Shown here: piece after piece, positions 1-64,000 of the stretch
How the letters are laid out: each line of letters begins with the position of its first letter
Numbering within the stretch: the stretch's first letter is position 1
IMG/VR virus record: IMGVR_UViG_3300024269_000002
DNA from: a virus
Lineage: Duplodnaviria > Heunggongvirae > Uroviricota > Caudoviricetes
Length of the DNA: 64,000 bases
Reading direction: 5' to 3' (one strand)
Translations under genes and position numbers: made by a program
The notes under the pieces: model-generated
What the model was told of the DNA's origin: nothing
The model's input: the letters and a program-made list of their open reading frames with translations, nothing else
Database searches by the model: none

Positions 1-600
1 CAAGTTAGGTATTAGCTGGTGACTGTTACAAACCTTGGAAAGACCAACAAGGAAGTTTGCGTTGATCCCTCAGCAATGAGGAGTATAAGATAAGGTCGGA
101 GGTGCGAGTAGCTCAAACGCAGTCGACTTAAGATGAAAAAATGCTATAAAGAGCTTGTAGATAGTAATAGAAAGTTACTAATATCAAATTTCTGAATGGC
201 GAGTGAAAGTTGCAAGTAATCAGTCTTGTACAGGAATTATAATGGAGAACGGTGAGTGAGCCTTAAGGTCAAGCCGATGGCTCCTCAAGGAAGTTGGAAG
301 GCTTCTGGGGCAAGAAGTTTATAGTGGACGCATTGTAAGCTCAGACTTGTCTCCCTGTTGATCGAATATGGTTGAAGGCTAAACAGTTGGTAAGGCGAAG
401 GCCTGTTGATGAACTTATATATTTTACTATGTGCTTGTCGTGCGTTTTCATTCCTCCTTTCGTGATAACGAGCTTGTCGATTATTCGGCGAGCTCGTTAT
501 TTGTTTGTTTATTTCTACAATAACTGTTTGTTTATAGTTGATAGTTTCTTAGATCTACTATATAATAAGAATGTAAAATATGATATGGAGGCGTATTCAT

Positions 601-870
601 ATGGATGAAATCAAATATGCAAAGTGTTCTTTTAACAAGGCAACAGGTCAAATTGAAGATTCTGATCTGGAATGGCTGGAAGGAACAGAGGAGTCCGCTT
701 GTAAGTCTGTTCGAGATGACAGCACTACTTGTGTCCTATTTTTCCCCAAAGATGTTCCTGGTAAGGGTCATCCGGTTATTCCAGAGGTGTCCAGAGCTAT
801 GTTTGAAGTAGATCCTGCTATCTATGGTGTCTGTTACTACAAGGGGTGGAGTGGCTATGTGTTTGAGTGA
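601..870 (+). CDS. hypothetical protein (89 aa)
   Basis: ORF with GGAGG RBS about 9 nt upstream of the ATG at 601; region is otherwise ORF-poor. Confidence 0.4.
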   Translation: MDEIKYAKCSFNKATGQIEDSDLEWLEGTEESACKSVRDDSTTCVLFFPKDVPGKGHPVIPEVSRAMFEVDPAIYGVCYYKGWSGYVFE

Positions 871-1099
871 TGAGAATGTTAATCTTCGTCATATCTTCAA
901 GATTGAAATTTACAACAGCATTGGTCCTTTTGAACAGGACGAGGTAATTCTTTACAATGCGGATAAGATTGATGAAGAAACTGCCCTTCAAGTTGTAAGT
1001 GCAGGAGCACATAGTAAGTATGTGCTGCACATGAGTAAGCGACATTTTGAAGCTCTATTTTTGAACAAGGAGTGTGACGACAGATGTCTTTTGGTATGA
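854..1099 (+). CDS. hypothetical protein
   Basis: ORF in track (824..1099); internal ATG at 854 preceded by a GGTGGAG RBS-like sequence. Confidence 0.35.
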   Translation, partial: AMCLSDENVNLRHIFKIEIYNSIGPFEQDEVILYNADKIDEETALQVVSAGAHSKYVLHMSKRHFEALFLNKECDDRCLLV

Positions 1100-1521
1100 T
1101 ACAGTACAAGAGTCCTTTTAGACCTGTTCCTCGTGATCGTAATCATGTTTGCGGATTTTGTGGAACGCGTGTTGATGTCAAGTACTCTTACGATGTTGAC
1201 TCGTCCGATAAATATCCTGAAGCGTCAAGGGAGACTGAAACATCTATCTACAGTTGCAGTTCATGCACTCTTAGACGGATGTTTACTTTTCCAAACCATC
1301 AATTTGAATATGATTTCAATATTGCAGATCCGTACAAGTTCATGTCTACTCTTCAGCGCATGTACAAAGATCTAGAAACTCAGAAAACTTTGTTTCACAA
1401 AACTTGGGTATACTGTTACGGCTGTAAAGCTTATGTTAGAGTTGAAGACTCTATTGTGACAAAAGATGAAGATCAGGATGTACTGAAATGCGCTACATGT
1501 GATTCTATCTTGAGGGATTGA
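1084..1521 (+). CDS. zinc-ribbon protein (CxxC...CxxC pairs)
   Basis: 145-aa ORF; CGFCG and CSSC...CYGC...CATC cysteine pairs. Confidence 0.45.
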   Translation: MSFGMIQYKSPFRPVPRDRNHVCGFCGTRVDVKYSYDVDSSDKYPEASRETETSIYSCSSCTLRRMFTFPNHQFEYDFNIADPYKFMSTLQRMYKDLETQKTLFHKTWVYCYGCKAYVRVEDSIVTKDEDQDVLKCATCDSILRD

Positions 1522-1829
1522 GAATGAAAAGAATTCTATTACTGAGTTTGCTGATACTGATTATGATGTTTCTGTGTGCGTGTGATTCTACAATGGATAC
1601 CGTAACAACTGTTACTACTGGAAATATCCATGTGGAAAGACACTATCAAGATAACGGTGACTTGGTCTGCATCAAAGAGACAAACACAGAAACTGGAGTT
1701 ATTGTTACTACATATTTTTACTGGCAACATGATCAACACGGACGCCGTACTCTTTCTGGAACTGAATGTATTACTGTTGATGGTGATGGTAAGATTGTAG
1801 CTCACGAGTTTAGTCCAGGGCATAGTTGA
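1518..1829 (+). CDS. putative lipoprotein
   Basis: N-terminal signal peptide MRMKRILLLSLLILIMMFLCAC with lipobox-like LCAC; ATGA overlap with the upstream ORF. Confidence 0.55.
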   Translation: MRMKRILLLSLLILIMMFLCACDSTMDTVTTVTTGNIHVERHYQDNGDLVCIKETNTETGVIVTTYFYWQHDQHGRRTLSGTECITVDGDGKIVAHEFSPGHS

Positions 1830-1854
1830 TAAAACAGTCCTGTTACTATAATAT
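1826..1854 (+). promoter_or_regulatory. sigma-70-like promoter (TTGATA -N15/17- TATAAT) with AACAG..CTGTT element
   Basis: Matches the recurrent promoter consensus; lies upstream of the flotillin gene. Confidence 0.45.
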
Positions 1855-1891
1855 ATGTAATGTCCAAAATAAATGAACGAAAGGATGATGT

Positions 1892-3391
1892 ATGTTAACT
1901 TATCTTATCCCCGCAGCGGTAGTCGTTGCCTTGCTGATTCTGTTGTTTATTACAGGTTATGTCAAGTCACCCCCTGATACCGCTTATCTTATCAGTGGTG
2001 TTCGGAAGAAAACTGTCATTGGTAAGGCTGCTCTGAAGATTCCCTTCTTTGAGCGAATTGACAAGCTGACTCTAAAGTTGATTCCTATTGATGTGAAGAC
2101 TTCAAGCACAGTTCCTACTGCAGATTACATTGACATCAGTGTTGATGCAATCGTAAACGTCAAGATTTCAAGTAAGCCTGAACTGCTTGCTCTGGCTGCT
2201 GAAAACTTCCTAAATCAGCCGATGGATTACATTGCTCGTGTTGCTAGAGAAGTGCTGGAAGGCAACATGCGTGAAATTGTTGGTCAGATGAAGTTGGAAG
2301 AGATGGTTACTGACCGTCAGCTGTTCTCAGAAAAGGTTAAGCAGAATGCTGCTCCCGATCTGGCTGCAATGGGTCTTGAAATCGTTGCATTCAATGTTCA
2401 GAATTTCGACGATCGCAACGGCGTAATTGAGAATCTGGGTGTTGACAATGTTGAGCAGATTCGTAAAAAGGCTGCTATCGCAAAGGCTGATGCTCACAAG
2501 GAAATTGCAATTGCCGAAGCAAATGCAAGTAAGGATGCAAATGATGCTCAGGTAGCATCCGATCTGGAGATTGCTCGTAAGCGGAATGAGCTTGCTTTGG
2601 AGCAGGCTGAACTTCAGAAGAAGGCTGACATCAAGTGGGCAGAAACCGAAGCTGCAAAGGGCATTCAGGCTGAGGAACAGCGTAAGATTCTTGAGATTTC
2701 TACTGCAAATGCAAATCTGGCTAAGCAGGAGAAGGAGATTGAGCTGAAAGCTCGTGAGGTTGAGATTACTGAGCGTAGACTGGAAGCAGAAGTCAAGAAG
2801 ACTGCTGATGCAAAGAAGTACGCAGCTCAGCAGGAAGCAGATGCTAAGTTGTATGCCACTCAGAAGCAAGCTGATGCAGATCTCTTTAAGCGTCAGCGTG
2901 AAGCAGAAGCTGAGAAGTTCGAAGCAGAACAGAAGGCTGAAGCAACAAAGGCTGCATCTGATGCTCAGAAGGTTGCTATGGAAAATGAGGCAGCAGGTAT
3001 TGCAGCAAAAGGTCGTGCTGAAGCTGAAGCAATTCGAGCAAAAGCCGAAGCCGAAGCAGCTGGTATTCTGAAGAAGGCAGAAGCAATGGAACGCTATGGT
3101 GAAGCTGCAAAGATGGACATGCAGCTCCAGGCTCTCAAGGTTTACTTTGAGCAGCTTCCTGCAATGGCTCAGGCAATCGGTGAAGGCTATCAGGGTGTTG
3201 ACAAGATTGTCATGATGGGATCTGATTCCAATCAGCTGGCAAACAACATCATGAATACTACCACTCAGTTGAGTGAGGGTATGGCAGCAAGCCTCGGAAT
3301 TGATCTGAAGACTCTGCTGGCTGGTGTGCTGGGACACACTATCGGTAGTAAGTCAAGCTGCGACTGCGGCGGCAACTGCCACGAAAAGTAA
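1892..3391 (+). CDS. SPFH/band-7 flotillin-like protein (FloT/YuaG-like)
   Basis: N-terminal TM segment, SPFH core, and a long EA-rich coiled-coil (AEAEAEKFEAEQKAEATKAA...) typical of bacterial flotillins. Confidence 0.8.
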   Translation: MLTYLIPAAVVVALLILLFITGYVKSPPDTAYLISGVRKKTVIGKAALKIPFFERIDKLTLKLIPIDVKTSSTVPTADYIDISVDAIVNVKISSKPELLALAAENFLNQPMDYIARVAREVLEGNMREIVGQMKLEEMVTDRQLFSEKVKQNAAPDLAAMGLEIVAFNVQNFDDRNGVIENLGVDNVEQIRKKAAIAKADAHKEIAIAEANASKDANDAQVASDLEIARKRNELALEQAELQKKADIKWAETEAAKGIQAEEQRKILEISTANANLAKQEKEIELKAREVEITERRLEAEVKKTADAKKYAAQQEADAKLYATQKQADADLFKRQREAEAEKFEAEQKAEATKAASDAQKVAMENEAAGIAAKGRAEAEAIRAKAEAEAAGILKKAEAMERYGEAAKMDMQLQALKVYFEQLPAMAQAIGEGYQGVDKIVMMGSDSNQLANNIMNTTTQLSEGMAASLGIDLKTLLAGVLGHTIGSKSSCDCGGNCHEK

Positions 3392-3411
3392 AGCTCATCT
3401 TACATAGTAAA

Positions 3412-3447
3412 AATAAGCTCGAGATGAAACCTCGAGCTTATTTTTTA
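3412..3447 (+). terminator. rho-independent terminator
   Basis: aagctcgag/ctcgagctt stem followed by a TTTTTT tract. Confidence 0.7.
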
Positions 3448-3450
3448 TAG

Positions 3451-3479
3451 TTGATTAAACAACAGTTTCTAAATATAAT
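3451..3479 (+). promoter_or_regulatory. conserved phage promoter TTGATT-N17-TATAAT with AACAGTT spacer element
   Basis: tagTTGATTaaacAACAGTTtctaaaTATAAT. Confidence 0.6.
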
Positions 3480-3509
3480 GTTAATATAAAAGTAATGGAG
3501 GAGTTCAAT

Positions 3510-3782
3510 ATGCCAACATTTTCTGTCTTCACACCCACTTCAAATTACAAAAATTTAACATTCCTGGAAACTTTGCACACAGTAAATGAGTACATTGCAA
3601 AAACCGGCGACAATGAAATTCCAGTTATAATGTTAGAAGAAACTGGAGAAATGGTAAATCAGTATATTTTCTTCGTGGATAATGTACCTTATCAAATCAC
3701 GGACCTACTTGAATTACTTCCTTATATCCACAGATTTCACGAAATCAAAACTTGCTTCGGAATTCTGTGGTTCAATGATTAA
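3510..3782 (+). CDS. hypothetical protein
   Basis: ORF with GGAGG RBS; first gene after the promoter. Confidence 0.5.
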   Translation: MPTFSVFTPTSNYKNLTFLETLHTVNEYIAKTGDNEIPVIMLEETGEMVNQYIFFVDNVPYQITDLLELLPYIHRFHEIKTCFGILWFND

Positions 3783-3801
3783 CAGTTGGAGGTAGAGTAG
3801 A

Positions 3802-4422
3802 ATGAAACCTGAAGATTTTATCATTGGTTGTGACATGGATGACACTTTGACACATCTTGTCACACCTTGGATTCAGTATCTGAACAATAGATACGGAACA
3901 CATGTTGATCCGTACAAAGAACTTCATTGGGACATGAAAGTTCAATATCCTCAGCTGACATACGAGCAGATTTTTGAACCTCTGTTTGAAAAAGAATTCT
4001 GGAAACACGTTACGCCACTTCCTGGTGCTGTTAACATTGTTAAGAAGCTTATCGATGAGGGATTTCAATTCTATATTGTTACATCTACACACTATCGTAG
4101 TTTAGCTGATAAACTTCCTGATGTACTTTTCAAATATTTTCCGTTCATCGATAGACACAATGTCATCATTACATACAACAAACAGCTGATCAACTGTCAT
4201 GTTCTGATTGATGATGGTACACATAACATTGTTGGTCCGTACAAAGGATTGCTGATGGACGCTCAGCACAACAAGTCTTTCAAAGAAACAGATTTTGACA
4301 ATGTGAAACGAATTTACAGCTGGGCTGAAGCATACGAAGAAGTTCATAAAATCTATAATCAGTATAAGGAGAGTGTCTATGACGATAAGCCAGATTATTC
4401 AGTTATGGATGAAGCACACTGA
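3802..4422 (+). CDS. 5'(3')-deoxyribonucleotidase (NT5C/HAD family)
   Basis: HAD motif I at the N-terminus (GCDMDDTLT) and overall similarity to the phage/bacterial deoxynucleotidase pattern. Confidence 0.7.
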   Translation: MKPEDFIIGCDMDDTLTHLVTPWIQYLNNRYGTHVDPYKELHWDMKVQYPQLTYEQIFEPLFEKEFWKHVTPLPGAVNIVKKLIDEGFQFYIVTSTHYRSLADKLPDVLFKYFPFIDRHNVIITYNKQLINCHVLIDDGTHNIVGPYKGLLMDAQHNKSFKETDFDNVKRIYSWAEAYEEVHKIYNQYKESVYDDKPDYSVMDEAH

Positions 4423-6364
4423 TTATGATCCTGATAGAAAATCTTTCTATCTCGGATCTATGATAAGCGAGGCTCATACTTGCACTAAGCTCATGTCAGA
4501 ACTGAGCAACGAATATGACAATTCAGGTATGCTTGCTGTTCTGTACGCTAAGAGCTGTTATGAAGATATGTTACACGGATTCCGTATCAATCTTGAAGAG
4601 TTTGTTAAGGACAAAACTGTAATTCAAGAATACTGGAATATGTGGGATGCATTCAATTCCCCTGTTGTTAAGGAAGCTGAAGACCATCTGATTCAAATCT
4701 TCAATGCTCTTGTAGCTAAAGTGTCCGGATGTAAGCTTCTTGGAGCTGGTAATCGGGAAGAGGATCTTCAGCTGCTCTACAGCAGTGTTTCTAAAGTAAC
4801 AGAATCCTTGTGTAAATGCAAAGTGGAATCATTCCTGAAGGGCGCACCGTGTCTCGGCGAATTGAATCATGTAAGTGGAATCATTGAGGTGTTCCCTACT
4901 CTTGCACAATGTCTAAGAACTGTTGAGTGCAGAGTTGATGGTGTGTATATTGCTTACATATCTCAGTACAACTCTGCTGGTGGTTATTTTACATTCATTC
5001 TCAAGAGTAACGGCAATATCATTTCTATCAATGATCGTATTGATGAAACATATATCGGTCAGCACGGAAACAGCCGTAACGGTAGATGGACCGAAAAGGC
5101 TCTGTTTGATCTTTTTCCTTATGACGAGATCTTGAAGTTTAGCTCTTACGACTATAAGGGCTATGCCACTAAGTGGGATGTTAAAGAAATTGAGGATGCT
5201 GGTTTCCCGCTGAAAAATCTCACGCAAGAATCTTACATGGCTGTTCTTCTTGCCATCATTCTTATTGTTAAAAAGTATGCAGGAAGAGACATTACCGATA
5301 TTACGAGAAAGTTTGTTGACACACTGTTAACTCCGAATCTGAATCTTCTTGAAGCACATGTTGATACTACTGCACTAGTGCCTGTAACTAACAGCGCTAT
5401 TGTTGCATACACCAATGAATGGAAGCCAACCATTGATACCGCGACTGTAATGAATCCTGATAGCGGAAAGAGATTTGACTACGCCACCAACAAAGATTCA
5501 GGGAAGTCGTATGAAGAGATGGGGTGCTTCAAAGGTTTCAATCAAGAGTTTGTAGACTTGTATGGTGACGATTTTATTCTTGATCCTTCCAAAGTTTTCT
5601 ATACTCCGGATAGATTAGCTATTACCGATGGAGGAGAAACCACAATGCGCTGTGCGGAGTTTGTAGGCACAAGAGAAAAATTTGATCTTGAAGTGTTTCG
5701 TCAAAGTAGAAAACAACTGGCTGATCATATTAACAAGCGTATGGTCGAAGAGTACGAAGCATTCGGTGGTCACGAGGCAGTTATGAAGTGGTTCTATGGT
5801 CTTGTTATCTCAAACAAGGAAAAACTTACACAGCTTGCTCTTGATGAATGGACTGCAATCATGGTTGATAAAACAAAGCATAACTATGAGTCTTCTCCTG
5901 GTTGGATACCTTGTTCTAGAGAACTTCATACAAGCATTCGAGAGACAGGTGAGTTCTACGGCATCATCGGTCGAATGGTGAACGAACCGCAAGACCACAA
6001 AACTCATCACAGATGGGACTGCGAATGGTCGGAACACTGGAAATGTCCTGTTACTGGAACTACTGCAAATGTTTGGTTTACTTTCCTACCTTGCAGTTAC
6101 ACGGAGATTGAGAGAATTTTCGGCGTTGAGGTTCCGAAAGTTATGAAGGGCTATACCATCACAAGTAGCGTTGATGGATTTGCAAAGGGTAACAGTATTC
6201 TGGATTCTACAGATGCAGTTGCTGACGTGGATCACATCTACTCCTCCAGAAGTAAGGCAGCAAGTATGTGCAAAGATCGTCCTAACAGCAGATTTGAGTT
6301 CAGCATCGGCTTCAGTAAGCGTGGATTAAATCGACTGTTGAAAGAACGTCAAAATAACAGTTGA
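4379..6364 (+). CDS. hypothetical protein (about 660 aa)
   Basis: Long ORF; AAGGAG RBS 7 nt upstream of the ATG at 4379; overlaps the end of the previous gene. Confidence 0.6.
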   Translation: MTISQIIQLWMKHTDYDPDRKSFYLGSMISEAHTCTKLMSELSNEYDNSGMLAVLYAKSCYEDMLHGFRINLEEFVKDKTVIQEYWNMWDAFNSPVVKEAEDHLIQIFNALVAKVSGCKLLGAGNREEDLQLLYSSVSKVTESLCKCKVESFLKGAPCLGELNHVSGIIEVFPTLAQCLRTVECRVDGVYIAYISQYNSAGGYFTFILKSNGNIISINDRIDETYIGQHGNSRNGRWTEKALFDLFPYDEILKFSSYDYKGYATKWDVKEIEDAGFPLKNLTQESYMAVLLAIILIVKKYAGRDITDITRKFVDTLLTPNLNLLEAHVDTTALVPVTNSAIVAYTNEWKPTIDTATVMNPDSGKRFDYATNKDSGKSYEEMGCFKGFNQEFVDLYGDDFILDPSKVFYTPDRLAITDGGETTMRCAEFVGTREKFDLEVFRQSRKQLADHINKRMVEEYEAFGGHEAVMKWFYGLVISNKEKLTQLALDEWTAIMVDKTKHNYESSPGWIPCSRELHTSIRETGEFYGIIGRMVNEPQDHKTHHRWDCEWSEHWKCPVTGTTANVWFTFLPCSYTEIERIFGVEVPKVMKGYTITSSVDGFAKGNSILDSTDAVADVDHIYSSRSKAASMCKDRPNSRFEFSIGFSKRGLNRLLKERQNNS

Positions 6365-6389
6365 TTATTCACTTCCAATCCTTTATAAT
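6361..6389 (+). promoter_or_regulatory. conserved phage promoter TTGATT-N17-TATAAT
   Basis: aacagTTGATTattcacttccaatccttTATAAT. Confidence 0.55.
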
Positions 6390-6418
6390 ATAAACATAAA
6401 GGATTGGAGGTTTACATT

Positions 6419-6838
6419 ATGGCAATCAAAGACATCGTGAAGGATACAACTATCCTGACTCAAAAGAGTGTTCCTTTTGTTTTCGGTGAGGATGATGCAA
6501 TCATTCAGGATCTGCAGGACACTGCAACTGCTCATGAAGATAACTGTGCAGGTCTTGCAGCTATTCAGCTCGGTATTCCAAAAAGAGTCATTGTGGTCAA
6601 GGAAGGCAGTAATTTTGTTACATACATAAATCCCGTCATTGTTAAGAGAAGTCGTGAATCCTACATGGCAACGGAAGGCTGCCTCAGCTTGGAAGGTCCT
6701 CGTACTGTTAAGAGATACCGATCTGTCATGGTAAGTTATACTACTGCCAATGGCAAGAAGAGGTCCAAAACATTTAACGGTTTTGTGGCAGAAATTTTGC
6801 AGCACGAGATTGATCATTGTAACGGTGTACTTATTTGA
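6419..6838 (+). CDS. def: peptide deformylase
   Basis: All three PDF motifs present: GLAAIQLG, EGCLS, HEIDHCNG; GGAGG RBS 8 nt upstream. Confidence 0.85.
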   Translation: MAIKDIVKDTTILTQKSVPFVFGEDDAIIQDLQDTATAHEDNCAGLAAIQLGIPKRVIVVKEGSNFVTYINPVIVKRSRESYMATEGCLSLEGPRTVKRYRSVMVSYTTANGKKRSKTFNGFVAEILQHEIDHCNGVLI

Positions 6839-6854
6839 GAGGAGGAACTATTAC

Positions 6855-7196
6855 ATGACGTATGCGGAAGAGACAACAGCTGTTGTTAAGATCTGGATCG
6901 ATGATGTTCGTCCTGCTCCTCCCGGATACAAGTGGATAAAATCCACAAATGAAGCCATTCGATATCTTCAAGAATGTCAGTGGTACGATCGCTATGTTGT
7001 TGATGTCTCTCTGATCATCGATATTGATCATGATGCAGGAGATTATGCAGCTGATGGTGGTGACTACATTAAGATACTCGATTGGATGGAAAGTGAGCGT
7101 CTTGGCGCTACATTCCACATTCACTCTATGAACCCTGTTGGAGTTCAAAATATGAGAAACATCATTCAGAAAAATGGTTGGAGGGAAATGAGATGA
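6855..7196 (+). CDS. receiver-like small protein (cREC-type REC-fold, DHD..G motif)
   Basis: KIWIDDVRP...W...IDIDHDAGD...GGDYIKILDWM pattern, recalled as the cREC / cyclic-phosphate-processing receiver family; GGAGGA RBS. Confidence 0.45.
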   Translation: MTYAEETTAVVKIWIDDVRPAPPGYKWIKSTNEAIRYLQECQWYDRYVVDVSLIIDIDHDAGDYAADGGDYIKILDWMESERLGATFHIHSMNPVGVQNMRNIIQKNGWREMR

Positions 7197-7450
7197 TTAT
7201 TTTCGTCATTGCTTGGCAATTTTTTGGTGCACTTCTACTGGTCTGTATTAGCTGTCTATCGAAGGAAGGCTTCATGCGTGAGTTCACCGGATGGGAATTT
7301 GTAAATCCGTACTGGTGCTACAAATTTAACAAGCATGTGAATGTTTTCGGAGCTCTGATGCTTGCACTGATGTTTACTGCAATCTGTCCTGCTGGCGCAG
7401 TTTGTTACTGGTTCTACAAGCTCTGCACCTTCGGCAGAAGAAAGCAGTAA
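7193..7450 (+). CDS. small membrane protein
   Basis: Two to three hydrophobic TM segments; GGAGGG RBS. Confidence 0.5.
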   Translation: MIIFVIAWQFFGALLLVCISCLSKEGFMREFTGWEFVNPYWCYKFNKHVNVFGALMLALMFTAICPAGAVCYWFYKLCTFGRRKQ

Positions 7451-7488
7451 TCAATACTGAAGATTAAAATTGGAAGGTTGTGGTAAGT

Positions 7489-7671
7489 ATGTTACGAAAG
7501 TATTTTGAGAATACACGACACTATACTTGTCCAGAATGCGGTAAGGATTTCAGTTACAATTTCTTGCAGTGGTTCTGGACAATGATGCATTTTGACATCA
7601 CTCGTCACAGATATGTTAAATGTACACACTGTGGAAAGCGTCACTGGTTGCAAGCAAAGAAGGTGATGTAA
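7489..7671 (+). CDS. small zinc-ribbon protein
   Basis: CPECG...CTHCG cysteine pairs. Confidence 0.5.
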   Translation: MLRKYFENTRHYTCPECGKDFSYNFLQWFWTMMHFDITRHRYVKCTHCGKRHWLQAKKVM

Positions 7672-7674
7672 ACT

Positions 7675-8151
7675 ATGCAGTTGTTTATTTTATTTACTGC
7701 ATTAACAACTCTCAATGTCATTGTAAGCACTATCAAGTCTATTGTGACCATCAAGTCTGGAAAACTTGCTGCTGCACTTGTTAACGCGTTAGCATACGCG
7801 ATAAATACAGTTGCAATCGTCTATACTGTATGTGACTTGCCTCTGTGGTTGAAGATGCTTGTTGTAGCTGTTACAAACTTCATCGGTGTGTTCATTGTAA
7901 AGTGGGCCGAAGAAAAGGCAAGAAAGGACAGACTCTGGAAAGTTGAAGCTACATTCAATCACGATGACAACCTGATCAGAGAGCTCAAAACTTGGTCAGA
8001 AAAATATGACATAAGCACTAAGTATTCAGATATTGTGAAGTACTATGAAGTGGATTTCTATGCTAAAACCAAACACGAAAGCTCGCTCATTCGTGAATTC
8101 ATAAAGACTCACAATGGTAAGTATTTCGTTACAGAGAGTAAAGAGTTATGA
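7675..8151 (+). CDS. membrane protein
   Basis: Three N-terminal TM helices; ATGA overlap with the downstream gene. Confidence 0.5.
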   Translation: MQLFILFTALTTLNVIVSTIKSIVTIKSGKLAAALVNALAYAINTVAIVYTVCDLPLWLKMLVVAVTNFIGVFIVKWAEEKARKDRLWKVEATFNHDDNLIRELKTWSEKYDISTKYSDIVKYYEVDFYAKTKHESSLIREFIKTHNGKYFVTESKEL

Positions 8152-8366
8152 TTGAAATTGGTAAAACTTACAGATACAGTTATGATGATCATCCAACAAA
8201 TAGAAGTGCAGCAATTGTAGAGGTTGTTGGAATGTTGTCAGATGAAGTTGCAGTTGTTAAATTTCATAAGGTTTTGTGTGACCAAACTGGTAACGGTTAT
8301 TTTGAGTACCTGCAACGAAGCGGTCACACAATGAATGTTACTGCAAGTAGATTAAAACAACTGTAA
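8148..8366 (+). CDS. hypothetical small protein
   Basis: ORF translationally coupled to the upstream gene. Confidence 0.45.
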   Translation: MIEIGKTYRYSYDDHPTNRSAAIVEVVGMLSDEVAVVKFHKVLCDQTGNGYFEYLQRSGHTMNVTASRLKQL

Positions 8367-8374
8367 TTTTATAG

Positions 8375-8403
8375 TTGAATGATTCTAACTGTTACTATAT
8401 AAT
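8375..8403 (+). promoter_or_regulatory. conserved phage promoter TTGAAT-N17-TATAAT with AACTGTT
   Basis: atagTTGAATgattctAACTGTTactaTATAAT. Confidence 0.6.
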
Positions 8404-8439
8404 GATAGTATAATAAATAACCTGATGGAGGTAACTATT

Positions 8440-9393
8440 ATGGCACATGAAGTTGAGTCTCTGATGTATACTTCTAACGACAAGAACGGCCGCTTTGTTC
8501 CTTGGCATGGTCTGGGAACTCCTGTTCAGGAATCTCCTACGAGTGCTGATGCACTCAAGATTGCTGGTTTGGACTGGAGAGTTGAGGCTAAGCCGATCTA
8601 TACAAACGATGGAATCAAGATTCCTGGCTATGTTGCAAATACCCGTGACAGCGACAACAGTGTTCTGGGTGTTGTTACTGAAAAGTACAAGATCGTCCAG
8701 AACGAAGATGCTTTCGCGTTTACCGATTCTTTGATCGGTGGCGATGTTCGATACGAGACCGCAGGTAGCCTCCGTAACGGTAAGAGCACATTCCTGTTGG
8801 CTAAGCTGCCTGATACAAAGATTCTGGATGATGCTTTCGGTCAGTACCTTTGCTTTACCAACACTCATGATGGTAGCGGTGCTGTTAAGGTCATGATGAC
8901 TCCTGTTCGAGTTGTGTGCAACAATACGCTGAACCTTGCGCTCAATACTACAAAGCGCATGTGGACTTGTAAGCACATGGGCAGCATGAAAGACAAGCTG
9001 CACGAAGCTGAGGAGACTCTCGGCTTTGCTCACAAGTATATGGACAATCTGGCTGTGGTAGCAGAGCGTCTGGCAAATGTTTCTCTTCGTGATGAAGAGA
9101 TTCAGGCAATTGTTGCTGAGCTCTTTCCGATGGACGAAAACAGCTCTGATCGCACAAAGGCAAACATGCAAAAGGCGAAGCAGGAATTCATGGTGGCTTA
9201 CTACATGCCTGATATCGCGAAGTTCCGCAATACTGCATGGGGCTTGCTCAATGCAACAAGTGACTGGATGAGTCACACTTCTCCTCAGCGTAACACTCCT
9301 ACCTATCAGGAACGTAACTTCGAGCGCATCATTTGCGGTCATCCTATTCTTGATGCTATCATGAAGAAGGTTGGCGCAGGAGTTGAGACCTAA
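8440..9393 (+). CDS. DUF932 family phage/plasmid-related protein
   Basis: N-terminus MAHEVES...PWHGLGT...ADALKIAGLDW is characteristic of DUF932/TIGR03299; GC- and codon-optimised relative to neighbouring genes. Confidence 0.6.
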   Translation: MAHEVESLMYTSNDKNGRFVPWHGLGTPVQESPTSADALKIAGLDWRVEAKPIYTNDGIKIPGYVANTRDSDNSVLGVVTEKYKIVQNEDAFAFTDSLIGGDVRYETAGSLRNGKSTFLLAKLPDTKILDDAFGQYLCFTNTHDGSGAVKVMMTPVRVVCNNTLNLALNTTKRMWTCKHMGSMKDKLHEAEETLGFAHKYMDNLAVVAERLANVSLRDEEIQAIVAELFPMDENSSDRTKANMQKAKQEFMVAYYMPDIAKFRNTAWGLLNATSDWMSHTSPQRNTPTYQERNFERIICGHPILDAIMKKVGAGVET

Positions 9394-9406
9394 TCCAAAT
9401 AAACAG

Positions 9407-9435
9407 TTGATTATCTGTCAACAGGAATCTATAAT
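9407..9435 (+). promoter_or_regulatory. conserved promoter TTGATT-N17-TATAAT embedded in a 10-bp inverted repeat
   Basis: CTGTCAACAG..ctataat..CTGTTGACAG inverted repeat at 9415-9449 overlaps the -10 box. Confidence 0.55.
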
Positions 9436-9474
9436 ATAACTGTTGACAGATATTCTTTGTAAAGGAGAATCATT

Positions 9475-11343
9475 GTGAGTAAGGAATATACTTCCGAATC
9501 AATTCAAGTGCTTGACGACATTGCACACATGCAATTGCGTAGAGGCATGTATATCGGTGAAGCTAATGATCCTCGTCAGCTGTTGTCTGAAGTTTTTGAC
9601 AACGCGATTGATGAAGTGCAGGCAGGCTTCAGCGACGAGCTGGTAGTTACAATTGACACAACTGCAAACAAGTACAGTGTAAGAGACTTCGGTCGAGGTA
9701 TTCCTCACGGCAAGAAGACTCTTGAGAATGGAACTCAGAAAGAAATTCTGGAAATTCTGATTACAAAAGCTAACAGTGGTGGTAAGTTTGATAACTCTTC
9801 TTACAACTACTCCTCTGGCTTGAATGGTCTAGGACTGACGATTACCAATGCGCTTTCAAATGAAATCCATCTTGCATCCTATCGTGATGGTAAGGTTGTA
9901 GAAGCAAGAGCTTATGGCAGTACTGTTGTGGATCTTGCTTATGAGTGCGGCAGCACTGAGCGCAATGGTACGCTGGTTGAGTTCATTCCCAATCCTAAAA
10001 TGTTCCACAGTAAGAAAATTCCGATCGACTTCATTCGTGATCGTTGTCGAGTAGCAAGTGCTCTTGGATTTAGAGCACGACTCGTTGTCGATGGTGTTGA
10101 GCAGAAAACTGATGCAAGTATGTTTGACCTCATCAAAGAAGAGAATGACAAGGTTAGCGTCTATGTTAACATTCAGCCGATCGAAGTCATTGCGAGTACT
10201 GCAGAAAAGATGAAAGTAGCCCTGCGCTATACTTCAGAAACAAATGATCGGTACTTCGGTTATACTAATCTGTTGAGCAACTATCTTGGTGGCACTCATG
10301 TTCAAGAGCTGTCTAAAACAATCATTGCAACTTGGAAGGAATTCATTGATAGTCACAAGAATATCAAGCCTTCCATTGAACTTCATAACAACGACTTCCT
10401 GATTGGTCTCCGTGGCGTATGTGCAGTGTTTATTGCACATCCTGAATTCTCTTCTCAGACAAAAGAAAAGCTCGTTGTTAACAAGAAGTACTTTGAGGAA
10501 TTGATGGGCTTGTTCAAGTCTCAGTTCTCTCGTTATCTTGAAGAGAATGTTCTCATCGCACAGCAGCTTATTAAGCGCTTCGAAGAGTATCGAGTTGCTC
10601 AAAATAATCTATTGTCCAGAAAAGAGATTAGTTCTTTGATCAAAGTGAACAACGATGGTGAAGATAACATCCGTAGACGATCCGTTGTGTCAAAGTTGGT
10701 TGAATGTACTTCTCGTAAGAGAAAGAACACAGAGTTGTTTATCGTTGAGGGTGACTCTGCAAAAGGACCTTATATGTTTACTCGTAACAGAGAACTGCAA
10801 GCTGTGCTGCCTCTGAGAGGTAAGATTCTGAATGTGACTTACAAGTCTATCAAGGATGCAATTAAGAACTCTGAAATTTGTGATATTGCAAACAGTATGG
10901 GTTGTGGTATCGGTGGCGCTTGCGATGCTAACAAGTCACGATATGAGCGAGTGATTATCTCGGCTGATGCTGACCCAGATGGTTTGCAGATCAATTGTCT
11001 GGTTCTATCTGTGTTCATCAATCTATTCCCTGATATGGTAAAGCAAGGTCGAGTGTATGTATCTATGCCTCCTCTGTATTGTTGGGGAGATAATCCTAAG
11101 AATTACGGTTGGTGCAACCGAGTGGAAGATATTCCTGCTGGTGTAAAGAATGTTCATCGCTTCAAGGGCTTGGGCGAAATGAATGATGATCAGCTTGAGT
11201 ACTTCTTAGTTAATCCTGAAACTAGAAACTTGATGCAGATTCAGTACCCTAGTGATGTTGAAGAGTTTAACAGAATTCTTGGAACCTCTGCTGGTAAGAA
11301 TGATCTTCTGAAAGAGCTCGGAATTGTTGAGAAAGGTGAGTAA
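9475..11343 (+). CDS. type II DNA topoisomerase, ATPase/TOPRIM subunit (GyrB-like; T4 gp39/60-like)
   Basis: RRGMYIG and VFDNAIDE GHKL-ATPase motifs, TOPRIM ELFIVEGDSA, KGLGEM; GTG start with AAAGGAG RBS. Confidence 0.85.
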   Translation: MSKEYTSESIQVLDDIAHMQLRRGMYIGEANDPRQLLSEVFDNAIDEVQAGFSDELVVTIDTTANKYSVRDFGRGIPHGKKTLENGTQKEILEILITKANSGGKFDNSSYNYSSGLNGLGLTITNALSNEIHLASYRDGKVVEARAYGSTVVDLAYECGSTERNGTLVEFIPNPKMFHSKKIPIDFIRDRCRVASALGFRARLVVDGVEQKTDASMFDLIKEENDKVSVYVNIQPIEVIASTAEKMKVALRYTSETNDRYFGYTNLLSNYLGGTHVQELSKTIIATWKEFIDSHKNIKPSIELHNNDFLIGLRGVCAVFIAHPEFSSQTKEKLVVNKKYFEELMGLFKSQFSRYLEENVLIAQQLIKRFEEYRVAQNNLLSRKEISSLIKVNNDGEDNIRRRSVVSKLVECTSRKRKNTELFIVEGDSAKGPYMFTRNRELQAVLPLRGKILNVTYKSIKDAIKNSEICDIANSMGCGIGGACDANKSRYERVIISADADPDGLQINCLVLSVFINLFPDMVKQGRVYVSMPPLYCWGDNPKNYGWCNRVEDIPAGVKNVHRFKGLGEMNDDQLEYFLVNPETRNLMQIQYPSDVEEFNRILGTSAGKNDLLKELGIVEKGE

Positions 11344-11344
11344 G

Positions 11345-12733
11345 ATGAAAGAATTTATTTCTATGGATGCTTGTGAACTTGCAAAGACCAACTATACCGA
11401 GTATTCTCAGTATGTTGCTCAAGGTCGTAGTTATCCTTCTATCTATGATGGTGCAAAGAGTAGCTACAAGAGAGCAATCTACGGTATGTATACCAACAAG
11501 ACAAGCAAGACTGTTAAGGTTGCGGAGCTGGCTGCTCATGCACTACCTTATCACCCTCATCCCACTTCCGTGGCAGGAGTCATCATTCAGCTCGGTGATG
11601 GTGGTAACAAGCTCAAGCTGATGGATACTCAAGGTAACTGGGGTAACAGTGCTCGACATATTGAAGCTTCTGCAGAGAGATATATTGGCGGTAAACTGTC
11701 TACTCTGGCGGAACATCTACTGTGTGACTCTATTGAATACTGCAAGTTCGTTCCTGGTGAGATTGATAAGGATGAGCCTCTTGCTCTTCCTGCTCTCATT
11801 CCTCTGTGCTTTATCAATGGTAACAGTGGTATTCCTTCTGGATTGCCTACTTTGAATATTCCAACAATTGACATCATGGGAATGATTGATTACTATCTTG
11901 ATATTCTTGCTCACAAGGATGTTGAGTACAAGCCGAAGAAGTATCCGAAGCCCAATCTGGAAATCAATGTGCTGTCCTCTGTTGAGGATTGGAATAATGT
12001 CTTGGAGACTGGTAAAGGAAGCATCCGCACTGCTCCTATCATGAGCATTGACGCTGCTAATGTAATCACGATTACTGGTTTACCGAAGACTAAAACAGTT
12101 GATCATGTTCGTAAGATTGTCGAGAAGGAAATCTTGCTCGACAAGATCGATATTCGAGATGAGACAGCTGAGACTATTCGTATTGTTATTGAGAAAGTTC
12201 CTCATAAGCAGTGCGATATGAAAGAACTGTTCAAGAGACTGTACACTAAATTGCAGTCCTCCGAGACTTACAACCTTGCATTCTTCGATGAAGATAAGAT
12301 CTATGTACCTTGTAGCTTCCACAAAGTCATTAGAACTAATCTTCAGTATGTCATTGACACTCAGCGCAATCGTCTAGCTAAGGAGCTGGAACAGCTGAAG
12401 ATTCGCCTGCGTGTTCTGGAAATCATTGAGGACATGAAGAAAAAGAACAGTCTGAAGAGCTTGTTTGACCTGGATAGTAAGGCTGCGCTTAGTCACATCT
12501 GTGCCACATATAAATGTGATCAGGATATTGCAAGCAAGGTGTTGCAGAAGCCTATTTCTTACCTGACAAAGGAACATGGTCAGGAGTTGATTGATCTTCG
12601 TAATGATATTGAAGCAAACGAAGCCGATCAGAGTGACATCTATGAGTTCATGACTCGTAAGTACAAAGCTCTGAAGAAGGAGCTAACTCCCGTTCTTAAA
12701 AATAAGTTTGCTCCTACAACTTTCATCAAGTAA
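11345..12733 (+). CDS. type II DNA topoisomerase, breakage-reunion subunit (GyrA-like; T4 gp52-like)
   Basis: RSYPSIYDGAKSSYKRAIYGM matches the GyrA N-terminal winged-helix region; immediately follows the GyrB-like gene. Confidence 0.8.
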   Translation: MKEFISMDACELAKTNYTEYSQYVAQGRSYPSIYDGAKSSYKRAIYGMYTNKTSKTVKVAELAAHALPYHPHPTSVAGVIIQLGDGGNKLKLMDTQGNWGNSARHIEASAERYIGGKLSTLAEHLLCDSIEYCKFVPGEIDKDEPLALPALIPLCFINGNSGIPSGLPTLNIPTIDIMGMIDYYLDILAHKDVEYKPKKYPKPNLEINVLSSVEDWNNVLETGKGSIRTAPIMSIDAANVITITGLPKTKTVDHVRKIVEKEILLDKIDIRDETAETIRIVIEKVPHKQCDMKELFKRLYTKLQSSETYNLAFFDEDKIYVPCSFHKVIRTNLQYVIDTQRNRLAKELEQLKIRLRVLEIIEDMKKKNSLKSLFDLDSKAALSHICATYKCDQDIASKVLQKPISYLTKEHGQELIDLRNDIEANEADQSDIYEFMTRKYKALKKELTPVLKNKFAPTTFIK

Positions 12734-12746
12734 GCGGAGGAGTGTA

Positions 12747-13187
12747 ATGCATAGTATCAACATCCAGAAAGTAAACTTGAATGCAGTAGTACCGACTTAC
12801 GGTAGCGAGGGTGCGGCAGGCGCAGATCTGTATGCTTGCTTAGAGACTCCCGTTCGAATTGATCCAGGTGAGGATGGAATCATTCCTACTGGCATTGCTG
12901 TTGAAATCCCGAAAGGCTTTGCGGGACTTATCTATGCTCGTAGTGGTATGGCTTGTAAGAGAGGTTTAGCTCCTGCAAACAAAGTTGGAGTTATTGACAG
13001 TGACTATCGTGGAGAAATGATTGTGGTGTTGCACAACCACAGCAATGAAACAGAATATATCTATGATAAGGACAGGATTGCGCAGTTTGTGCTAACACCT
13101 GTTTGGACTCCTAGCTTCAATGTTTGTAAAGAACTTTCTGACACAGCCAGAGCTTCTGGAGGATTCGGTTCAACAGGCACACGATAA
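12747..13187 (+). CDS. dut: dUTP diphosphatase
   Basis: dUTPase motifs AGADLYA, ARSGMA, GVIDSDYRGE, RIAQFVL; GGAGG RBS. Confidence 0.9.
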   Translation: MHSINIQKVNLNAVVPTYGSEGAAGADLYACLETPVRIDPGEDGIIPTGIAVEIPKGFAGLIYARSGMACKRGLAPANKVGVIDSDYRGEMIVVLHNHSNETEYIYDKDRIAQFVLTPVWTPSFNVCKELSDTARASGGFGSTGTR

Positions 13188-13188
13188 G

Positions 13189-13217
13189 TTGATTAAATAA
13201 CTGTTATCATATATAAT
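13189..13217 (+). promoter_or_regulatory. conserved promoter TTGATT-N17-TATAAT with AACTGTT
   Basis: aagTTGATTaaatAACTGTTatcataTATAAT. Confidence 0.6.
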
Positions 13218-13246
13218 AAGAGCATAAAGGATAGGAGGTAGCTTAT

Positions 13247-13663
13247 ATGACTATCAAACATGCTCTTGTTGCTGGTGAGATCTGCGCATATGTTGAGGGA
13301 ACTGTTACTCGTATTCCTAACCAGTGGGTTCCCGGCGTAGTAGATATTCAATGGAAGGATCCTCGTGGCGTTACAAATGTTGTTGCTGGTGAGGAGAACT
13401 TCATTCCTGGAGCTTACAATGATCTAGTTGACATGGTCCGTAAAGCTAAAGAAGCTATCGAGCGTGATGTTCGAGTTGTTCTGAATCAGTCTTTCTTCCG
13501 TCCTTCAGATACAGAAAAGGCAATCGTCCGTCTCATGGTGCAAGATGGCGAGGACCTTAACAGCATCACTCCTCGTAGAGTGAAGAAGGTTTGGGAAGGT
13601 ATGCTACGACTCTACGATGTGTGCAACACGATGGAAGAAGCATACATGTGCTACATGCACTAA
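13247..13663 (+). CDS. hypothetical protein
   Basis: ORF with GGAGG RBS. Confidence 0.5.
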   Translation: MTIKHALVAGEICAYVEGTVTRIPNQWVPGVVDIQWKDPRGVTNVVAGEENFIPGAYNDLVDMVRKAKEAIERDVRVVLNQSFFRPSDTEKAIVRLMVQDGEDLNSITPRRVKKVWEGMLRLYDVCNTMEEAYMCYMH

Positions 13664-13670
13664 GATCAAG

Positions 13671-13699
13671 TTGATTATCCAACAGTTATCTATTATAAT
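13671..13699 (+). promoter_or_regulatory. conserved promoter TTGATT-N17-TATAAT with AACAGTT
   Basis: aagTTGATTatccAACAGTTatctatTATAAT. Confidence 0.6.
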
Positions 13700-13728
13700 A
13701 AGCACATAATAGATAAGGAGATGGTTGT

Positions 13729-13908
13729 ATGAAACAGCTCAAAGTTAATATCGTGTGCGATGAAAAAGCACGCACAGTCGCCATTGCAGTTGACGACGGT
13801 GAGTACATGGTCTACAACAATGACAATCCAGTCATTGATCGTCTGCTGAAGTATCTGGATTGGCCCGAACGATATCATACCATCATTGATGTCGTTGATA
13901 ATAAATAA
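13729..13908 (+). CDS. small hypothetical protein (59 aa, below the ORF-track cutoff)
   Basis: ATG preceded by AAGGAG; translates to MKQLKVNIVCDEKARTVAIAVDDGEYMVYNNDNPVIDRLLKYLDWPERYHTIIDVVDNK. Confidence 0.45.
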   Translation: MKQLKVNIVCDEKARTVAIAVDDGEYMVYNNDNPVIDRLLKYLDWPERYHTIIDVVDNK

Positions 13909-13928
13909 ACATACTGGAGGTAAATGTT

Positions 13929-14399
13929 ATGAAGCCTGAGAAGATTCTCGAAGCCATCAAGGCGATTCCTGGTGGCAGATTTTTCCGCGTCCGTTACATG
14001 ACCAAGGTCAAGATGAATGCCGAGTCCGTCAAGAACGGCATTACGGTTATCAAGATCGTGGACACCACCACTCGTACTGGTGTCAAGTACAAGAACATTG
14101 CTGGCGTTGTGCTGAACGAGTACCCCGACAGCTATGTCCCCAAGGTCTCCAACTGGGAGTGGGTTATTCCTCAGCGAGTCAAGCACAACAGCAAGACTGG
14201 TAAGGATTACCTGGTCATCGCTCCCATCGCGAAGGGTCACAACACTCATGTGTCCTATGTCCTGACCGATGGTGACGGCAACAGCCGAGTCATCACGAAG
14301 GAAGAGGCAAAGGAGTACTCTGTTCCCTCCTACTGGAAGGAAGGCGACAAGCCTGCTATCATGAACGTTACTCTGGAGAATGTTCTGATGGTTAAGTAA
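13929..14399 (+). CDS. hypothetical protein, strongly codon-optimised (probably abundant)
   Basis: GGAGG RBS; GC content and C-ending codon usage far above the window average. Confidence 0.55.
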   Translation: MKPEKILEAIKAIPGGRFFRVRYMTKVKMNAESVKNGITVIKIVDTTTRTGVKYKNIAGVVLNEYPDSYVPKVSNWEWVIPQRVKHNSKTGKDYLVIAPIAKGHNTHVSYVLTDGDGNSRVITKEEAKEYSVPSYWKEGDKPAIMNVTLENVLMVK

Positions 14400-14425
14400 C
14401 TTCCAGAGTTACAACTAAAAGTTAT

Positions 14426-14493
14426 AGGCGCTAACGGGAAGATTGGAGCCACTTAATAATAGTGACTAGTTACTAATCAACTCGTTAGCGCCT
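14426..14493 (+). promoter_or_regulatory. large RNA hairpin (11-bp stem AGGCGCTAACG/CGTTAGCGCCT, about 46-nt loop with an inner ACTAGT quasi-palindrome)
   Basis: Perfect inverted repeat directly downstream of the codon-optimised gene; no U-tract follows. Confidence 0.4.
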
Positions 14494-14528
14494 AAAGCAC
14501 AAGGGAGGAATGTTGCGGAGAATCTTGA

Positions 14529-14894
14529 ATGAAAACCGCTTCAGAATACATTATGTCAACAGAAAAAATCTACATAACAGCAGACCAGATCAAGAATACT
14601 TGCACGGATAGAGACTCGCAAGAAACAAATATCAACTGGCTCCGAGATGATGAAATATTGTCGATAGAAACAAGCGACAATACATTCTTAACTAAGATGA
14701 AACACATCATGGAAAGAGATCCAGATAACTACAAATGCTACTACTATGCAAGCAATGTAGATAAAAAGACCGGCAAAGTATGTGCATATGTATTTGAAGT
14801 AAGCAAGAAGCTCCTCAACTTTAGAGTCAACAGCGGCAGAAGAGAATTAACTGAGGATGAAAAAATAGCACTTAAACAACGGTTGAAAAAATAA
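14529..14894 (+). CDS. hypothetical protein
   Basis: ORF with GGAGGA RBS. Confidence 0.5.
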   Translation: MKTASEYIMSTEKIYITADQIKNTCTDRDSQETNINWLRDDEILSIETSDNTFLTKMKHIMERDPDNYKCYYYASNVDKKTGKVCAYVFEVSKKLLNFRVNSGRRELTEDEKIALKQRLKK

Positions 14895-14964
14895 ATCAGA
14901 TCAATAAAACTGTTTGTTTATTGACCATAATTAGTGCTAAATTGTTCGTTCAAAGATACAAAAC

Positions 14965-15004
14965 AAAGCACTACAGCACATAACGCGTTGTAGTGCTTTT
15001 TGTT
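14965..15004 (+). terminator. rho-independent terminator
   Basis: aaagcactaca..tgtagtgcttt stem followed by a T tract. Confidence 0.7.
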
Positions 15005-15069
15005 ATATGCACATGTAGCTCTTGTATATAGTAATGTAAGTTAACTTATAACAAAGAGGTAGATAAGAA

Positions 15070-16596
15070 ATGAGAGATATATTTGTTTATGATACAAGTA
15101 AGAAGGTTCCAAAGGATGTAACACATGTTAGAGTTGCAGATGGCGTTGAGATAATTCCATTCAATGCATTCAAAAATTGCAAACATCTTGAATCAATCGA
15201 GATTCCGTCAAGTGTAAGAGCAATCGGTATAAATGCTTTTGAGGGATGTGGTAACATAACTGATGTGTATGTTACTAACGACTCAGTATGGAACAATATG
15301 AGCTTCATGGGTGGTTGGTGTGATCCTGTTAAAGAGCGTGGAGCTAGTTTGCATATAGTTGACAAGCTAACAGATTGTGAAGTTACAGCTACACAAGATG
15401 ATACAGAGGAAGAAGATGAGCTAGATGATCTTTCTTGGAGCGACATGCTTGATGAACTCGATGGTGATGAGGATTGGATGGATTCCCTCTATCAAGAGTT
15501 TTGTGATGAAGCTTATGCTCTTGTTGAGAAAGAAGGCTTTACTGACGTGTTTACTGAGCCTTCAACACAGATGGGACGTGGTGGTGATTTCTTCTGGGCC
15601 AAGAAAAATGGCGTAAATTATCGTGGTAACTATGATTTTGAATCTGAACAAGATATGTTCTGGAATTGTTGTTATGAAGCGGATTCAAGAGAAGAAGCTA
15701 TTGAACTGTGTGCAAAGAAATATGCAAGTATTATCTTGAGTTCATTGAAGCCTGTAGTTGATGATCTTGATGAAGCTGCTTTCAGTGGCGGTATGGCTGG
15801 TGACAACAGTGCTAGCGGTGGCACTATTCGTGGTAGAGGTGCTTCTACGCAGCCTGGAAAGAACAACTACTTGAACAGAATGAAGAGCAAGAATCCTGAT
15901 CTTGTTGATACTATGGTAATCAAAGTTAGTGACATCAAGCCTGGAATGATTACTCAAGCTGGTCAAGTTAAGGAAGCTGAGGCTCGTAATCATGTTAGCG
16001 GTGGCAAGAAGATGTACATCATGCACACTAATGGTTATGATGGATTCTGGGGTCTTGATGAAACAATGGATGTTATGGTTGATCCTGAGAACAAGTCAAA
16101 GCCCTTTGCTGGTGATTACAGAGCTCTGCTGAAGATGGGCTTAAAGGAATCTAAATCTATCAAAGAGAAAATAGGAGATAATTATTCTAACAATATCGAA
16201 TATTGTCCTAGTTGTGGTGAATACTTAGATGGTAGTGATATCTCCGATGAACGTGACAATTCAGTAAGGTATACTTGTTATCATTGCGGTAACTCATTTG
16301 ACCGCACTAAATACTATAATGAATCTAAATCTATTGATGAAGCTCTTGTTACTGATTACATGGACAGTGAAACACTTCATAGAGCGATGCAACATTTGAT
16401 GTTTGGAACCTTCAATGCATATAATCAAGAAGAGAACATGATTGTTAAGACTACTACAAATCATGGTGCATTTGGAGGCGTAAATCAATTACATAGATAT
16501 TTCAAATTTGTACATGGTGAGGATGGATGGGAAGCATACGAAGTTTCTTCTACAGGTGATAAAGTAGGGGACGCATTCTTGATTGACAACATCTAA
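15070..16596 (+). CDS. BspA-type leucine-rich-repeat protein with acidic linker and C-terminal zinc ribbon
   Basis: N-terminal LRR_5-like repeats (IIPFNAFKNCKHLESIEIPSSVRAIGINAFEGC), D/E-rich segment, CPSCG...CYHCG pairs. Confidence 0.5.
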   Translation: MRDIFVYDTSKKVPKDVTHVRVADGVEIIPFNAFKNCKHLESIEIPSSVRAIGINAFEGCGNITDVYVTNDSVWNNMSFMGGWCDPVKERGASLHIVDKLTDCEVTATQDDTEEEDELDDLSWSDMLDELDGDEDWMDSLYQEFCDEAYALVEKEGFTDVFTEPSTQMGRGGDFFWAKKNGVNYRGNYDFESEQDMFWNCCYEADSREEAIELCAKKYASIILSSLKPVVDDLDEAAFSGGMAGDNSASGGTIRGRGASTQPGKNNYLNRMKSKNPDLVDTMVIKVSDIKPGMITQAGQVKEAEARNHVSGGKKMYIMHTNGYDGFWGLDETMDVMVDPENKSKPFAGDYRALLKMGLKESKSIKEKIGDNYSNNIEYCPSCGEYLDGSDISDERDNSVRYTCYHCGNSFDRTKYYNESKSIDEALVTDYMDSETLHRAMQHLMFGTFNAYNQEENMIVKTTTNHGAFGGVNQLHRYFKFVHGEDGWEAYEVSSTGDKVGDAFLIDNI

Positions 16597-16609
16597 CAAG
16601 ATACTATTC

Positions 16610-16648
16610 ATAGCGCAGTTGCACTTAGTTGTAGCTGCGCTATTTTAG
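16610..16648 (+). terminator. rho-independent terminator
   Basis: agcgcag...ctgcgct stem followed by TATTTTA. Confidence 0.55.
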
Positions 16649-16677
16649 TTGTATGTTTTAACTGTTTATTATATAAT
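16649..16677 (+). promoter_or_regulatory. conserved promoter TTGTAT-N17-TATAAT with AACTGTT
   Basis: tagTTGTATgttttAACTGTTtattaTATAAT. Confidence 0.55.
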
Positions 16678-16707
16678 ATGTATATAATGAGACAGGAGGT
16701 CTTCTAT

Positions 16708-16992
16708 ATGGAAATGTACACACTGAAGGATCTGAATACTGGTACCACCGTTGCAATCATTGATCAAACTGAGATGTCTCTGGAAGAGGCATTTGACTAC
16801 ATACGGAAAGAGAACAAGGAGCTGAATAGACAGTTGGCTACTGCCGTTGAATGTATTGAAATGTTTATCAAGTCTTGTGGTTCTTGTGCTCTTTGTGTCA
16901 AGCAAGATTGTAAGCTTCGTGACAAGCATCGTGAGTGGGGCAGCCCTTGTAAGCCTATCTGGTCTGGTGGTATGGATGCGGCAGCTGGTTGA
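16708..16992 (+). CDS. hypothetical protein with C-terminal Cys cluster
   Basis: GGAGG RBS; CGSCALC motif. Confidence 0.45.
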   Translation: MEMYTLKDLNTGTTVAIIDQTEMSLEEAFDYIRKENKELNRQLATAVECIEMFIKSCGSCALCVKQDCKLRDKHREWGSPCKPIWSGGMDAAAG

Positions 16993-17047
16993 TCTTGTAT
17001 ATACTGTTATGAGCTATTTTGAGAATGAATAGAAAGGTGCTTAGTGT

Positions 17048-17299
17048 ATGAAAGGTTTGATTGAGTTATTGAACAGAGCACATGAACTCGATGAAGCAGC
17101 TAACAAAGAAGTAGTTGGATCTGATGTTGTTATCAGTCAAGACGCAGAAGATTATTTCTGCGAAGGTGAGGATGATTGTGGTTACATTGGTTCATGTGGT
17201 ACGCTGATTTCTCACGATACTACAACAGATATGTGTGAAGTTGAATTCAGTGATGGCTGTATCATAACAATTCCGTTTGAGTACTTAGAATTGAATTGA
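17048..17299 (+). CDS. hypothetical acidic small protein
   Basis: ORF in track. Confidence 0.45.
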   Translation: MKGLIELLNRAHELDEAANKEVVGSDVVISQDAEDYFCEGEDDCGYIGSCGTLISHDTTTDMCEVEFSDGCIITIPFEYLELN

Positions 17300-17351
17300 A
17301 CATGAAATTCAAATGAGAGAATTACAAACAGTATAAGAGGTTTAACTATAT

Positions 17352-20084
17352 ATGAATGAACATGATGTAAAAAGTCTTGTAAGTGATCTATCTAGCATCG
17401 ATGGAATCTTTGTTTCGGAAACATTTCCTGTTCGAACTAGAAAGTATGCTCAAGGATACCGAGTATATGCAAAATACATCTTTGATGATCAACAGTATGC
17501 ACAGAATCTTGAAACTCTTGTTAAGAATGGTTGTGACAAAAACACTGTTCTTGAGGACCGTGGAGAGTGCGTGAAAAAGTTCATGGACAGTGCTATTCGG
17601 TCAATCATTGATAAATATTCTAACTTGAATATTGCTGTTAACCACAAGCTGTGGGGAATAGCTGGTCATGATGTTTGGGATGAAGTTACATTGACTGTCA
17701 AACCTGCTTCAGGCATTGCAGAGGATCTAGAAACTGAACTCGAAATTCCTGCTCCATACAATCAGTACTACGAGTTTTCTCCCAACGAAGTAAACTTTGA
17801 TGAGTTGCCTGATGCTTTTGATCATTACAAAGATCTGAAAGTTATTGCTGAGTTGTATGCAAAAGAGCAGTATGAAGATGCACTTGCTGATAACTGTCTT
17901 GACTTCTGCTGGCTTGTTGAAGATGAGATTGGTAAGCTGTTGTTAGTCACCACAGCTGGTTTGCGTGTGTATCCGATTACACTTGAAGAGATTCAGAATT
18001 GTGTTGGTGATGGATCCAGTGACAACTACTTTGATTTTGATGAGGGGTACACTGGTGAGCCGTCCTCTACTGAGTACGGTGATGCAGTGTCTCGTTACTT
18101 TAGAGAGATGACTGATGCTATCGAAAAGTACAACATCCGTAAAATCGGTCGTAAGCGTTCTATCGAGTATGATGGTGTTGTTAACGGACACAAGTTCTTC
18201 TTTGTTGAAGGTAATACTGGAACAGGACATTATGCTAAAGAACTTTACATTGATGGTAAAGAAGTAAATCTATATCAATCAAAAGAGTCAGAAAGATCTT
18301 TTGCATATCTGAATGAAATGAATCAGTTTGGTATTCTGTCACTTGTTAAGATGTTAGAGAATGATAATCTTAGCGGAATTGTTTATCGTGATGTTGATAC
18401 TCTTGACGACTATGAAGAGGGTCTGGTTGAAGATGTTGAAATGTCTGATGCTCAGAGACTTGCCCTCCAGGAATTGGATTCCTGTTTAGAATGTGGCGAG
18501 CTTACTGCAGAGAAACATGCTCTTGCTTATCAGATTCAGTGGGATATCAACTTTGAGGATGTACTGCTGTTTATCAACGGTATTGATGCTGATTTGAAAG
18601 ATATCAAACATGTGGAGTACGGCGACTGCGATGAAACAAAATTTGATGGTTGCTACTCTGTAACATTCCACAACGGTGATGTTAAGAATTATGGCTGGCA
18701 CGATTTTGATATGACTGGTTCATTGACCTGCATTGATTGTAATGAAGGTATTCTAAGTGCCATTACTGGGATGACTCCAGTTGGTTTGACTGAAGATGTT
18801 GATGACGGTTGGGAGAAGCCTTTTGACTGGACTGAACGTTATGTTAAAGATGGTTTCGTGATCTACAACAATTATCAAGGCGCTTGGCATCTAGAACAAA
18901 CAAGACCTAAGACCAAGCACTTCGGTAACTACAAAACTCTTGAAGCTGCAAAAGCAGCTGGTGACAAAGAGATTGCTGCAAGAGAGAACAAGAATAGAGG
19001 CAAGAAACCTCAGTTTGGCGTTCATCGTTTCTCTACTGATTCAATCATCTTCAGAGGCACTGAAGCAGAGTGTGGTAAATACATTGACGATAGAGAAGAG
19101 CTGTGGGACGACGCAGAAGTTTACATGATGACTCCTTCTGATCCACATTATCTACAAGAGGGAACTGGCTCTGACACTGCTCATGTTATTCGTGATGTAC
19201 TTACTACTGCATCAAAAGAAGATAAGGATGGTTGGACAAAAACTATTGCTGATATCATTGATGTTATTCCCGACCAATACATTGATGATTTGTATGACAT
19301 TACATCCGAGAAGCTGAAGGATGTTAAAGTCACAGACGCAGAAAAGAAAAAGATTCTTGATGCATCTGGCTCCGACATCGACTTGAATAACGACTTTGAC
19401 ACAGTCGGAAAGATTCTTGCACTGTTCGATGTACAGTCTTGGGATGCAGCAACATTGAAGAAGTTTGTTCTTGTTGTTCTGGGAATTGTGGCTGTTATTG
19501 AACCTACTCCGATTTTAGAAATTGTAACAGCGGTTGTTTCTCTGCTTCCTGCTGATATTGTTAAGACTATTCTTTCCATTACAAACACGATCGGCAATCC
19601 TGTAGGTGCAATCGGCACTATTGCAAACCGTGCTTATCAAAGCAGTAAAAATGAAGATTATGCTCGTGTTGATGCAAAAGACTTTGTAAAACATCCTATG
19701 AACTATGATGTGACTAGTATGCTTGAATTTGAAGTTCAGGATGATGTTAAGGTCTACATTCATAGAGGTCCTGGAAGACAGCGTGAGTTCTACATTATTA
19801 TCGGCGACGCATATGTTCAGCACGCATTCAACAAGCTTGAAACTGTTGAGAAGTATCTCAGAAGAAACAATCTTGTTAAAGAAGTTATCTCAGAAAGTTT
19901 CAAGCCAGGTGATGTTGTTTATGTTACCGTTTGTAACAGACAAGGTCGTGTTCGTAAGATGATTTCTCCTGATGTTGTGGAAGTAGAGCTGCATGACAAC
20001 GGCGTCTATCCCGAAAGAATTGATCGGTACTATGTAGACGAAGTGGAACTACAGTACAGTGATGATCTGGACGATGAGTTCTAA
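17352..20084 (+). CDS. large hypothetical protein (910 aa)
   Basis: Long uninterrupted ORF with RBS; no recognisable motifs. Confidence 0.6.
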   Translation: MNEHDVKSLVSDLSSIDGIFVSETFPVRTRKYAQGYRVYAKYIFDDQQYAQNLETLVKNGCDKNTVLEDRGECVKKFMDSAIRSIIDKYSNLNIAVNHKLWGIAGHDVWDEVTLTVKPASGIAEDLETELEIPAPYNQYYEFSPNEVNFDELPDAFDHYKDLKVIAELYAKEQYEDALADNCLDFCWLVEDEIGKLLLVTTAGLRVYPITLEEIQNCVGDGSSDNYFDFDEGYTGEPSSTEYGDAVSRYFREMTDAIEKYNIRKIGRKRSIEYDGVVNGHKFFFVEGNTGTGHYAKELYIDGKEVNLYQSKESERSFAYLNEMNQFGILSLVKMLENDNLSGIVYRDVDTLDDYEEGLVEDVEMSDAQRLALQELDSCLECGELTAEKHALAYQIQWDINFEDVLLFINGIDADLKDIKHVEYGDCDETKFDGCYSVTFHNGDVKNYGWHDFDMTGSLTCIDCNEGILSAITGMTPVGLTEDVDDGWEKPFDWTERYVKDGFVIYNNYQGAWHLEQTRPKTKHFGNYKTLEAAKAAGDKEIAARENKNRGKKPQFGVHRFSTDSIIFRGTEAECGKYIDDREELWDDAEVYMMTPSDPHYLQEGTGSDTAHVIRDVLTTASKEDKDGWTKTIADIIDVIPDQYIDDLYDITSEKLKDVKVTDAEKKKILDASGSDIDLNNDFDTVGKILALFDVQSWDAATLKKFVLVVLGIVAVIEPTPILEIVTAVVSLLPADIVKTILSITNTIGNPVGAIGTIANRAYQSSKNEDYARVDAKDFVKHPMNYDVTSMLEFEVQDDVKVYIHRGPGRQREFYIIIGDAYVQHAFNKLETVEKYLRRNNLVKEVISESFKPGDVVYVTVCNRQGRVRKMISPDVVEVELHDNGVYPERIDRYYVDEVELQYSDDLDDEF

Positions 20085-20108
20085 GCAATAATATATAACA
20101 GTTATAAT

Positions 20109-20142
20109 GAGCTACTGACTTCGGTTGGTAGCTCATTTTTAT
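20109..20142 (+). terminator. rho-independent terminator
   Basis: gagctac-tgacttcggt-tggtagctc stem followed by ATTTTTAT. Confidence 0.7.
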
Positions 20143-20151
20143 GTTTATTAG

Positions 20152-20180
20152 TTGATTAAACTGTTATGTACATATATAAT
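20152..20180 (+). promoter_or_regulatory. conserved promoter TTGATT-N17-TATAAT with AACTGTT
   Basis: tagTTGATTaAACTGTTatgtacataTATAAT. Confidence 0.6.
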
Positions 20181-20196
20181 ATGTATGTAGTTAGTA

Positions 20197-20448
20197 ATGG
20201 ATTGGAGGTGTATTCCAGTGGACTACGGTAAGATCTATATCGCGACGAAGAACTGGCAGACTGGTACAGATATTCTTGATTACAGTGACGGCACTGCATA
20301 TTTCAATCTCTTTGGTGAGAAGTGCAAGTGCAATCTGTTTGAGCGTGTTGTGTATCATGAAGTAAACGGCGAATGGAAGCCTTATGAGAGGGCAGCCGAG
20401 GTTGTTGACGTTCGTACTCCTGAAATCTCTGTTAAGGGAGGCAAGTAA
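20197..20448 (+). CDS. hypothetical small protein
   Basis: ORF in track; start uncertain (in-frame GTG at 20218 after GGAGG). Confidence 0.45.
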   Translation: MDWRCIPVDYGKIYIATKNWQTGTDILDYSDGTAYFNLFGEKCKCNLFERVVYHEVNGEWKPYERAAEVVDVRTPEISVKGGK

Positions 20449-20454
20449 GTACAT

Positions 20455-20739
20455 ATGAAATCATTGATTCGGAGCATCGTTATCAAGATAGCAGTAGCAG
20501 TTATTCTCTGCACAGTGCTATCATTGGTACTAAGTGCAATCATGCCAACATTCGGCAATGATATTGCAATGGGACAGCTGGAACATGATGATGTAAGTTT
20601 CATGCAGATGGAAATGTGGAACCGAATTCAGAATGGTGTTACAACTGTTCAGTACATTATCACAGTCATTTGTGGTGTCTTAGTCGGCACCGATGTATAC
20701 AAACTTATCAAAACAAGAAAGAAGGAAATTGACAAATGA
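20455..20739 (+). CDS. small two-TM membrane protein (possible partner of the downstream SPFH protein)
   Basis: Two hydrophobic helices; ATGA overlap with the SPFH lipoprotein gene. Confidence 0.5.
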   Translation: MKSLIRSIVIKIAVAVILCTVLSLVLSAIMPTFGNDIAMGQLEHDDVSFMQMEMWNRIQNGVTTVQYIITVICGVLVGTDVYKLIKTRKKEIDK

Positions 20740-21686
20740 AGAAGCATATCAAGAAGTTCTTGCTGCTTGCAGTTCTGGTAGTCCTGGTGTGTTCTCTGGC
20801 TGGTTGTCGTAGACCTTATGACACTCCTGAGTTCGTGACCATTGAAGCATCTCAGACTGCATTCCTGATCCCTCTGGTAGGTGACACTACTGATCAGGGT
20901 GTATTTGAATCTGAAGAGTTGCTGTTGCAGGCAAAGGTTGCAACAAAGGAAATTCAGATTCCGCACCGTTGGGTACAGACTGGACGCAGAGATTATACCG
21001 GTGAGTGGCGTCCGAGTGCAACTTTGATTGTTGTCGAACGTAAGCCTGTATCTCGTTCCTGGGAATCTGGTGAGTCTACTGCAACATCTGCAAACAAAGC
21101 AATCTTCGGCGAGACTTCAGATAACATCGGCATCTATGTTGGTATGAACTGCACTGCAATGATTGAAGAAAAGGATGCAGCAAAGTTCTTGTATCGTTAC
21201 AACAACACGCCTCTGGAAACGATTATCGATACTGACATCAAGAAGATGGTGGAAGATCGTTTCAATATTGAGACAGCAAAGTATACTTCTACAGAGCTCG
21301 GTGCAAAGAAGGGTGACATCATGGAAGCCGTCAAGGAGTATGTTGTCACATATTTCAAGGATTATGGCATCACGATTACTGTGCTTGGTCTGAAGGAGGG
21401 TATCAGTTTTGAAAACCCCGCAATTCAGGAAGCTATTGATGCAAAGTTTGCTTCCGAACAAGAACTGGTAATTCAGCAGAACAAGAATGAGGCAAATCTG
21501 GCTAAGGCAGAAGCAGAGGCGAAGGCAATGATCATGCTGGCAGAAGCTGAGGCAGAAGCTAATCGTCTGCTTGCCGAATCTTTGACTGACGAAATTCTGG
21601 CACAGCTCTACTACGAGAAGTGGGATGGTAAGCTGCCTACTTACTACGGTGGTGGCGATGAAGTTCCTGTAATTCAGGTTCCCTGA
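20736..21686 (+). CDS. SPFH/band-7 domain lipoprotein (prohibitin/HflC-like)
   Basis: Signal peptide plus lipobox (LAGC), then an SPFH C-terminal pattern (...AIQEAIDAKFASEQE...AEAEAKAMIMLAEAEAEANRLLAESLTDEILAQLYYEKWDGKLP). Confidence 0.65.
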   Translation: MKKHIKKFLLLAVLVVLVCSLAGCRRPYDTPEFVTIEASQTAFLIPLVGDTTDQGVFESEELLLQAKVATKEIQIPHRWVQTGRRDYTGEWRPSATLIVVERKPVSRSWESGESTATSANKAIFGETSDNIGIYVGMNCTAMIEEKDAAKFLYRYNNTPLETIIDTDIKKMVEDRFNIETAKYTSTELGAKKGDIMEAVKEYVVTYFKDYGITITVLGLKEGISFENPAIQEAIDAKFASEQELVIQQNKNEANLAKAEAEAKAMIMLAEAEAEANRLLAESLTDEILAQLYYEKWDGKLPTYYGGGDEVPVIQVP

Positions 21687-21702
21687 TAACTAACAATTAA
21701 CA

Positions 21703-21746
21703 ATACTAGCGCAGCCGCATAAAGTGGCTGCGCTAGTATTATTTTT
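21703..21746 (+). terminator. rho-independent terminator
   Basis: 14-bp stem atactagcgcagcc/ggctgcgctagtat followed by a T tract. Confidence 0.8.
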
Positions 21747-21750
21747 ACAG

Positions 21751-21779
21751 TTGAATAAAATATCAAACTACTTTATAAT
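21751..21779 (+). promoter_or_regulatory. conserved promoter TTGAAT-N17-TATAAT
   Basis: acagTTGAATaaaatatcaaactacttTATAAT. Confidence 0.55.
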
Positions 21780-21814
21780 ATATGTATAATAAGAGACTTG
21801 TTGAGGTGAGTTCT

Positions 21815-22009
21815 TTGACTAAACAGCAGTTACAATCAGAGCTCGATCGGATGACTGCAGGCAAGTACAGCCCTTACAGTATCTGTGACTTAACTGACAA
21901 GATTTCTTGGATGTGGAAGTGGCGTAAGATTACTGAAGAGGAAAAGAACTCAATGGTTGAACAAGCCATCAGTATTATGCAGTCTGGTGAGTATTCTGTT
22001 TATCGTTGA
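21815..22009 (+). CDS. hypothetical small protein (start uncertain)
   Basis: The ORF-track ATG at 21782 lies inside the promoter; in-frame TTG at 21815 and ATG at 21854 follow GAGGTGAG. Confidence 0.35.
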   Translation: MTKQQLQSELDRMTAGKYSPYSICDLTDKISWMWKWRKITEEEKNSMVEQAISIMQSGEYSVYR

Positions 22010-22024
22010 ATTGGAGGAACAGTT

Positions 22025-22384
22025 ATGAAGAAGTTTGTTACCCTTGTTGATTTCGGTGTGGAGTTTGGTAAGGCTACTTATGGTCACGGCAGTATGCGTC
22101 TGATGTCCATTGGAACTACCAGCGACGGTTACTATACTTTCCGTTGTCGTGATGATGAGGGCAATGAGAAGGTCTTCAAAGTTTCCTGTTGGGACCAGAC
22201 TGCTCCTGCGCTGATTGATCGTGTTGCTATTCTGGAACATGCAATTCAGTATGGTAAGGATGCCGCCGTTGAGCTATTGAAGTGCTACGGTCCTGACAAC
22301 TATCTGCAGACCAAAGATAACTACAATGATCTTCTGTATCTCCTCACTGGTGGCAAGGAAGGTTCTCCTATGGAGGATTTCTGA
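22025..22384 (+). CDS. hypothetical protein
   Basis: GGAGG RBS. Confidence 0.5.
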   Translation: MKKFVTLVDFGVEFGKATYGHGSMRLMSIGTTSDGYYTFRCRDDEGNEKVFKVSCWDQTAPALIDRVAILEHAIQYGKDAAVELLKCYGPDNYLQTKDNYNDLLYLLTGGKEGSPMEDF

Positions 22385-22590
22385 TGTTAACAATCTTGAA
22401 ACCTTGTCCCTTCTGTAAAGGAAAGGCAAAGCGTAAGCACGGCAAGTACAATCTTCTTGGAGCGTATGGTACTCCAGAACAAGATAGAACTTGGTATGCT
22501 GTTTATTGCACAAAGTGTCACATAAGTCAGTGGCCTAAGACTTATCATTCAAGAGAAGAGTCGGACGCCGCTTGGAATGAACGGAGTTGA
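22384..22590 (+). CDS. zinc-ribbon protein
   Basis: CPFC...CTKC cysteine pairs; ATGA overlaps on both sides. Confidence 0.5.
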   Translation: MLTILKPCPFCKGKAKRKHGKYNLLGAYGTPEQDRTWYAVYCTKCHISQWPKTYHSREESDAAWNERS

Positions 22591-22595
22591 TTTTA

Positions 22596-23260
22596 TGGCA
22601 AATGTTGATAAGATGTATACATATTTGAGAGGTTATCTGATTGGTGCAAACATGACTGAGTCTATCAAGGCTCTGAGTTTTGCTCGACAGCAGCATTCTC
22701 TACAAACTCGTAAGGATGGCACACCTTACATTGTTCATCCACTGTCTATGGCTTGTTATGCTGTAGCCCTTGGTTTGCGTGATGACAACATCATTGCAAC
22801 TATCCTACTTCATGATGTTCCTGAGGACTGTGGTGTTCCTGTTGACTACATTCCCGTTAATAGTGTTATTCGTGACGCTGTTAAGCATATGACGATTACA
22901 AAGTTTGACACCGATGTCGATAAGATTGAAACAAAGTGTCGGTATTTCAATGAACTCCTCGAGAGTAGAGAAGCTCTTATTTGTAAAGCTCTGGATCGGT
23001 ATAACAATCTTTCCGATGCACCGTTGTCTCTTTCTCCCGATGCTGTGGCAAAGAACGTTGCTGAAACCGAAGTACTTCTGCTTCCTGTTTTGAAGTCTGC
23101 AAAAGCGATCTATGCTGATCTTGCCGATGCACTTTTCATCATGAGAACTAATCTTGAGGTCCTCGTCGGTATTTTGAAGCAACAGCACTGGGATCAGTAC
23201 ACTAAGTGGAAGTGCATCTATGAGCGGCAAACTTCCGTTACTTCCTTAAATAAGGAATGA
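22596..23260 (+). CDS. RelA/SpoT-family HD-domain hydrolase (small alarmone hydrolase, SAH)
   Basis: YIVHPLSMACYAVALGL...ATILLHDVPEDCG matches the (p)ppGpp-hydrolase HD motif; about 220 aa single-domain protein. Confidence 0.65.
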
Positions 23261-23270
23261 GGTGAGGTAG

Positions 23271-23504
23271 TTGGAACACTGGGTAAAACGTGTTGGAGAC
23301 AGAGTATTCCTTGTTGGTGAACATGCTGACGACGGCTTGTATGAGATTCTGCGTCGTATTGAACAATTAGAGAATGATTTGGATCTTCAAAAAACTATGT
23401 ATCGCAATCTAGAGCGTAAGTATGAGATTGCTAAACAATGGAACAAATGCACAGAGGAGGAAGTAACTGATGCCTTGTTACAAACTATTCAACAAGTGTC
23501 CTGA
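23271..23504 (+). CDS. hypothetical small protein
   Basis: TTG start after GAGGTGAGG. Confidence 0.45.
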   Translation: MEHWVKRVGDRVFLVGEHADDGLYEILRRIEQLENDLDLQKTMYRNLERKYEIAKQWNKCTEEEVTDALLQTIQQVS

Positions 23505-23700
23505 TACTGCAATCAGGTTACGATTTGCTTGGACACCGTTAAGTGACATGAATGGAAAAACAATCTGGCTACAAAGATACTGGGAGTTTGGAGAGTGGTG
23601 GGAATTCGGCTTCTTTGTCCTTCGTGGTAGCAAGAAACAGTTTCCTACTAAACAGTTGTTCTGGGACTACATCAAATATCGAGTTGCATCGATGTACTAA
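23470..23700 (+). CDS. hypothetical Trp-rich small protein
   Basis: GGAGG RBS 10 nt upstream; overlaps the end of the previous ORF. Confidence 0.4.
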   Translation: MPCYKLFNKCPDTAIRLRFAWTPLSDMNGKTIWLQRYWEFGEWWEFGFFVLRGSKKQFPTKQLFWDYIKYRVASMY

Positions 23701-23715
23701 GGGGGAATACATACT

Positions 23716-24318
23716 ATGGATTGGATGCATAACAAAGCATATTACAGATTTGTCTACATCATGATTAACATCTTTTCTGCGTTGATCACAGTTTCTCCTG
23801 CGATTCTTGTTCTGTTGTTACCTGAAAATCTGCAGTGGATCGCATTTATTCTTATTCCGTTCACTATCAGTCAGATCTTCTTTGTTGCAACTCCTGTTCT
23901 CAGTGTGCTGGAAGCTTACAAGAATGCTTCAAGCAAGAGAGGCCTTATTCATGAAAAAGATATCTATGCTTTGTTCAAGGAAGATGGCACTGCAAAACTT
24001 CATGTTGGTGACATTGATACACTGCCTCGTTATAATGTAGAAATTCCTGAAACGAAAGTTACAATGGTACCGACAGAGGGCTTCTGGATTCAAGACAGTG
24101 AGATCTGGCAGCAGACTGGTGAGCCTACTAAACATTTGCTACCCGTCTGTAACAGTTGCGGTAAAGAGTTAGGAATGAAATTCATGGAAGACTCCACATT
24201 CAAGCATTGTCCTGGATGTGGCAAAAGAATCACACTTGCTCGTATTCCGAATAACTGGTTAGAAGAAATGCAAGCACAAGAAGAGTTAAGAACGAAACTG
24301 AAGGATAAAGCTGAATGA
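23716..24318 (+). CDS. membrane protein with C-terminal zinc ribbon
   Basis: Two N-terminal TM helices; CNSCG...CPGCG. Confidence 0.5.
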   Translation: MDWMHNKAYYRFVYIMINIFSALITVSPAILVLLLPENLQWIAFILIPFTISQIFFVATPVLSVLEAYKNASSKRGLIHEKDIYALFKEDGTAKLHVGDIDTLPRYNVEIPETKVTMVPTEGFWIQDSEIWQQTGEPTKHLLPVCNSCGKELGMKFMEDSTFKHCPGCGKRITLARIPNNWLEEMQAQEELRTKLKDKAE

Positions 24319-24584
24319 CGTATGTACATTACTGGCATTTTCAAAAAGCTTGGTATGTAAGACTTACAGACTGCTCGACTCCAGAAAGAGTCTATTGGCA
24401 CGACAGCGCTAGGATTCAAGAGTTCTGGAATCAACATTATCTTATTGCTGGCTCTGAATGGATGACAGAACGAGAAGTCAGAACTAAGTTGAAAGAAGCT
24501 AATCCTGACTTTATAATAATTAAAGATAAGCCCTTCCATGAGGGAAGACGATGGTTCGGTTACAAAGATGGCTCAAGGAGATAA
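24315..24584 (+). CDS. hypothetical protein
   Basis: ATGA-coupled ORF. Confidence 0.45.
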   Translation: MTYVHYWHFQKAWYVRLTDCSTPERVYWHDSARIQEFWNQHYLIAGSEWMTEREVRTKLKEANPDFIIIKDKPFHEGRRWFGYKDGSRR

Positions 24585-24586
24585 CA

Positions 24587-24916
24587 ATGCCAACTATTCA
24601 TGATTGTGAAAGATGTACTCAAGAATGTCCTCAAAGACAACTTGCAAGAGAGAATGCGGAAAAGCGTATGTATGCAACTCATGAATTTGTTGCACTACAG
24701 AAGGAAATTGAAGCAGGAAATCTAACTTACATTGTACATTCCCACTGGATGTGGAATAAGTATAACGGTGAAGTTAGATGTAGGAACTGCAAAGCTCTTA
24801 TCGGTGTGTGTTTTTCTGAAACATCACTAAACGAACTCAAGAACGAACAACACTACTGTTACAACTGCGGTGCAAGGATGGTGGAGGTAACGAATGCCAG
24901 ATCAACTGATTCGTAA
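24587..24916 (+). CDS. zinc-ribbon protein
   Basis: AAGGAG RBS; CERC...CRNC...CYNCG. Confidence 0.5.
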   Translation: MPTIHDCERCTQECPQRQLARENAEKRMYATHEFVALQKEIEAGNLTYIVHSHWMWNKYNGEVRCRNCKALIGVCFSETSLNELKNEQHYCYNCGARMVEVTNARSTDS

Positions 24917-25253
24917 ATGTGATGCACGCAGAGCGGTACTTAGAGAATGTCCTTCTGCAGCTCATGTAATTGATTCTATCAAAACTGTGGATGCTATGCC
25001 AGTAGTTCATGCACATCTTGTTGAAAGAATTGTAGATCATGAAGTTCCCAGTTACACTGTATTTGAATGCAGTGCTTGTTTTAATAGATGCGACAACTGG
25101 GTAAGATACTGCTCTTACTGTGGAGCAAGATTGGATGGTGAAACAGAATTTGTCAGAACTATTACCACACCCGGATTTTCTCTGGACAATCAGCACAACA
25201 AGAATTATGAGGAGAAGAGCAAAGATGTTAACTCTGAGGAGTACATATGGTAG
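24894..25253 (+). CDS. zinc-ribbon protein
   Basis: CSAC...CSYCG. Confidence 0.45.
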   Translation: MPDQLIRKCDARRAVLRECPSAAHVIDSIKTVDAMPVVHAHLVERIVDHEVPSYTVFECSACFNRCDNWVRYCSYCGARLDGETEFVRTITTPGFSLDNQHNKNYEEKSKDVNSEEYIW

Positions 25254-25447
25254 TCGACGAAAAAACATGTAAGTTCGCAAAGAATCGAGAATGCATAATT
25301 ACTGGTCGTCTATGTATTCATTCTGATCCATATGTGTGCGAGTACATTCATAAAGCATATGAGCAGGGCTACAAAGAGGGTTACAATGCTTGTCAAGCAG
25401 ATGATCTATTTGAGGGATCTGGCATAGGAGGTTTTCATGACTACTGA
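25247..25447 (+). CDS. small Cys-rich protein
   Basis: ORF in track. Confidence 0.4.
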   Translation: MVVDEKTCKFAKNRECIITGRLCIHSDPYVCEYIHKAYEQGYKEGYNACQADDLFEGSGIGGFHDY

Positions 25448-25712
25448 TAATGAGAAGAAGTACAAGAGCATTATTCACAAGCCTCCTGTTAGTATTGATG
25501 ATACTTTGTATTTCATCATCAATGGTGATGTATATAAAGCAACAGTTTGTTTAATTTCGTATACTGAATATAGAAATCACATAGTTACGGAGATTCGTGG
25601 AGAGGTACATCCTTTTCACACTGTTAGCGTTACATGGGATGATTGGAAAATCAAAGTATTCCGTACAGAAGAAGAGGCTTATGCCAAACTGTACAACAAA
25701 TGTGGAGAATGA
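25437..25712 (+). CDS. hypothetical protein
   Basis: ORF in track. Confidence 0.45.
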   Translation: MTTDNEKKYKSIIHKPPVSIDDTLYFIINGDVYKATVCLISYTEYRNHIVTEIRGEVHPFHTVSVTWDDWKIKVFRTEEEAYAKLYNKCGE

Positions 25713-25900
25713 ATATGCCTAAGTATGTACTGCTGGATTGCCTGTGGACTTGTAACACTTGTTTGAATCGTGTTAATGGAATGTGTCGTCCTGATGTTTG
25801 GTGTGAGTGTGGAGAAGCATATCGTCCTGCTTATGATAAGTTAACAATTGTGGAAGGCACTATTGTAAAGGATAAACATGAAGACCATCGACAAGATTAG
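25709..25900 (+). CDS. small Cys-rich protein
   Basis: CLWTCNTC...CRPDVWCEC. Confidence 0.4.
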   Translation: MNMPKYVLLDCLWTCNTCLNRVNGMCRPDVWCECGEAYRPAYDKLTIVEGTIVKDKHEDHRQD

Positions 25901-26069
25901 AAATTACATTAGATCCATTTCTTCAACTGAGGATCAATATAACAAACTGTTAGATAAGATTTGGATAAATCCTGAACAAAGAAACAAGGAGTGTAAACAT
26001 CCCGAACAAGAAACATGTGCTGGATGCCCTCTGAACTATTTCAGAAAGGAATCATATGTTCTGGAATAA
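25878..26069 (+). CDS. small hypothetical protein
   Basis: ORF in track; CKHPEQETCAGC. Confidence 0.4.
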   Translation: MKTIDKIRNYIRSISSTEDQYNKLLDKIWINPEQRNKECKHPEQETCAGCPLNYFRKESYVLE

Positions 26070-26418
26070 ACATAAAAATAGTAACAGTTATTCTACTGTT
26101 ACTGTAAATGGTAAGACAATTCGTGTAAAGGGAAACAACATTGCAATTATCGGTGACAAGATAATTGTTGATGGTAAACCACTCGATGAGTCAATGGATG
26201 CTAAAAACATTACTGTTATAGTTGAAGGTAGTTGTAATCAACTTGACGCTTGTGGTAATGTAGAAGTCCACGGAGATTGCAACTATGTGGATTGCGGCGG
26301 CAACTGCACTATCAGAGGATCTGTCATAGGAGATGTTGATGCGGGTGGCGCTGTTAACTGTGGTGATGTTGGAGGCAGTATTGACGCTGGTGGTACTGTT
26401 TGGTCTTTAAGGAGCTAA
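26056..26418 (+). CDS. beta-helix repeat protein (bactofilin-like?)
   Basis: Tandem G-x-V/I-x-G repeats (GNVEVHGDCNYVDCGGNCTIRGSVIGDVDAGGAVNCGDVGGSIDAGG). Confidence 0.4.
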   Translation: MFWNKHKNSNSYSTVTVNGKTIRVKGNNIAIIGDKIIVDGKPLDESMDAKNITVIVEGSCNQLDACGNVEVHGDCNYVDCGGNCTIRGSVIGDVDAGGAVNCGDVGGSIDAGGTVWSLRS

Positions 26419-26422
26419 AAAT

Positions 26423-26743
26423 ATGAAGCAAACTGAAATGACACTCGATGCAGCTCTTAAGATTGTTGATGAGTTTTGTCCCATCAAAGTTATCTTCAAC
26501 AACTGCATTCTATATAACGACTACGATGATGAAATCCCTCGTGGCAAGGATGTGGATGATACTGTTATGTACGGTGAAACTCAACCTCCTATGAAAGTTA
26601 TTCCGCATCGTCTTTACATGTATCATAGCTATGTTGTAACTACAATCAAAGTTGAAATTGTGCAGCATCATCATAGTATTGTAACTATTACTGGTCACTA
26701 TGATCCGAAGGCTGCTGAAAGAGGTACTGATCATGATAGTTGA
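26423..26743 (+). CDS. hypothetical protein
   Basis: ORF in track with RBS. Confidence 0.45.
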   Translation: MKQTEMTLDAALKIVDEFCPIKVIFNNCILYNDYDDEIPRGKDVDDTVMYGETQPPMKVIPHRLYMYHSYVVTTIKVEIVQHHHSIVTITGHYDPKAAERGTDHDS

Positions 26744-27179
26744 TGTTCGTACTAAGCAAGTTCCTGCAAGAACTATTACTGAGACCTGGTATATTGCTTC
26801 AGATGGCAGAGAGTTCTTGAGTCAATCTGCATGTGAGGACTGGGAACGATGGCTCGAGATTCAAGAACAGCCTGTGTTCAAAACATGTATCACAAATGTT
26901 TGGACACTCGATGATGAAGCCGCCATTCTTTACAATATCAGAAACAATGAAGATCATCAAACTTTGATGTCTACTTTCTCAGACAGACAAAAGCGTAACT
27001 TTAGTGACGAGTACATGAAATATGGCCCTGGCTGGTACATCTATTTCAGTATTGATGGTGGAGATGGTCCTGACTTCTATCATCTGTGGCAGTACGATGC
27101 TTACTTGAAAGAGCATGAAGACGACTTCAATCGTTGGAAGAATGAGATGGCATCAAAGATGGCTTCAACTTTCAACTAA
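26733..27179 (+). CDS. hypothetical protein
   Basis: GAAAGAGG RBS. Confidence 0.45.
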   Translation: MIVDVRTKQVPARTITETWYIASDGREFLSQSACEDWERWLEIQEQPVFKTCITNVWTLDDEAAILYNIRNNEDHQTLMSTFSDRQKRNFSDEYMKYGPGWYIYFSIDGGDGPDFYHLWQYDAYLKEHEDDFNRWKNEMASKMASTFN

Positions 27180-27302
27180 GAATGTGAACCGAGTAGAAAT
27201 CTTTATAGCTAGTTTCGTTGTAGATATGAATGCTGATCAGGAATTCTTACTTAGTTTACTGATTGGCAGATGATACAAGAAGATCCAGAATCATATTATT
27301 CC

Positions 27303-27338
27303 TGACGCTGCAGAAATGCAGCGTCATGTTTTGTTTCT
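27303..27338 (+). terminator. hairpin/terminator TGACGCTGCA-gaaa-TGCAGCGTCA followed by a T-rich tract
   Basis: 10-bp stem; its stem sequence is shared with the hairpin at 28882-28915. Confidence 0.55.
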
Positions 27339-27427
27339 CCTGTTGTAAAATTATGATAGAGAATTCTTCACATTTCCGTCATTCTTGTATATAATATAGA
27401 ATAGCAAACACGAAAGGAGAATAATCA

Positions 27428-28411
27428 ATGTATCTGGCTCTACCAACAAGTATCCATGTAGATACAGTAAATCCACCTACAAGGACGAACTGCTTGTGGC
27501 TATGTACAACTCCGATACGAGTGATTCCTGTAACAGGAACATTCATCGAAGAATCTACAATGAATGCTGAATCTTTTACTTCGTTTATTACTAATGACTC
27601 TTTTCAAGTATATGAGTTCAACACATACCCTGTTATCAAATTTTATGTTCAAACAAGTAATAGTTGGGAAGACGTTATTACAAATAATACATACAACATC
27701 ACCATGAATATGTCAGGATGCTTCGGATACTCTACCAACCCAACAGAGATTGATGAAGGCGATAGTGCAACGCTTTACTTCCAGGCAAATGCAGGGTATT
27801 CCTTGCCGACTAGTATCTATGTAAGTGGGGCGGAATATGACTGGAACTGGTCTGTCGGGGAATTGATCCTTCGTAATCCCACAGGCCCGGTGTATGTAAG
27901 TATAAGTTGTGTGGGGAATTGCTGTTTTGCGGCAGGGACACCTGTATTGATGAGTAACGGTACTTTCAAAAACATTGAAAACATTGTAGCTGGCGACATC
28001 GTTATAACATTCAATGAAGAATCCGAGGTATATGAGCCTGGAACGGTTATATACTTCTTTGTTAAGCCAAACACGCAGGATATGGCGAAGCTGATATTTG
28101 AAGACGGCACAGAAATAACTATGAACGCATATCACCCGATGTATACGACTGACGGCTGGAAATCGCTGACAGGAAGCGGAGGTCTGCCGATCCTGACGAA
28201 GGAGGACACAATTCTTTCGACCGACAAGAAGTGGGTGAAAATATCGGACATTGTGCGGTGGTTCAGCGATGAATATATCACAACTTACAACCTTGATGTC
28301 GAGAATAACGACAACTACTTTGTAGGAAAGACACCAGTAATGGCAAGCAATGTCGAATCCTGCTTTGTTCCTTCGCCTGGCATAAAACCTGCACCTGAGA
28401 TAACAGTATGA
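27428..28411 (+). CDS. Hint/bacterial-intein-like (BIL) domain protein
   Basis: CFAAGTPVLMSNGTFKNIENIVAGDIV...YHPMYTTDGW...YNLDVENNDNYFVG...VMASN is a Hint-domain signature lacking a +1 nucleophile (BIL-like); AAAGGAG RBS; GC-rich outlier. Confidence 0.6.
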   Translation: MYLALPTSIHVDTVNPPTRTNCLWLCTTPIRVIPVTGTFIEESTMNAESFTSFITNDSFQVYEFNTYPVIKFYVQTSNSWEDVITNNTYNITMNMSGCFGYSTNPTEIDEGDSATLYFQANAGYSLPTSIYVSGAEYDWNWSVGELILRNPTGPVYVSISCVGNCCFAAGTPVLMSNGTFKNIENIVAGDIVITFNEESEVYEPGTVIYFFVKPNTQDMAKLIFEDGTEITMNAYHPMYTTDGWKSLTGSGGLPILTKEDTILSTDKKWVKISDIVRWFSDEYITTYNLDVENNDNYFVGKTPVMASNVESCFVPSPGIKPAPEITV

Positions 28412-28824
28412 TATTCGATACATCGAATCAAGAATGGGGATATTACAAAAATATCTTGAACGCACCAGACTTGACTGTTCCCGAATACGGAGTATACGGT
28501 AGGATCGTGTATATGACTGCCGAGCAGTATATTCGTGAGTGTGCAAGGATAACGCACACTCAATACGAATCGCATATGCGAATACTGAAACATGAAAAAG
28601 CAGATAGGAATAACATCGAGTATCTGAAAACGCTGGACTTCCCTATTGCCATTCCGGTAATCAACTATTCCTGCCGGGCGCAGGAGGGCAGACACCGGGC
28701 AGTCGCATTCGCGGAACTTCACGGGGATGATGCTACCTTCCCATGTTTGGCGGTGTACTGGATCGATGAACAAAAGAAAGGCCTTAGCTTCTGGCAATGG
28801 ATGCGCAAGCGGAGAAAAGAATAG
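28408..28824 (+). CDS. hypothetical protein coupled to the Hint-domain gene
   Basis: ATGA overlap; GC-rich like its upstream partner. Confidence 0.5.
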   Translation: MIFDTSNQEWGYYKNILNAPDLTVPEYGVYGRIVYMTAEQYIRECARITHTQYESHMRILKHEKADRNNIEYLKTLDFPIAIPVINYSCRAQEGRHRAVAFAELHGDDATFPCLAVYWIDEQKKGLSFWQWMRKRRKE

Positions 28825-28881
28825 CTGGAGCATTCAACGCAATAATGAGCTGAGAGTTAGTTTGAACTAATATACAACCTG

Positions 28882-28915
28882 AATGACGCTGTAATCTTTA
28901 CAGCGTCATTTTTGT
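28882..28915 (+). terminator. rho-independent terminator (ATGACGCTGTAAA / TTTACAGCGTCAT)
   Basis: 13-bp stem followed by TTTTTG; shares the TGACGCTG/CAGCGTCA core with the hairpin at 27303. Confidence 0.7.
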
Positions 28916-28917
28916 AG

Positions 28918-28946
28918 TTGATCAAAGAAGAATTTTACTATATCAT
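28918..28946 (+). promoter_or_regulatory. promoter variant TTGATC-N17-TATCAT
   Basis: gtagTTGATCaaagaagaattttactaTATCAT. Confidence 0.4.
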
Positions 28947-28977
28947 ATTATCGACAAACTATATAAACGGAGTAACT

Positions 28978-29229
28978 ATGAGTAAACAGAAGAAACCAAC
29001 TGATGGTAAGATTTATCTTTACGGCGCACGAGATACTACTACAGGTAAGCTAGTCTCTGATATTACAAATCCTCGTCGTAAGTACTGGGACAAAGAAGGC
29101 AATGCAAGAAGTGCTATTGACTACTATAACCGTAGTTATGCAAACAGACCGCTGAAGCCCTTTGACAACAAAGGCGAACACGGAACTATCGAGCTTGTTA
29201 AGTTTGAGCTTGTAGAGGTGAAAGAATGA
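28978..29229 (+). CDS. hypothetical protein
   Basis: ATG after a GGAG RBS and downstream of the promoter (the ORF-track start at 28918 lies inside the promoter). Confidence 0.5.
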   Translation: MSKQKKPTDGKIYLYGARDTTTGKLVSDITNPRRKYWDKEGNARSAIDYYNRSYANRPLKPFDNKGEHGTIELVKFELVEVKE

Positions 29230-29660
29230 AACATCTGATAGGCTCAAGCTATTTCTTTTCTTGTTATGATGATTTCACTCCGCATGATGTAGATCATATT
29301 GAAATCATTGAAACAAACGAATTCAACCATAAGCGACAAATTACAGGAAGAGGTAGCTGTTTATTTCAGCTAAAGAAAAAAGATTCCTTCAAAGAGTATC
29401 TTGATTGGGACATCACTGAGTCGGTGGGAATGTGTCTTGGTAAATGGCTTATTCCTGAATTCTGTGAAGAAGTTGGTTTTACTGTAGATGATCTTCCTCA
29501 ACTGTTGCCATTTATTGACCTTCTTGATCCTAAACATAGATATGAAGCAATCATCTACAACGCGTATGTTGAGAATGGCTCGCTCACTTTAACGGATAAA
29601 CAGAGACTTGAGGCATACAAGAGCTACCAAGAGTCTCGTAATCTCTCTACAGTTGAATAA
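29226..29660 (+). CDS. hypothetical protein
   Basis: ATGA-coupled ORF. Confidence 0.5.
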   Translation: MKHLIGSSYFFSCYDDFTPHDVDHIEIIETNEFNHKRQITGRGSCLFQLKKKDSFKEYLDWDITESVGMCLGKWLIPEFCEEVGFTVDDLPQLLPFIDLLDPKHRYEAIIYNAYVENGSLTLTDKQRLEAYKSYQESRNLSTVE

Positions 29661-29681
29661 ACTGTTAGTATACATTATAAT
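29653..29681 (+). promoter_or_regulatory. conserved promoter TTGAAT-N17-TATAAT with AACTGTT
   Basis: acagTTGAATaAACTGTTagtatacatTATAAT. Confidence 0.55.
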
Positions 29682-29711
29682 AACAATATAAGATAACTGG
29701 AGGTTGTTACT

Positions 29712-30032
29712 ATGCTGGATTTTGAACTGTTTTCTGAGATGGTTACTCGTTGGAAGAGTGGTCGTGAGGAAGTTGATAAGTTTGAAGAAGCTATGAAGCC
29801 TTTCTTTGATCGTTCTCCCCTCATGACTATGGGACAGGATGTTCGGGATGCATTGTCTGAACTGATCTGTGTGTCCTGTGGACTGGAGAAAGACAGCGAC
29901 CTGCTCTGGTGGTGGGCTTTCGAGAATGTCGACAAGGTTATCGAAGTCAGCGGCGGCAAGAAGTATGACGTAACAACTCTGGAAGGTTTGTATCAATATA
30001 TTCTGGATGGAAATGAGGCGGCTAAGAAATGA
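29712..30032 (+). CDS. hypothetical protein
   Basis: GGAGG RBS. Confidence 0.5.
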   Translation: MLDFELFSEMVTRWKSGREEVDKFEEAMKPFFDRSPLMTMGQDVRDALSELICVSCGLEKDSDLLWWWAFENVDKVIEVSGGKKYDVTTLEGLYQYILDGNEAAKK

Positions 30033-30289
30033 CTTGGGAAAACTGCAGACTCTGTGAGCACTGCTGTGCTTGCTGTGAGAACAGTCAGTACAAATCCGAC
30101 TGTGATCTTTGCTTCGAAAACGATAACTTTGTTCCGAAGAAACATTTCAAGTATTGTCCCGCTAGTGGAGTGCCTCTTAATAGACCGAAACCGAATAGGC
30201 CAGTTGTTATCATGGGAGGTGGTTCTCCTACTAAACAAGAAATGGAACAGGCAGTTGCAAAATATTTCAAGGAGCATAAGTTTCTGTGA
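30029..30289 (+). CDS. Cys-rich zinc-binding protein
   Basis: CRLCEHCCACC...CDLC...C. Confidence 0.45.
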   Translation: MTWENCRLCEHCCACCENSQYKSDCDLCFENDNFVPKKHFKYCPASGVPLNRPKPNRPVVIMGGGSPTKQEMEQAVAKYFKEHKFL

Positions 30290-30558
30290 AACGGATAGAT
30301 TTTGAATACAGTGGCAACAAATATGTTGCATTCATACATAAGAAATACGACGCATTCTGTAAAGCAAATATCTTCTATGTTCGTCCAACAAGGAAGTGGT
30401 ATCAGTTCACACTGATGTATCTTGATACCATTCATTTCTTCTTGGTGGATGTGGAAACAAAAGAAGACATCATTGAGAAGTTTTGTTGGAAGATTCAGCA
30501 GGAGTTAGACAGATGTGACAGAATTGATTCTGCAACAAAGTTATGGAGATCTTTATGA
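30286..30558 (+). CDS. hypothetical protein
   Basis: GTG start coupled to the upstream stop. Confidence 0.4.
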   Translation: MKRIDFEYSGNKYVAFIHKKYDAFCKANIFYVRPTRKWYQFTLMYLDTIHFFLVDVETKEDIIEKFCWKIQQELDRCDRIDSATKLWRSL

Positions 30559-30836
30559 AACAGTTAACAGTGGATCATGCAAGTGAGGAATGGTATGTCA
30601 CTATGACTGTTGATGGTCACGGAGTGTGCGACACGACGATTTACCGTAAACGGAAAACAAAGAAGTGGTGGCAGCCTTATTACGTATTCTTTGCGGACTT
30701 TGTTACATGCCCTGAAAGCATGGAGGAGCAGATGGAGAATATTAGAACCGTCATTGATAAGAAACTCCTAGAAGAGAAAACAAGAAACAACTTTCTTACT
30801 GAATATCAGAAGCTGGAGGATGTTCCTTACATATGA
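30555..30836 (+). CDS. hypothetical protein
   Basis: GGAG RBS before the ATG at 30555. Confidence 0.45.
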   Translation: MKQLTVDHASEEWYVTMTVDGHGVCDTTIYRKRKTKKWWQPYYVFFADFVTCPESMEEQMENIRTVIDKKLLEEKTRNNFLTEYQKLEDVPYI

Positions 30837-31279
30837 GAAGAGTTACAGTATACCGAAAGAAACCAACACGACAGTCTCTTGAAGTAGATCTTGTTGTTCA
30901 CAAGGAGATGCTTGAACAAGCTGAAATTGAGATCTGTCGCCATAAAGACACTATCGACACGCTTCAGAAAGAACTTGTAGAAGCTCATGACAAGCTGCAT
31001 CAACTGGAGAGGGCTGTTGTAACTCAATCTTGTTGTTGGATGTGTGCTAACAATCTAATGTGTCACCAAGGACGAGAGTTGCCTCAAAGTCCAGATGTTG
31101 CTTGTGGTAATTTCAAGTTCGGTTACAAAACATCAGAAAAACACAGTGACACTGTTTGTGATTACAAACATGGAAAAGTATGTTGGGCTCAGAAGGGTGC
31201 CCCTTTGTGTGATCCGGTGTTCTGTCCAGTAAAGGAGAAACGTCCAAGTGAAAACATTAACTTCGTGGCTACAAAATGA
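30833..31279 (+). CDS. Cys-rich protein with N-terminal coiled-coil
   Basis: CCWMCANNLMCH...C..C..C cluster. Confidence 0.45.
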   Translation: MRRVTVYRKKPTRQSLEVDLVVHKEMLEQAEIEICRHKDTIDTLQKELVEAHDKLHQLERAVVTQSCCWMCANNLMCHQGRELPQSPDVACGNFKFGYKTSEKHSDTVCDYKHGKVCWAQKGAPLCDPVFCPVKEKRPSENINFVATK

Positions 31280-31511
31280 CGCAAAAGATTGTGGTTTGTG
31301 CGACCCTCCGATGAAAGCTCAAGAAGCTGTTGACTTCCTAAAGAACTATCTTCTCGGAGAGAACTGGTATGTTACAATGCCACAGAATGCAGAACAGTGT
31401 AATACTGCAATTGTAATTGAAATCTTATGCAAGTATTCTCCGAAATTCCGTAAGGAATTGAAAGAGGCAAAGAAGGAGAAGAAACGTCGTGAGAAGAATA
31501 AGCACATATAA
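31248..31511 (+). CDS. hypothetical protein with basic KKEKKRREKNK tail
   Basis: ORF in track. Confidence 0.4.
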   Translation: MKTLTSWLQNDAKDCGLCDPPMKAQEAVDFLKNYLLGENWYVTMPQNAEQCNTAIVIEILCKYSPKFRKELKEAKKEKKRREKNKHI

Positions 31512-31746
31512 GAGCTGGGTCTATGTGGCTGTAACAAAAGATGGTCTTATTGAGTGTATGTTTGAAGAACTTTCTGATGCGGAAGAATACATTTTTAGTA
31601 TCTGGGAAGCTGAAGCATATGAAATCTTCTGTAGAAGAGGCTGCAATGAGCTTGGACCCGATATGCGTCCGTTAACTTATCTCGACTACATGCACAAAGT
31701 TCCGAGCTGTTTGTTGCCTCATATTGAGCCTTACAGAGTGTGGTGA
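31489..31746 (+). CDS. hypothetical protein
   Basis: GTG start after AAGGAG. Confidence 0.4.
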   Translation: MRRISTYKSWVYVAVTKDGLIECMFEELSDAEEYIFSIWEAEAYEIFCRRGCNELGPDMRPLTYLDYMHKVPSCLLPHIEPYRVW

Positions 31747-31749
31747 GTT

Positions 31750-31965
31750 ATGAAACTGTACATAAAAGAAGTCAAGTACGACTTGTGGGAGGCAGTACCA
31801 GCTTACGGATTCAACTGCGACGGATATGATGATAGAATTGTTGACACCACAGGCTGGATAACGGAAGAGGAAGAAAACTTCAGATATAAATTCGATGGTC
31901 CATTCAGAGTAAGCAAGGGTCAGTGGATTTCTAGACAAGAACGTTACATACAATTCATAGATTAA
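31750..31965 (+). CDS. hypothetical protein
   Basis: ORF in track. Confidence 0.4.
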   Translation: MKLYIKEVKYDLWEAVPAYGFNCDGYDDRIVDTTGWITEEEENFRYKFDGPFRVSKGQWISRQERYIQFID

Positions 31966-31979
31966 AAGAGGAATGATAT

Positions 31980-32131
31980 ATGCAAGACAAGCAAACTATT
32001 ATCATTGAGCTTGTTAAAAGCTTGAATGCTGGAAACACTAGCTACTCTCAAGATAGAGTGAAGATAGCTATTCAGCAATACAACCAGTTGGTTGATTACG
32101 AAATTGTGAAAGGACCGAAGGTGAAAGTATG
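31980..32131 (+). CDS. small hypothetical protein (50 aa, below the track cutoff)
   Basis: ATG after AAGAGGAATGA; fills the gap between neighbouring genes; ends in an ATGA overlap with the next ORF. Confidence 0.3.
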
Positions 32132-32599
32132 ACAATTGAAATCCTAAACAGAGACATGATCATGTGCTGGAAGCAAGGTGACATCTTTATGAAGAATGTT
32201 CTTGCAAACATGATTGATGCAGTTAAGAAAGCAAGTATGACTGCAAAGGGTCGTGTAGAGATTACTGAGCAGTTAGTAAATGAAACCCTACAGAAGTATC
32301 AGAAGACTGTTCAGGAACAGTATGATTCTTGCCCTGACTCTGCAGCTGATCCTGATCGTGATGCAGAGCTGAAGCAGCGTAAAGCTGATTACTTGAGAGA
32401 GCTGCGCATTGTTAAGGAGTATACTCCTCAGCTGTTAACTGATCCTGAGGAGATCAAGAAGACAATCATGTCACTTGTTGGTGACTTGCCTCTTGTTAAA
32501 TCCAATAGAGGTAACATCATGAAGCTGATTGCTCCTGAGTTCAAGGGCAAGGCTGATATGAGCGTCGTCAATAAAGTTGTTGGAGAATTGCTGGCATGA
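32129..32599 (+). CDS. hypothetical protein
   Basis: ORF in track. Confidence 0.5.
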   Translation: MTIEILNRDMIMCWKQGDIFMKNVLANMIDAVKKASMTAKGRVEITEQLVNETLQKYQKTVQEQYDSCPDSAADPDRDAELKQRKADYLRELRIVKEYTPQLLTDPEEIKKTIMSLVGDLPLVKSNRGNIMKLIAPEFKGKADMSVVNKVVGELLA

Positions 32600-32895
32600 T
32601 GATTCATGGAATTACAAATTCAGATCTTCTAGCTGCTTACATTGATAAGTATCATCGTAACATGAATGTTATGGTTGTTTATATCAATGTTACAAGTGGA
32701 TGTCAGAGACTCCTTGGTGACATCAAAGATCAGCTGTTGTTGCCTATTCCAGATAGAATTGAACTTGACTCCGATTATATCATGATTGGTTCTCATAGAG
32801 AAGAGTTAACCAAGTTCATCAACGCACACGATCATCTAATCTACGATACTAGATTAGAGCTGTATATTGATGGTTGTCTGTACATGACCAACTAA
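32596..32895 (+). CDS. hypothetical protein
   Basis: ATGA-coupled ORF. Confidence 0.45.
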   Translation: MMIHGITNSDLLAAYIDKYHRNMNVMVVYINVTSGCQRLLGDIKDQLLLPIPDRIELDSDYIMIGSHREELTKFINAHDHLIYDTRLELYIDGCLYMTN

Positions 32896-32896
32896 G

Positions 32897-32925
32897 TTGA
32901 TATGTTTCAACAGTTACTATATAAT
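32897..32925 (+). promoter_or_regulatory. conserved promoter TTGATA-N17-TATAAT with AACAGTT
   Basis: aagTTGATAtgtttcAACAGTTactaTATAAT. Confidence 0.6.
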
Positions 32926-32954
32926 ATATGTATAACGTGTAGGAGGTAGTTACA

Positions 32955-33155
32955 ATGTTGAATGATCTGAAGGTTTTCTTGGATAACAAGCTGAAGCAGT
33001 GCGAGGGGATCTATGACAGATATCAACTGCAGCTCATCAAAAGTGAAGCTTTTGGAGCATGTAACTTTCTCCTCACTGTAACTAAAGATAATTCTGTTGT
33101 TGAACTGTGGGAAGAATATAGACCGAAGTTCGATGACTGCATGGAGGGCTTTTGA
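32955..33155 (+). CDS. hypothetical small protein
   Basis: GGAGG RBS. Confidence 0.45.
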   Translation: MLNDLKVFLDNKLKQCEGIYDRYQLQLIKSEAFGACNFLLTVTKDNSVVELWEEYRPKFDDCMEGF

Positions 33156-33535
33156 TGTTTGACAGTAAAACTACTGGTGAAGAATATACTCTCACCATTG
33201 CGAACGAAACTATTCTAATCGGTTGTAATGTACATGCATACGGCAATGAAGTTGTTGTGAAGATTCCTGAAGGTGTCAAAGAAATTGCAGGGTATGCAAT
33301 GCAGGGTTGTTCTGGTGTGAAGAGAATCATTCTTCCGAAGTCACTGAGAAAAATCGGACAAGCTGCTTTTATCAGCTGTACTGATCTGGAAGCAGTTTAC
33401 ATTCCGGACACTGTAACTGAAATTGGTGTTGGAGTCTTCCGGAATTGTCCTAAACTGAAACGAGTACATGTCCCTCCAAAGATCATGGAAAGTGCATTTG
33501 CAAAAGATCGTGGTTTACCGAGTTATATGTGGTAA
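33152..33535 (+). CDS. BspA-type leucine-rich-repeat protein
   Basis: IPEGVKEIAGYAMQGCSGVKRIILPKSLRKIGQAAFISCTDLEAVYIPDTVTEIGVGVFRNCPKLKRVHVP (LRR_5-like repeats). Confidence 0.5.
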   Translation: MMFDSKTTGEEYTLTIANETILIGCNVHAYGNEVVVKIPEGVKEIAGYAMQGCSGVKRIILPKSLRKIGQAAFISCTDLEAVYIPDTVTEIGVGVFRNCPKLKRVHVPPKIMESAFAKDRGLPSYMW

Positions 33536-33546
33536 ATAAAATATGT

Positions 33547-33590
33547 CGAGAGCAGCCAGAAGGAACTGGCTGCTCTCTTTTTATGTTTTT
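33547..33590 (+). terminator. rho-independent terminator
   Basis: gagagcagcc/ggctgctctc stem followed by TTTTTAT. Confidence 0.75.
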
Positions 33591-33655
33591 ACTATCTTGT
33601 ATAATTATTATATAGAATTATTATCTAAACTTCTTTCAAAGGAGATTACATATCT

Positions 33656-34192
33656 ATGGCTTATGATTATATTCGACAAGTAGAACTTACAGACGGAACT
33701 ACCAAACCAGTAGGACCTGAAACTTTCTTTAAGAGAACAGTTACCACAAGCAATCTGCTTGTAATCGGTATCAAAGCAAATGAGTCAGGAATAGTACATA
33801 TGTATACAACTTGTGACTCTGAAACTAATGAGTATGCATTCAAGTATCTTCATGAATCAGCCAGTGTACAACCTACATTTGTTGCAGGTAATCCTCACAC
33901 AAGTATGAAGATGGTTGTGAGTATACCGAACGCTTCAACAGCTCAACTGTTTCCTGATTTTGATTTCTACACAGTACAATTCGGCACGTCTGTCGATGTT
34001 GTTGAGTTGAGAACTCTTCTCCCTAACGTTGATATTGTTTGTTTGAACGATACTTACTCTAAGGCACAGCTGAACACAATGTTCACAGCTGGTTATGAGG
34101 CTTATCCCCAAACCTTGCTTAACGTGAAGGATTTCGGTGACACGTTACCCAGTGCAGGCACTCCTGGTCGCATATTCTTCAAGAAAATATGA
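33656..34192 (+). CDS. hypothetical protein (possibly structural)
   Basis: AAGGAG RBS. Confidence 0.5.
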   Translation: MAYDYIRQVELTDGTTKPVGPETFFKRTVTTSNLLVIGIKANESGIVHMYTTCDSETNEYAFKYLHESASVQPTFVAGNPHTSMKMVVSIPNASTAQLFPDFDFYTVQFGTSVDVVELRTLLPNVDIVCLNDTYSKAQLNTMFTAGYEAYPQTLLNVKDFGDTLPSAGTPGRIFFKKI

Positions 34193-34228
34193 TAATCATG
34201 ATACACTCTTGAGGAAGGAGATTGATCC

Positions 34229-35653
34229 ATGTCACAACAAACATTTAACGCGGCGATGCGATATGGTGGACTACGTAATGGAGCTTCATACGAGTCTTGG
34301 CCTACCAATGCCGTGGCTTATCAAGGATGTTACAATGGTCTACACTACCCTAACGTTGAAGAGGCAGGCTACATAGGTGGAACTCGTTACGGTATCATTC
34401 AATTTGATGGCATAAGTGAACTGTGTAGTACAAAAAAGATTACTGCTCTTGAAATGACGATTGATTTTCCTACAGCTGGTAACAACACTAAGAAAACAAT
34501 CAAATTCTGGAAGTCAAATTATACTTCAGTTGATACAAGTAAAAATCCAAGTTCCTACATTGGTGCATCACTGGGTGACTATGCAACAACTGTTGTTGCA
34601 TACAACAAGTCAGAAACTATAACTCTGAACGAGACAACAAACTCAGAGTTATTCAACTCTTTTGTTAACTACTTTTCTACATCTGGTAATGATCTAATTT
34701 GTATCTATAATGGTGAAGATACCGACGATCTTATTGGAAAAGGTAATGAATCTACTAGTACACAGTGTTACAGCCCAAACTATCTTCAGTTCAAAACATG
34801 CACACTAAAAGTTACTTACAAAGAAAAGTATACAGTAACTTACGTTGCTAATGGAGGCTCAGGAGCTCCTGCAGCACAAGCAAAGATAGAGGGTGAAGAT
34901 TTAACTCTAAGCTCAACTGTTCCAACTTACACTGGAAGAACTTTTAAGGGCTGGGGAACTTCAGCAACTGATACAACTGTAGATTATGCAGCTGGCGGAA
35001 CATATAGTACGGATGGAAACATCACACTGTATGCAATCTGGGAACTCAATGAATACACAATCTCCTACAATCGTAACGGATATACAGTTGCTTCAGGATT
35101 TCCTAGTCCCTCCACGCAAACCAAAACTTACGGAACAGCATTAACTCTATCCTCTAGCAAACCTGTTTTAGACCCCACACAATTGACTGCGTATACAGTC
35201 ACATTGAACGCGAATGGGGGAACTTGTACATCAAGTAGTTTAACAGCAGCTCGAACAAAAACAAATACATTTACGAGCTGGAATACAAAAGCTGATGGCA
35301 CTGGAGTAAACTACAATGTAGGAGCATCCTACACAGCAGAATCCAATGCAACACTATATATAAAAGCAGATAGCTCAACTGTTACAAACAACGTTGACCT
35401 ACCTACTGCAACAAAAACAGGTTACAAGTTTTTAGGCTGGGCAACTAGCCCTACAGCAATCGGTGGAACAACAGGAAGTTACACACCTACAGGAAATGTA
35501 ACGTTGTACGCAATCTGGGAAGCTCAGGGTCTTGTTTATATTGACAATGGAACAACTCTTGAACCTTATTCTATCTGGATCGACAACGGCACAAGCTGGG
35601 ACCAGTACATGGCATACGTGGATAACGGCACAAGTTGGGATCCTTGTGGTTAA
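34229..35653 (+). CDS. surface/receptor-binding-like protein with Listeria-Bacteroides repeats
   Basis: Three repeats of the form F.GW.T...DTTVDY..GGTY...GNITLYAIWE (Flg_new / InlB-B-type repeat). Confidence 0.65.
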   Translation: MSQQTFNAAMRYGGLRNGASYESWPTNAVAYQGCYNGLHYPNVEEAGYIGGTRYGIIQFDGISELCSTKKITALEMTIDFPTAGNNTKKTIKFWKSNYTSVDTSKNPSSYIGASLGDYATTVVAYNKSETITLNETTNSELFNSFVNYFSTSGNDLICIYNGEDTDDLIGKGNESTSTQCYSPNYLQFKTCTLKVTYKEKYTVTYVANGGSGAPAAQAKIEGEDLTLSSTVPTYTGRTFKGWGTSATDTTVDYAAGGTYSTDGNITLYAIWELNEYTISYNRNGYTVASGFPSPSTQTKTYGTALTLSSSKPVLDPTQLTAYTVTLNANGGTCTSSSLTAARTKTNTFTSWNTKADGTGVNYNVGASYTAESNATLYIKADSSTVTNNVDLPTATKTGYKFLGWATSPTAIGGTTGSYTPTGNVTLYAIWEAQGLVYIDNGTTLEPYSIWIDNGTSWDQYMAYVDNGTSWDPCG

Positions 35654-35673
35654 CTGAATACACGTTGAACTAA

Positions 35674-35707
35674 TAAGCTACCGATTCTTCGGTAGCTTAT
35701 TTTTGTA
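35674..35707 (+). terminator. rho-independent terminator
   Basis: aagctaccg-attcttc-ggtagctt stem followed by ATTTTTG. Confidence 0.75.
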
Positions 35708-35708
35708 G

Positions 35709-35737
35709 TTGATAGTTACTTAACTGTTTATTATAAT
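35709..35737 (+). promoter_or_regulatory. conserved promoter TTGATA-N17-TATAAT with AACTGTT
   Basis: gtagTTGATAgttacttAACTGTTtatTATAAT. Confidence 0.6.
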
Positions 35738-35773
35738 ATGTATGTAAACTAACTAAACTGAAGGAGGCATCAG

Positions 35774-36127
35774 ATGGCAGGATATACTCAGACGTATGTT
35801 TCTCTCGTCGATAAAGAAATTCCTAGCACTTATGAAGTGGAAAAGTGCAAACTCCTAAACAAGATTGAAACCGAACTTGGGCAGCACTACATGATCAGCT
35901 ACAGTAAGGAGCCGATTGACAGTTATCCTTACATCATCAACACGTTGCTGGATCACTTCAAACGTGAGGATGGGGAATATTCTTACAGAGGAAATCTTGT
36001 CGATCGAGAAAAAGTTCTATCCACTATTAAAGAACGCTACTATGCCCTTGTGCTAACGTGTGTAACAATGGAAACCGTTCCAGCTAGTTACAAAGTATTG
36101 GAGTTCGGTAAGGAGACAGATGAATGA
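35774..36127 (+). CDS. hypothetical protein
   Basis: GGAGG RBS. Confidence 0.5.
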   Translation: MAGYTQTYVSLVDKEIPSTYEVEKCKLLNKIETELGQHYMISYSKEPIDSYPYIINTLLDHFKREDGEYSYRGNLVDREKVLSTIKERYYALVLTCVTMETVPASYKVLEFGKETDE

Positions 36128-36462
36128 AAAAGAATATCAAGAATCTAAATCATGTGTGGATGATCTATCTGTATGATGTTGTTGTAGTCCTTGCATTTGT
36201 AGGACTTGCTATCTCGTTCACTAAGTGGTGGATTGCTCTTTTCGGGTTGCTGTTCATTATGACACCTTCCTATAAGAAAACAGAGTACTATCGTCTATGT
36301 GACAACTGTGGTAAGCGCAGCCCTGGTGCAGAAACTTACAATGATGCAATCGACAAGGCTGTTAGTTCTGGATGGCTTCATAGACCGAAAAAGCGCATTG
36401 ATGGTTCAGATAATTTCGAAGACTTCTGTCCGGACTGTAGACGAAAGTTGGGGTTATACTAA
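36124..36462 (+). CDS. membrane protein with C-terminal zinc ribbon
   Basis: Two TM helices; CDNCG...CPDC. Confidence 0.5.
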   Translation: MKKNIKNLNHVWMIYLYDVVVVLAFVGLAISFTKWWIALFGLLFIMTPSYKKTEYYRLCDNCGKRSPGAETYNDAIDKAVSSGWLHRPKKRIDGSDNFEDFCPDCRRKLGLY

Positions 36463-36665
36463 TGAAATCAGCTCGAGTAAGAAGTGACTACAGCACATCA
36501 AAGCTCAACATGCTACAAACAGACGATGGAGACATCATTCTGCAAGTTTACGGTAAGGATGAATTCCGTATTGCAACTTCTGGTGGTCAATATCATGGAG
36601 AACAACTAGCTAAGATTTGTAACAAGTTTAGTGAACTGATTGATTTGTTGAATGGAGATGCATAA
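36462..36665 (+). CDS. hypothetical small protein
   Basis: ATGA-coupled ORF. Confidence 0.4.
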   Translation: MKSARVRSDYSTSKLNMLQTDDGDIILQVYGKDEFRIATSGGQYHGEQLAKICNKFSELIDLLNGDA

Positions 36666-36893
36666 ATGGACAGAATAAGAGACATCACAGTTAGGGGCAG
36701 ATTTCATCCTGAGTGTCAAGGTTGTAAGAAACTTGTTCTAGAGCGAAACGGTTACGATGATGTCTGGAACTGTTGTTTTTATTTCCAGTGTGGTAATCAG
36801 TTAGCTCATTCTGGAAAATGCATCGGAACTGATAATCATGAAGAACCATTACCGCTGTTAAAGCAGGAGAGTGAATATGTCGGACACGCATGA
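36666..36893 (+). CDS. small Cys-rich protein
   Basis: CQGC...CCFYFQC. Confidence 0.4.
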   Translation: MDRIRDITVRGRFHPECQGCKKLVLERNGYDDVWNCCFYFQCGNQLAHSGKCIGTDNHEEPLPLLKQESEYVGHA

Positions 36894-37143
36894 ATTGAAA
36901 ATACTACCGCAATACTTTCAAGCTGTTTGGGATGGTAACAAAAACTTTGAATTACGAAAGAACGATCGAGATTACAAAGTTGGTGATTATCTTGTTCTAC
37001 GAGAGTATTCAGGCGCTGGATATACGGGTTCATTCCTGAAAGTGGTTATTACATACATCTTGAAAGATTGTCCTGAATATGGATTAAACAAGGATTACTG
37101 TATACTTGGTATCAGACGTACTAGTGGGTATGTAGTTGATTAA
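36886..37143 (+). CDS. ASCH-superfamily protein (DUF3850-like)
   Basis: HELKILPQYFQAVWDGNKNFELRKNDRDYKVGDYLVLRE matches the DUF3850/ASCH beta-barrel signature. Confidence 0.5.
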   Translation, partial: THELKILPQYFQAVWDGNKNFELRKNDRDYKVGDYLVLREYSGAGYTGSFLKVVITYILKDCPEYGLNKDYCILGIRRTSGYVVD

Positions 37144-37164
37144 ACAACAGTTATCTATTATAAT
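37136..37164 (+). promoter_or_regulatory. conserved promoter TTGATT-N17-TATAAT with AACAGTT
   Basis: gtagTTGATTaaacAACAGTTatctatTATAAT (near-identical to the promoter at 3451). Confidence 0.6.
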
Positions 37165-37196
37165 GTAAGTATAATAAATGACTGGAGGCACTACAT

Positions 37197-37379
37197 ATGC
37201 AACGCAGTGACATCATCTACCTCAGCATTCTGGACGGAACATGGCTCCTCCTTCTGTTGGAACACATTGTCCTCAATCTCGAGCTTGCTCTCCCTCTAGC
37301 AATCATCTGGGGCATCGGAACAATGCTATTCAACATCAAGGTCATTGCTAAGTATGCAATATCAGTTACATATGAATAA
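37197..37379 (+). CDS. small membrane protein
   Basis: GGAGG RBS; hydrophobic. Confidence 0.45.
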   Translation: MQRSDIIYLSILDGTWLLLLLEHIVLNLELALPLAIIWGIGTMLFNIKVIAKYAISVTYE

Positions 37380-37394
37380 ACAACAGTAAGATAA

Positions 37395-37430
37395 GAAGGC
37401 TGCAGTACAAGTTGCTGCAGCCTTTAACTG
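37395..37430 (+). terminator. terminator-like hairpin
   Basis: aaggctgcag/ctgcagcctt stem; weak U-tract. Confidence 0.45.
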
Positions 37431-37470
37431 TATATAAAATTATCAATAGAAAATAAAGAGGATTAAGAAG

Positions 37471-38088
37471 ATGAAAAAATTACAGTTTGAATCTACTGTA
37501 CATAAACAAAGATTCAGTCTTGGAATACTGTGTGGATTACTTCCAATACTTTGTGTGCTGTTCGGTTTCATGTCTTGCACTTGGGGAGGAAATCCTTGGG
37601 AGCTCCTGAACTCAATTTCTGAAACATACTATAGTAACCACAATGCCATTATGTTGATTGCTCTAGGACTTTGTGGATTCTTTCTATTTACATATGAAGG
37701 ATACGATCTTGGAGACAGAGTTCTAACAATCATTGCTGGAGCTGGAGCTCTCGGAGTTGCTTTCTTTCCTTGTGAATCCGTGGTGTCATCAACTCATGTT
37801 GGATTGTTAAGTTTACCTCTTTCTATCTCCAACATTCTCCACTTTACAAGTGCAGGAATGGTGTTCGGTGGATTTGCTCTAATGACTCTCACACAGTTTA
37901 CAAAAGGTAAAGATAGTAAAAGAAACAACCTCTATGTGATTTGTGGTGTCGTGATGTTGATTGCACTAATACTAGTTCCCATTAAGAGTATATTCAACTG
38001 GCCGGATTGGACTATGATGCTACTAGAGTTCTTCATGTTAGAAGCTTTCAGTGTTGCTTGGATTGTTAAGAGTAAAGTTAATCTGTAA
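37471..38088 (+). CDS. polytopic membrane protein
   Basis: At least five hydrophobic helices; AAAGAGGA RBS. Confidence 0.55.
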   Translation: MKKLQFESTVHKQRFSLGILCGLLPILCVLFGFMSCTWGGNPWELLNSISETYYSNHNAIMLIALGLCGFFLFTYEGYDLGDRVLTIIAGAGALGVAFFPCESVVSSTHVGLLSLPLSISNILHFTSAGMVFGGFALMTLTQFTKGKDSKRNNLYVICGVVMLIALILVPIKSIFNWPDWTMMLLEFFMLEAFSVAWIVKSKVNL

Positions 38089-38107
38089 AATTGATTTTGA
38101 ATAATAG

Positions 38108-38146
38108 GATGCACTCTCTGTTTCGAGAGTGCATTTTTTATTTTAC
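38108..38146 (+). terminator. rho-independent terminator
   Basis: gcactctc-tgtttc-gagagtgc stem followed by ATTTTTTATTTT. Confidence 0.8.
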
Positions 38147-38148
38147 AG

Positions 38149-38177
38149 TTGAATAATCTTACCTCATCATTTATAAT
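38149..38177 (+). promoter_or_regulatory. conserved promoter TTGAAT-N17-TATAAT
   Basis: acagTTGAATaatcttacctcatcattTATAAT. Confidence 0.55.
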
Positions 38178-38206
38178 AACAGTATAAATAAGAGGAGGTT
38201 ATGATC

Positions 38207-39406
38207 ATGACCTACACTATTCACTCTGTTCTTCTTGAGCGTTTCGAGAATAAGCTGAAGAGCTTCCAGCGTAAGTTCGCCAAGTATGGAGACGGAAAGC
38301 TCGTGTACTCCGTTTCCGAGCCATACATCTACGAGTTCGATGCTAACGTTGATGGCTCTATTGAGGCATTTGATGGCCGTGAAGTTATCGACATTACTGT
38401 CGAGGGTGAATACAAGATCAACGATTATGAGTTCGTTGCAGCTCTTCAGTTTGATTCTGAGTCTGGTCGTAACATCGTCAATGGCGGCAACGTTCCTGAG
38501 GAGTTCCTGACTCGGTGCGCTTGTGATCATTGTAAGACGAGTCGTGCTCGAGTTCGGACAATCATTCTTCGCAATGGCGATGAATACATCCAGGTCGGTA
38601 ATTCCTGTGTGAAGGATTACCTCGGTGTCAACATTGAGCGATATGCAAGTTATCTGAGCTTCTGGCATGATCTGGAGGAGTTGGAAGAGGACAACAAGAT
38701 GATGATTGTCTCCGCTCGTCCTGCTTATCTTGTTGAAGATGTGCTGTTGGAAACTGCGTGGCGTGTTGCTAAGTCTGGCTATGTCAGTAAGGAGAAGGCC
38801 TGGGAGTGGGAAGTTGATGCAACTTCTAGCGCTGTTTGGAATGCTCTCCATTCTCATATCAATCATGAGTACACCGATGAGCACAGAGCCGCTGTTGCAG
38901 CTGTTGTTGAATTTGTCAACAGTCAGGATGAAGACTTCGGTTATGTTTCTAATCTGAAGTCTCTGATCAACAACAAGTATGTTACTAACAAGAACTTCGG
39001 ATTGCTGGTTAGTTCCTTTGGATACTATGCTGCAGAGATGCGTAAACTGGAAAGAGAAAAGGCTGAACAAGTTACTGCTAATAGCCAGTGGATTAAATCT
39101 GTTGGTGAAAAGATTAAATTTGTTGCACAGCCTACTCTGATCTTCTCTATGGAAACTCAGTGGGGTTACTCTTACTTGTATAGATTCATCTTGGATGGCA
39201 ACGAGCTGATTTGGAAAACCGGAACTTGGCTGGACACTGACATCGAGTATGAAGTTTCTGGAACCATCAAAGCTCACAATGAATATCGTGGCAAGAAGCA
39301 GACTGAACTCACTCGTTGCAGAGTTAAAGAAATTGCTCGCAAGTTCAAGGAAGAGAAAGTTGACACTGATGTTTCTGAAACTCCTGATTGGTGGAACATG
39401 ATTTAA
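38207..39406 (+). CDS. hypothetical protein (about 400 aa), strongly codon-optimised
   Basis: GGAGG RBS 8 nt upstream of the ATG at 38207; high GC3/C-ending codons; an antisense 465-aa ORF was judged an artefact. Confidence 0.6.
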   Translation: MTYTIHSVLLERFENKLKSFQRKFAKYGDGKLVYSVSEPYIYEFDANVDGSIEAFDGREVIDITVEGEYKINDYEFVAALQFDSESGRNIVNGGNVPEEFLTRCACDHCKTSRARVRTIILRNGDEYIQVGNSCVKDYLGVNIERYASYLSFWHDLEELEEDNKMMIVSARPAYLVEDVLLETAWRVAKSGYVSKEKAWEWEVDATSSAVWNALHSHINHEYTDEHRAAVAAVVEFVNSQDEDFGYVSNLKSLINNKYVTNKNFGLLVSSFGYYAAEMRKLEREKAEQVTANSQWIKSVGEKIKFVAQPTLIFSMETQWGYSYLYRFILDGNELIWKTGTWLDTDIEYEVSGTIKAHNEYRGKKQTELTRCRVKEIARKFKEEKVDTDVSETPDWWNMI

Positions 39407-39469
39407 GTTGAACTTTCTTTCAGGATAAACAATAATTATATTGATAACATACTTAGGAGGCAACAAATC

Positions 39470-39820
39470 ATGTACGTTGACACTGACGGAATTGCGGAGC
39501 TCTTTATCGGATTTATCATAATTCTCGTAGTTGCATTCGTGATAGGCATTGTTCTCGGGATCGTTCAATGGGTTGGAAGCTATCCTTTAGAAGACACGAT
39601 GTTACAATGTGAAGTTGTACATCTCAACATTGTAGAGAACCGTTATGTTGTTACAATGTTGTGCGATGGTAACGGACTGAAAATCTACACTGACCTAGAT
39701 ACATATGCAAAGTTACATGTTGGTGATATGTGTGAAGTCTTACGAACTGGAAAGTATGTACCGCTTCAAGGTAATGTGTACAATTACAAGATTATGACAA
39801 TGAGGGAGGATAATGAATGA
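39470..39820 (+). CDS. small membrane protein
   Basis: N-terminal TM helix; GGAGG RBS. Confidence 0.5.
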   Translation: MYVDTDGIAELFIGFIIILVVAFVIGIVLGIVQWVGSYPLEDTMLQCEVVHLNIVENRYVVTMLCDGNGLKIYTDLDTYAKLHVGDMCEVLRTGKYVPLQGNVYNYKIMTMREDNE

Positions 39821-40056
39821 TGTTTATCGGAAGGGCTGTTCAGAAGGTTTTGAAAGAGTGGCGCAGTGAGTCAAGAAATCCTCACTTGTGTCTATACAAA
39901 GGTGATGGTGATACAATCATCATCTATACTGATCGACCGGGCTACATGATTGGTAAAGGTGGACAGCTTGTTGACAAGTATCGCAAGAAAATTTCAGAGG
40001 CATCTTTCGGCACTATCAAGAATGTCTCCTTTGTTGAAACTTACGGAATCTTCTAA
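39817..40056 (+). CDS. KH-domain RNA-binding protein
   Basis: GXXG loop in context RPGYMIGKGGQLVDKYRKKI (type-II KH / KH_4-like). Confidence 0.45.
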   Translation: MMFIGRAVQKVLKEWRSESRNPHLCLYKGDGDTIIIYTDRPGYMIGKGGQLVDKYRKKISEASFGTIKNVSFVETYGIF

Positions 40057-40065
40057 GGAGACAAG

Positions 40066-40191
40066 ATGGAAGCACTTATTTGGTGTTTAATATTCTTATC
40101 AATACTTTCAACACTTACAGTGCTCTCCTGTATGAAAGTTTCAGGAAAGTGCAGTGATGCGGAAGAAAAGAAGAAACAGGAGAAAGCATGA
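40066..40191 (+). CDS. small hydrophobic peptide (41 aa, below the track cutoff)
   Basis: ATG after AAGGAG; MEALIWCLIFLSILSTLTVLSCMKVS...; ATGA overlap with the next gene. Confidence 0.35.
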   Translation: MEALIWCLIFLSILSTLTVLSCMKVSGKCSDAEEKKKQEKA

Positions 40192-40937
40192 ACTGTCCAA
40201 TATGTAACAAAGAGTTGACTCTTATTGAGGGTCGAGACATTTTAGGAAACCCCAGATTTAACTATGTTTGTGAGTCCGAAGGAGCTCCTCACTTCATGAC
40301 GGATTCATATGCACGAAAGGAGGATGCTATGGCTGAGGTTGAGAGCGGAAACAGCTATTCAAAAACAAGTAATGAAGCGTACTGGAAGCACGGGAATAAT
40401 GACACTATATACTGTTCGCACTGCGCTGTAATTGTAGGAAAGGCTCCTACAGATGCAATGTATCGCAGTATTCTGGAAAATAACAAATTCTGTAAAAACT
40501 GCGGAAGATCTATGAAAGCGGAAGTAACTCCTCCGATCCGTGCTGAAGAAATTCCCAAAACAATCACTGTTGCAGAATATAACAAGATCTGGCACAAGAA
40601 GCACTCAAATGCTGAATCTTTCATAAAGCTGCTTGATAGTTCTGTTGCTAAATCGGGAGCTTATGATATTGTTATGCATCAGCTGAAGTGTATCGGCTGG
40701 CCCGAAGTTCAGCCTACACTACTTGCTGCCCTTGAAATGTATAAACAGATCATGAAATCGAAATGTGCAGGAAAAACTTGTCACACAGAATACCGTCAAG
40801 TGACTTTGTGTGAGAACTGTGGTAAGTGTTTAATGATTACCGATGATGGATGCATCTGCAAGGACCGGGGCGTAATGCCCATTGACGGATTCTGTAGCTA
40901 TGGTTACCCGAAGGAGCAAGATGGTTCAGCTAACTAA
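40188..40937 (+). CDS. multi-zinc-ribbon protein
   Basis: At least five CxxC pairs spread along 249 aa. Confidence 0.5.
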   Translation: MNCPICNKELTLIEGRDILGNPRFNYVCESEGAPHFMTDSYARKEDAMAEVESGNSYSKTSNEAYWKHGNNDTIYCSHCAVIVGKAPTDAMYRSILENNKFCKNCGRSMKAEVTPPIRAEEIPKTITVAEYNKIWHKKHSNAESFIKLLDSSVAKSGAYDIVMHQLKCIGWPEVQPTLLAALEMYKQIMKSKCAGKTCHTEYRQVTLCENCGKCLMITDDGCICKDRGVMPIDGFCSYGYPKEQDGSAN

Positions 40938-41238
40938 GGAAGAAACAATTCAGCAGCTTGCATGTGGGATATGCTCAGTTACAGCTAACCGAGGTGAGTG
41001 TACTGGCTGCTCTTTTGCAAAAAACAGCTCTTGTGAACATTTTAGAGCAGCTGAAATCTTGTACGCAAGAGGATTTCGTAAAACTGAAGAGTCTGTTACA
41101 GGAGAGTGGATCCGATGCAATGGACCAACATATTCGTACTTTCGATGTTCAATCTGCAATGATTGGCAGATGACACAGTTGCCTCGGTGTATGAAATGTA
41201 TGACAAAGATGCGAAATATAACGGAGTTTGAACTATGA
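40921..41238 (+). CDS. zinc-ribbon protein
   Basis: CGIC...CTGC...C..C...CSIC...C.KC. Confidence 0.45.
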   Translation: MVQLTKEETIQQLACGICSVTANRGECTGCSFAKNSSCEHFRAAEILYARGFRKTEESVTGEWIRCNGPTYSYFRCSICNDWQMTQLPRCMKCMTKMRNITEFEL

Positions 41239-41852
41239 TCAAGATAAGCACACGACTTGAAAAGATCAGCAAGTTCCTTGCACTTATTCTGAGACATAAG
41301 CCCGATGCAGCTGGCATAACGCTTGATAAACATGGGTGGGCGGATGTCAACGAACTCGTTCGAGGAATTCGAAGCACAAAAGATCCGACATTCACACACG
41401 ACGATTTGACACTCATTGTTGTCACTGACTCAAAAGGAAGATACTCCTTTGATGAGTCTGGAAAACGGATAAGAGCGAATCAAGGGCATTCAGTTGAAGT
41501 TGATGTTGAGTTAGAAGAGATTGAACCTCCGACATTATTGTATCATGGAACAGCCACAAAGTACATTGACTCCATTGAAGCTGAAGGCATCGTCTCAAAA
41601 TCTAGACTGTATGTACATCTTTCGGAAACAGTTAGTACTGCAACTGAAGTTGGTAAACGGCACGGCAAGCCTGTAGTTTACACAATCCACGCAAAAAAGA
41701 TGTTTGATCATGGTTACAAGTTCTATAAGTCTGTCAATGGTGTGTGGCTAACAGAAACAGTACCTACTGAATATTTTGGATACAAAATCTTTGATTGGAC
41801 AGGTGTTGAGGAAACAGATGAGATATACAACAAAAATCAGACTTCCAGTTGA
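41235..41852 (+). CDS. kptA: RNA 2'-phosphotransferase Tpt1/KptA
   Basis: SKFLALILRHKP...GWADV; KGRYSF...RIRANQGHS; LYHGT; VHLS; NGVWLTETVP. These are canonical Tpt1 motifs. Confidence 0.85.
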   Translation: MIKISTRLEKISKFLALILRHKPDAAGITLDKHGWADVNELVRGIRSTKDPTFTHDDLTLIVVTDSKGRYSFDESGKRIRANQGHSVEVDVELEEIEPPTLLYHGTATKYIDSIEAEGIVSKSRLYVHLSETVSTATEVGKRHGKPVVYTIHAKKMFDHGYKFYKSVNGVWLTETVPTEYFGYKIFDWTGVEETDEIYNKNQTSS

Positions 41853-42069
41853 AAAAAGCAACTTTCATTCCTACACGCTGAGCCACAATGTTGTTCAACA
41901 ACTACTTGAAATGCTGAGCAAAGAATCAAACATCGTTTCAGTTGAGTGGGAAAACGGTGATTGTATAGCTACAGTTGAGATACTGAGTCCTGTCACTCTT
42001 GAGCCAACTTATAGCTCTTTAGAACTATTTGTAAGGGATATTATCAACCAGAATTCTGGTAAAAACTGA
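41818..42069 (+). CDS. hypothetical small protein
   Basis: ATG inside the end of the kptA gene; ORF in track from 41776. Confidence 0.4.
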   Translation: MRYTTKIRLPVEKSNFHSYTLSHNVVQQLLEMLSKESNIVSVEWENGDCIATVEILSPVTLEPTYSSLELFVRDIINQNSGKN

Positions 42070-42153
42070 TACCTTGCTTATAGCACATTATCCTAACTAA
42101 TATAAATTATATATTGAATATTGCTCCTTGCACAACTTAAAGCACAAGGTAAC

Positions 42154-42188
42154 AAAGAGGTAGTTAACAGCTACCTCTTATTTTATAG
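42154..42188 (+). terminator. rho-independent terminator
   Basis: aagaggtag-ttaacag-ctacctctt stem followed by ATTTTAT. Confidence 0.75.
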
Positions 42189-42217
42189 TTGAATGATTAC
42201 AACTGTTATTTTATAAT
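42189..42217 (+). promoter_or_regulatory. conserved promoter TTGAAT-N17-TATAAT with AACTGTT
   Basis: atagTTGAATgattacAACTGTTattttTATAAT (near-identical to the promoter at 8375). Confidence 0.6.
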
Positions 42218-42245
42218 ATCAGTATAAAGATCAGGAGGTAACTTT

Positions 42246-42887
42246 ATGAAGTGGAACGTTATGGTCTGTGTTTTTGTTGTGAAACACGAAGGATGGGATC
42301 CTACAGCTACAAACATTTCTGACATGCTGTATGACTATCCTGGAATCACCGATTCATGGTTCACCTCTAAGCAGTCTGTCGATGAAGTTCATGAATGTAT
42401 GAACTTCACTGTTGTCGCAGATGAGATGCCGGTTGCTAAAAATCTGTTTGATGAGCTCAATCAACATTTCGATGTTAATCAGCTCGAGATTACTCGTGAA
42501 TGTTGGCACCTGAAACCGAACACACAGTTTCAGTGGACTAATCGAGGAGTCATTGTTTACTATGATGGTTCAGTGTATCATGAGGACTTCTGGGAATTCC
42601 GCATCAAGGGCTGTTCTGTATTCAACATTCTGTATATTCCCTCTTACACAAAGGGCTGGACGAAGGGCAAACGGGAGAAAGCTTTCGGCTCTGCATTGTA
42701 CTGTTGGGTAGGTCCTGCAGGTGGCAAAACTCCTTTAAGAGCACATTGCATTGATGACGCTCTGAAGGAATTTGAAGAGCTTTTTGAAAACATGACTCGT
42801 AACTCCATTCAGCAAACTGAAAGAAAACTTTCTGATCTAAAAACTGAGCTGGAAGATCTCACTAAGTGGAGAAGCAAGAAGGAGTGA
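42246..42887 (+). CDS. hypothetical protein upstream of dCMP deaminase
   Basis: GGAGG RBS; no recognisable motifs. Confidence 0.5.
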   Translation: MKWNVMVCVFVVKHEGWDPTATNISDMLYDYPGITDSWFTSKQSVDEVHECMNFTVVADEMPVAKNLFDELNQHFDVNQLEITRECWHLKPNTQFQWTNRGVIVYYDGSVYHEDFWEFRIKGCSVFNILYIPSYTKGWTKGKREKAFGSALYCWVGPAGGKTPLRAHCIDDALKEFEELFENMTRNSIQQTERKLSDLKTELEDLTKWRSKKE

Positions 42888-42890
42888 TTC

Positions 42891-43367
42891 TTGAAACGTA
42901 ACAACTACATCAACTGGGATGAATACTTCATGGGGATTGCGCTCTTAGCTGCAAACAGAAGTAAAGATCCAAACACACAAGTAGGCGCATGTATTGTATC
43001 TACTGATAACATCATTCTATCAACTGGATACAACGGTATGCCGAAGGGCTGCTCAGATGATGACTTTCCTTGGTCTCGAGAGGGCACAGAAACAAAGTAT
43101 CCTTATGTGGTACATGCTGAGCTGAACGCAATACTTAACTCGAATGGCAGAGACTTAACCAACAGTAGAATCTATGTTGCTCTCTTCCCTTGCAATGAAT
43201 GTGCAAAAGCAATCATCCAGAGTGGCATAAAAGAGGTAATCTACCTATCCGATAAATATGCTGACACTCCTGCGACAATCGCATCAAAGAGAATGCTAAC
43301 ATCTGCGGGTGTAACTTTCCGCCAGCTGGAATCAACTGTATCAAGTATAACTCTGAACTTCATGTAA
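42891..43367 (+). CDS. dCMP deaminase (ComEB-like)
   Basis: Zn-binding HAE (YVVHAELNAI) and PCNEC motifs; DWDEYFMGIA...RSKDP N-terminus; TTG start after AAGGAG. Confidence 0.85.
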   Translation: MKRNNYINWDEYFMGIALLAANRSKDPNTQVGACIVSTDNIILSTGYNGMPKGCSDDDFPWSREGTETKYPYVVHAELNAILNSNGRDLTNSRIYVALFPCNECAKAIIQSGIKEVIYLSDKYADTPATIASKRMLTSAGVTFRQLESTVSSITLNFM

Positions 43368-43371
43368 AACA

Positions 43372-43408
43372 AAAGTGAGTGACAGTAGCTTGTCACTCAC
43401 TTTTCTAG
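43372..43408 (+). terminator. rho-independent terminator
   Basis: agtgagtgacag/tgtcactcact stem followed by TTTTCT. Confidence 0.7.
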
Positions 43409-43411
43409 TAG

Positions 43412-43440
43412 TTGATAAAACAATTTGAACATAATACAAT
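43412..43440 (+). promoter_or_regulatory. promoter TTGATA-N17-TACAAT
   Basis: gtagTTGATAaaacaatttgaacataaTACAAT. Confidence 0.45.
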
Positions 43441-43512
43441 ATTGAGGCTGAACTATCAGTAAATTGTATATGTTAATATATGTATGTGTATTTTTACAGA
43501 TAAGAGGGATGA

Positions 43513-43875
43513 ATGAGTAACGCTGTAATTATTCGAGCTGAAAAGCGAACAAACTATTCTATCATGAATAATCAGATTGGACAGACTACAAATATTTCTT
43601 GTAGAGCTATTGGTCTTTATCATAAGTTAATGACGCTTCCGCCTCAATGGAACTATTCGATAAGTGGACTTGCTAAGATTTGCAAAGAGAGTGAAGCTAC
43701 TGTTCAATCAATGTTAAAAGAGTTACAAGAATTCGGATACATCGAAATCAACAAGAAGTACCCATCAAAAGAGACAGGTGGGCGTATTCAGTTCGAGTAC
43801 ATCATTCATGAAACTTCTATAGCGCCTGACAAGCTTGAGACATTTGTTGACTGGTCAAAGATAGCAAAAGACTGA
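43513..43875 (+). CDS. putative winged-helix DNA-binding protein (replication-initiator or regulator-like N-terminal domain)
   Basis: YSIMNNQIGQTTNISCRAIGLYHKLMTL resembles phage/plasmid Rep/DnaD-like N-terminal HTH domains; followed by a palindrome-rich AT tract. Confidence 0.4.
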   Translation: MSNAVIIRAEKRTNYSIMNNQIGQTTNISCRAIGLYHKLMTLPPQWNYSISGLAKICKESEATVQSMLKELQEFGYIEINKKYPSKETGGRIQFEYIIHETSIAPDKLETFVDWSKIAKD

Positions 43876-43967
43876 AATACAATCCCCCGAAAAACAATGG
43901 CTTGTATTACAACCGTTTGTATTTCTAGGGCAATATATTATATAATGATAAACTAAATAATATAAAT

Positions 43968-43996
43968 ATAATGTTATTATTACATAATAACATTAT
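43968..43996 (+). promoter_or_regulatory. perfect palindrome, 13-bp arms plus 3-nt spacer (ATAATGTTATTAT-tac-ATAATAACATTAT): operator or origin-like site
   Basis: Verified reverse-complement symmetry; sits in an AT-rich tract upstream of the 44031 and 44230 genes. Confidence 0.5.
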
Positions 43997-44030
43997 AGAG
44001 AGGGATGAACCCTCTCGAGGAGATAACTGA

Positions 44031-44252
44031 ATGTTTGATAAAATTGTTGAATCAATGTTACAGTTTAGTAATACATTCTGGATGTTGCTCTGTGTTCTTA
44101 TCTTTGCAATGACAGGTTCTTTTGAGGGTATGCTGATCAGTGGCGTGTTTGCTGTTGTAGTACTCATCATGGAGCTATTCAGTTGCATTCAGAGAGCAAA
44201 GAAAAATAAACGACGTAAGGAACGGACTCATGGAAATCAGAAAGTTACATGA
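44031..44252 (+). CDS. small membrane protein with basic tail
   Basis: GAGGAG RBS; two TM helices; KKNKRRKER tail. Confidence 0.5.
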   Translation: MFDKIVESMLQFSNTFWMLLCVLIFAMTGSFEGMLISGVFAVVVLIMELFSCIQRAKKNKRRKERTHGNQKVT

Positions 44253-47200
44253 ATCAGATGAGCTTCAAGATAGAGCTAAGAAACACAAGAAAAACAACAA
44301 AGGACTCAGTTTTTACTGTACTCTAAATCCGGATGCAGGAAATGTTGAGCATAATGTTGCAATGTTTAATCATATGAATACTCCAGCCGAAAGTCCTTCT
44401 GTTAATCCTTGTGGTCCGATGGCTGAAGCTATGAATACAGATGAGGTTTCACATCTATTCAAGTTGCATGTTGGAGATATTGTTGAATATGAAGGTCAAG
44501 AGTTTACTGTTGACGCTATACGCAATGATCCTGATCATACAGAGCTTGTTCCTTCGATGCTGAAACTTGGAGATGACTGGGTTCCTGAAGAATGGGTTGC
44601 CCTGAATTTTGATCATAAACTAAGAGAGGATAATAGTAAGATGGATTCACAGATTGAATTGAATTACACCGATCTTGAAGTGACCATTGTTACAAGACCT
44701 CGCAGACCTTCCAGTTATCATTTTGAGTATGATCGAGATGAAGCACAGACAGTTGAAGAGACGATTGATTACGAGTTTGCTGTTCCGAGATCTGATATTG
44801 TGGATTTCATCTATGAAAACATGACTGAAAATGATTTTGCAGATATCGATACTGCAACTGAGGCTGAGGTACTTGAATTCATTAACAAGAATTTTGACAC
44901 ATTGTTTGCCAAATATGAGTCAATGATTTTGGACGCTTATAGAGATCGAGCAAGAGAAGACGCAGAGGAACATATGAACGAATCATTAACAAATAAAGAG
45001 CTCGGTGAAGCTACTTGTGGCGTAGAGAAGTTTGTTTCATCACTCGGAAAAGATCTACATGAAGCTTTTTTGAGTAAGTTGATTGATAGTAATACTTCTG
45101 AAGAGCTTCTCAGATTAGAAGCTCTGTATGAGAAGTATGCTCGAGCACACGATGATATGCATACACAGAAGATTGTTGAAAAGGTTAGATCTGCAATTGC
45201 TTCATGCGCAGAAAATACTCAACCCTTAGCTGAGTCGGTGAATGAATACGTTATCATGGCAGTATGTAGCGATGGTAAAAAACAGTATTACAATGTTTCT
45301 TCAGCACCACACTGGGTAGCTAAAGCCAAGGATGCAACAATCTTTGATGACATGGACGAGGCAAGAGCTGTCTGGTTCAAGTTGGATAAGAAATCTTTCA
45401 AGAGAGTATTCATTCCTAACTACGATCATGAAAAAATGAACGAGGCTGTTGACATTGACAAACAGTATCAGCTTGACCTTCTGCTTGACCGCATCGAAGA
45501 AGTTATGGACTGGAAACTCAACAAGAAGTGTAAGACAAGAACTCTTGGCAATAATACTTATCGTGTTGTTCATACTTCTGGAAACACTTCAATGATTGTT
45601 AGATTTGATGTTTCCGACCCTGTCAAGCCACTCACTTTCATGATTGATAAGAAAGGTCCATTCACTGCAAAGAATGAGTCAGAAGCGGCTAATATCATCT
45701 TACGTGAGCTTCAGAACAAACACTCTGACTCATTTGATATGTTTAAGAATGAGGGTTTGAGTGATAGAATTCGTAAGAACGACTTGAACTATGATGATGA
45801 GCTTGATGCTTATCTTGCATCTGAGGGTGATACAGAAGTGCAGTTCCAAGATCGTGAAACTCATACACATGAATTCCGCACAAAGAAAAATCAGTGGGGA
45901 AGAAGTTATGTTGATGGGCAGTACAATACACAACCCAAAGTAGCTTCTCATACTTGGGGTCGTGTTTGGAAAGATGGTAAACTTGTAAAACAGTCTGAAG
46001 GTCCAAAGTATCAAGTAAGAGCTGATATTGCAAAATATCTTGATTCTGAAGGTAACTTGGATGAGTCTAAAATCCCTGACAACTGGACTAAGTATCGTGG
46101 AGCTTGGATGTATCCAGTTTATGGTGGATGGGAAGCAAATCTTGATGGCTTACATTATGAAGCTGAAACTGAAGATGAATTGAAGTTAAAGATTGATTCT
46201 GCAGTTCGTGATGGGTATACAAAGGATAACAAACTAGCACCGTTGTATCGAGATACACTACCAGCTTATGGTGGTATGCTCGATGAGGCTTGGAGTCCCG
46301 ATTACATTGATTGCCCTGTTTGTGGCGATATTTCATTTGACGCAAAGAGGGGCAGATGCACTCAGTGTGCATATCGTGAATCTGTTGAGGACGATACTGA
46401 CGATTTAGAGCATCCTGATCAAGAGTTTGATTCTGCAAAGACCTCTATAAATTCTACTAAGTTACCTGCGGTTTACAGAATGGTTAAGATTCCTCAAGGA
46501 ACTACTGGTGTTGACTTCGGTGGTGGATCTTTTGATAATGCAGTAGAGCACATCCGTGATCTTGGAGCAACTCTATGCGTCTATGATCCTTATAATCGTT
46601 CCGCAGAGCATAATCGAGAAGTTATCAAGACATTGAAAGGTAACGGCGGTGCTGACTGGGCTATCAACTCAAATGTTTTGAACGTTATCAAGGAACCTGA
46701 AGCTCGTAAAGCTGTTTTACAGAATATTTCAAAGATTACAAAATCTGGCGCTCCTGTTTACATTACTGTCTACGAGGGTCGTGGAGATGGTAAAGAAGGA
46801 GCTACTAAGTCAGGTTATCAGTTGAATCGTAGAACTCAAGATTACCTTGCTGAAATTCAAGAAGTATTTCCTGATGCAGTACGTAAGGGTAAGTTGATTA
46901 TTGCTCATAACGGCAGAGGACATGTTAACGAAAGTAACAATGCCTATAGTTACAAAGATTACACAATCATCGATGCTGGTTCTGGTTGGAAAGTTAAGGA
47001 TGCTTCTCAGAAGTGGGTTGGCAACGAATTTGCAACCGATAGAGACGCAGAGGAGTTTGTTGACTCTCTGAATGAGTCCTTTTTGGACAGCGATGATAAC
47101 TACGAGTATGTAGCTAGTAAGTCAGTACTTGATTCAGATGGTTTCTATACTGATTACACTTGGTACAAGAACATTGATGGTGTGAATGTATTCGTGTTTG

Positions 47201-49119
47201 GTGACAATGATATCTACAAGCCTGCTGATGGTTACATTGATCATGAAGAGGAAGATGATACCGCTGCTCAGGAATGGTTTGATTCTTACAACGGATTTGA
47301 AGAAGATATTGTTGACGAGAACTTAGATACAAGCAATGATGTCTTCTGTGTCGATGACCAGTTGGAATGGACTGACTTGTCTGGTGTGAAGTTCCGAGCA
47401 CTTGTAACTGATGTCAATGATGATGTTGTAGTTCTCGATATGATGCCCGTAAGCGGAGCTCCTGTTACCAGAACTTTTGAGCTAACTTGTGACTCTAATG
47501 GCAAGGAATGTATCATTGTTGATATGGCCTCCGATAAGAGTGATGCTGTTTATGTTTATCCTCCATATGAAGATCTTGAAGAGAGCACTGCTTCAAACAA
47601 AGTAGTATATCCTAACGGTGAACCTGTTACAGATATTGATCTGAATCGTGCACTTGATTATATGTACGGTACTGATAGAAATCCTGAGTGGACATACACT
47701 GATGCAGAGATGCAGCGGGCAATTTACTACTGGATGGATAAGACTGATCCACATCCATCAGGAAAGTCTTACATGAGCTTACAAGAATCCTACAACATCA
47801 AGTTCTATCAAATTTTCCAAGCCCCATCTAAGCCTACAGAAAATGGTAAGATGATTGGCCAGAGAGATACTCTGAGTGCTGCCATTGACTTCGGAGAGGA
47901 TCGTTGTGGTCCTGGAAAGTTCTTTATCAAGGGTGTTTGCGATGATGGCAAAACTAGATACGTAGATTTCTTTAGAAAAGCAAGGGGTTATGTTCCTTTT
48001 GCCAACTACAAAGATGACGTAACAGAATCTTTTGAAGATGATGGACCAGTTTATGTTGCATCTTCAGTTGAGAGTCTGAACAACTACTGTGCTGGTTTAG
48101 GTGACGCTTGTAAAAGATTACGTGATGGAAACATGTGTTCTTATCGTGGTTATGAAGTAGAATTTGTCGATGGTGAGTACAATGTGTTCTTGCTGGAATC
48201 AATGAACGAATCCTTTGATGACTATCATTATGCAGTTTACAACAATGATGCTCTTTTGAGAGACAAGCTCTGGAGTGTCTCTGACGCACTTGAGTTCATT
48301 CATGCAAATGGTGGCAACATTATCAAACTTTCAAAAGATGGTGTTGATACTGTTATCTGGAAAGATGGTAAGGCAGTTGGAAGCGGATTTATCGGTAAGG
48401 GCATAGATGCTGATGGAAACGATGTTCACTTTGAAGATGGTGAAGATGTTCCAACTCATGCAGCTCCAGAACCTTTCAATCCTAGAAAGTGGTTGTACGG
48501 TGAGTCAAAAGAAAACCGACCTCTGTACATTATCAGAGACAGTCACGGAAATCAACTATCTGCTCCTAATCCTGACGACGAAGAGCTGTGGGATAGAGTT
48601 GCTTCTATGGAAGCAAGAGGAAGACGTGGACTGTGTGTAGTTGCTTATACCGGCAAGAAAGAATCACTGAAAGAGTGGAATGAATTCAGTGATGACGATG
48701 TTGAAGATGATTTGACTCATGCAGCTGTTTACGGCGGCGATAGCAAGTACTGCAAAGAATGCGGTGCTGTAAAGAAATATGATGAGGACGGCTTTTCATA
48801 TTGTCCTGAGTGCTGTGGTGAACTTGACGAGTCCTACTGGTACAATGATCCTGAACTTCGTCAGAAACAAGATCAGCTAATTTCTGAATTAGAAGCTGAT
48901 GGATTTGAAGAAACAGATGGTCAATCATATGGCACTAAGCATTGGACATTCTTCCGCAAGAGAGTTGATGGTAAGGGAGTCTGGAAAGCAATCTTTGTTG
49001 ATACTGGATCAAAAGAAGCTGCAATAATTGATGTAACTTATGGTCAAGTTCGTGGTTATGAGCCACTTGATAGTTTCGATGCTCTAAGAAGAGATCTTGG
49101 AAACAAGTTATTGCCATAA
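44230..49119 (+). CDS. giant protein (1629 aa) with central Rossmann/SAM-methyltransferase-like segment and zinc ribbons
   Basis: Uninterrupted 4.9-kb ORF; VDFGGGSFDNAVEH...CVYDPY resembles MTase motifs I and II; CPVCG...CTQC and CKECG...CPECCG ribbons. Confidence 0.6.
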   Translation: MEIRKLHESDELQDRAKKHKKNNKGLSFYCTLNPDAGNVEHNVAMFNHMNTPAESPSVNPCGPMAEAMNTDEVSHLFKLHVGDIVEYEGQEFTVDAIRNDPDHTELVPSMLKLGDDWVPEEWVALNFDHKLREDNSKMDSQIELNYTDLEVTIVTRPRRPSSYHFEYDRDEAQTVEETIDYEFAVPRSDIVDFIYENMTENDFADIDTATEAEVLEFINKNFDTLFAKYESMILDAYRDRAREDAEEHMNESLTNKELGEATCGVEKFVSSLGKDLHEAFLSKLIDSNTSEELLRLEALYEKYARAHDDMHTQKIVEKVRSAIASCAENTQPLAESVNEYVIMAVCSDGKKQYYNVSSAPHWVAKAKDATIFDDMDEARAVWFKLDKKSFKRVFIPNYDHEKMNEAVDIDKQYQLDLLLDRIEEVMDWKLNKKCKTRTLGNNTYRVVHTSGNTSMIVRFDVSDPVKPLTFMIDKKGPFTAKNESEAANIILRELQNKHSDSFDMFKNEGLSDRIRKNDLNYDDELDAYLASEGDTEVQFQDRETHTHEFRTKKNQWGRSYVDGQYNTQPKVASHTWGRVWKDGKLVKQSEGPKYQVRADIAKYLDSEGNLDESKIPDNWTKYRGAWMYPVYGGWEANLDGLHYEAETEDELKLKIDSAVRDGYTKDNKLAPLYRDTLPAYGGMLDEAWSPDYIDCPVCGDISFDAKRGRCTQCAYRESVEDDTDDLEHPDQEFDSAKTSINSTKLPAVYRMVKIPQGTTGVDFGGGSFDNAVEHIRDLGATLCVYDPYNRSAEHNREVIKTLKGNGGADWAINSNVLNVIKEPEARKAVLQNISKITKSGAPVYITVYEGRGDGKEGATKSGYQLNRRTQDYLAEIQEVFPDAVRKGKLIIAHNGRGHVNESNNAYSYKDYTIIDAGSGWKVKDASQKWVGNEFATDRDAEEFVDSLNESFLDSDDNYEYVASKSVLDSDGFYTDYTWYKNIDGVNVFVFGDNDIYKPADGYIDHEEEDDTAAQEWFDSYNGFEEDIVDENLDTSNDVFCVDDQLEWTDLSGVKFRALVTDVNDDVVVLDMMPVSGAPVTRTFELTCDSNGKECIIVDMASDKSDAVYVYPPYEDLEESTASNKVVYPNGEPVTDIDLNRALDYMYGTDRNPEWTYTDAEMQRAIYYWMDKTDPHPSGKSYMSLQESYNIKFYQIFQAPSKPTENGKMIGQRDTLSAAIDFGEDRCGPGKFFIKGVCDDGKTRYVDFFRKARGYVPFANYKDDVTESFEDDGPVYVASSVESLNNYCAGLGDACKRLRDGNMCSYRGYEVEFVDGEYNVFLLESMNESFDDYHYAVYNNDALLRDKLWSVSDALEFIHANGGNIIKLSKDGVDTVIWKDGKAVGSGFIGKGIDADGNDVHFEDGEDVPTHAAPEPFNPRKWLYGESKENRPLYIIRDSHGNQLSAPNPDDEELWDRVASMEARGRRGLCVVAYTGKKESLKEWNEFSDDDVEDDLTHAAVYGGDSKYCKECGAVKKYDEDGFSYCPECCGELDESYWYNDPELRQKQDQLISELEADGFEETDGQSYGTKHWTFFRKRVDGKGVWKAIFVDTGSKEAAIIDVTYGQVRGYEPLDSFDALRRDLGNKLLP

Positions 49120-49214
49120 ATCTTAATATAGAATCTTGTAGCCGGTGCTGTTGATTTCAGCACCGGCTACAATTGTATATCACTATGTACTATTATATGT
49201 GAAGGAGATATACA

Positions 49215-52037
49215 ATGGCATTTACTGCAAGTAAACTACTAGAAATTGCTATTGCCGAGCTTGGCTACAAAGAAAAAGCTTCTAACTTTCAGCTCGATGA
49301 TAAAGAAGCCAATGCTGGTAGTGGCAACTGGACGAAATATGCTCGTGATCTTCACACCGCAGGATATTATCAAGCAGCTAAGAACGGTTATGCATGGTGT
49401 GACATGTTTGTTGACTGGTGCTTCTTACAGCTTGGTGGCAGCAAAGAAAAAGGCGAATGGCTCGAATGCCAAACAGGACTTTATGGTGCAGGATGCGAAT
49501 GGTCATCTAACTGTTATCGTTGGGCAGATCGTTGCGGAACTGAGCCGAAAGTCGGTGCACAAATCTTCTTTGCTAAAAACGGTAAAGGATCTGAAGAGCA
49601 TACAGGTATTGTAGAAAAGTTTGACAGTAACTATGTTTACACAATTGAGGGTAACGCAAGTAACATGGTAAAGCGTAAAACATACGCTCGTAATTCTGAT
49701 TACATCCTGTGTTATGGATATCCAAGATTTGATGAGACTACAAATGAGACGCAAGCAACAACTTCAACAATTGCTGCTGATCATTTTGACAAAGGGGATG
49801 TCGTTAAGATTGTTTCTGGCGCTAACTGGTTAAGTGGATCTGCTGTTCCTACATGGGTGATCAAGAAGGAATGGATTATTAAAGAAGTTTCTACTTCTGA
49901 TGGTAGAGTTGTTGTCAATGAATCAGTTGATGGAGCAAACAAGATCAATAGTCCTATTCACTATTCTTCTCTAGTTCTTGTTAAGGCTGCTAATCCGAAA
50001 GAGGATAAAGTTGAAACAGAGCTGGACGGAGGAAACAAGGAAACTGAGGTTGCTCAAAGTAGTTTGAAGTATTCTACTGCAAATCCGCCGCTTGTTTGTA
50101 TGCAGACTCAGAGCACTTGTTATAAGGGCACAACCGAAATGACTGTTCTTGGTGTGCTGTGGCATAGTACAGGTGCAAACAACAAGACTATCAAGCGCTA
50201 TGTTCAGCCTAGTGACAATGATCCAAACAAAGATGCTCTGCTTAAGTTAATCGGTAAGAATCAGTATAACAATGACTGGAACCATATTGACAGACAAGCT
50301 GGTTTGAATGCTTGGATTGGTACATTAGCTGATGGCACAGTTACGACCGTTCAGACAATGCCCTGGAACTTTAGACCTTGGGGCTGTGGAAGTGGTAAGA
50401 ATGGTTCTTGTAACAGTGGCTGGATTCAGTTTGAGATCTGTGAGGATAACTTACAAGACGCTGACTATTTCAACAAGGCATACACAGAAGCTTGCGAGCT
50501 AACTGCGTATCTTTGTAAGATGTTTAATCTTGATCCTCATGGAACCATTAACTATAATGGAGTTAAAGTTCCCGTTATCCTTTGTCATGCAGATTCTTAT
50601 GATCTTGGTTTCGGATCAAATCATGGTGACATTGATCACTGGTTCCCGAAGCATGGTAAGTCAATGGTAACAGTAAGAAATGATGTTGCAAAGTTACTCC
50701 AGAATTCAACACAAGCTGCTCCAGTAGAAGGTGTATACCAGAAGGGTGTTGCAACTCAGCTTTCTAAGAATTTCAAATCAACTGAATTTGATTGTCATGG
50801 AGATGGCTGTTGCACTACAACAGAAGTAGATCCAAAACTTGTTACTTATTTACAAACAATTCGTGATCATTTTGGCAAGGCTGTTAATATTAGCAGCGGA
50901 TATAGATGTGCAACACACAACAAGAGTGTTGGAGGAGCTGTTGGTTCAAGACATACAAAAGGTCAAGCAGCTGATATCTATATTAACGGTGTAACTCCTT
51001 TGGAGATTGCTCGTTACGCAGAACAACTTGGCATCTTAGGAATTGGTTTATATGAAACTGATGAAGATGGTCATTTTGTACATGTTGACACAAGAGCGAC
51101 AAAGTCATTCTGGTATGGACAAGCACAAGCTAAGAGAGATACATTCCAAGAGCCTGTTAAAATTGATATATCAAAAGTTAACACAGCAAAAGCTGATCCG
51201 AAGCATGTTTGGGACTTCTTGAAAGCAAAAGCATTGAATGATTTTGCAGTGGCTGGTTTGATGGGCAATTTGCTTGCTGAGTCAAACATGTTACCAATCA
51301 ACTTGCAAAACACTTATGAGAAGAAGCTCGGTATGACAGACGCTGAGTATACAGCAGCAGTTGACCAGGGAATCTACAAAGATTTCGTCAAAGATAGCGC
51401 AGGCTATGGTCTAGCTCAGTGGACATACTACAGCCGTAAGGAAGACTTGTTGGAGTATGCTACTTCTCAGAAGAAATCAATCGGTGATTTAGATATGCAG
51501 CTGGAATTCTTGTGGACTGAGCTTCAAAGATACAAGGCTGTTATGAAGCAGTTGAATGAAGCAACTTCAGTTAGGGAAGCTTCTGATGTAATTCTTCATG
51601 ACTATGAAGCTCCTGCTGATCAAAGCGAGGCTGTTGAAATCAAGCGTGCTGAATTTGGACAGAAGTATTTTGATGACTATGCCGTATGTATGCACAAGTC
51701 AACAGAAATTCAGAACCAGAAAGATGCAACTTGTACAGAAGCTGGATATACAGGTGATAAGGTATGCTCTGAATGTAACTTTGTAGTAGAAGTGGGGTCA
51801 CTTATTCCTCCTATTCAGCACAACTATAGCTTGACAGGAAAGCTTGAGCCTACAATTGAAACAGAAGGCTACACTGGAGATCAAGTTTGTTCAAGATGCA
51901 ATCATACAATCAAGGGAGAAGCAATCAAGAAGTTGAGTCCGATTGTTGTTACTCCTGAAGATGATGAGGTTAAGATTACTATCAAGAAGAGCTGGATCCA
52001 GAAGTTGATTGAGTGGTTGCTCAGCTTGTTAAAATAA
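49215..52037 (+). CDS. polyvalent peptidoglycan hydrolase (CHAP + amidase_2-like + M15 peptidase + tail-lysozyme domain + Cys-rich repeats)
   Basis: CHAP: AWCDMFVDWC...EEHTGIV...TIEGN. Amidase_2-like: VLGVLWHSTGANN...GWIQFEICED. M15: SGYRCATHNKSVGGAVGSRHTKGQAADI...DGHFVHVD. Lysozyme: AGLMGNLLAESN...GYGLAQWTY. Confidence 0.75.
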   Translation: MAFTASKLLEIAIAELGYKEKASNFQLDDKEANAGSGNWTKYARDLHTAGYYQAAKNGYAWCDMFVDWCFLQLGGSKEKGEWLECQTGLYGAGCEWSSNCYRWADRCGTEPKVGAQIFFAKNGKGSEEHTGIVEKFDSNYVYTIEGNASNMVKRKTYARNSDYILCYGYPRFDETTNETQATTSTIAADHFDKGDVVKIVSGANWLSGSAVPTWVIKKEWIIKEVSTSDGRVVVNESVDGANKINSPIHYSSLVLVKAANPKEDKVETELDGGNKETEVAQSSLKYSTANPPLVCMQTQSTCYKGTTEMTVLGVLWHSTGANNKTIKRYVQPSDNDPNKDALLKLIGKNQYNNDWNHIDRQAGLNAWIGTLADGTVTTVQTMPWNFRPWGCGSGKNGSCNSGWIQFEICEDNLQDADYFNKAYTEACELTAYLCKMFNLDPHGTINYNGVKVPVILCHADSYDLGFGSNHGDIDHWFPKHGKSMVTVRNDVAKLLQNSTQAAPVEGVYQKGVATQLSKNFKSTEFDCHGDGCCTTTEVDPKLVTYLQTIRDHFGKAVNISSGYRCATHNKSVGGAVGSRHTKGQAADIYINGVTPLEIARYAEQLGILGIGLYETDEDGHFVHVDTRATKSFWYGQAQAKRDTFQEPVKIDISKVNTAKADPKHVWDFLKAKALNDFAVAGLMGNLLAESNMLPINLQNTYEKKLGMTDAEYTAAVDQGIYKDFVKDSAGYGLAQWTYYSRKEDLLEYATSQKKSIGDLDMQLEFLWTELQRYKAVMKQLNEATSVREASDVILHDYEAPADQSEAVEIKRAEFGQKYFDDYAVCMHKSTEIQNQKDATCTEAGYTGDKVCSECNFVVEVGSLIPPIQHNYSLTGKLEPTIETEGYTGDQVCSRCNHTIKGEAIKKLSPIVVTPEDDEVKITIKKSWIQKLIEWLLSLLK

Positions 52038-52057
52038 CGGTTATTTCACATACAAAG

Positions 52058-52095
52058 AATGAGGTGCTATTCGCGTAGCACCTCATTTCTTGTAT
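52058..52095 (+). terminator. terminator-like hairpin
   Basis: aatgaggtgcta/tagcacctcatt 12-bp stem followed by TCTTGTAT. Confidence 0.5.
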
Positions 52096-52137
52096 ATAAA
52101 GTATATAGATCAAACTTTGAGGAAGGATGTTGATAGT

Positions 52138-54648
52138 ATGGCGTTACGTTTGAATGTTGTTGCCATCGCTGATGGTGGTGGTAAGCCTGCCTCTCAGACC
52201 GAAGTTGTTCATTCCTATACAGTTGATGCTCTGCTTGCAATTGCTCTAGCAGAGAAGGGCTACAAAGAGAAGAGTAGTAATTCAAGTTTAGATAGTAAGA
52301 CAGCTAACGCAGGAAGTAACAACTACACAAAGTATGCAAGAGATCTTCATAATGCTGGTTATTACCAAGCAAGCAAGCAAGGATTTGCTTGGTGTGATAT
52401 GTTCGTTGATTGGTGTTTCTATAAGCTTGTTTGTAATGTAACAGGTAAGACTGGAAAAGATGCTCGGTTGATAGCTAACGAGTTGATCTGCGTGAATGAA
52501 AATCAACTATATGGAGCAGGATGTGCTGAGTCTCGTGGTTACTACAAGGAAAAAGGACGTTTAGGAAATCTACCAGTAAAGGGCGCTCAAATATTTTTCT
52601 GGGAAGCCGGTGAAGTTTCTCACACAGGTATTGTTACAGGATTTGATGCTAATCAAGTTTATACCATTGAGGGTAATACAAATAATCAAGTTAATGAGCG
52701 AGCATACAAGCGGAATGATAGCAGTATTGTTGGCTATGGCTATCCGAAGTTAACAGGACTGAAAGTACCAACCGGATCTACTGTTCCTCCTGACCCTCCA
52801 AGCTCTTATGGCGAGGATACCAGTACTGAAAATACAGACAGTTATAACGGTGGTAACAGTGTCGGCGGAAGCGGCTCAGTCATCTCCTATACATTTGATG
52901 GGCTGAAATATTCAGATGATAACCCACCCTTGTACTGCCCGCAAACTCAAAGCACTTGTTGGAGAGGCACCAGTAAGAATATGACTATTCGCGGAGTGTT
53001 GTGGCACGATACTGGTGCTGGAAACCCTGAGATTCGTAGATATGTTCAACCCGATGACAATGCCAATGATCGAGAGTACTGGATAAACCTACTTGGTAAG
53101 AATCAGTATAACAATGACTGGAATCATGCTGAACGACAAGCAGGAATGAATTGCTGGATAGGTAAACTAGCGGATGGATCTGTTACAACTGTTCAGACAA
53201 TGCCTTGGAATTATAAACCTTGGGGTTGTGGCGGCGCATGTAATGACGGCTGGATTCAGTTTGAAATCTGTGATGATGTTGACCACGGCGATGATCCCGA
53301 CTACTTCCATGCTGCTTATGAAGAAGCTTGCCAGATAACGGCATACTTGTGTGCAAAGTTTAATCTAGACCCTCTTGGAACTGTGGAGTTCAAAGGAAAA
53401 CAAGTTCCTGTTATACTTGATCATCGAACTTCTTGTAAACTTGGACTCGGAAGTAACCACGGTGATGTTAGAGGTTGGTTCAAGAAATATGGTAAATATG
53501 CTGACGAAGATGGCATGCAGATTGTTCGTCAAGATGTTGCAGCACTTTTAAGTAAGGGCGGTAACTATATTCCAAATGTTAGGATTGACGATATTGTTAC
53601 TGTTGATCCCGGAGCAACAGCAAAAGATGGTTCAGTTGCTGCGCCATGGATTACATCTAAGCGTTGGAAAGTTTCTAATACATCCTCAGAGGATGAGTAT
53701 GCGATTCTTGGCCAGCGCGAGGATACCGCATCTGTTGTACTGAATAGGGCTTACAAGAAATCAAATCTGACTGTAGTTACTGCTAATGGATCTGTAACTC
53801 CTTCTCCTAACACAGGCAACTTAACTAACAAAGAAAGAATTTGGAACATTCTTTCTAGCAAAGTTAAGGATAGTAATGGACAAACAAACTATTTCGGAGT
53901 TGCTGGAATCATGGGTAACATGATGGCAGAGTCTGGTCTTAGACCAAACAATCTTCAGAATACATATGAAAAAAGTTTAGGTTACAGTGATGAAAGTTAC
54001 ACTGCTGCTGTTGATAACGGAACATATACAAACTTTGTACGAGACAGCGCAGGTTATGGACTAGTTCAGTGGACATACTGGTCTTTGAAGGAAGAACTAC
54101 TTAAATACGCTCAAGAACATAACAAATCCATTGGTGATCTAGATATGCAAGTAACATTCTTGTGTCATCAGTTGTCAACGGGATATACATCTGTTTGGAA
54201 TACTTGTTGTAACGCTAAAACTGTTAAAGAAGCCTCTGATAAGATGCTACATGGTTTCGAACGACCTTACGGACATGATGGCGTCAACAAAGAGTCACAA
54301 GAAAGTAAGAGAGCTCAGTTTGGTACTGATATTTACAACGAGCTAGTCAACGGTTGTTCTCATTCGGAAACAGTAACACGAGATAATTGCGCTGCAACTT
54401 GTTCCTCTGATGGATACACAGGTGATGAGGTTTGTTCTTCCTGTGGCTTAACTGTTAGATTCGGTGACATTATTCCTGCAACTGGTCATAACTATCAGTA
54501 TGGTGTATGTACTATTTGTGGGGCAACTCCAGAGCAAGATAATGGTGGAGGAGGATCTGTTCCAAACATCACAAATGGTATTGTTACTCGAGATGATTTG
54601 ATTCAGATTCTTTCTGTTTTGAAAGATATGCTAAGTAGAGAAAGTTGA
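52138..54648 (+). CDS. polyvalent peptidoglycan hydrolase paralog (CHAP + amidase_2-like + tail-lysozyme domain + Cys-rich repeat)
   Basis: Same domain order as 49215 minus the M15 domain; FAWCDMFVDWC, VLWHDTGAGN...GWIQFEICDD, AGIMGNMMAESG...GYGLVQWTY; GAGGAAGGA RBS before the ATG at 52138. Confidence 0.7.
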   Translation: MALRLNVVAIADGGGKPASQTEVVHSYTVDALLAIALAEKGYKEKSSNSSLDSKTANAGSNNYTKYARDLHNAGYYQASKQGFAWCDMFVDWCFYKLVCNVTGKTGKDARLIANELICVNENQLYGAGCAESRGYYKEKGRLGNLPVKGAQIFFWEAGEVSHTGIVTGFDANQVYTIEGNTNNQVNERAYKRNDSSIVGYGYPKLTGLKVPTGSTVPPDPPSSYGEDTSTENTDSYNGGNSVGGSGSVISYTFDGLKYSDDNPPLYCPQTQSTCWRGTSKNMTIRGVLWHDTGAGNPEIRRYVQPDDNANDREYWINLLGKNQYNNDWNHAERQAGMNCWIGKLADGSVTTVQTMPWNYKPWGCGGACNDGWIQFEICDDVDHGDDPDYFHAAYEEACQITAYLCAKFNLDPLGTVEFKGKQVPVILDHRTSCKLGLGSNHGDVRGWFKKYGKYADEDGMQIVRQDVAALLSKGGNYIPNVRIDDIVTVDPGATAKDGSVAAPWITSKRWKVSNTSSEDEYAILGQREDTASVVLNRAYKKSNLTVVTANGSVTPSPNTGNLTNKERIWNILSSKVKDSNGQTNYFGVAGIMGNMMAESGLRPNNLQNTYEKSLGYSDESYTAAVDNGTYTNFVRDSAGYGLVQWTYWSLKEELLKYAQEHNKSIGDLDMQVTFLCHQLSTGYTSVWNTCCNAKTVKEASDKMLHGFERPYGHDGVNKESQESKRAQFGTDIYNELVNGCSHSETVTRDNCAATCSSDGYTGDEVCSSCGLTVRFGDIIPATGHNYQYGVCTICGATPEQDNGGGGSVPNITNGIVTRDDLIQILSVLKDMLSRES

Positions 54649-56594
54649 GTGATTGGATGGCTGAAGAAAGATTTGTATACCAAGTAGGAGATCTAATTCA
54701 GATCGATCCTACAGCAACACGCATTGATGGATCCTCAATTGATGCTGACTTGAAGGGAAATAACTACAACTGGTTTGTTACGGATGTTGATCCTACAAAC
54801 TTTACTTTGACTCTCGGAGCATACAGAGCATTTGGATTGAGATATAGATGGAATCCTCCGATTGTAATTCATGAGGATTTTGTGTCTAAGATAGTTAAAC
54901 TTGTTTGTAGACACGCAAACGCAGTTGTTGACTCAAAAGTTGAACCTACTTGCTTGGAAGATGGTCTAACTGAAGGCAGGCACTGTCCTGACTGTGGTGA
55001 AGTTCTTCTAGCACAGCATAAGATTCCTAAACTGGAACACGAATATGTGTACGATATGGATCAAGGTGTTAAAACTTGTACAAAGTGTAAACATCAGATA
55101 TTTGACTCAGAACGATCCATTGATCTTACAGGAGACGACATCAGAAAGATGATTCAGATAATTGAGGCTATGCTTTCATATGATTCATCTTCACCAGTTC
55201 CCCCTGAAGTTATTCCTGAGGTAGATCCTCCTGTGGAGCCAGTATTTAGTTCCGATATTACATTTACAAGCGAGTGGAAAACAGATCTGGATCTTCCTTA
55301 CTTGTTTTATACTCCTTCAAGTGCAACAACCGACGGAACAACTCCGCTCATTGTTTGGCTACACGGTTCAGATGAGTGCGGTGCAAGCGAGAGCATATTC
55401 CGCGACAGAGGCTTGCCTGCTGTTTTGAAAAGCTGGTCATTGAAAGGTTTCAACGCATACATACTTTGCCCCAGACTTCCTGGAGGTATCAAATGGACTC
55501 AACGATCCGATTCTGTTTTCAGTATGATTTCTAACATTGTTAGTAAGTACAAAGTTGATACACGAAAGATCATACTTATGGGCCACTCTCTTGGTGGTAT
55601 TGGAACTGAGTACATTGCGTTCCAGAAACCTGGTTATTTCTCGTGTCAGATTATAATGAGCGGTTACAGTTCTGGAGTAGATCTATCTCAGTTAAAAGAT
55701 CTACCAACAAGGGTGTATGCTGAAAATTCAGAGTATTCAGCTCATTACAACACACTGAAAAATACATTTGGGCAGGAGGCTTGTACGGTTCTCAACTGTG
55801 GTCATGGTGAAGTTCCTGGTAAGGCATTAACTATTGAAAAGTCAGACGCTGCCGGTGTATCTGATCTTCTGTACTGGGCAATCTCTCAAACAAATGAACA
55901 ACTTGATGATACAGAGAGTGAGCCTAAATTACAAGTTCCCTTTACAACTGTTGTTACAGCTGATGGTGTAAATCTTAGAACTGGACCTGGAACAGAGTAT
56001 GACGTTGCGGATAGCAATAACAAGGCTTATGCTGGACAACAGCTGACTATAGTTGAAATTGTACAATCCGGTAATCATAATTGGGGTAAGCTAGATCCGA
56101 ATATCTGGAAAACCTCAAAGACAAGTAGTTGTATCGGAAAATCTGATCGCTGGATAGCACTAGAGTACACAACTGCTTTTAACTCGGAAACATTTAAGAC
56201 TCCTACATGGATATATCCATTATCATATCAAAGGCTATCAAGCCCTTATGGTTATAGAATACATCCTATCAGTGGAGAATGGAAAATGCACTGGGGTGTA
56301 GATCTTGGAGCATACTGGGGAACTCCGATATATGCAACAAAAGCAGGAACTGTTTCAACAGTGGCTTATCAAGAGGATGGGGCCGGAAATTATATCTGTA
56401 TAAAACATGAAGATGGAACTCAGTCTGATTATTTCCATCTTGAAGAGCAACTTGTTTCTGTTGGTGACAAAGTTGAAGCCGGACAGCATATCGGTAGATG
56501 TGGCAGCACTGGCGGATCAACAGGCCCTCATTTGCATTTCCAGATATGGGAGAACGGCTCTAGACAAGATCCGGCAGAGTACATTGATTTCTAA
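54645..56594 (+). CDS. alpha/beta-hydrolase (esterase) plus M23 peptidase fusion with N-terminal Cys-rich module
   Basis: GHSLGG nucleophile elbow. M23: HWGVDLGA...GNYICIKHEDG...GPHLHFQI. Start could be the ATG at 54657. Confidence 0.75.
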   Translation: MSDWMAEERFVYQVGDLIQIDPTATRIDGSSIDADLKGNNYNWFVTDVDPTNFTLTLGAYRAFGLRYRWNPPIVIHEDFVSKIVKLVCRHANAVVDSKVEPTCLEDGLTEGRHCPDCGEVLLAQHKIPKLEHEYVYDMDQGVKTCTKCKHQIFDSERSIDLTGDDIRKMIQIIEAMLSYDSSSPVPPEVIPEVDPPVEPVFSSDITFTSEWKTDLDLPYLFYTPSSATTDGTTPLIVWLHGSDECGASESIFRDRGLPAVLKSWSLKGFNAYILCPRLPGGIKWTQRSDSVFSMISNIVSKYKVDTRKIILMGHSLGGIGTEYIAFQKPGYFSCQIIMSGYSSGVDLSQLKDLPTRVYAENSEYSAHYNTLKNTFGQEACTVLNCGHGEVPGKALTIEKSDAAGVSDLLYWAISQTNEQLDDTESEPKLQVPFTTVVTADGVNLRTGPGTEYDVADSNNKAYAGQQLTIVEIVQSGNHNWGKLDPNIWKTSKTSSCIGKSDRWIALEYTTAFNSETFKTPTWIYPLSYQRLSSPYGYRIHPISGEWKMHWGVDLGAYWGTPIYATKAGTVSTVAYQEDGAGNYICIKHEDGTQSDYFHLEEQLVSVGDKVEAGQHIGRCGSTGGSTGPHLHFQIWENGSRQDPAEYIDF

Positions 56595-56651
56595 ACAAGG
56601 AGTCATGTATATAAGATAATACATCATGACGAAGGAAAGGTAGATATTTTT

Positions 56652-57260
56652 ATGGCTGAGTTCTGCAAGGACTGCTTCAAGAAGATTGAGTCATCTGTTA
56701 GTGAACAAGATCTCGTACTTAGTTCTGATGCAGAGTTATGTGAAGGCTGTGGTGAGATGAAGCCAGTCGTTCTTGAAGTAAAAACTTCCGAACCTTCAAT
56801 GACTGTTGCAGAGTGTCAAGTAGAGACTCAAAAACACATTGAAATGGTTCGTAAATATATTAGATTCATGATTGATAAAATTGAGATGCGCGGTGTAAAA
56901 CATGATGCTTCAAAATTAGAATCTCCAGAGGTTGAACTATTCACACAGTTCACTCCTAAGCTTGCATCTACTACTTACGGTAGTGATGAATATAAAAGTT
57001 ATCTTGAAGGCTTAAAACCTGCTCTTGATCATCACTATGCAAGTAACAGACATCATCCTGAGCACTTTGTTAACGGCGTTAACGACATGACTCTGATTGA
57101 CATTATCGAGATGTTTTGTGATTGGAAAGCAAGTACTCACAGAATGAACGATGGAAATCTCTTAAAGAGCATTGATGTTAACACAGACAGATTTCACATC
57201 GAAGAGCAGCTAAAACAAATCTTTGTTAATACTGCTAGAATGATTGATGAGCATGAATAA
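56652..57260 (+). CDS. hypothetical His-rich protein (possible metal-dependent hydrolase)
   Basis: CKDC...CEGCG N-terminal ribbon; HDASK...HHYASNRHHPEH motif. Confidence 0.45.
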   Translation: MAEFCKDCFKKIESSVSEQDLVLSSDAELCEGCGEMKPVVLEVKTSEPSMTVAECQVETQKHIEMVRKYIRFMIDKIEMRGVKHDASKLESPEVELFTQFTPKLASTTYGSDEYKSYLEGLKPALDHHYASNRHHPEHFVNGVNDMTLIDIIEMFCDWKASTHRMNDGNLLKSIDVNTDRFHIEEQLKQIFVNTARMIDEHE

Positions 57261-57308
57261 CACATTCATGTATATACAACTGTAATCTTACATAAAGGAG
57301 ATATGTTT

Positions 57309-57626
57309 ATGAATTGGGAAATTCTACTAACTGTTCTTGCAAGTATTTGTACAGTTGTTGCTCTATTTATCAGCTACTATTTCTACATCAAGAGAAAGAT
57401 TGAGGCTGAAGTTCCTGGAGCGATCAACGGTGCAGAAGACACTGGCATGAGCGGTGCAGAAAAGTTTGAAGAGGCTGTAGATACAATCTACGCGCTTATT
57501 CCTGTTGCAGTAAGGCCTTTCATTACAAGAAGTCTTGTGGAAACACTTGTTCAAGAAGTGTTTGATAAGATGGAAGAATATGCAAGAAAGCAGCTTGACA
57601 AGGAAGCAGAGCCGACTGAAGCTTAA
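57309..57626 (+). CDS. holin candidate (LL-H-type)
   Basis: Single N-terminal TM (WEILLTVLASICTVVALFISYYFYI) followed by a charged tail; lies directly downstream of the three PG hydrolases; AAAGGAG RBS. Confidence 0.5.
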   Translation: MNWEILLTVLASICTVVALFISYYFYIKRKIEAEVPGAINGAEDTGMSGAEKFEEAVDTIYALIPVAVRPFITRSLVETLVQEVFDKMEEYARKQLDKEAEPTEA

Positions 57627-57641
57627 GTAATAGCATTTCAA

Positions 57642-57682
57642 ATAAACTGCGTATGATGAGTTCATACGCAGTTTATTAGTTT
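57642..57682 (+). terminator. rho-independent terminator
   Basis: aaactgcgtatga/tcatacgcagttt 13-bp stem followed by ATTAGTTT. Confidence 0.7.
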
Positions 57683-57710
57683 ACACTTGACTTTCATGTA
57701 TAAACATTAT

Positions 57711-57730
57711 ATAATGTTTATGATAAATAA
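57711..57730 (+). promoter_or_regulatory. 20-bp perfect palindrome TAAACATTAT|ATAATGTTTA containing a TATAAT box
   Basis: Verified self-complementary; shares the ATAATGTT/AACATTAT half-site with the palindrome at 43968. Confidence 0.5.
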
Positions 57731-57786
57731 GCATTCGTCTAATAATTTCTAGAATTCAATATATAATAAGTATAGAGGAAGACTTA

Positions 57787-59085
57787 ATGAGAGAGCTAAT
57801 CGTCGTAACATACAAGTTGCCTGCGGATCCTCTCACTCGTAAAATTTACGGTGATGACTTAGAGAACATGTATGATTGTACAGCTTTCTGGAACGATGAA
57901 TTATCCGCTCCAGAAATCAAAAAATTACAAAGAAAATATGATGAGGTTGAATCTTTTGTTTGCAACTTTGCTGCTTACAATGACTGGGTGGATAATGAGG
58001 CTGCTTGGGCTGAGTTTGTGAAAACTGGAGCTTGTCCGTTGAAGCCAGTTGCGGAGTCAGTTGATGTTGGAACAGATTCCAGAACTATCAACATTGAATG
58101 CGCGGTTCGTATTCAGCGAGAAAATCCGGAAGCAACATTTGAGTACAATGTTGACATTGATGATGTAGGTCAGATTGTGTTCACGCCATATGACGCTGGA
58201 ACAAGATTTTGTCATGAAGGTGAAGATGCTGTGGAGGGCGAGGATGTTAAGTTTGAGACTGTTCATTTAACAGCTCAGATGATTTCAGATTGTGATAACT
58301 ATGATTACTTTATGGGAACAGATGAGATTGGTCAATTTGTTATCACTCCGGATGTTCAGGATTCCTCTTTCTTAACTGTTTCAGTTGAAGATTCACTCAA
58401 CCTTGTTACGGAAGGAGCTGATAGCATTGTTGTTGATCCTGATTACGTTCCTGAATTTGATATCGGAGATCGAGTTGTTGTTCACCTCAATGGAAATGAT
58501 CGTCCTGGTGTGATCGTAGATTATGTAGATACTGATCCAATGGATGATGCTACTGGTGCTGATTCTGGTGAATTTGAAGCTTGGGTTGTTAGCTTTGACG
58601 ACAGCACTCAAGAGATGATCGGAACATGTTATATGACACATGAGAATGAGATTGCAGAATGTGAGGAAACTGATTCTATGAAAGTACTGAAAGAATCTAA
58701 TAAGTATAGAGATTTTGATTGGAATGACGATCTTTATGCTGTTATCAAAAACGATGGAACCTATGCTGGAGTTCCTTGCCGTAGTTATGCGGAAGCTAGC
58801 CAGTTAGCATATCATCCTGGCTCAAAGATTTTCAAGCTTGTTCTAGAGGATGATGCTACTGAGGAACCACTGGAAGAGGATCTTTCTGAGCTTGACCGTA
58901 TGGATGTCGTTAACAAAGTTATGCGTGGTGAACTAAGTGTGTTCAGTGGAGACGGTGAGCCTGAAGAAAGTTACATTCCTATTCCAGAGTTGAATACCAC
59001 TCACGGAAAGTTGGATTTTGAATACTATTATGACGAAGCAACAGGTGAAGTTATTTCTTATTCAAAACCAAGAAGAGATTTCTAA
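57787..59085 (+). CDS. highly acidic protein (432 aa)
   Basis: D/E-rich throughout; GAGGAAGA RBS. Confidence 0.55.
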   Translation: MRELIVVTYKLPADPLTRKIYGDDLENMYDCTAFWNDELSAPEIKKLQRKYDEVESFVCNFAAYNDWVDNEAAWAEFVKTGACPLKPVAESVDVGTDSRTINIECAVRIQRENPEATFEYNVDIDDVGQIVFTPYDAGTRFCHEGEDAVEGEDVKFETVHLTAQMISDCDNYDYFMGTDEIGQFVITPDVQDSSFLTVSVEDSLNLVTEGADSIVVDPDYVPEFDIGDRVVVHLNGNDRPGVIVDYVDTDPMDDATGADSGEFEAWVVSFDDSTQEMIGTCYMTHENEIAECEETDSMKVLKESNKYRDFDWNDDLYAVIKNDGTYAGVPCRSYAEASQLAYHPGSKIFKLVLEDDATEEPLEEDLSELDRMDVVNKVMRGELSVFSGDGEPEESYIPIPELNTTHGKLDFEYYYDEATGEVISYSKPRRDF

Positions 59086-59378
59086 TGAGCATATACGATA
59101 ACTTATTTACCATTGCGCCAAAACCACAGTTGCGATATAGTGTCATTCGTGAGGGTGAGGAAGAGTCAGGAGTTGACTGGTTAGTTCAGTTTGAACTAGA
59201 ACCTTCCGAATTTGATGACTCTTTTGATTCAAACTATCGAGAAGAAATTGTCATCACAGCCGCAGACTTTGATACTGCTCACAAGTATGCACAACAGTAC
59301 ATTAGAACTATGCAGCTTAAATCTGAAACAAGCGATCAATGGAAGAACGCTGAGATTGTTTCAGTTGATAAAATCTAA
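59085..59378 (+). CDS. acidic small protein
   Basis: ATGA-coupled ORF. Confidence 0.45.
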   Translation: MSIYDNLFTIAPKPQLRYSVIREGEEESGVDWLVQFELEPSEFDDSFDSNYREEIVITAADFDTAHKYAQQYIRTMQLKSETSDQWKNAEIVSVDKI

Positions 59379-59393
59379 CAGTTATTATATAAT
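59365..59393 (+). promoter_or_regulatory. conserved promoter TTGATA-N17-TATAAT with AACAGTT
   Basis: cagTTGATAaaatctAACAGTTattaTATAAT. Confidence 0.55.
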
Positions 59394-59414
59394 ATATGTA
59401 TAAAAGGATAAGAC

Positions 59415-59915
59415 ATGAAGTTCAGTAAGTTGTTTCTTGATGAATCCTTGTTTGATAGTACATCAATGAAGTACGATGATGATTTCAGTGAGGCTGAACT
59501 TCCTCCTGAGAGTTTGCAGGGACCGACCTCTGGGTCCGATTCTGGTGTAACAGATTTAGTCATAACTGCAATAAACGACGAGTGGGAAGCAATTCGGACT
59601 TATAATTCTATCATCGAGACTTTGAAGTATGAAGCTCCTAACAATGAAGATTATGTAAGATTTATTCAGATTCTGAATGATATCAATGCAGAAGAAAACA
59701 AACATGTGGGACAGCTTCAAGAAATTCTACAGAGATTATCACCAAACGCGAAATTCATCGACAAAGGACGTGATGAAGGAAGATCACAGTTTAATTTTGC
59801 GAACGGTTTGTTACAAGTTCAGGCCTGGGAGCCGAAACAAACAACTGCCACAGTAACTCCAGATGTTTCTGGTGAAGATGTGTGCACATTAACTGACATT
59901 GATGACGATATGTGA
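59415..59915 (+). CDS. acidic protein (166 aa)
   Basis: ORF in track; D/E-rich. Confidence 0.5.
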   Translation: MKFSKLFLDESLFDSTSMKYDDDFSEAELPPESLQGPTSGSDSGVTDLVITAINDEWEAIRTYNSIIETLKYEAPNNEDYVRFIQILNDINAEENKHVGQLQEILQRLSPNAKFIDKGRDEGRSQFNFANGLLQVQAWEPKQTTATVTPDVSGEDVCTLTDIDDDM

Positions 59916-59927
59916 GGATTGATACAT

Positions 59928-60941
59928 ATGGCAAAACGTAGATTAAAAAATGAATCAATTGATAATCTGCAGAGAGTTGTAGACGCAGAAGCTCCTGCAG
60001 TAGTTGGACAGATGGATGTTGTCATGGCAGACGCTGTTCAGGAGAGCGCTAAGAATGACGAACATGCAGAGGAAGTTGCTACTCAGCTGCAGAAGACTGC
60101 TGATGTAGTTATTCCTGAAGATCCGAAAGAGGAGAAACCTGCTGTTGATAACAAGTTTACAGCAAAGTTAGTTCTGGATGAATCTCTGGAAGATTTCTCC
60201 CTTGTAACAGAGGATGCTACTCCTAAGGATGGTAGAGCAAGAAAAGTTTATGACGATGACGACGAAGATGAATATCTGGATTACGATATGTTTGACTTCG
60301 TCTATGGTCTTGTAACAGACTGCTGGCCTAAGCCCTTGAACCCTCTTGGACACAAGATGCGTAAGTTCATGTACATTGGTTCTGATAAGTACATGGATTC
60401 TCCTGATGCGGACACTCGTGATTCTTCTGATGGTCATGCTCAGGTTGCAAGCTATGGCGACTCCATTGAAGTTTATTCCAACAATCCTGCAGACTTCAAA
60501 GACATTGAGGATGTCTGTAAGCTGTATAAGCTGAGCTACTCTGGTCCTCACCGCAGACGCAGCAAGAGTACTTACTGGGAGTATTCATTCCGTGTAAATG
60601 TTCCTTGTGTGAGCAGTGGTTATCCTTACATGGTTGAGGAGTACTTCGAGACTCTTGGAATGACTATGGAAGATGTGATGCCTGCTGATTTCTGCAAACA
60701 GTATCGCAAGAGACAAGCAACAGTTGAGAAAGAAGCAAAGAAGTATATCAATCAGGCTGAAGTTGATAAGCTGATCGATAAAGCAATCACTGCTGCAGCT
60801 CAGGACAACACTGAGCCCTTGGAAGCACATCTTAAGAGACTTTATGTAGATTTAGATGCCGCTGGTTTAACTTACCAGAAATCCAAAGTTAAGAAAACCT
60901 TCATGGACGCTTTTGATGATCCTGAGGAAGACGACGAATAA
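59928..60941 (+). CDS. highly acidic protein (about 337 aa) with DDDDEDEYLDYDMFDF segment
   Basis: GAGGA RBS 9 nt upstream of the ATG at 59928. Confidence 0.55.
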   Translation: MAKRRLKNESIDNLQRVVDAEAPAVVGQMDVVMADAVQESAKNDEHAEEVATQLQKTADVVIPEDPKEEKPAVDNKFTAKLVLDESLEDFSLVTEDATPKDGRARKVYDDDDEDEYLDYDMFDFVYGLVTDCWPKPLNPLGHKMRKFMYIGSDKYMDSPDADTRDSSDGHAQVASYGDSIEVYSNNPADFKDIEDVCKLYKLSYSGPHRRRSKSTYWEYSFRVNVPCVSSGYPYMVEEYFETLGMTMEDVMPADFCKQYRKRQATVEKEAKKYINQAEVDKLIDKAITAAAQDNTEPLEAHLKRLYVDLDAAGLTYQKSKVKKTFMDAFDDPEEDDE

Positions 60942-60955
60942 TACTTACATAATGA

Positions 60956-60998
60956 ATAAAGCTCCGTCACGTAACCTGTGACGGAGCTTTTGTTGTTA
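60956..60998 (+). terminator. rho-independent terminator
   Basis: aaagctccgtcac/gtgacggagcttt 13-bp stem followed by TGTTGTT. Confidence 0.75.
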
Positions 60999-61058
60999 GA
61001 AAGATAACTGTTTAATCTTGTATATACATCTATAGTAAAACTATGAAGGAGACAAACT

Positions 61059-61739
61059 ATGGGAATGTTTACAAACTATCAACAAGAGCTTGTTAAGGCA
61101 TATCAGCCGAATAACTTGTCTCAATCCTTTCCCGCTCCTCTTACTGATAGTAGCTTGAATCCTCAGTCTGCAAGTAGACCTTACGAACTCTACAATGCAA
61201 AGAATGAACTTGTTGGATATACTTGGCATTATGGAGAAACATTAAATCTCGATTTTGAGATTGAGGGTGGAATTACCGTTGAACCGGATGCTTTGATTCA
61301 CACAGCTGAGAACGAGGATCCGAATAAGATACAGCTCATTGCAGATGTTGACACACGACTTTATAACATCACAGACCTAACATCATGGACCTGTTTAGGA
61401 AAGATTCCTGATGACAATGGTGTTGTTAGATATGTTTGGGTGCAAGACTCAGAGTTTACATATCCAGAAACAGCTGAGGGTGTTGCTCTGAAGTATATGT
61501 ACATGCCAACATCAAAATATCTGCAAGAAAAAACAGCTGTCGTCACACTATACAACTTCCGTATGGAGCCTGTTCATACTTGGAGTGTTCCTGCAGCTAG
61601 AAATGTTAGATGTTTTATCAACAAAGAGCTGTCTGCAAAGTTAGTAAAGGGAACTTATAGATGCTCTGTTCTTGTTGAGGGAGATGGAGTTAACTTCATG
61701 GTGTTCAGTCCAACTGATTGTGAACTACTAGTTAAGTGA
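61059..61739 (+). CDS. hypothetical protein (possibly virion structural)
   Basis: AAGGAGA RBS. Confidence 0.5.
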   Translation: MGMFTNYQQELVKAYQPNNLSQSFPAPLTDSSLNPQSASRPYELYNAKNELVGYTWHYGETLNLDFEIEGGITVEPDALIHTAENEDPNKIQLIADVDTRLYNITDLTSWTCLGKIPDDNGVVRYVWVQDSEFTYPETAEGVALKYMYMPTSKYLQEKTAVVTLYNFRMEPVHTWSVPAARNVRCFINKELSAKLVKGTYRCSVLVEGDGVNFMVFSPTDCELLVK

Positions 61740-61749
61740 GGAGAACAAC

Positions 61750-61974
61750 ATGAATATTAAACTTAGAGCTAGATTAGCAGCTTATGCAAAAGTAGAAACA
61801 TTACAGCCTAGTTCATCAACACCTGGTGTTGATGAAGGTTGTGATCTTATAACTGCAGGGCCAGTTCGTGGGGAGCGTATTGACACATTGTTTTCAGCCA
61901 AACAGTCAGAAGAGCAAACATCACAGAAGGCTGCTGGCGCTGCAATTATTGACGCTCTATTTCAGAAGGGATAA
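61750..61974 (+). CDS. hypothetical small protein
   Basis: GAGGAGAA RBS. Confidence 0.45.
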   Translation: MNIKLRARLAAYAKVETLQPSSSTPGVDEGCDLITAGPVRGERIDTLFSAKQSEEQTSQKAAGAAIIDALFQKG

Positions 61975-61977
61975 GTT

Positions 61978-62403
61978 ATGTTCAATATTGCATTCAATGG
62001 TATCATAACTGTTAACAGAGGAGACTCTTTTAGATTTCCATTAACTATCAATTTCGGAAGCTCCCTTGAGCCGAACACTTACGGCTTGAATGAACATGAT
62101 AAAGTGTACTTTGCTGTTATGGAACCGAATCAGCCCTTTGAAACTGCTCTTATAAAGAAAGTTTTTGATAAGTCTCATGAAAAAACAGATAAGGACACAG
62201 GTGTCAGATATCTTGAGATCAGTTTCAAACCACAAGATACTGAATGTGTTCTTCCTGGAAAATATTACTATCAGATAAAACTTCAAAGATTCCATAAGAT
62301 GCTTGACTCTGAAGGCGAGCTTGTTCAGCCTGAACAGTGGGATCTTGTCAACTATGATGTTGACACTGTTATTGATAAGACACAATTCTTTATTCTGGAG
62401 TGA
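61978..62403 (+). CDS. hypothetical protein
   Basis: ORF in track. Confidence 0.45.
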   Translation: MFNIAFNGIITVNRGDSFRFPLTINFGSSLEPNTYGLNEHDKVYFAVMEPNQPFETALIKKVFDKSHEKTDKDTGVRYLEISFKPQDTECVLPGKYYYQIKLQRFHKMLDSEGELVQPEQWDLVNYDVDTVIDKTQFFILE

Positions 62404-62409
62404 TGTATT

Positions 62410-63762
62410 ATGGCAACAAAAGGATTAGTTGGTGGTGTCAATACCACCTCAACAGTTGTTACGTCTTCAAGTAATACATCAAGCACTAATCTACAAGGAA
62501 CTGCGACTGGAACACAAGAGACAGTAACAGCATCTGTTGGAAGTAGTCAAGCATACAATGCTCGCATTCTCGCTAACTCAAACACTCCTGTGGAGTATGT
62601 TGGTGCTGAATCAGATTCTATGTACATAAATGTTGACAATTCTAACAGAACAATTAGTGGTGAAGTAAAATGGCGCAGCATGATTGCCACTAGTGAGGAA
62701 CAGGAAGATGCATATCATGCATATCCGGCTAACAAAGCTAGAATAAACTTTGCAGATTTATCCAAGTCTCTGTCAACAATTCAGAGTACTGTCGGAGTGC
62801 TTGAAGACTCTTGCAAGAAGTCAACAACAAACATCAATAAGTATATTGATGATCTAGCAAAAATACAGAGTGCACTAACTGATTGTCAGCAATTCTGTAC
62901 AGCTTTGAAAGATAGTTTGGATGCTGAAGTTGCAGCTCGAGAGCTGGACCATGTTAAATTGAGAAAAACTGATGCTGAAAACTTCAACACACTTAAAACT
63001 GATTTCAGTACATTAACAACTCAAACTATTACTCGTATGGATGCTCAAGATGCAGAAATCAAGAGCATCAAGGATGCGGTTGCAAGCGAGGAATTCCGTG
63101 CAAAATATGAGGAAGGAAGAATTGAGGAGAGTCTTCAGGCAACAACTAGAATGCTTCTCGATACTTCTCGTAATCTTGGAACACTTGAATCACAAACTCA
63201 GGAGTTAACAAATAGATTTAACAGTTTAGAAACTTCTGAACAGCTAACAACCATTGCTGATCACACAGCTCAAATTGAATCTCTAGATCAAGAAATGGAG
63301 AACTTAGACTTGAGATTGACCTCTCAAGTTAGTGAAGCAACGCGTGAAACTGCAAAACTAAGAGACATCGCGTACAAGCATAGTGCAGATATTACCACTG
63401 TTACCGCGACAGTTAAACAAGCTGAAAATGATCTTGAGGATCTTTCACAGGCTCATGAAGTTCTTGAAACTGTTGTTGATAACATGCACAGAACGCTTGA
63501 GGCAGATATTCAAGACAGAGAGAAACAGTACTTGCATCTGTCCACAAGAATTTCTGACGAAGGAACAATTCGAAGAGAGACCGACACTTTCCATGAAGAA
63601 GAGCTTGCCAGATTAGAGCTTCGTATTTCAATGCTACAAAGTGAGCTTGTGCTGGTTATCCAAAATCTGGCAGACGAGTTGAGACTTCGTGACAGTGAGC
63701 TTGAATCGGGCATGAACAGTATTACATATGATTTTATTGATGCAGGTACTGCACCAATCTAA
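62410..63762 (+). CDS. coiled-coil protein with S/T-rich N-terminus (possible scaffold or fibre-like)
   Basis: Long heptad-like regions rich in L/E/Q/T. Confidence 0.5.
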   Translation: MATKGLVGGVNTTSTVVTSSSNTSSTNLQGTATGTQETVTASVGSSQAYNARILANSNTPVEYVGAESDSMYINVDNSNRTISGEVKWRSMIATSEEQEDAYHAYPANKARINFADLSKSLSTIQSTVGVLEDSCKKSTTNINKYIDDLAKIQSALTDCQQFCTALKDSLDAEVAARELDHVKLRKTDAENFNTLKTDFSTLTTQTITRMDAQDAEIKSIKDAVASEEFRAKYEEGRIEESLQATTRMLLDTSRNLGTLESQTQELTNRFNSLETSEQLTTIADHTAQIESLDQEMENLDLRLTSQVSEATRETAKLRDIAYKHSADITTVTATVKQAENDLEDLSQAHEVLETVVDNMHRTLEADIQDREKQYLHLSTRISDEGTIRRETDTFHEEELARLELRISMLQSELVLVIQNLADELRLRDSELESGMNSITYDFIDAGTAPI

Positions 63763-63776
63763 GGAGATAGCTAGTA

Positions 63777-64000
63777 ATGAGTGATAATCCTATTCTTCAA
63801 GAGCTAGAACAATATGTAGACTGGCTCAGCTTAGAATACTATGATAAACGCATCAAGGATTACATTGATGTTCGTTGTACTGAGGATCTAAGAATTGGTG
63901 GTGAAGTTTCCGCTGCTTGGTTAAGTATTGCACCCGTTGCAGAAAATCAGAACAACCTTTACATTGTAAATGAAGCTTTTACAACTGGTGCAACATTCTC
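63777..64000 (+). CDS. hypothetical protein (5' partial; continues beyond the window)
   Basis: AAGGAGATAG RBS; ORF open to the window end. Confidence 0.45.
   Translation, partial: MSDNPILQELEQYVDWLSLEYYDKRIKDYIDVRCTEDLRIGGEVSAAWLSIAPVAENQNNLYIVNEAFTTGATF

Follow-up and report, generated by a model that had tools for sequence, protein, structure and literature searches.

What does a large tailed phage use a 1629-aa protein for, when that protein resembles none of the giant phage proteins characterised so far? The question is raised by one gene in the DNA analysed here, a 64,000-nt stretch of a Caudoviricetes genome (IMG/VR record IMGVR_UViG_3300024269_000002; hereafter the window).

44230..49119, + strand: giant ORF with an ATG start, 1629 aa, 185 kDa, pI 4.6

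The first-pass annotation of the window had described a single 4.9-kb ORF of 1629 aa, and the coordinates bear this out exactly. Since the identical protein is recorded on 14 contigs of an uncultured phage of ∼223-254 kb (the longest contig is 254 kb), the ORF is no assembly artefact. We found no DNA-level similarity to any of 50,697 phage records, and tblastn of the protein against the same records gave one short match only (134 aa, in an unannotated 485-kb uncultured phage). Searches against PHROGs returned only two 'unknown function' families, both at the methyltransferase (MTase) region and neither informative, and a Foldseek search of the PDB with a model of aa 1-1200 returned nothing but MTases; these results agree with the earlier remark that known giant phage proteins include no obvious homologue of this one. 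The MTase domain dominated the second and the third fold search, both with the 1200-aa model, and no fold could be assigned to the other modules. Neither a transmembrane-like stretch nor a coiled coil was found in the protein, and no paralogues of its modules were found elsewhere in the window. Among GTDB species genomes a scan found one locus only, which lies in a yak-rumen MAG of the Acholeplasmatales, too little to name a host.

Three features lie immediately upstream.

43967..43997, + strand: perfect 14-nt inverted repeat, operator-like, TATAATGTTATTAT-TAC-ATAATAACATTATA (arms 43967-43980 and 43984-43997), overlapping a -10-like TATAAT
43998..44016, + strand: G+C-rich hairpin GAGAGGG-ATGAA-CCCTCTC, read from the sequence
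44031..44252, + strand: 73-aa hydrophobic, membrane-type ORF

The palindromic, operator-like site that had been placed before the giant ORF is real and perfect, but it is 233 nt away from it and 34 nt from the start of the 73-aa ORF; by its position, it is a promoter-region element of the small ORF and does not stand directly before the giant one. The hairpin is directly 5' of the GAGGAG ribosome-binding site of the 73-aa ORF. In a 48%-identical relative (L001), the homologous gene pair is preceded by an equivalent inverted repeat with altered spacing and a similar hairpin (GAGAGGTTCAAAAACCTCT), and the small ORF itself has a conserved homologue there; Pfam gave weak noise only for this ORF. 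Its end overlaps the start of the giant ORF by 23 nt, and translational coupling of the two is possible. As read from this arrangement, the giant ORF is probably expressed together with the overlapping membrane ORF from a promoter/operator at 43945-43997.

By comparison with 23 homologues, the giant protein is a chain of ∼20 small, independently inherited and mostly acidic modules. The parts that can be described individually are the following (a slash marks the junction within a motif, and Φ a hydrophobic residue).

44230..44253, + strand: N-terminal octapeptide MEIRKLHE, ending in the first Φ-x-E/S site, similar to a capsid-targeting sequence (CTS)
44254..44427, + strand: conserved leader, aa 9-66 (58 aa), ELxxRAKKHKKxxKGL..LNPDAGNVEHNVAMFN...GPMAE/A
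44635..44982, + strand: module M02, aa 136-251
46312..46368, + strand: Zn-ribbon 1, aa 695-713 (CPVCGDISFDAKRGRCTQC), inside a 31-aa mini-module (aa 687-717)
46381..46932, + strand: class-I SAM-dependent MTase module, aa 718-901, bounded by YRE/S and VNE/S
48751..48813, + strand: Zn-ribbon 2, aa 1508-1528 (CKECGAVKKYDEDGFSYCPEC), inside a module at aa 1479-1534
48832..49116, + strand: C-terminal module, aa 1535-1629 (…RGYEPLDSFDALRRDLGNKLLP), a recurrent C-terminus of the family

The modules (3.5-20 kDa, most of them strongly acidic with a pI of 4-5) come and go independently among the 23 homologues, exist in relatives as small genes of their own (L008), and are modelled by AF2 as small alpha/beta units. 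The leader is found in 22 of the 23 family members and M02 in 21; together they are the family-defining core, and stand-alone proteins of ∼230 aa consisting of leader and M02 exist. M02 is predicted to form a long beta-hairpin plus helices (pLDDT >90 at aa 171-250). A profile search with the leader collected 124 carriers, mostly of 110-535 aa, and the leader is internal instead of N-terminal in two relatives (P0023 and P0280). It has no Pfam or PHROG match, its consensus has no match in the phage records, and the genomic contexts of short leader proteins (L004-L007) were uninformative. The C-terminal module is shared by 10 of the 23 members and by four carriers outside the family. An activity can be assigned to only one of the ∼20 modules (the MTase, predicted), in addition to the two Zn-ribbons, both of which correspond to the CxxC...CxxC ribbons noticed before. 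The acidic low-complexity stretches described before are confirmed only as an overall acidity (D+E 19.3%, pI 4.6), as a single 15-residue window (from aa 720) reaches at least nine D/E. A literature search for phage capsid polyproteins gave no account of such an architecture. The main feature of the protein, its organisation like beads on a string with a junction motif that recurs, had been overlooked. The MTase is not its defining part: 20 of the 23 members lack it.

The MTase-like segment (VDFGGGSF...VYDPY) is nevertheless present as the first-pass annotation had proposed, and its AF2 model (39-sequence MSA; pLDDT 87.3, pTM 0.85) together with the Foldseek matches indicates that aa 718-901 form a true SAM-MTase domain of class I, with the seven-stranded, Rossmann-like alpha/beta fold. 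Among 247 Foldseek matches in the PDB at E<=1e-3, every top one is a SAM-MTase (Trm9, RPA2492, GSMT, cg3271 and METTL6), the nearest at E 1.6e-6 and TM 0.5-0.6. These models were needed because a single-sequence phmmer search of the segment against the PDB gave spurious matches only (e.g. a designed spike construct). The match to Pfam Methyltransf_23 (PF13489) covers aa 754-852, and its 22.4 bits (E 1.1e-4) are below the 27-bit gathering cut-off; the family is found in 24 out of 36 carriers of the module at E<=1e-3 (best E 1.1e-7). DxGGG, VYDPYNR, GGAD, SNVLNVIKE, YITVYEG and GYQLNRKT are invariant in the homologues; the D, G, G and G of motif I (DFGGGSF) and the Asp of VYDP are invariant across 36-39 of them, so that both putative SAM-binding features that we scored, the glycine-rich motif I and an acidic residue ending strand 2, are present. 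The module shares the Rossmann fold, the DFGGGSF motif I, the VYDPY strand-2 acid and the strand-4 SNVLNVI with small MTases of the Trm9, METTL6, NodS and Methyltransf_23 type (a viral UniProt entry 72% identical to it is automatically named 'NodS'), but is only 10-19% identical to any solved MTase and has its own invariant N-terminal QEFxSxxTSINxxKLPA and GYQLNRKT hairpin. 1903 cluster representatives, all mosaic proteins, carry the module, which is always embedded in phage mosaic proteins: one example is a tape-measure protein of 2468 aa, recognised by its PhageMin_Tail domain. Pfam found almost no other families in the 36 carriers; LPD11, a domain of polyvalent proteins, is in one of them.

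Where the modules meet, a short motif recurs. The giant protein has 18 occurrences of [LIVM]-x-E/[SA], against 3.4±1.8 expected (2000 composition shuffles, none of which reaches 18), and 20 other proteins from the window show no comparable enrichment of [LIVM]xE[SA] (at most five, against 1.3 expected). Fourteen of the 18 sites are within 3 aa of a homology breakpoint, as defined against the 23 homologues; conversely, 13 out of 43 breakpoint clusters are within 4 aa of a motif site (4.1±1.9 at random), and the fragments obtained by cutting at the sites are separate units of presence and absence in the family. In the AF2 model, low-confidence linkers (pLDDT<50) contain nine of the 14 testable junctions (p=0.002) and come within 4 aa of 12 of them (p=2e-4); E251 and E901 are in regions predicted to be structured. 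The codons at the junctions vary (GAA or GAG for Glu, and all six codons for Ser), so the constraint is on the peptide and not on the DNA; a DNA recombination signal, which we also considered, is ruled out by the same differences between sites. As a peptide, the Φ-x-E/S junction looks like the cutting site of a capsid protease.

The N-terminus has the same signature. The octapeptide is conserved across the family as M-x-x-x-[KR]-[LI]-x-E-[SAND], and other proteins with ES-type junctions share its format (e.g. MSKINIRE/S). A caveat is that AT-rich genomes also favour MK.KK strings at N-termini on account of translation. Among bodies rich in ΦxE[SAG], 27 of 38 have a ΦxE site at the N-terminus and one has an SS-type site, and among bodies rich in ΦxS[SA] the N-terminus is of the SS type in 10 of 24 and of the ES type in one (kinship was ignored in both counts). 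The junction that follows the MTase module behaves in the same way: a ΦxE site is found there in 16 of 21 ES-type proteins vs none of 21 SS-type proteins (Fisher p=2.4e-7, kinship ignored), and an SS-type site in 18 of 21 SS-type vs five of 21 ES-type proteins (Fisher p=1.3e-4, kinship ignored). On these counts the junction 'dialect' (ΦxE/S or ΦxS/S) is lineage-specific and marks the N-termini too. Since the dialects match between bodies, N-termini and orthologous junctions, they point to a motif that is read by a trans-acting, lineage-specific factor.

The gene neighbourhood bears on where such a factor might act.

49215..56594, + strand: three large multi-domain peptidoglycan hydrolases of 940, 852 and 649 aa (Pfam domains Amidase_2, Peptidase_M15, Phage_lysozyme2, CHAP and Peptidase_M23)
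59415..59915, + strand: 166-aa encapsulated-ferritin-like (EncFtn-like) protein with the N-terminal decapeptide MKFSKLFLDE/S
59928..60941, + strand: 337-aa acidic protein starting MAKRRLKNE/S (start as called in L003, a 10-kb extension of the window)

The giant gene ends a block of nucleotide-metabolism and regulator genes (dCMP deaminase, HTH_36, Tpt1), behind its own promoter/operator. Its synteny with the hydrolases is conserved in L001, and fibre-like genes follow. The EncFtn-like protein has 96 homologues, in which the decapeptide is nearly invariant and is followed by a hypervariable spacer; position 8 (Φ) and position 10 (E) are nearly invariant over 32 diverse homologues. Its profile matches the Pyrococcus furiosus EncFtn 5n5e (E 0.0018) and the encapsulin 2e0z (E 0.016), and by this measure the family resembles an obligate cargo of HK97-fold shells. 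The 337-aa protein carries further ..QE/S and LDE/S sites, and its orthologue in L001 starts MKARKVTNE/E. Pfam and PHROG searches of ∼40 window proteins and L003 found metabolism genes, lysins and fibre-like proteins, and no major capsid protein, portal, terminase or prohead protease in these 74 kb of the 223-kb contig.

Among the closest known systems are the internal proteins IPI-III and Alt of phage T4, in which a short N-terminal peptide ending in hydrophobic-x-Glu is followed by variable, fast-evolving cargo; MEIRKLHE/S is likewise a short N-terminal peptide that ends in hydrophobic/small-x-Glu. The CTS of T4 has 10 aa, and its residues 8 and 10 govern processing (PMC9026906). This geometry is exact in the EncFtn-like neighbour and recurs in an 8-aa version in the giant protein. 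The T4 proteins, however, have one cleavage site and one cargo, and the IPs are basic, whereas the giant protein has ∼19 candidate sites, ∼20 acidic modules and an additional conserved leader of 58 aa. The inner-body and E proteins of jumbo-phage heads (SPN3US gp53 and gp54, phiKZ), which are processed by prohead proteases of the gp245/gp175 type, are cleaved after Glu in A/S/G-x-E, preferentially before Ser, and sometimes at several sites; their N-terminal propeptides are long and have been proposed to direct them to the prohead. For SPN3US gp245 the cut follows A-x-E, and Ser is the preferred P1' residue (PMC10052503). These head proteins share no sequence similarity with the giant protein, whose P3 residue is L/M/V instead of A/S/G and whose context is of the Firmicutes type, and their processing trims a propeptide, whereas cuts at the junctions described here would release folded modules. 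Polyproteins of RNA viruses and retroviruses also make many products from one ORF at a repeated, lineage-specific protease motif (processing being inferred in our case), but these products are essential replication and structural proteins of small genomes, while those of the giant gene would be accessory, variable cargo of a 223-kb dsDNA phage.

We therefore favour, with a probability of roughly 0.45, the reading that the giant gene encodes a capsid-targeted, protease-processed cargo polyprotein. The N-terminal peptide and the leader would direct the precursor to the inside of the prohead, in the manner of the 10-aa CTS of T4; a prohead protease that cuts after Glu (of the T4 gp21 or giant-phage type) would cleave it at the junctions; the released modules would remain inside the capsid and pass into the host along with the DNA; and there the MTase and the other modules would work on targets of the host, with counter-defence or take-over as their most plausible roles. 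Packaging and ejection, which the first-pass annotation had raised, gain indirect support from the resemblance of the N-terminus to the T4 CTS and of the junctions to prohead-protease sites, from the MTase module in a tape-measure protein and from the similar N-terminus of the EncFtn-like neighbour; synteny with three virion-lysin-like hydrolases favours a context of delivery. Some observations go the other way, among them the lack of prohead-protease, capsid and portal genes in the 74 kb. The acidity of the protein and most modules contrasts with the basic internal proteins of T4, and acidic products of cleavage might instead leave the capsid; an internal leader, as in P0023 and P0280, does not fit a strictly N-terminal signal; and the predicted structure around E251 and E901 counts against cleavage there.

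The best-surviving alternative, although we consider it unlikely, is an unprocessed 'polyvalent' protein, whose modules work tethered in the 185-kDa chain, packaged or not, with ΦxES as no more than a favoured linker or domain cap (one module ending in a hydrophobic residue and Glu, the next starting with an N-capping Ser). Polyvalent proteins (Iyer, Burroughs, Anand, de Souza and Aravind 2017; PMC5512222) are also very large mosaics of unrelated domains, which evolve by domain shuffling and are predicted to be delivered with DNA, and proteolytic processing has been proposed for some of them; N4 vRNAP, like several polyvalent proteins of plasmids, is transferred without cleavage (PMC5512222). 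The mosaic organisation, LPD11 in one carrier of the MTase module, the two structured junctions and the fact that cleavage is inferred only all suit this alternative. But a module-intrinsic cap should travel with its module, yet the junction after the MTase switches between ΦxE[SA] and ΦxS[SA] with the rest of the protein; the motif also closes a short N-terminal peptide that has no preceding module, and modules exist as separate small genes, as does the leader in short proteins. Pfam found none of the polyvalent hallmarks (MuF/MPTase peptidase, DarB-type methylase-helicase dyad, ART, ParB-like or LPD domains) in the giant protein, and a regular junction motif, an N-terminal leader and lineage dialects are no part of the polyvalent-protein description.

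A cytoplasmic polyprotein, made early and cut by a non-capsid protease of phage or host into ∼20 small acidic anti-defence or takeover proteins that are never packaged, would explain the junctions equally and suits the position of the gene at the end of the metabolism/regulator block with its own promoter/operator; acidic modules may also resemble DNA-mimic-type inhibitors in their general character. We regard it as improbable: the format of the N-terminal peptide matches capsid-targeting sequences, the MTase module is found in a tape-measure protein, the neighbours are virion-lysin-like and EncFtn-like, and Pfam gave no candidate for a cytoplasmic Glu-specific protease among 40 window proteins.

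DarB and the N4 vRNAP, with which the first-pass annotation had suggested comparison, proved dissimilar. DarB has no counterpart here, as strand 4 of the MTase carries SNVLNVIKE instead of (D/N/S)PP(Y/F/W), Pfam found no helicase or DNA-methylase family at E<=1, and Foldseek gave no such match for aa 1-1200; an RNA polymerase like that of N4 was absent from Pfam, PHROG and Foldseek results (Foldseek covering aa 1-1200, and aa 1201-1629 being searched by sequence only). The protein is also unlike a tail fibre or tape-measure protein, and neither Pfam nor PHROG reported a PhageMin_Tail/TMP family in the giant protein. That the protein is an anti-restriction enzyme that modifies DNA, DarB-like or other, or a structural protein of the tail (fibre or tape measure) is thus very improbable in spite of the size, the methyltransferase fold and the position upstream of lysins and fibre-like genes, given that the (D/N/S)PP(Y/F/W) motif and any helicase, RNA polymerase, coiled-coil, transmembrane or tape-measure domain are missing, that most family members lack the MTase, and that the structures nearest to it are small-molecule or tRNA MTases.

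More tentatively, the cargo-polyprotein reading may extend beyond this locus: large phages of Firmicutes-type hosts in gut and rumen may keep shuffled arrays of effectors behind a leader, have them cut by the head protease at dialect junctions and inject them with the DNA, and the EncFtn-like protein, loaded by the same N-terminal tag, may make their capsids analogous to cargo-loaded encapsulins.

Even if the junctions are only linkers, these mosaic phage proteins with their new leader domain still make up a new and well-defined family. True cleavage at the junctions would mean that tailed dsDNA phages, too, use polyproteins, whose processing is typical of RNA viruses and retroviruses, to load and release whole arsenals of small effectors. 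The motif would then be a rule, readable from sequence, by which hundreds of giant phage proteins could be divided into their functional units, with ∼1900 protein clusters marked by the MTase module alone, and the always-embedded methyltransferase and the ∼20 modules would be candidate injected factors for host takeover or counter-defence. The same peptides would be natural tools for loading foreign proteins into capsids of Gram-positive phages, as targeting tags and as cleavable linkers, and through the EncFtn-like neighbour phage capsids and encapsulins would be directly linked in function.

The giant ORF and the signals before it are arranged as follows:

43967-43997, perfect 14-nt inverted repeat, overlapping TATAAT
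43998-44016, G+C-rich hairpin, upstream of and beside the ribosome-binding site of the 73-aa ORF
44031-44252, + strand, 73-aa hydrophobic ORF, overlapping the start of the giant ORF by 23 nt
44230-49119, + strand, giant ORF (ATG start, 1629 aa)

The first-pass annotation had the coordinates and size of the giant ORF exactly right. The palindrome that it placed before this ORF is a real inverted repeat, but lies 34 nt upstream of the 73-aa ORF. The repeat, the hairpin downstream of it and the 73-aa ORF are all kept in L001, a relative with a giant protein 48% identical to ours over the best BLASTP segment (covering 22% of the query). The giant protein (185 kDa, pI 4.6, D+E 19.3%, 25 Cys) has no hydrophobic membrane-type stretch over the 1629 aa scanned. 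Both CxxC...CxxC ribbons are present (aa 695-713 and aa 1508-1528); as for the acidic low-complexity stretches also claimed, one 15-residue window (from aa 720) qualifies and no other does. An identical copy of the protein is found in 14 contigs of up to 254 kb, and the window corresponds to positions 7-64006 in a metagenomic contig of 222,986 bp (JGI 3300024272 Ga0257077_10000181).

A whole-protein search collected 23 homologues (the family), which are strikingly mosaic: insertions and deletions start and stop at a repeated motif, Φ-x-E|S (hydrophobic-x-Glu|Ser, the bar being the supposed cut). The giant protein contains 18 copies of [LIVM]xE[SA] versus 3.4±1.8 when its composition is shuffled (2000 shuffles, none of which reaches 18); among 20 other proteins of the window the maximum is 5, versus 1.3 expected. 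Most of these sites (14 of 18) lie 3 aa or less from the boundary of an ungapped homologous segment, and 13 out of 43 homology-edge clusters fall within 4 aa of a site, versus 4.1±1.9 for random positions. Splitting the protein at its junctions gives ∼20 fragments of 3.5-20 kDa, each present in all-or-none fashion in its own subset of homologues; after cleavage, fragments would start at S9, A67, S252, S336, A406, S613, A687, S718 and S902, among others. AF2 modelling of aa 1-1200 (mean pLDDT 69.8, with 24.8% of residues at pLDDT<50) puts nine of 14 junctions within segments of pLDDT<50 (p=0.002) and 12 of 14 at most 4 aa from one (p=2e-4), the exceptions being E251 and E901. The codons used differ among junctions, so the constraint acts on the peptide.

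Junction logo of the giant protein (residue and count)
P3: L8 M4 V3 Y2 K2
P2: mostly N or D
P1: E
P1': S15 A3 G1 N1

All family members start with M-x-x-x-[KR]-[LI]-x-E-[SAND] (MEIRKLHE|S in the giant protein). Next comes a 58-aa leader (aa 9-66; ELxxRAKKHKKxxKGL..LNPDAGNVEHNVAMFN...GPMAE|A), whose end is a junction motif too. The leader is found in 22 of the 23 members and the module M02 (aa 136-251) in 21. A leader+M02 profile retrieved 124 proteins, mostly of 110-535 aa, including stand-alone leader+M02 proteins of ∼230 aa and leaders with a single unrelated module, or a few of them, attached. The leader belongs to no Pfam or PHROG family and has no match among deposited phage genomes. The architecture is therefore a short N-terminal peptide, a conserved leader and variable cargo, and the 1629-aa protein takes it to an extreme. 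Our main result is this architecture, which is new and widespread: a mosaic of modules strung like beads behind a leader tag, with junctions that follow a protease-like code.

As for where leader-bearing genes occur, the sole match of the leader family in GTDB genomes comes from a yak-rumen MAG of the Acholeplasmatales, and P0285, a leader-bearing protein with DUF3293, is labelled at NCBI as from a Methanobrevibacter MAG. A TnpB/IS605-type gene is directly downstream of the leader-protein gene in two contexts of short leader proteins, L006 (11427-12503) and L007.

One of the modules is the methyltransferase-like Rossmann segment of the first-pass annotation, and this call was correct. The Pfam Methyltransf_23 match (aa 754-852, 22.4 bits) is below the cut-off of 27, and an AF2 model of aa 718-905 from a 39-sequence alignment (pLDDT 87.3, pTM 0.85) has 247 Foldseek matches in PDB at E<=1e-3, of which the top ones are all class-I SAM methyltransferases (Trm9, RPA2492, glycine-sarcosine MTase, cg3271, METTL6 and NNMT; TM 0.5-0.6, 10-19% identity). 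With aa 725-905 as query, exhaustive HMMER searching retrieved the module from 1903 cluster representatives (325 of them at E<=1e-30; 57-95% identity for the best 150 of the 1903 matches), at any position along carrier proteins of 226-2468 aa. The motifs DFGGG (motif I), VYDPYNR (with the strand-2 acidic residue), GGAD, SNVLNVIKE, YITVYEG and GYQLNRKT show little or no variation, which argues, at the level of sequence, for an active enzyme. The DNA-methylase motif (D/N/S)PP(Y/F/W) is absent from strand 4, and a viral UniProt entry with 72% identity is automatically named 'NodS'. Only three of the 23 family members have the module; it is accessory cargo and not the essence of the giant protein.

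The junction motif comes in two dialects, ES (ΦxE|S) and SS (ΦxS|S). Many carriers of the MTase module (P0024-P0172; e.g. P0062, P0113 and P0142) have Φ-x-S-[SA] between modules. Examples of ES-type starts, drawn from at least three unrelated N-terminal families, are MEIRKLHE|S, MSKINIRE|S, MAKLNLRE|S and MNFTNLNE|S; on the SS side there are MKRYIKSS, MKISKRSKITSS and also the MKISKRS..SS type. We compared the body (residues 16 onward) with the N-terminus (first 13 aa) in 205 full-length proteins, and also examined one orthologous junction, directly after the MTase module, in proteins typed by the rest of their sequence.

Junction dialects (counts ignore shared ancestry)
ΦxE[SAG]-rich body, n=38: N-terminal ΦxE site in 27, ΦxS[SA] site in 1
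ΦxS[SA]-rich body, n=24: N-terminal ΦxE site in 1, ΦxS[SA] site in 10
ES-type proteins, n=21: post-MTase junction ΦxE[SAG] in 16, ΦxS[SA] in 5
SS-type proteins, n=21: post-MTase junction ΦxE[SAG] in 0, ΦxS[SA] in 18

The associations hold for both dialects in the first comparison (Fisher p = 1.6e-7 and 1.5e-4, on counts that ignore shared ancestry) and in the second (p = 2.4e-7 and 1.3e-4, with the same limit). The direction is nonetheless clear: the junction sequence is a property of the protein or phage lineage and not of the module, as is predicted by a trans-acting reader of the motif (e.g. a protease) and not by a structural cap intrinsic to each module.

The gene neighbourhood is that of a large phage. 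All substantial genes of the window are on the + strand, with GC ∼40% and positive GC skew throughout. Its type II topoisomerase subunits are closest to those of Bacillus SP-15, Listeria LIS04, Bacillus HSE3 and Streptococcus GXN1 phages (41-45% identity), and it encodes dUTPase, 5'-nucleotidase, dCMP deaminase, Tpt1/KptA, two SPFH proteins, proteins with BspA-type LRR and Flg_new repeats, and a HINT-domain protein. Three multi-domain peptidoglycan hydrolases (940, 852 and 649 aa) are found downstream of the giant gene:

49215-52037, + strand, CHAP-like / Amidase_2 / Peptidase_M15 / Phage_lysozyme2
52090-54648, + strand, CHAP / Amidase_2 / Phage_lysozyme2
54645-56594, + strand, esterase-like / Peptidase_M23

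They are followed by acidic proteins without assigned function and by coiled-coil, fibre-like proteins. The order Tpt1, HTH_36, small ORF, giant gene, hydrolases and DUF5662 is the same in L001. From this gene content and order, we are therefore dealing with a jumbo phage whose host is of Firmicutes type. The 74 kb scanned (the window plus L003, its 10-kb extension) contain no gene for a capsid protein, portal, terminase or protease.

Several of these genes deserve mention in their own right. Such redundancy in cell-wall degradation is unusual for a single phage, and L001 keeps a reduced version of the trio. The Tpt1/KptA RNA 2'-phosphotransferase (41235-41852, + strand, E 8.9e-46) adjoins the locus in L001 too, and an RNA ligase and a KTI12-like kinase are close to the leader gene in L006; together they hint that RNA repair, or countering tRNA damage, is a theme of these phages. 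The 327-aa ORF at 27428-28411 (+ strand) has a Hint/pretoxin-HINT domain (PF07591, E 4.9e-7) and may be what is left of an intein, or else a module capable of autoproteolysis. Of the two SPFH/Band-7 (flotillin-like) proteins (1892-3391 and 20736-21686, + strand), the second carries a signal of the lipoprotein type (…LAGC) and is mildly enriched in ΦxE[SA] (5 versus 1.3 expected). Candidates for host adhesion are LRR_5 proteins of BspA type, one of them with 2209 aa, together with a Flg_new repeat protein (L003 17956-21353; window 15070-16596 and 34229-35653); LRR_5 genes are also grouped near short leader-protein genes in L004/L005.

A head protease would cut the giant protein at its Φ-x-E|S junctions, and the modules would be capsid cargo. 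T4 gp21 and its relatives in giant phages cleave after Glu; with Asp at position 10 of T4 internal proteins, processing is blocked while targeting is not. SPN3US gp245 cleaves after A-x-E with Ser preferred at P1', and some ejection-protein propeptides are cut at several sites (PMC10052503). T4 ejected proteins carry peptides of 10-20 aa of the capsid-targeting sequence (CTS) type (PMC7411985); the T4 CTS is the first 10 residues of internal proteins, with residues 4 and 7 for targeting and 8 and 10 for processing (PMC9026906). A second protein of the window has this format:

59415-59915, + strand, 166-aa ORF resembling encapsulated ferritin (EncFtn), starting MKFSKLFLDE|S (Φ at 8, E at 10)

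Among its 96 metagenomic homologues, the decapeptide (consensus MKFKKLxLDE|S) is nearly invariant over 32 diverse ones; the 20-60 residues after it are hypervariable, and the core (INDEWEAIxxYN...EENKHVGQLQE) and C-terminus (CTLxDVDDEM) are conserved. The conserved body of the family best matches, by profile, encapsulated ferritins and encapsulin cargo: 5n5e (E 0.0018), 2e0z (E 0.016) and EncC 7s8t (E 0.19). A 2468-aa protein that has the PhageMin_Tail domain of tape-measure proteins also contains the MTase module, and tape-measure proteins exit the virion during infection. The giant gene is accompanied by large lysins of the virion-associated type. Packaging or ejection of the giant protein, as the first-pass annotation proposed, appears plausible, with specific support now present. 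Further acidic proteins bear the motif (window 57787-59085 and 59928-60941, + strand; L001 20803-21630), internally as PVAE|S, VLKE|S, VQE|S and LDE|S or N-terminally as MAKRRLKNE|S and MKVQKLSE|S (L001/L002), and may be additional substrates or cargo.

Against cleavage, the junctions at E251 and E901 are predicted to be structured, and neither a protease nor any head gene turned up in the 74 kb. The leading alternative is a polyvalent protein that stays uncut, as described by Iyer et al. (PMC5512222), the closest published concept, but the hallmark domains of polyvalent proteins are missing from the giant protein. Against capsid cargo, the precursor is acidic, as are most modules (pI 4-5), whereas T4 internal proteins are basic; the second rival is a cytoplasmic polyprotein. 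Against an N-terminal signal, the leader is internal in P0023 and P0280, and a translational explanation is also available for the Lys-rich N-termini. DarB-like and N4 vRNAP-like identities, the comparators first suggested, and tape-measure or tail-fibre identities are ruled out, because their defining domains are absent from the giant protein. We give genuine polyprotein processing of capsid cargo about one chance in three.

SS-dialect junctions, if they are cleavage sites, would call for a Ser-Ser-cutting protease, unlike the known prohead proteases that cut after Glu. Encapsulated ferritins are cargo of HK97-fold encapsulin shells, and a phage EncFtn-like protein with a tag of T4 CTS format would tie phage capsids to encapsulins.
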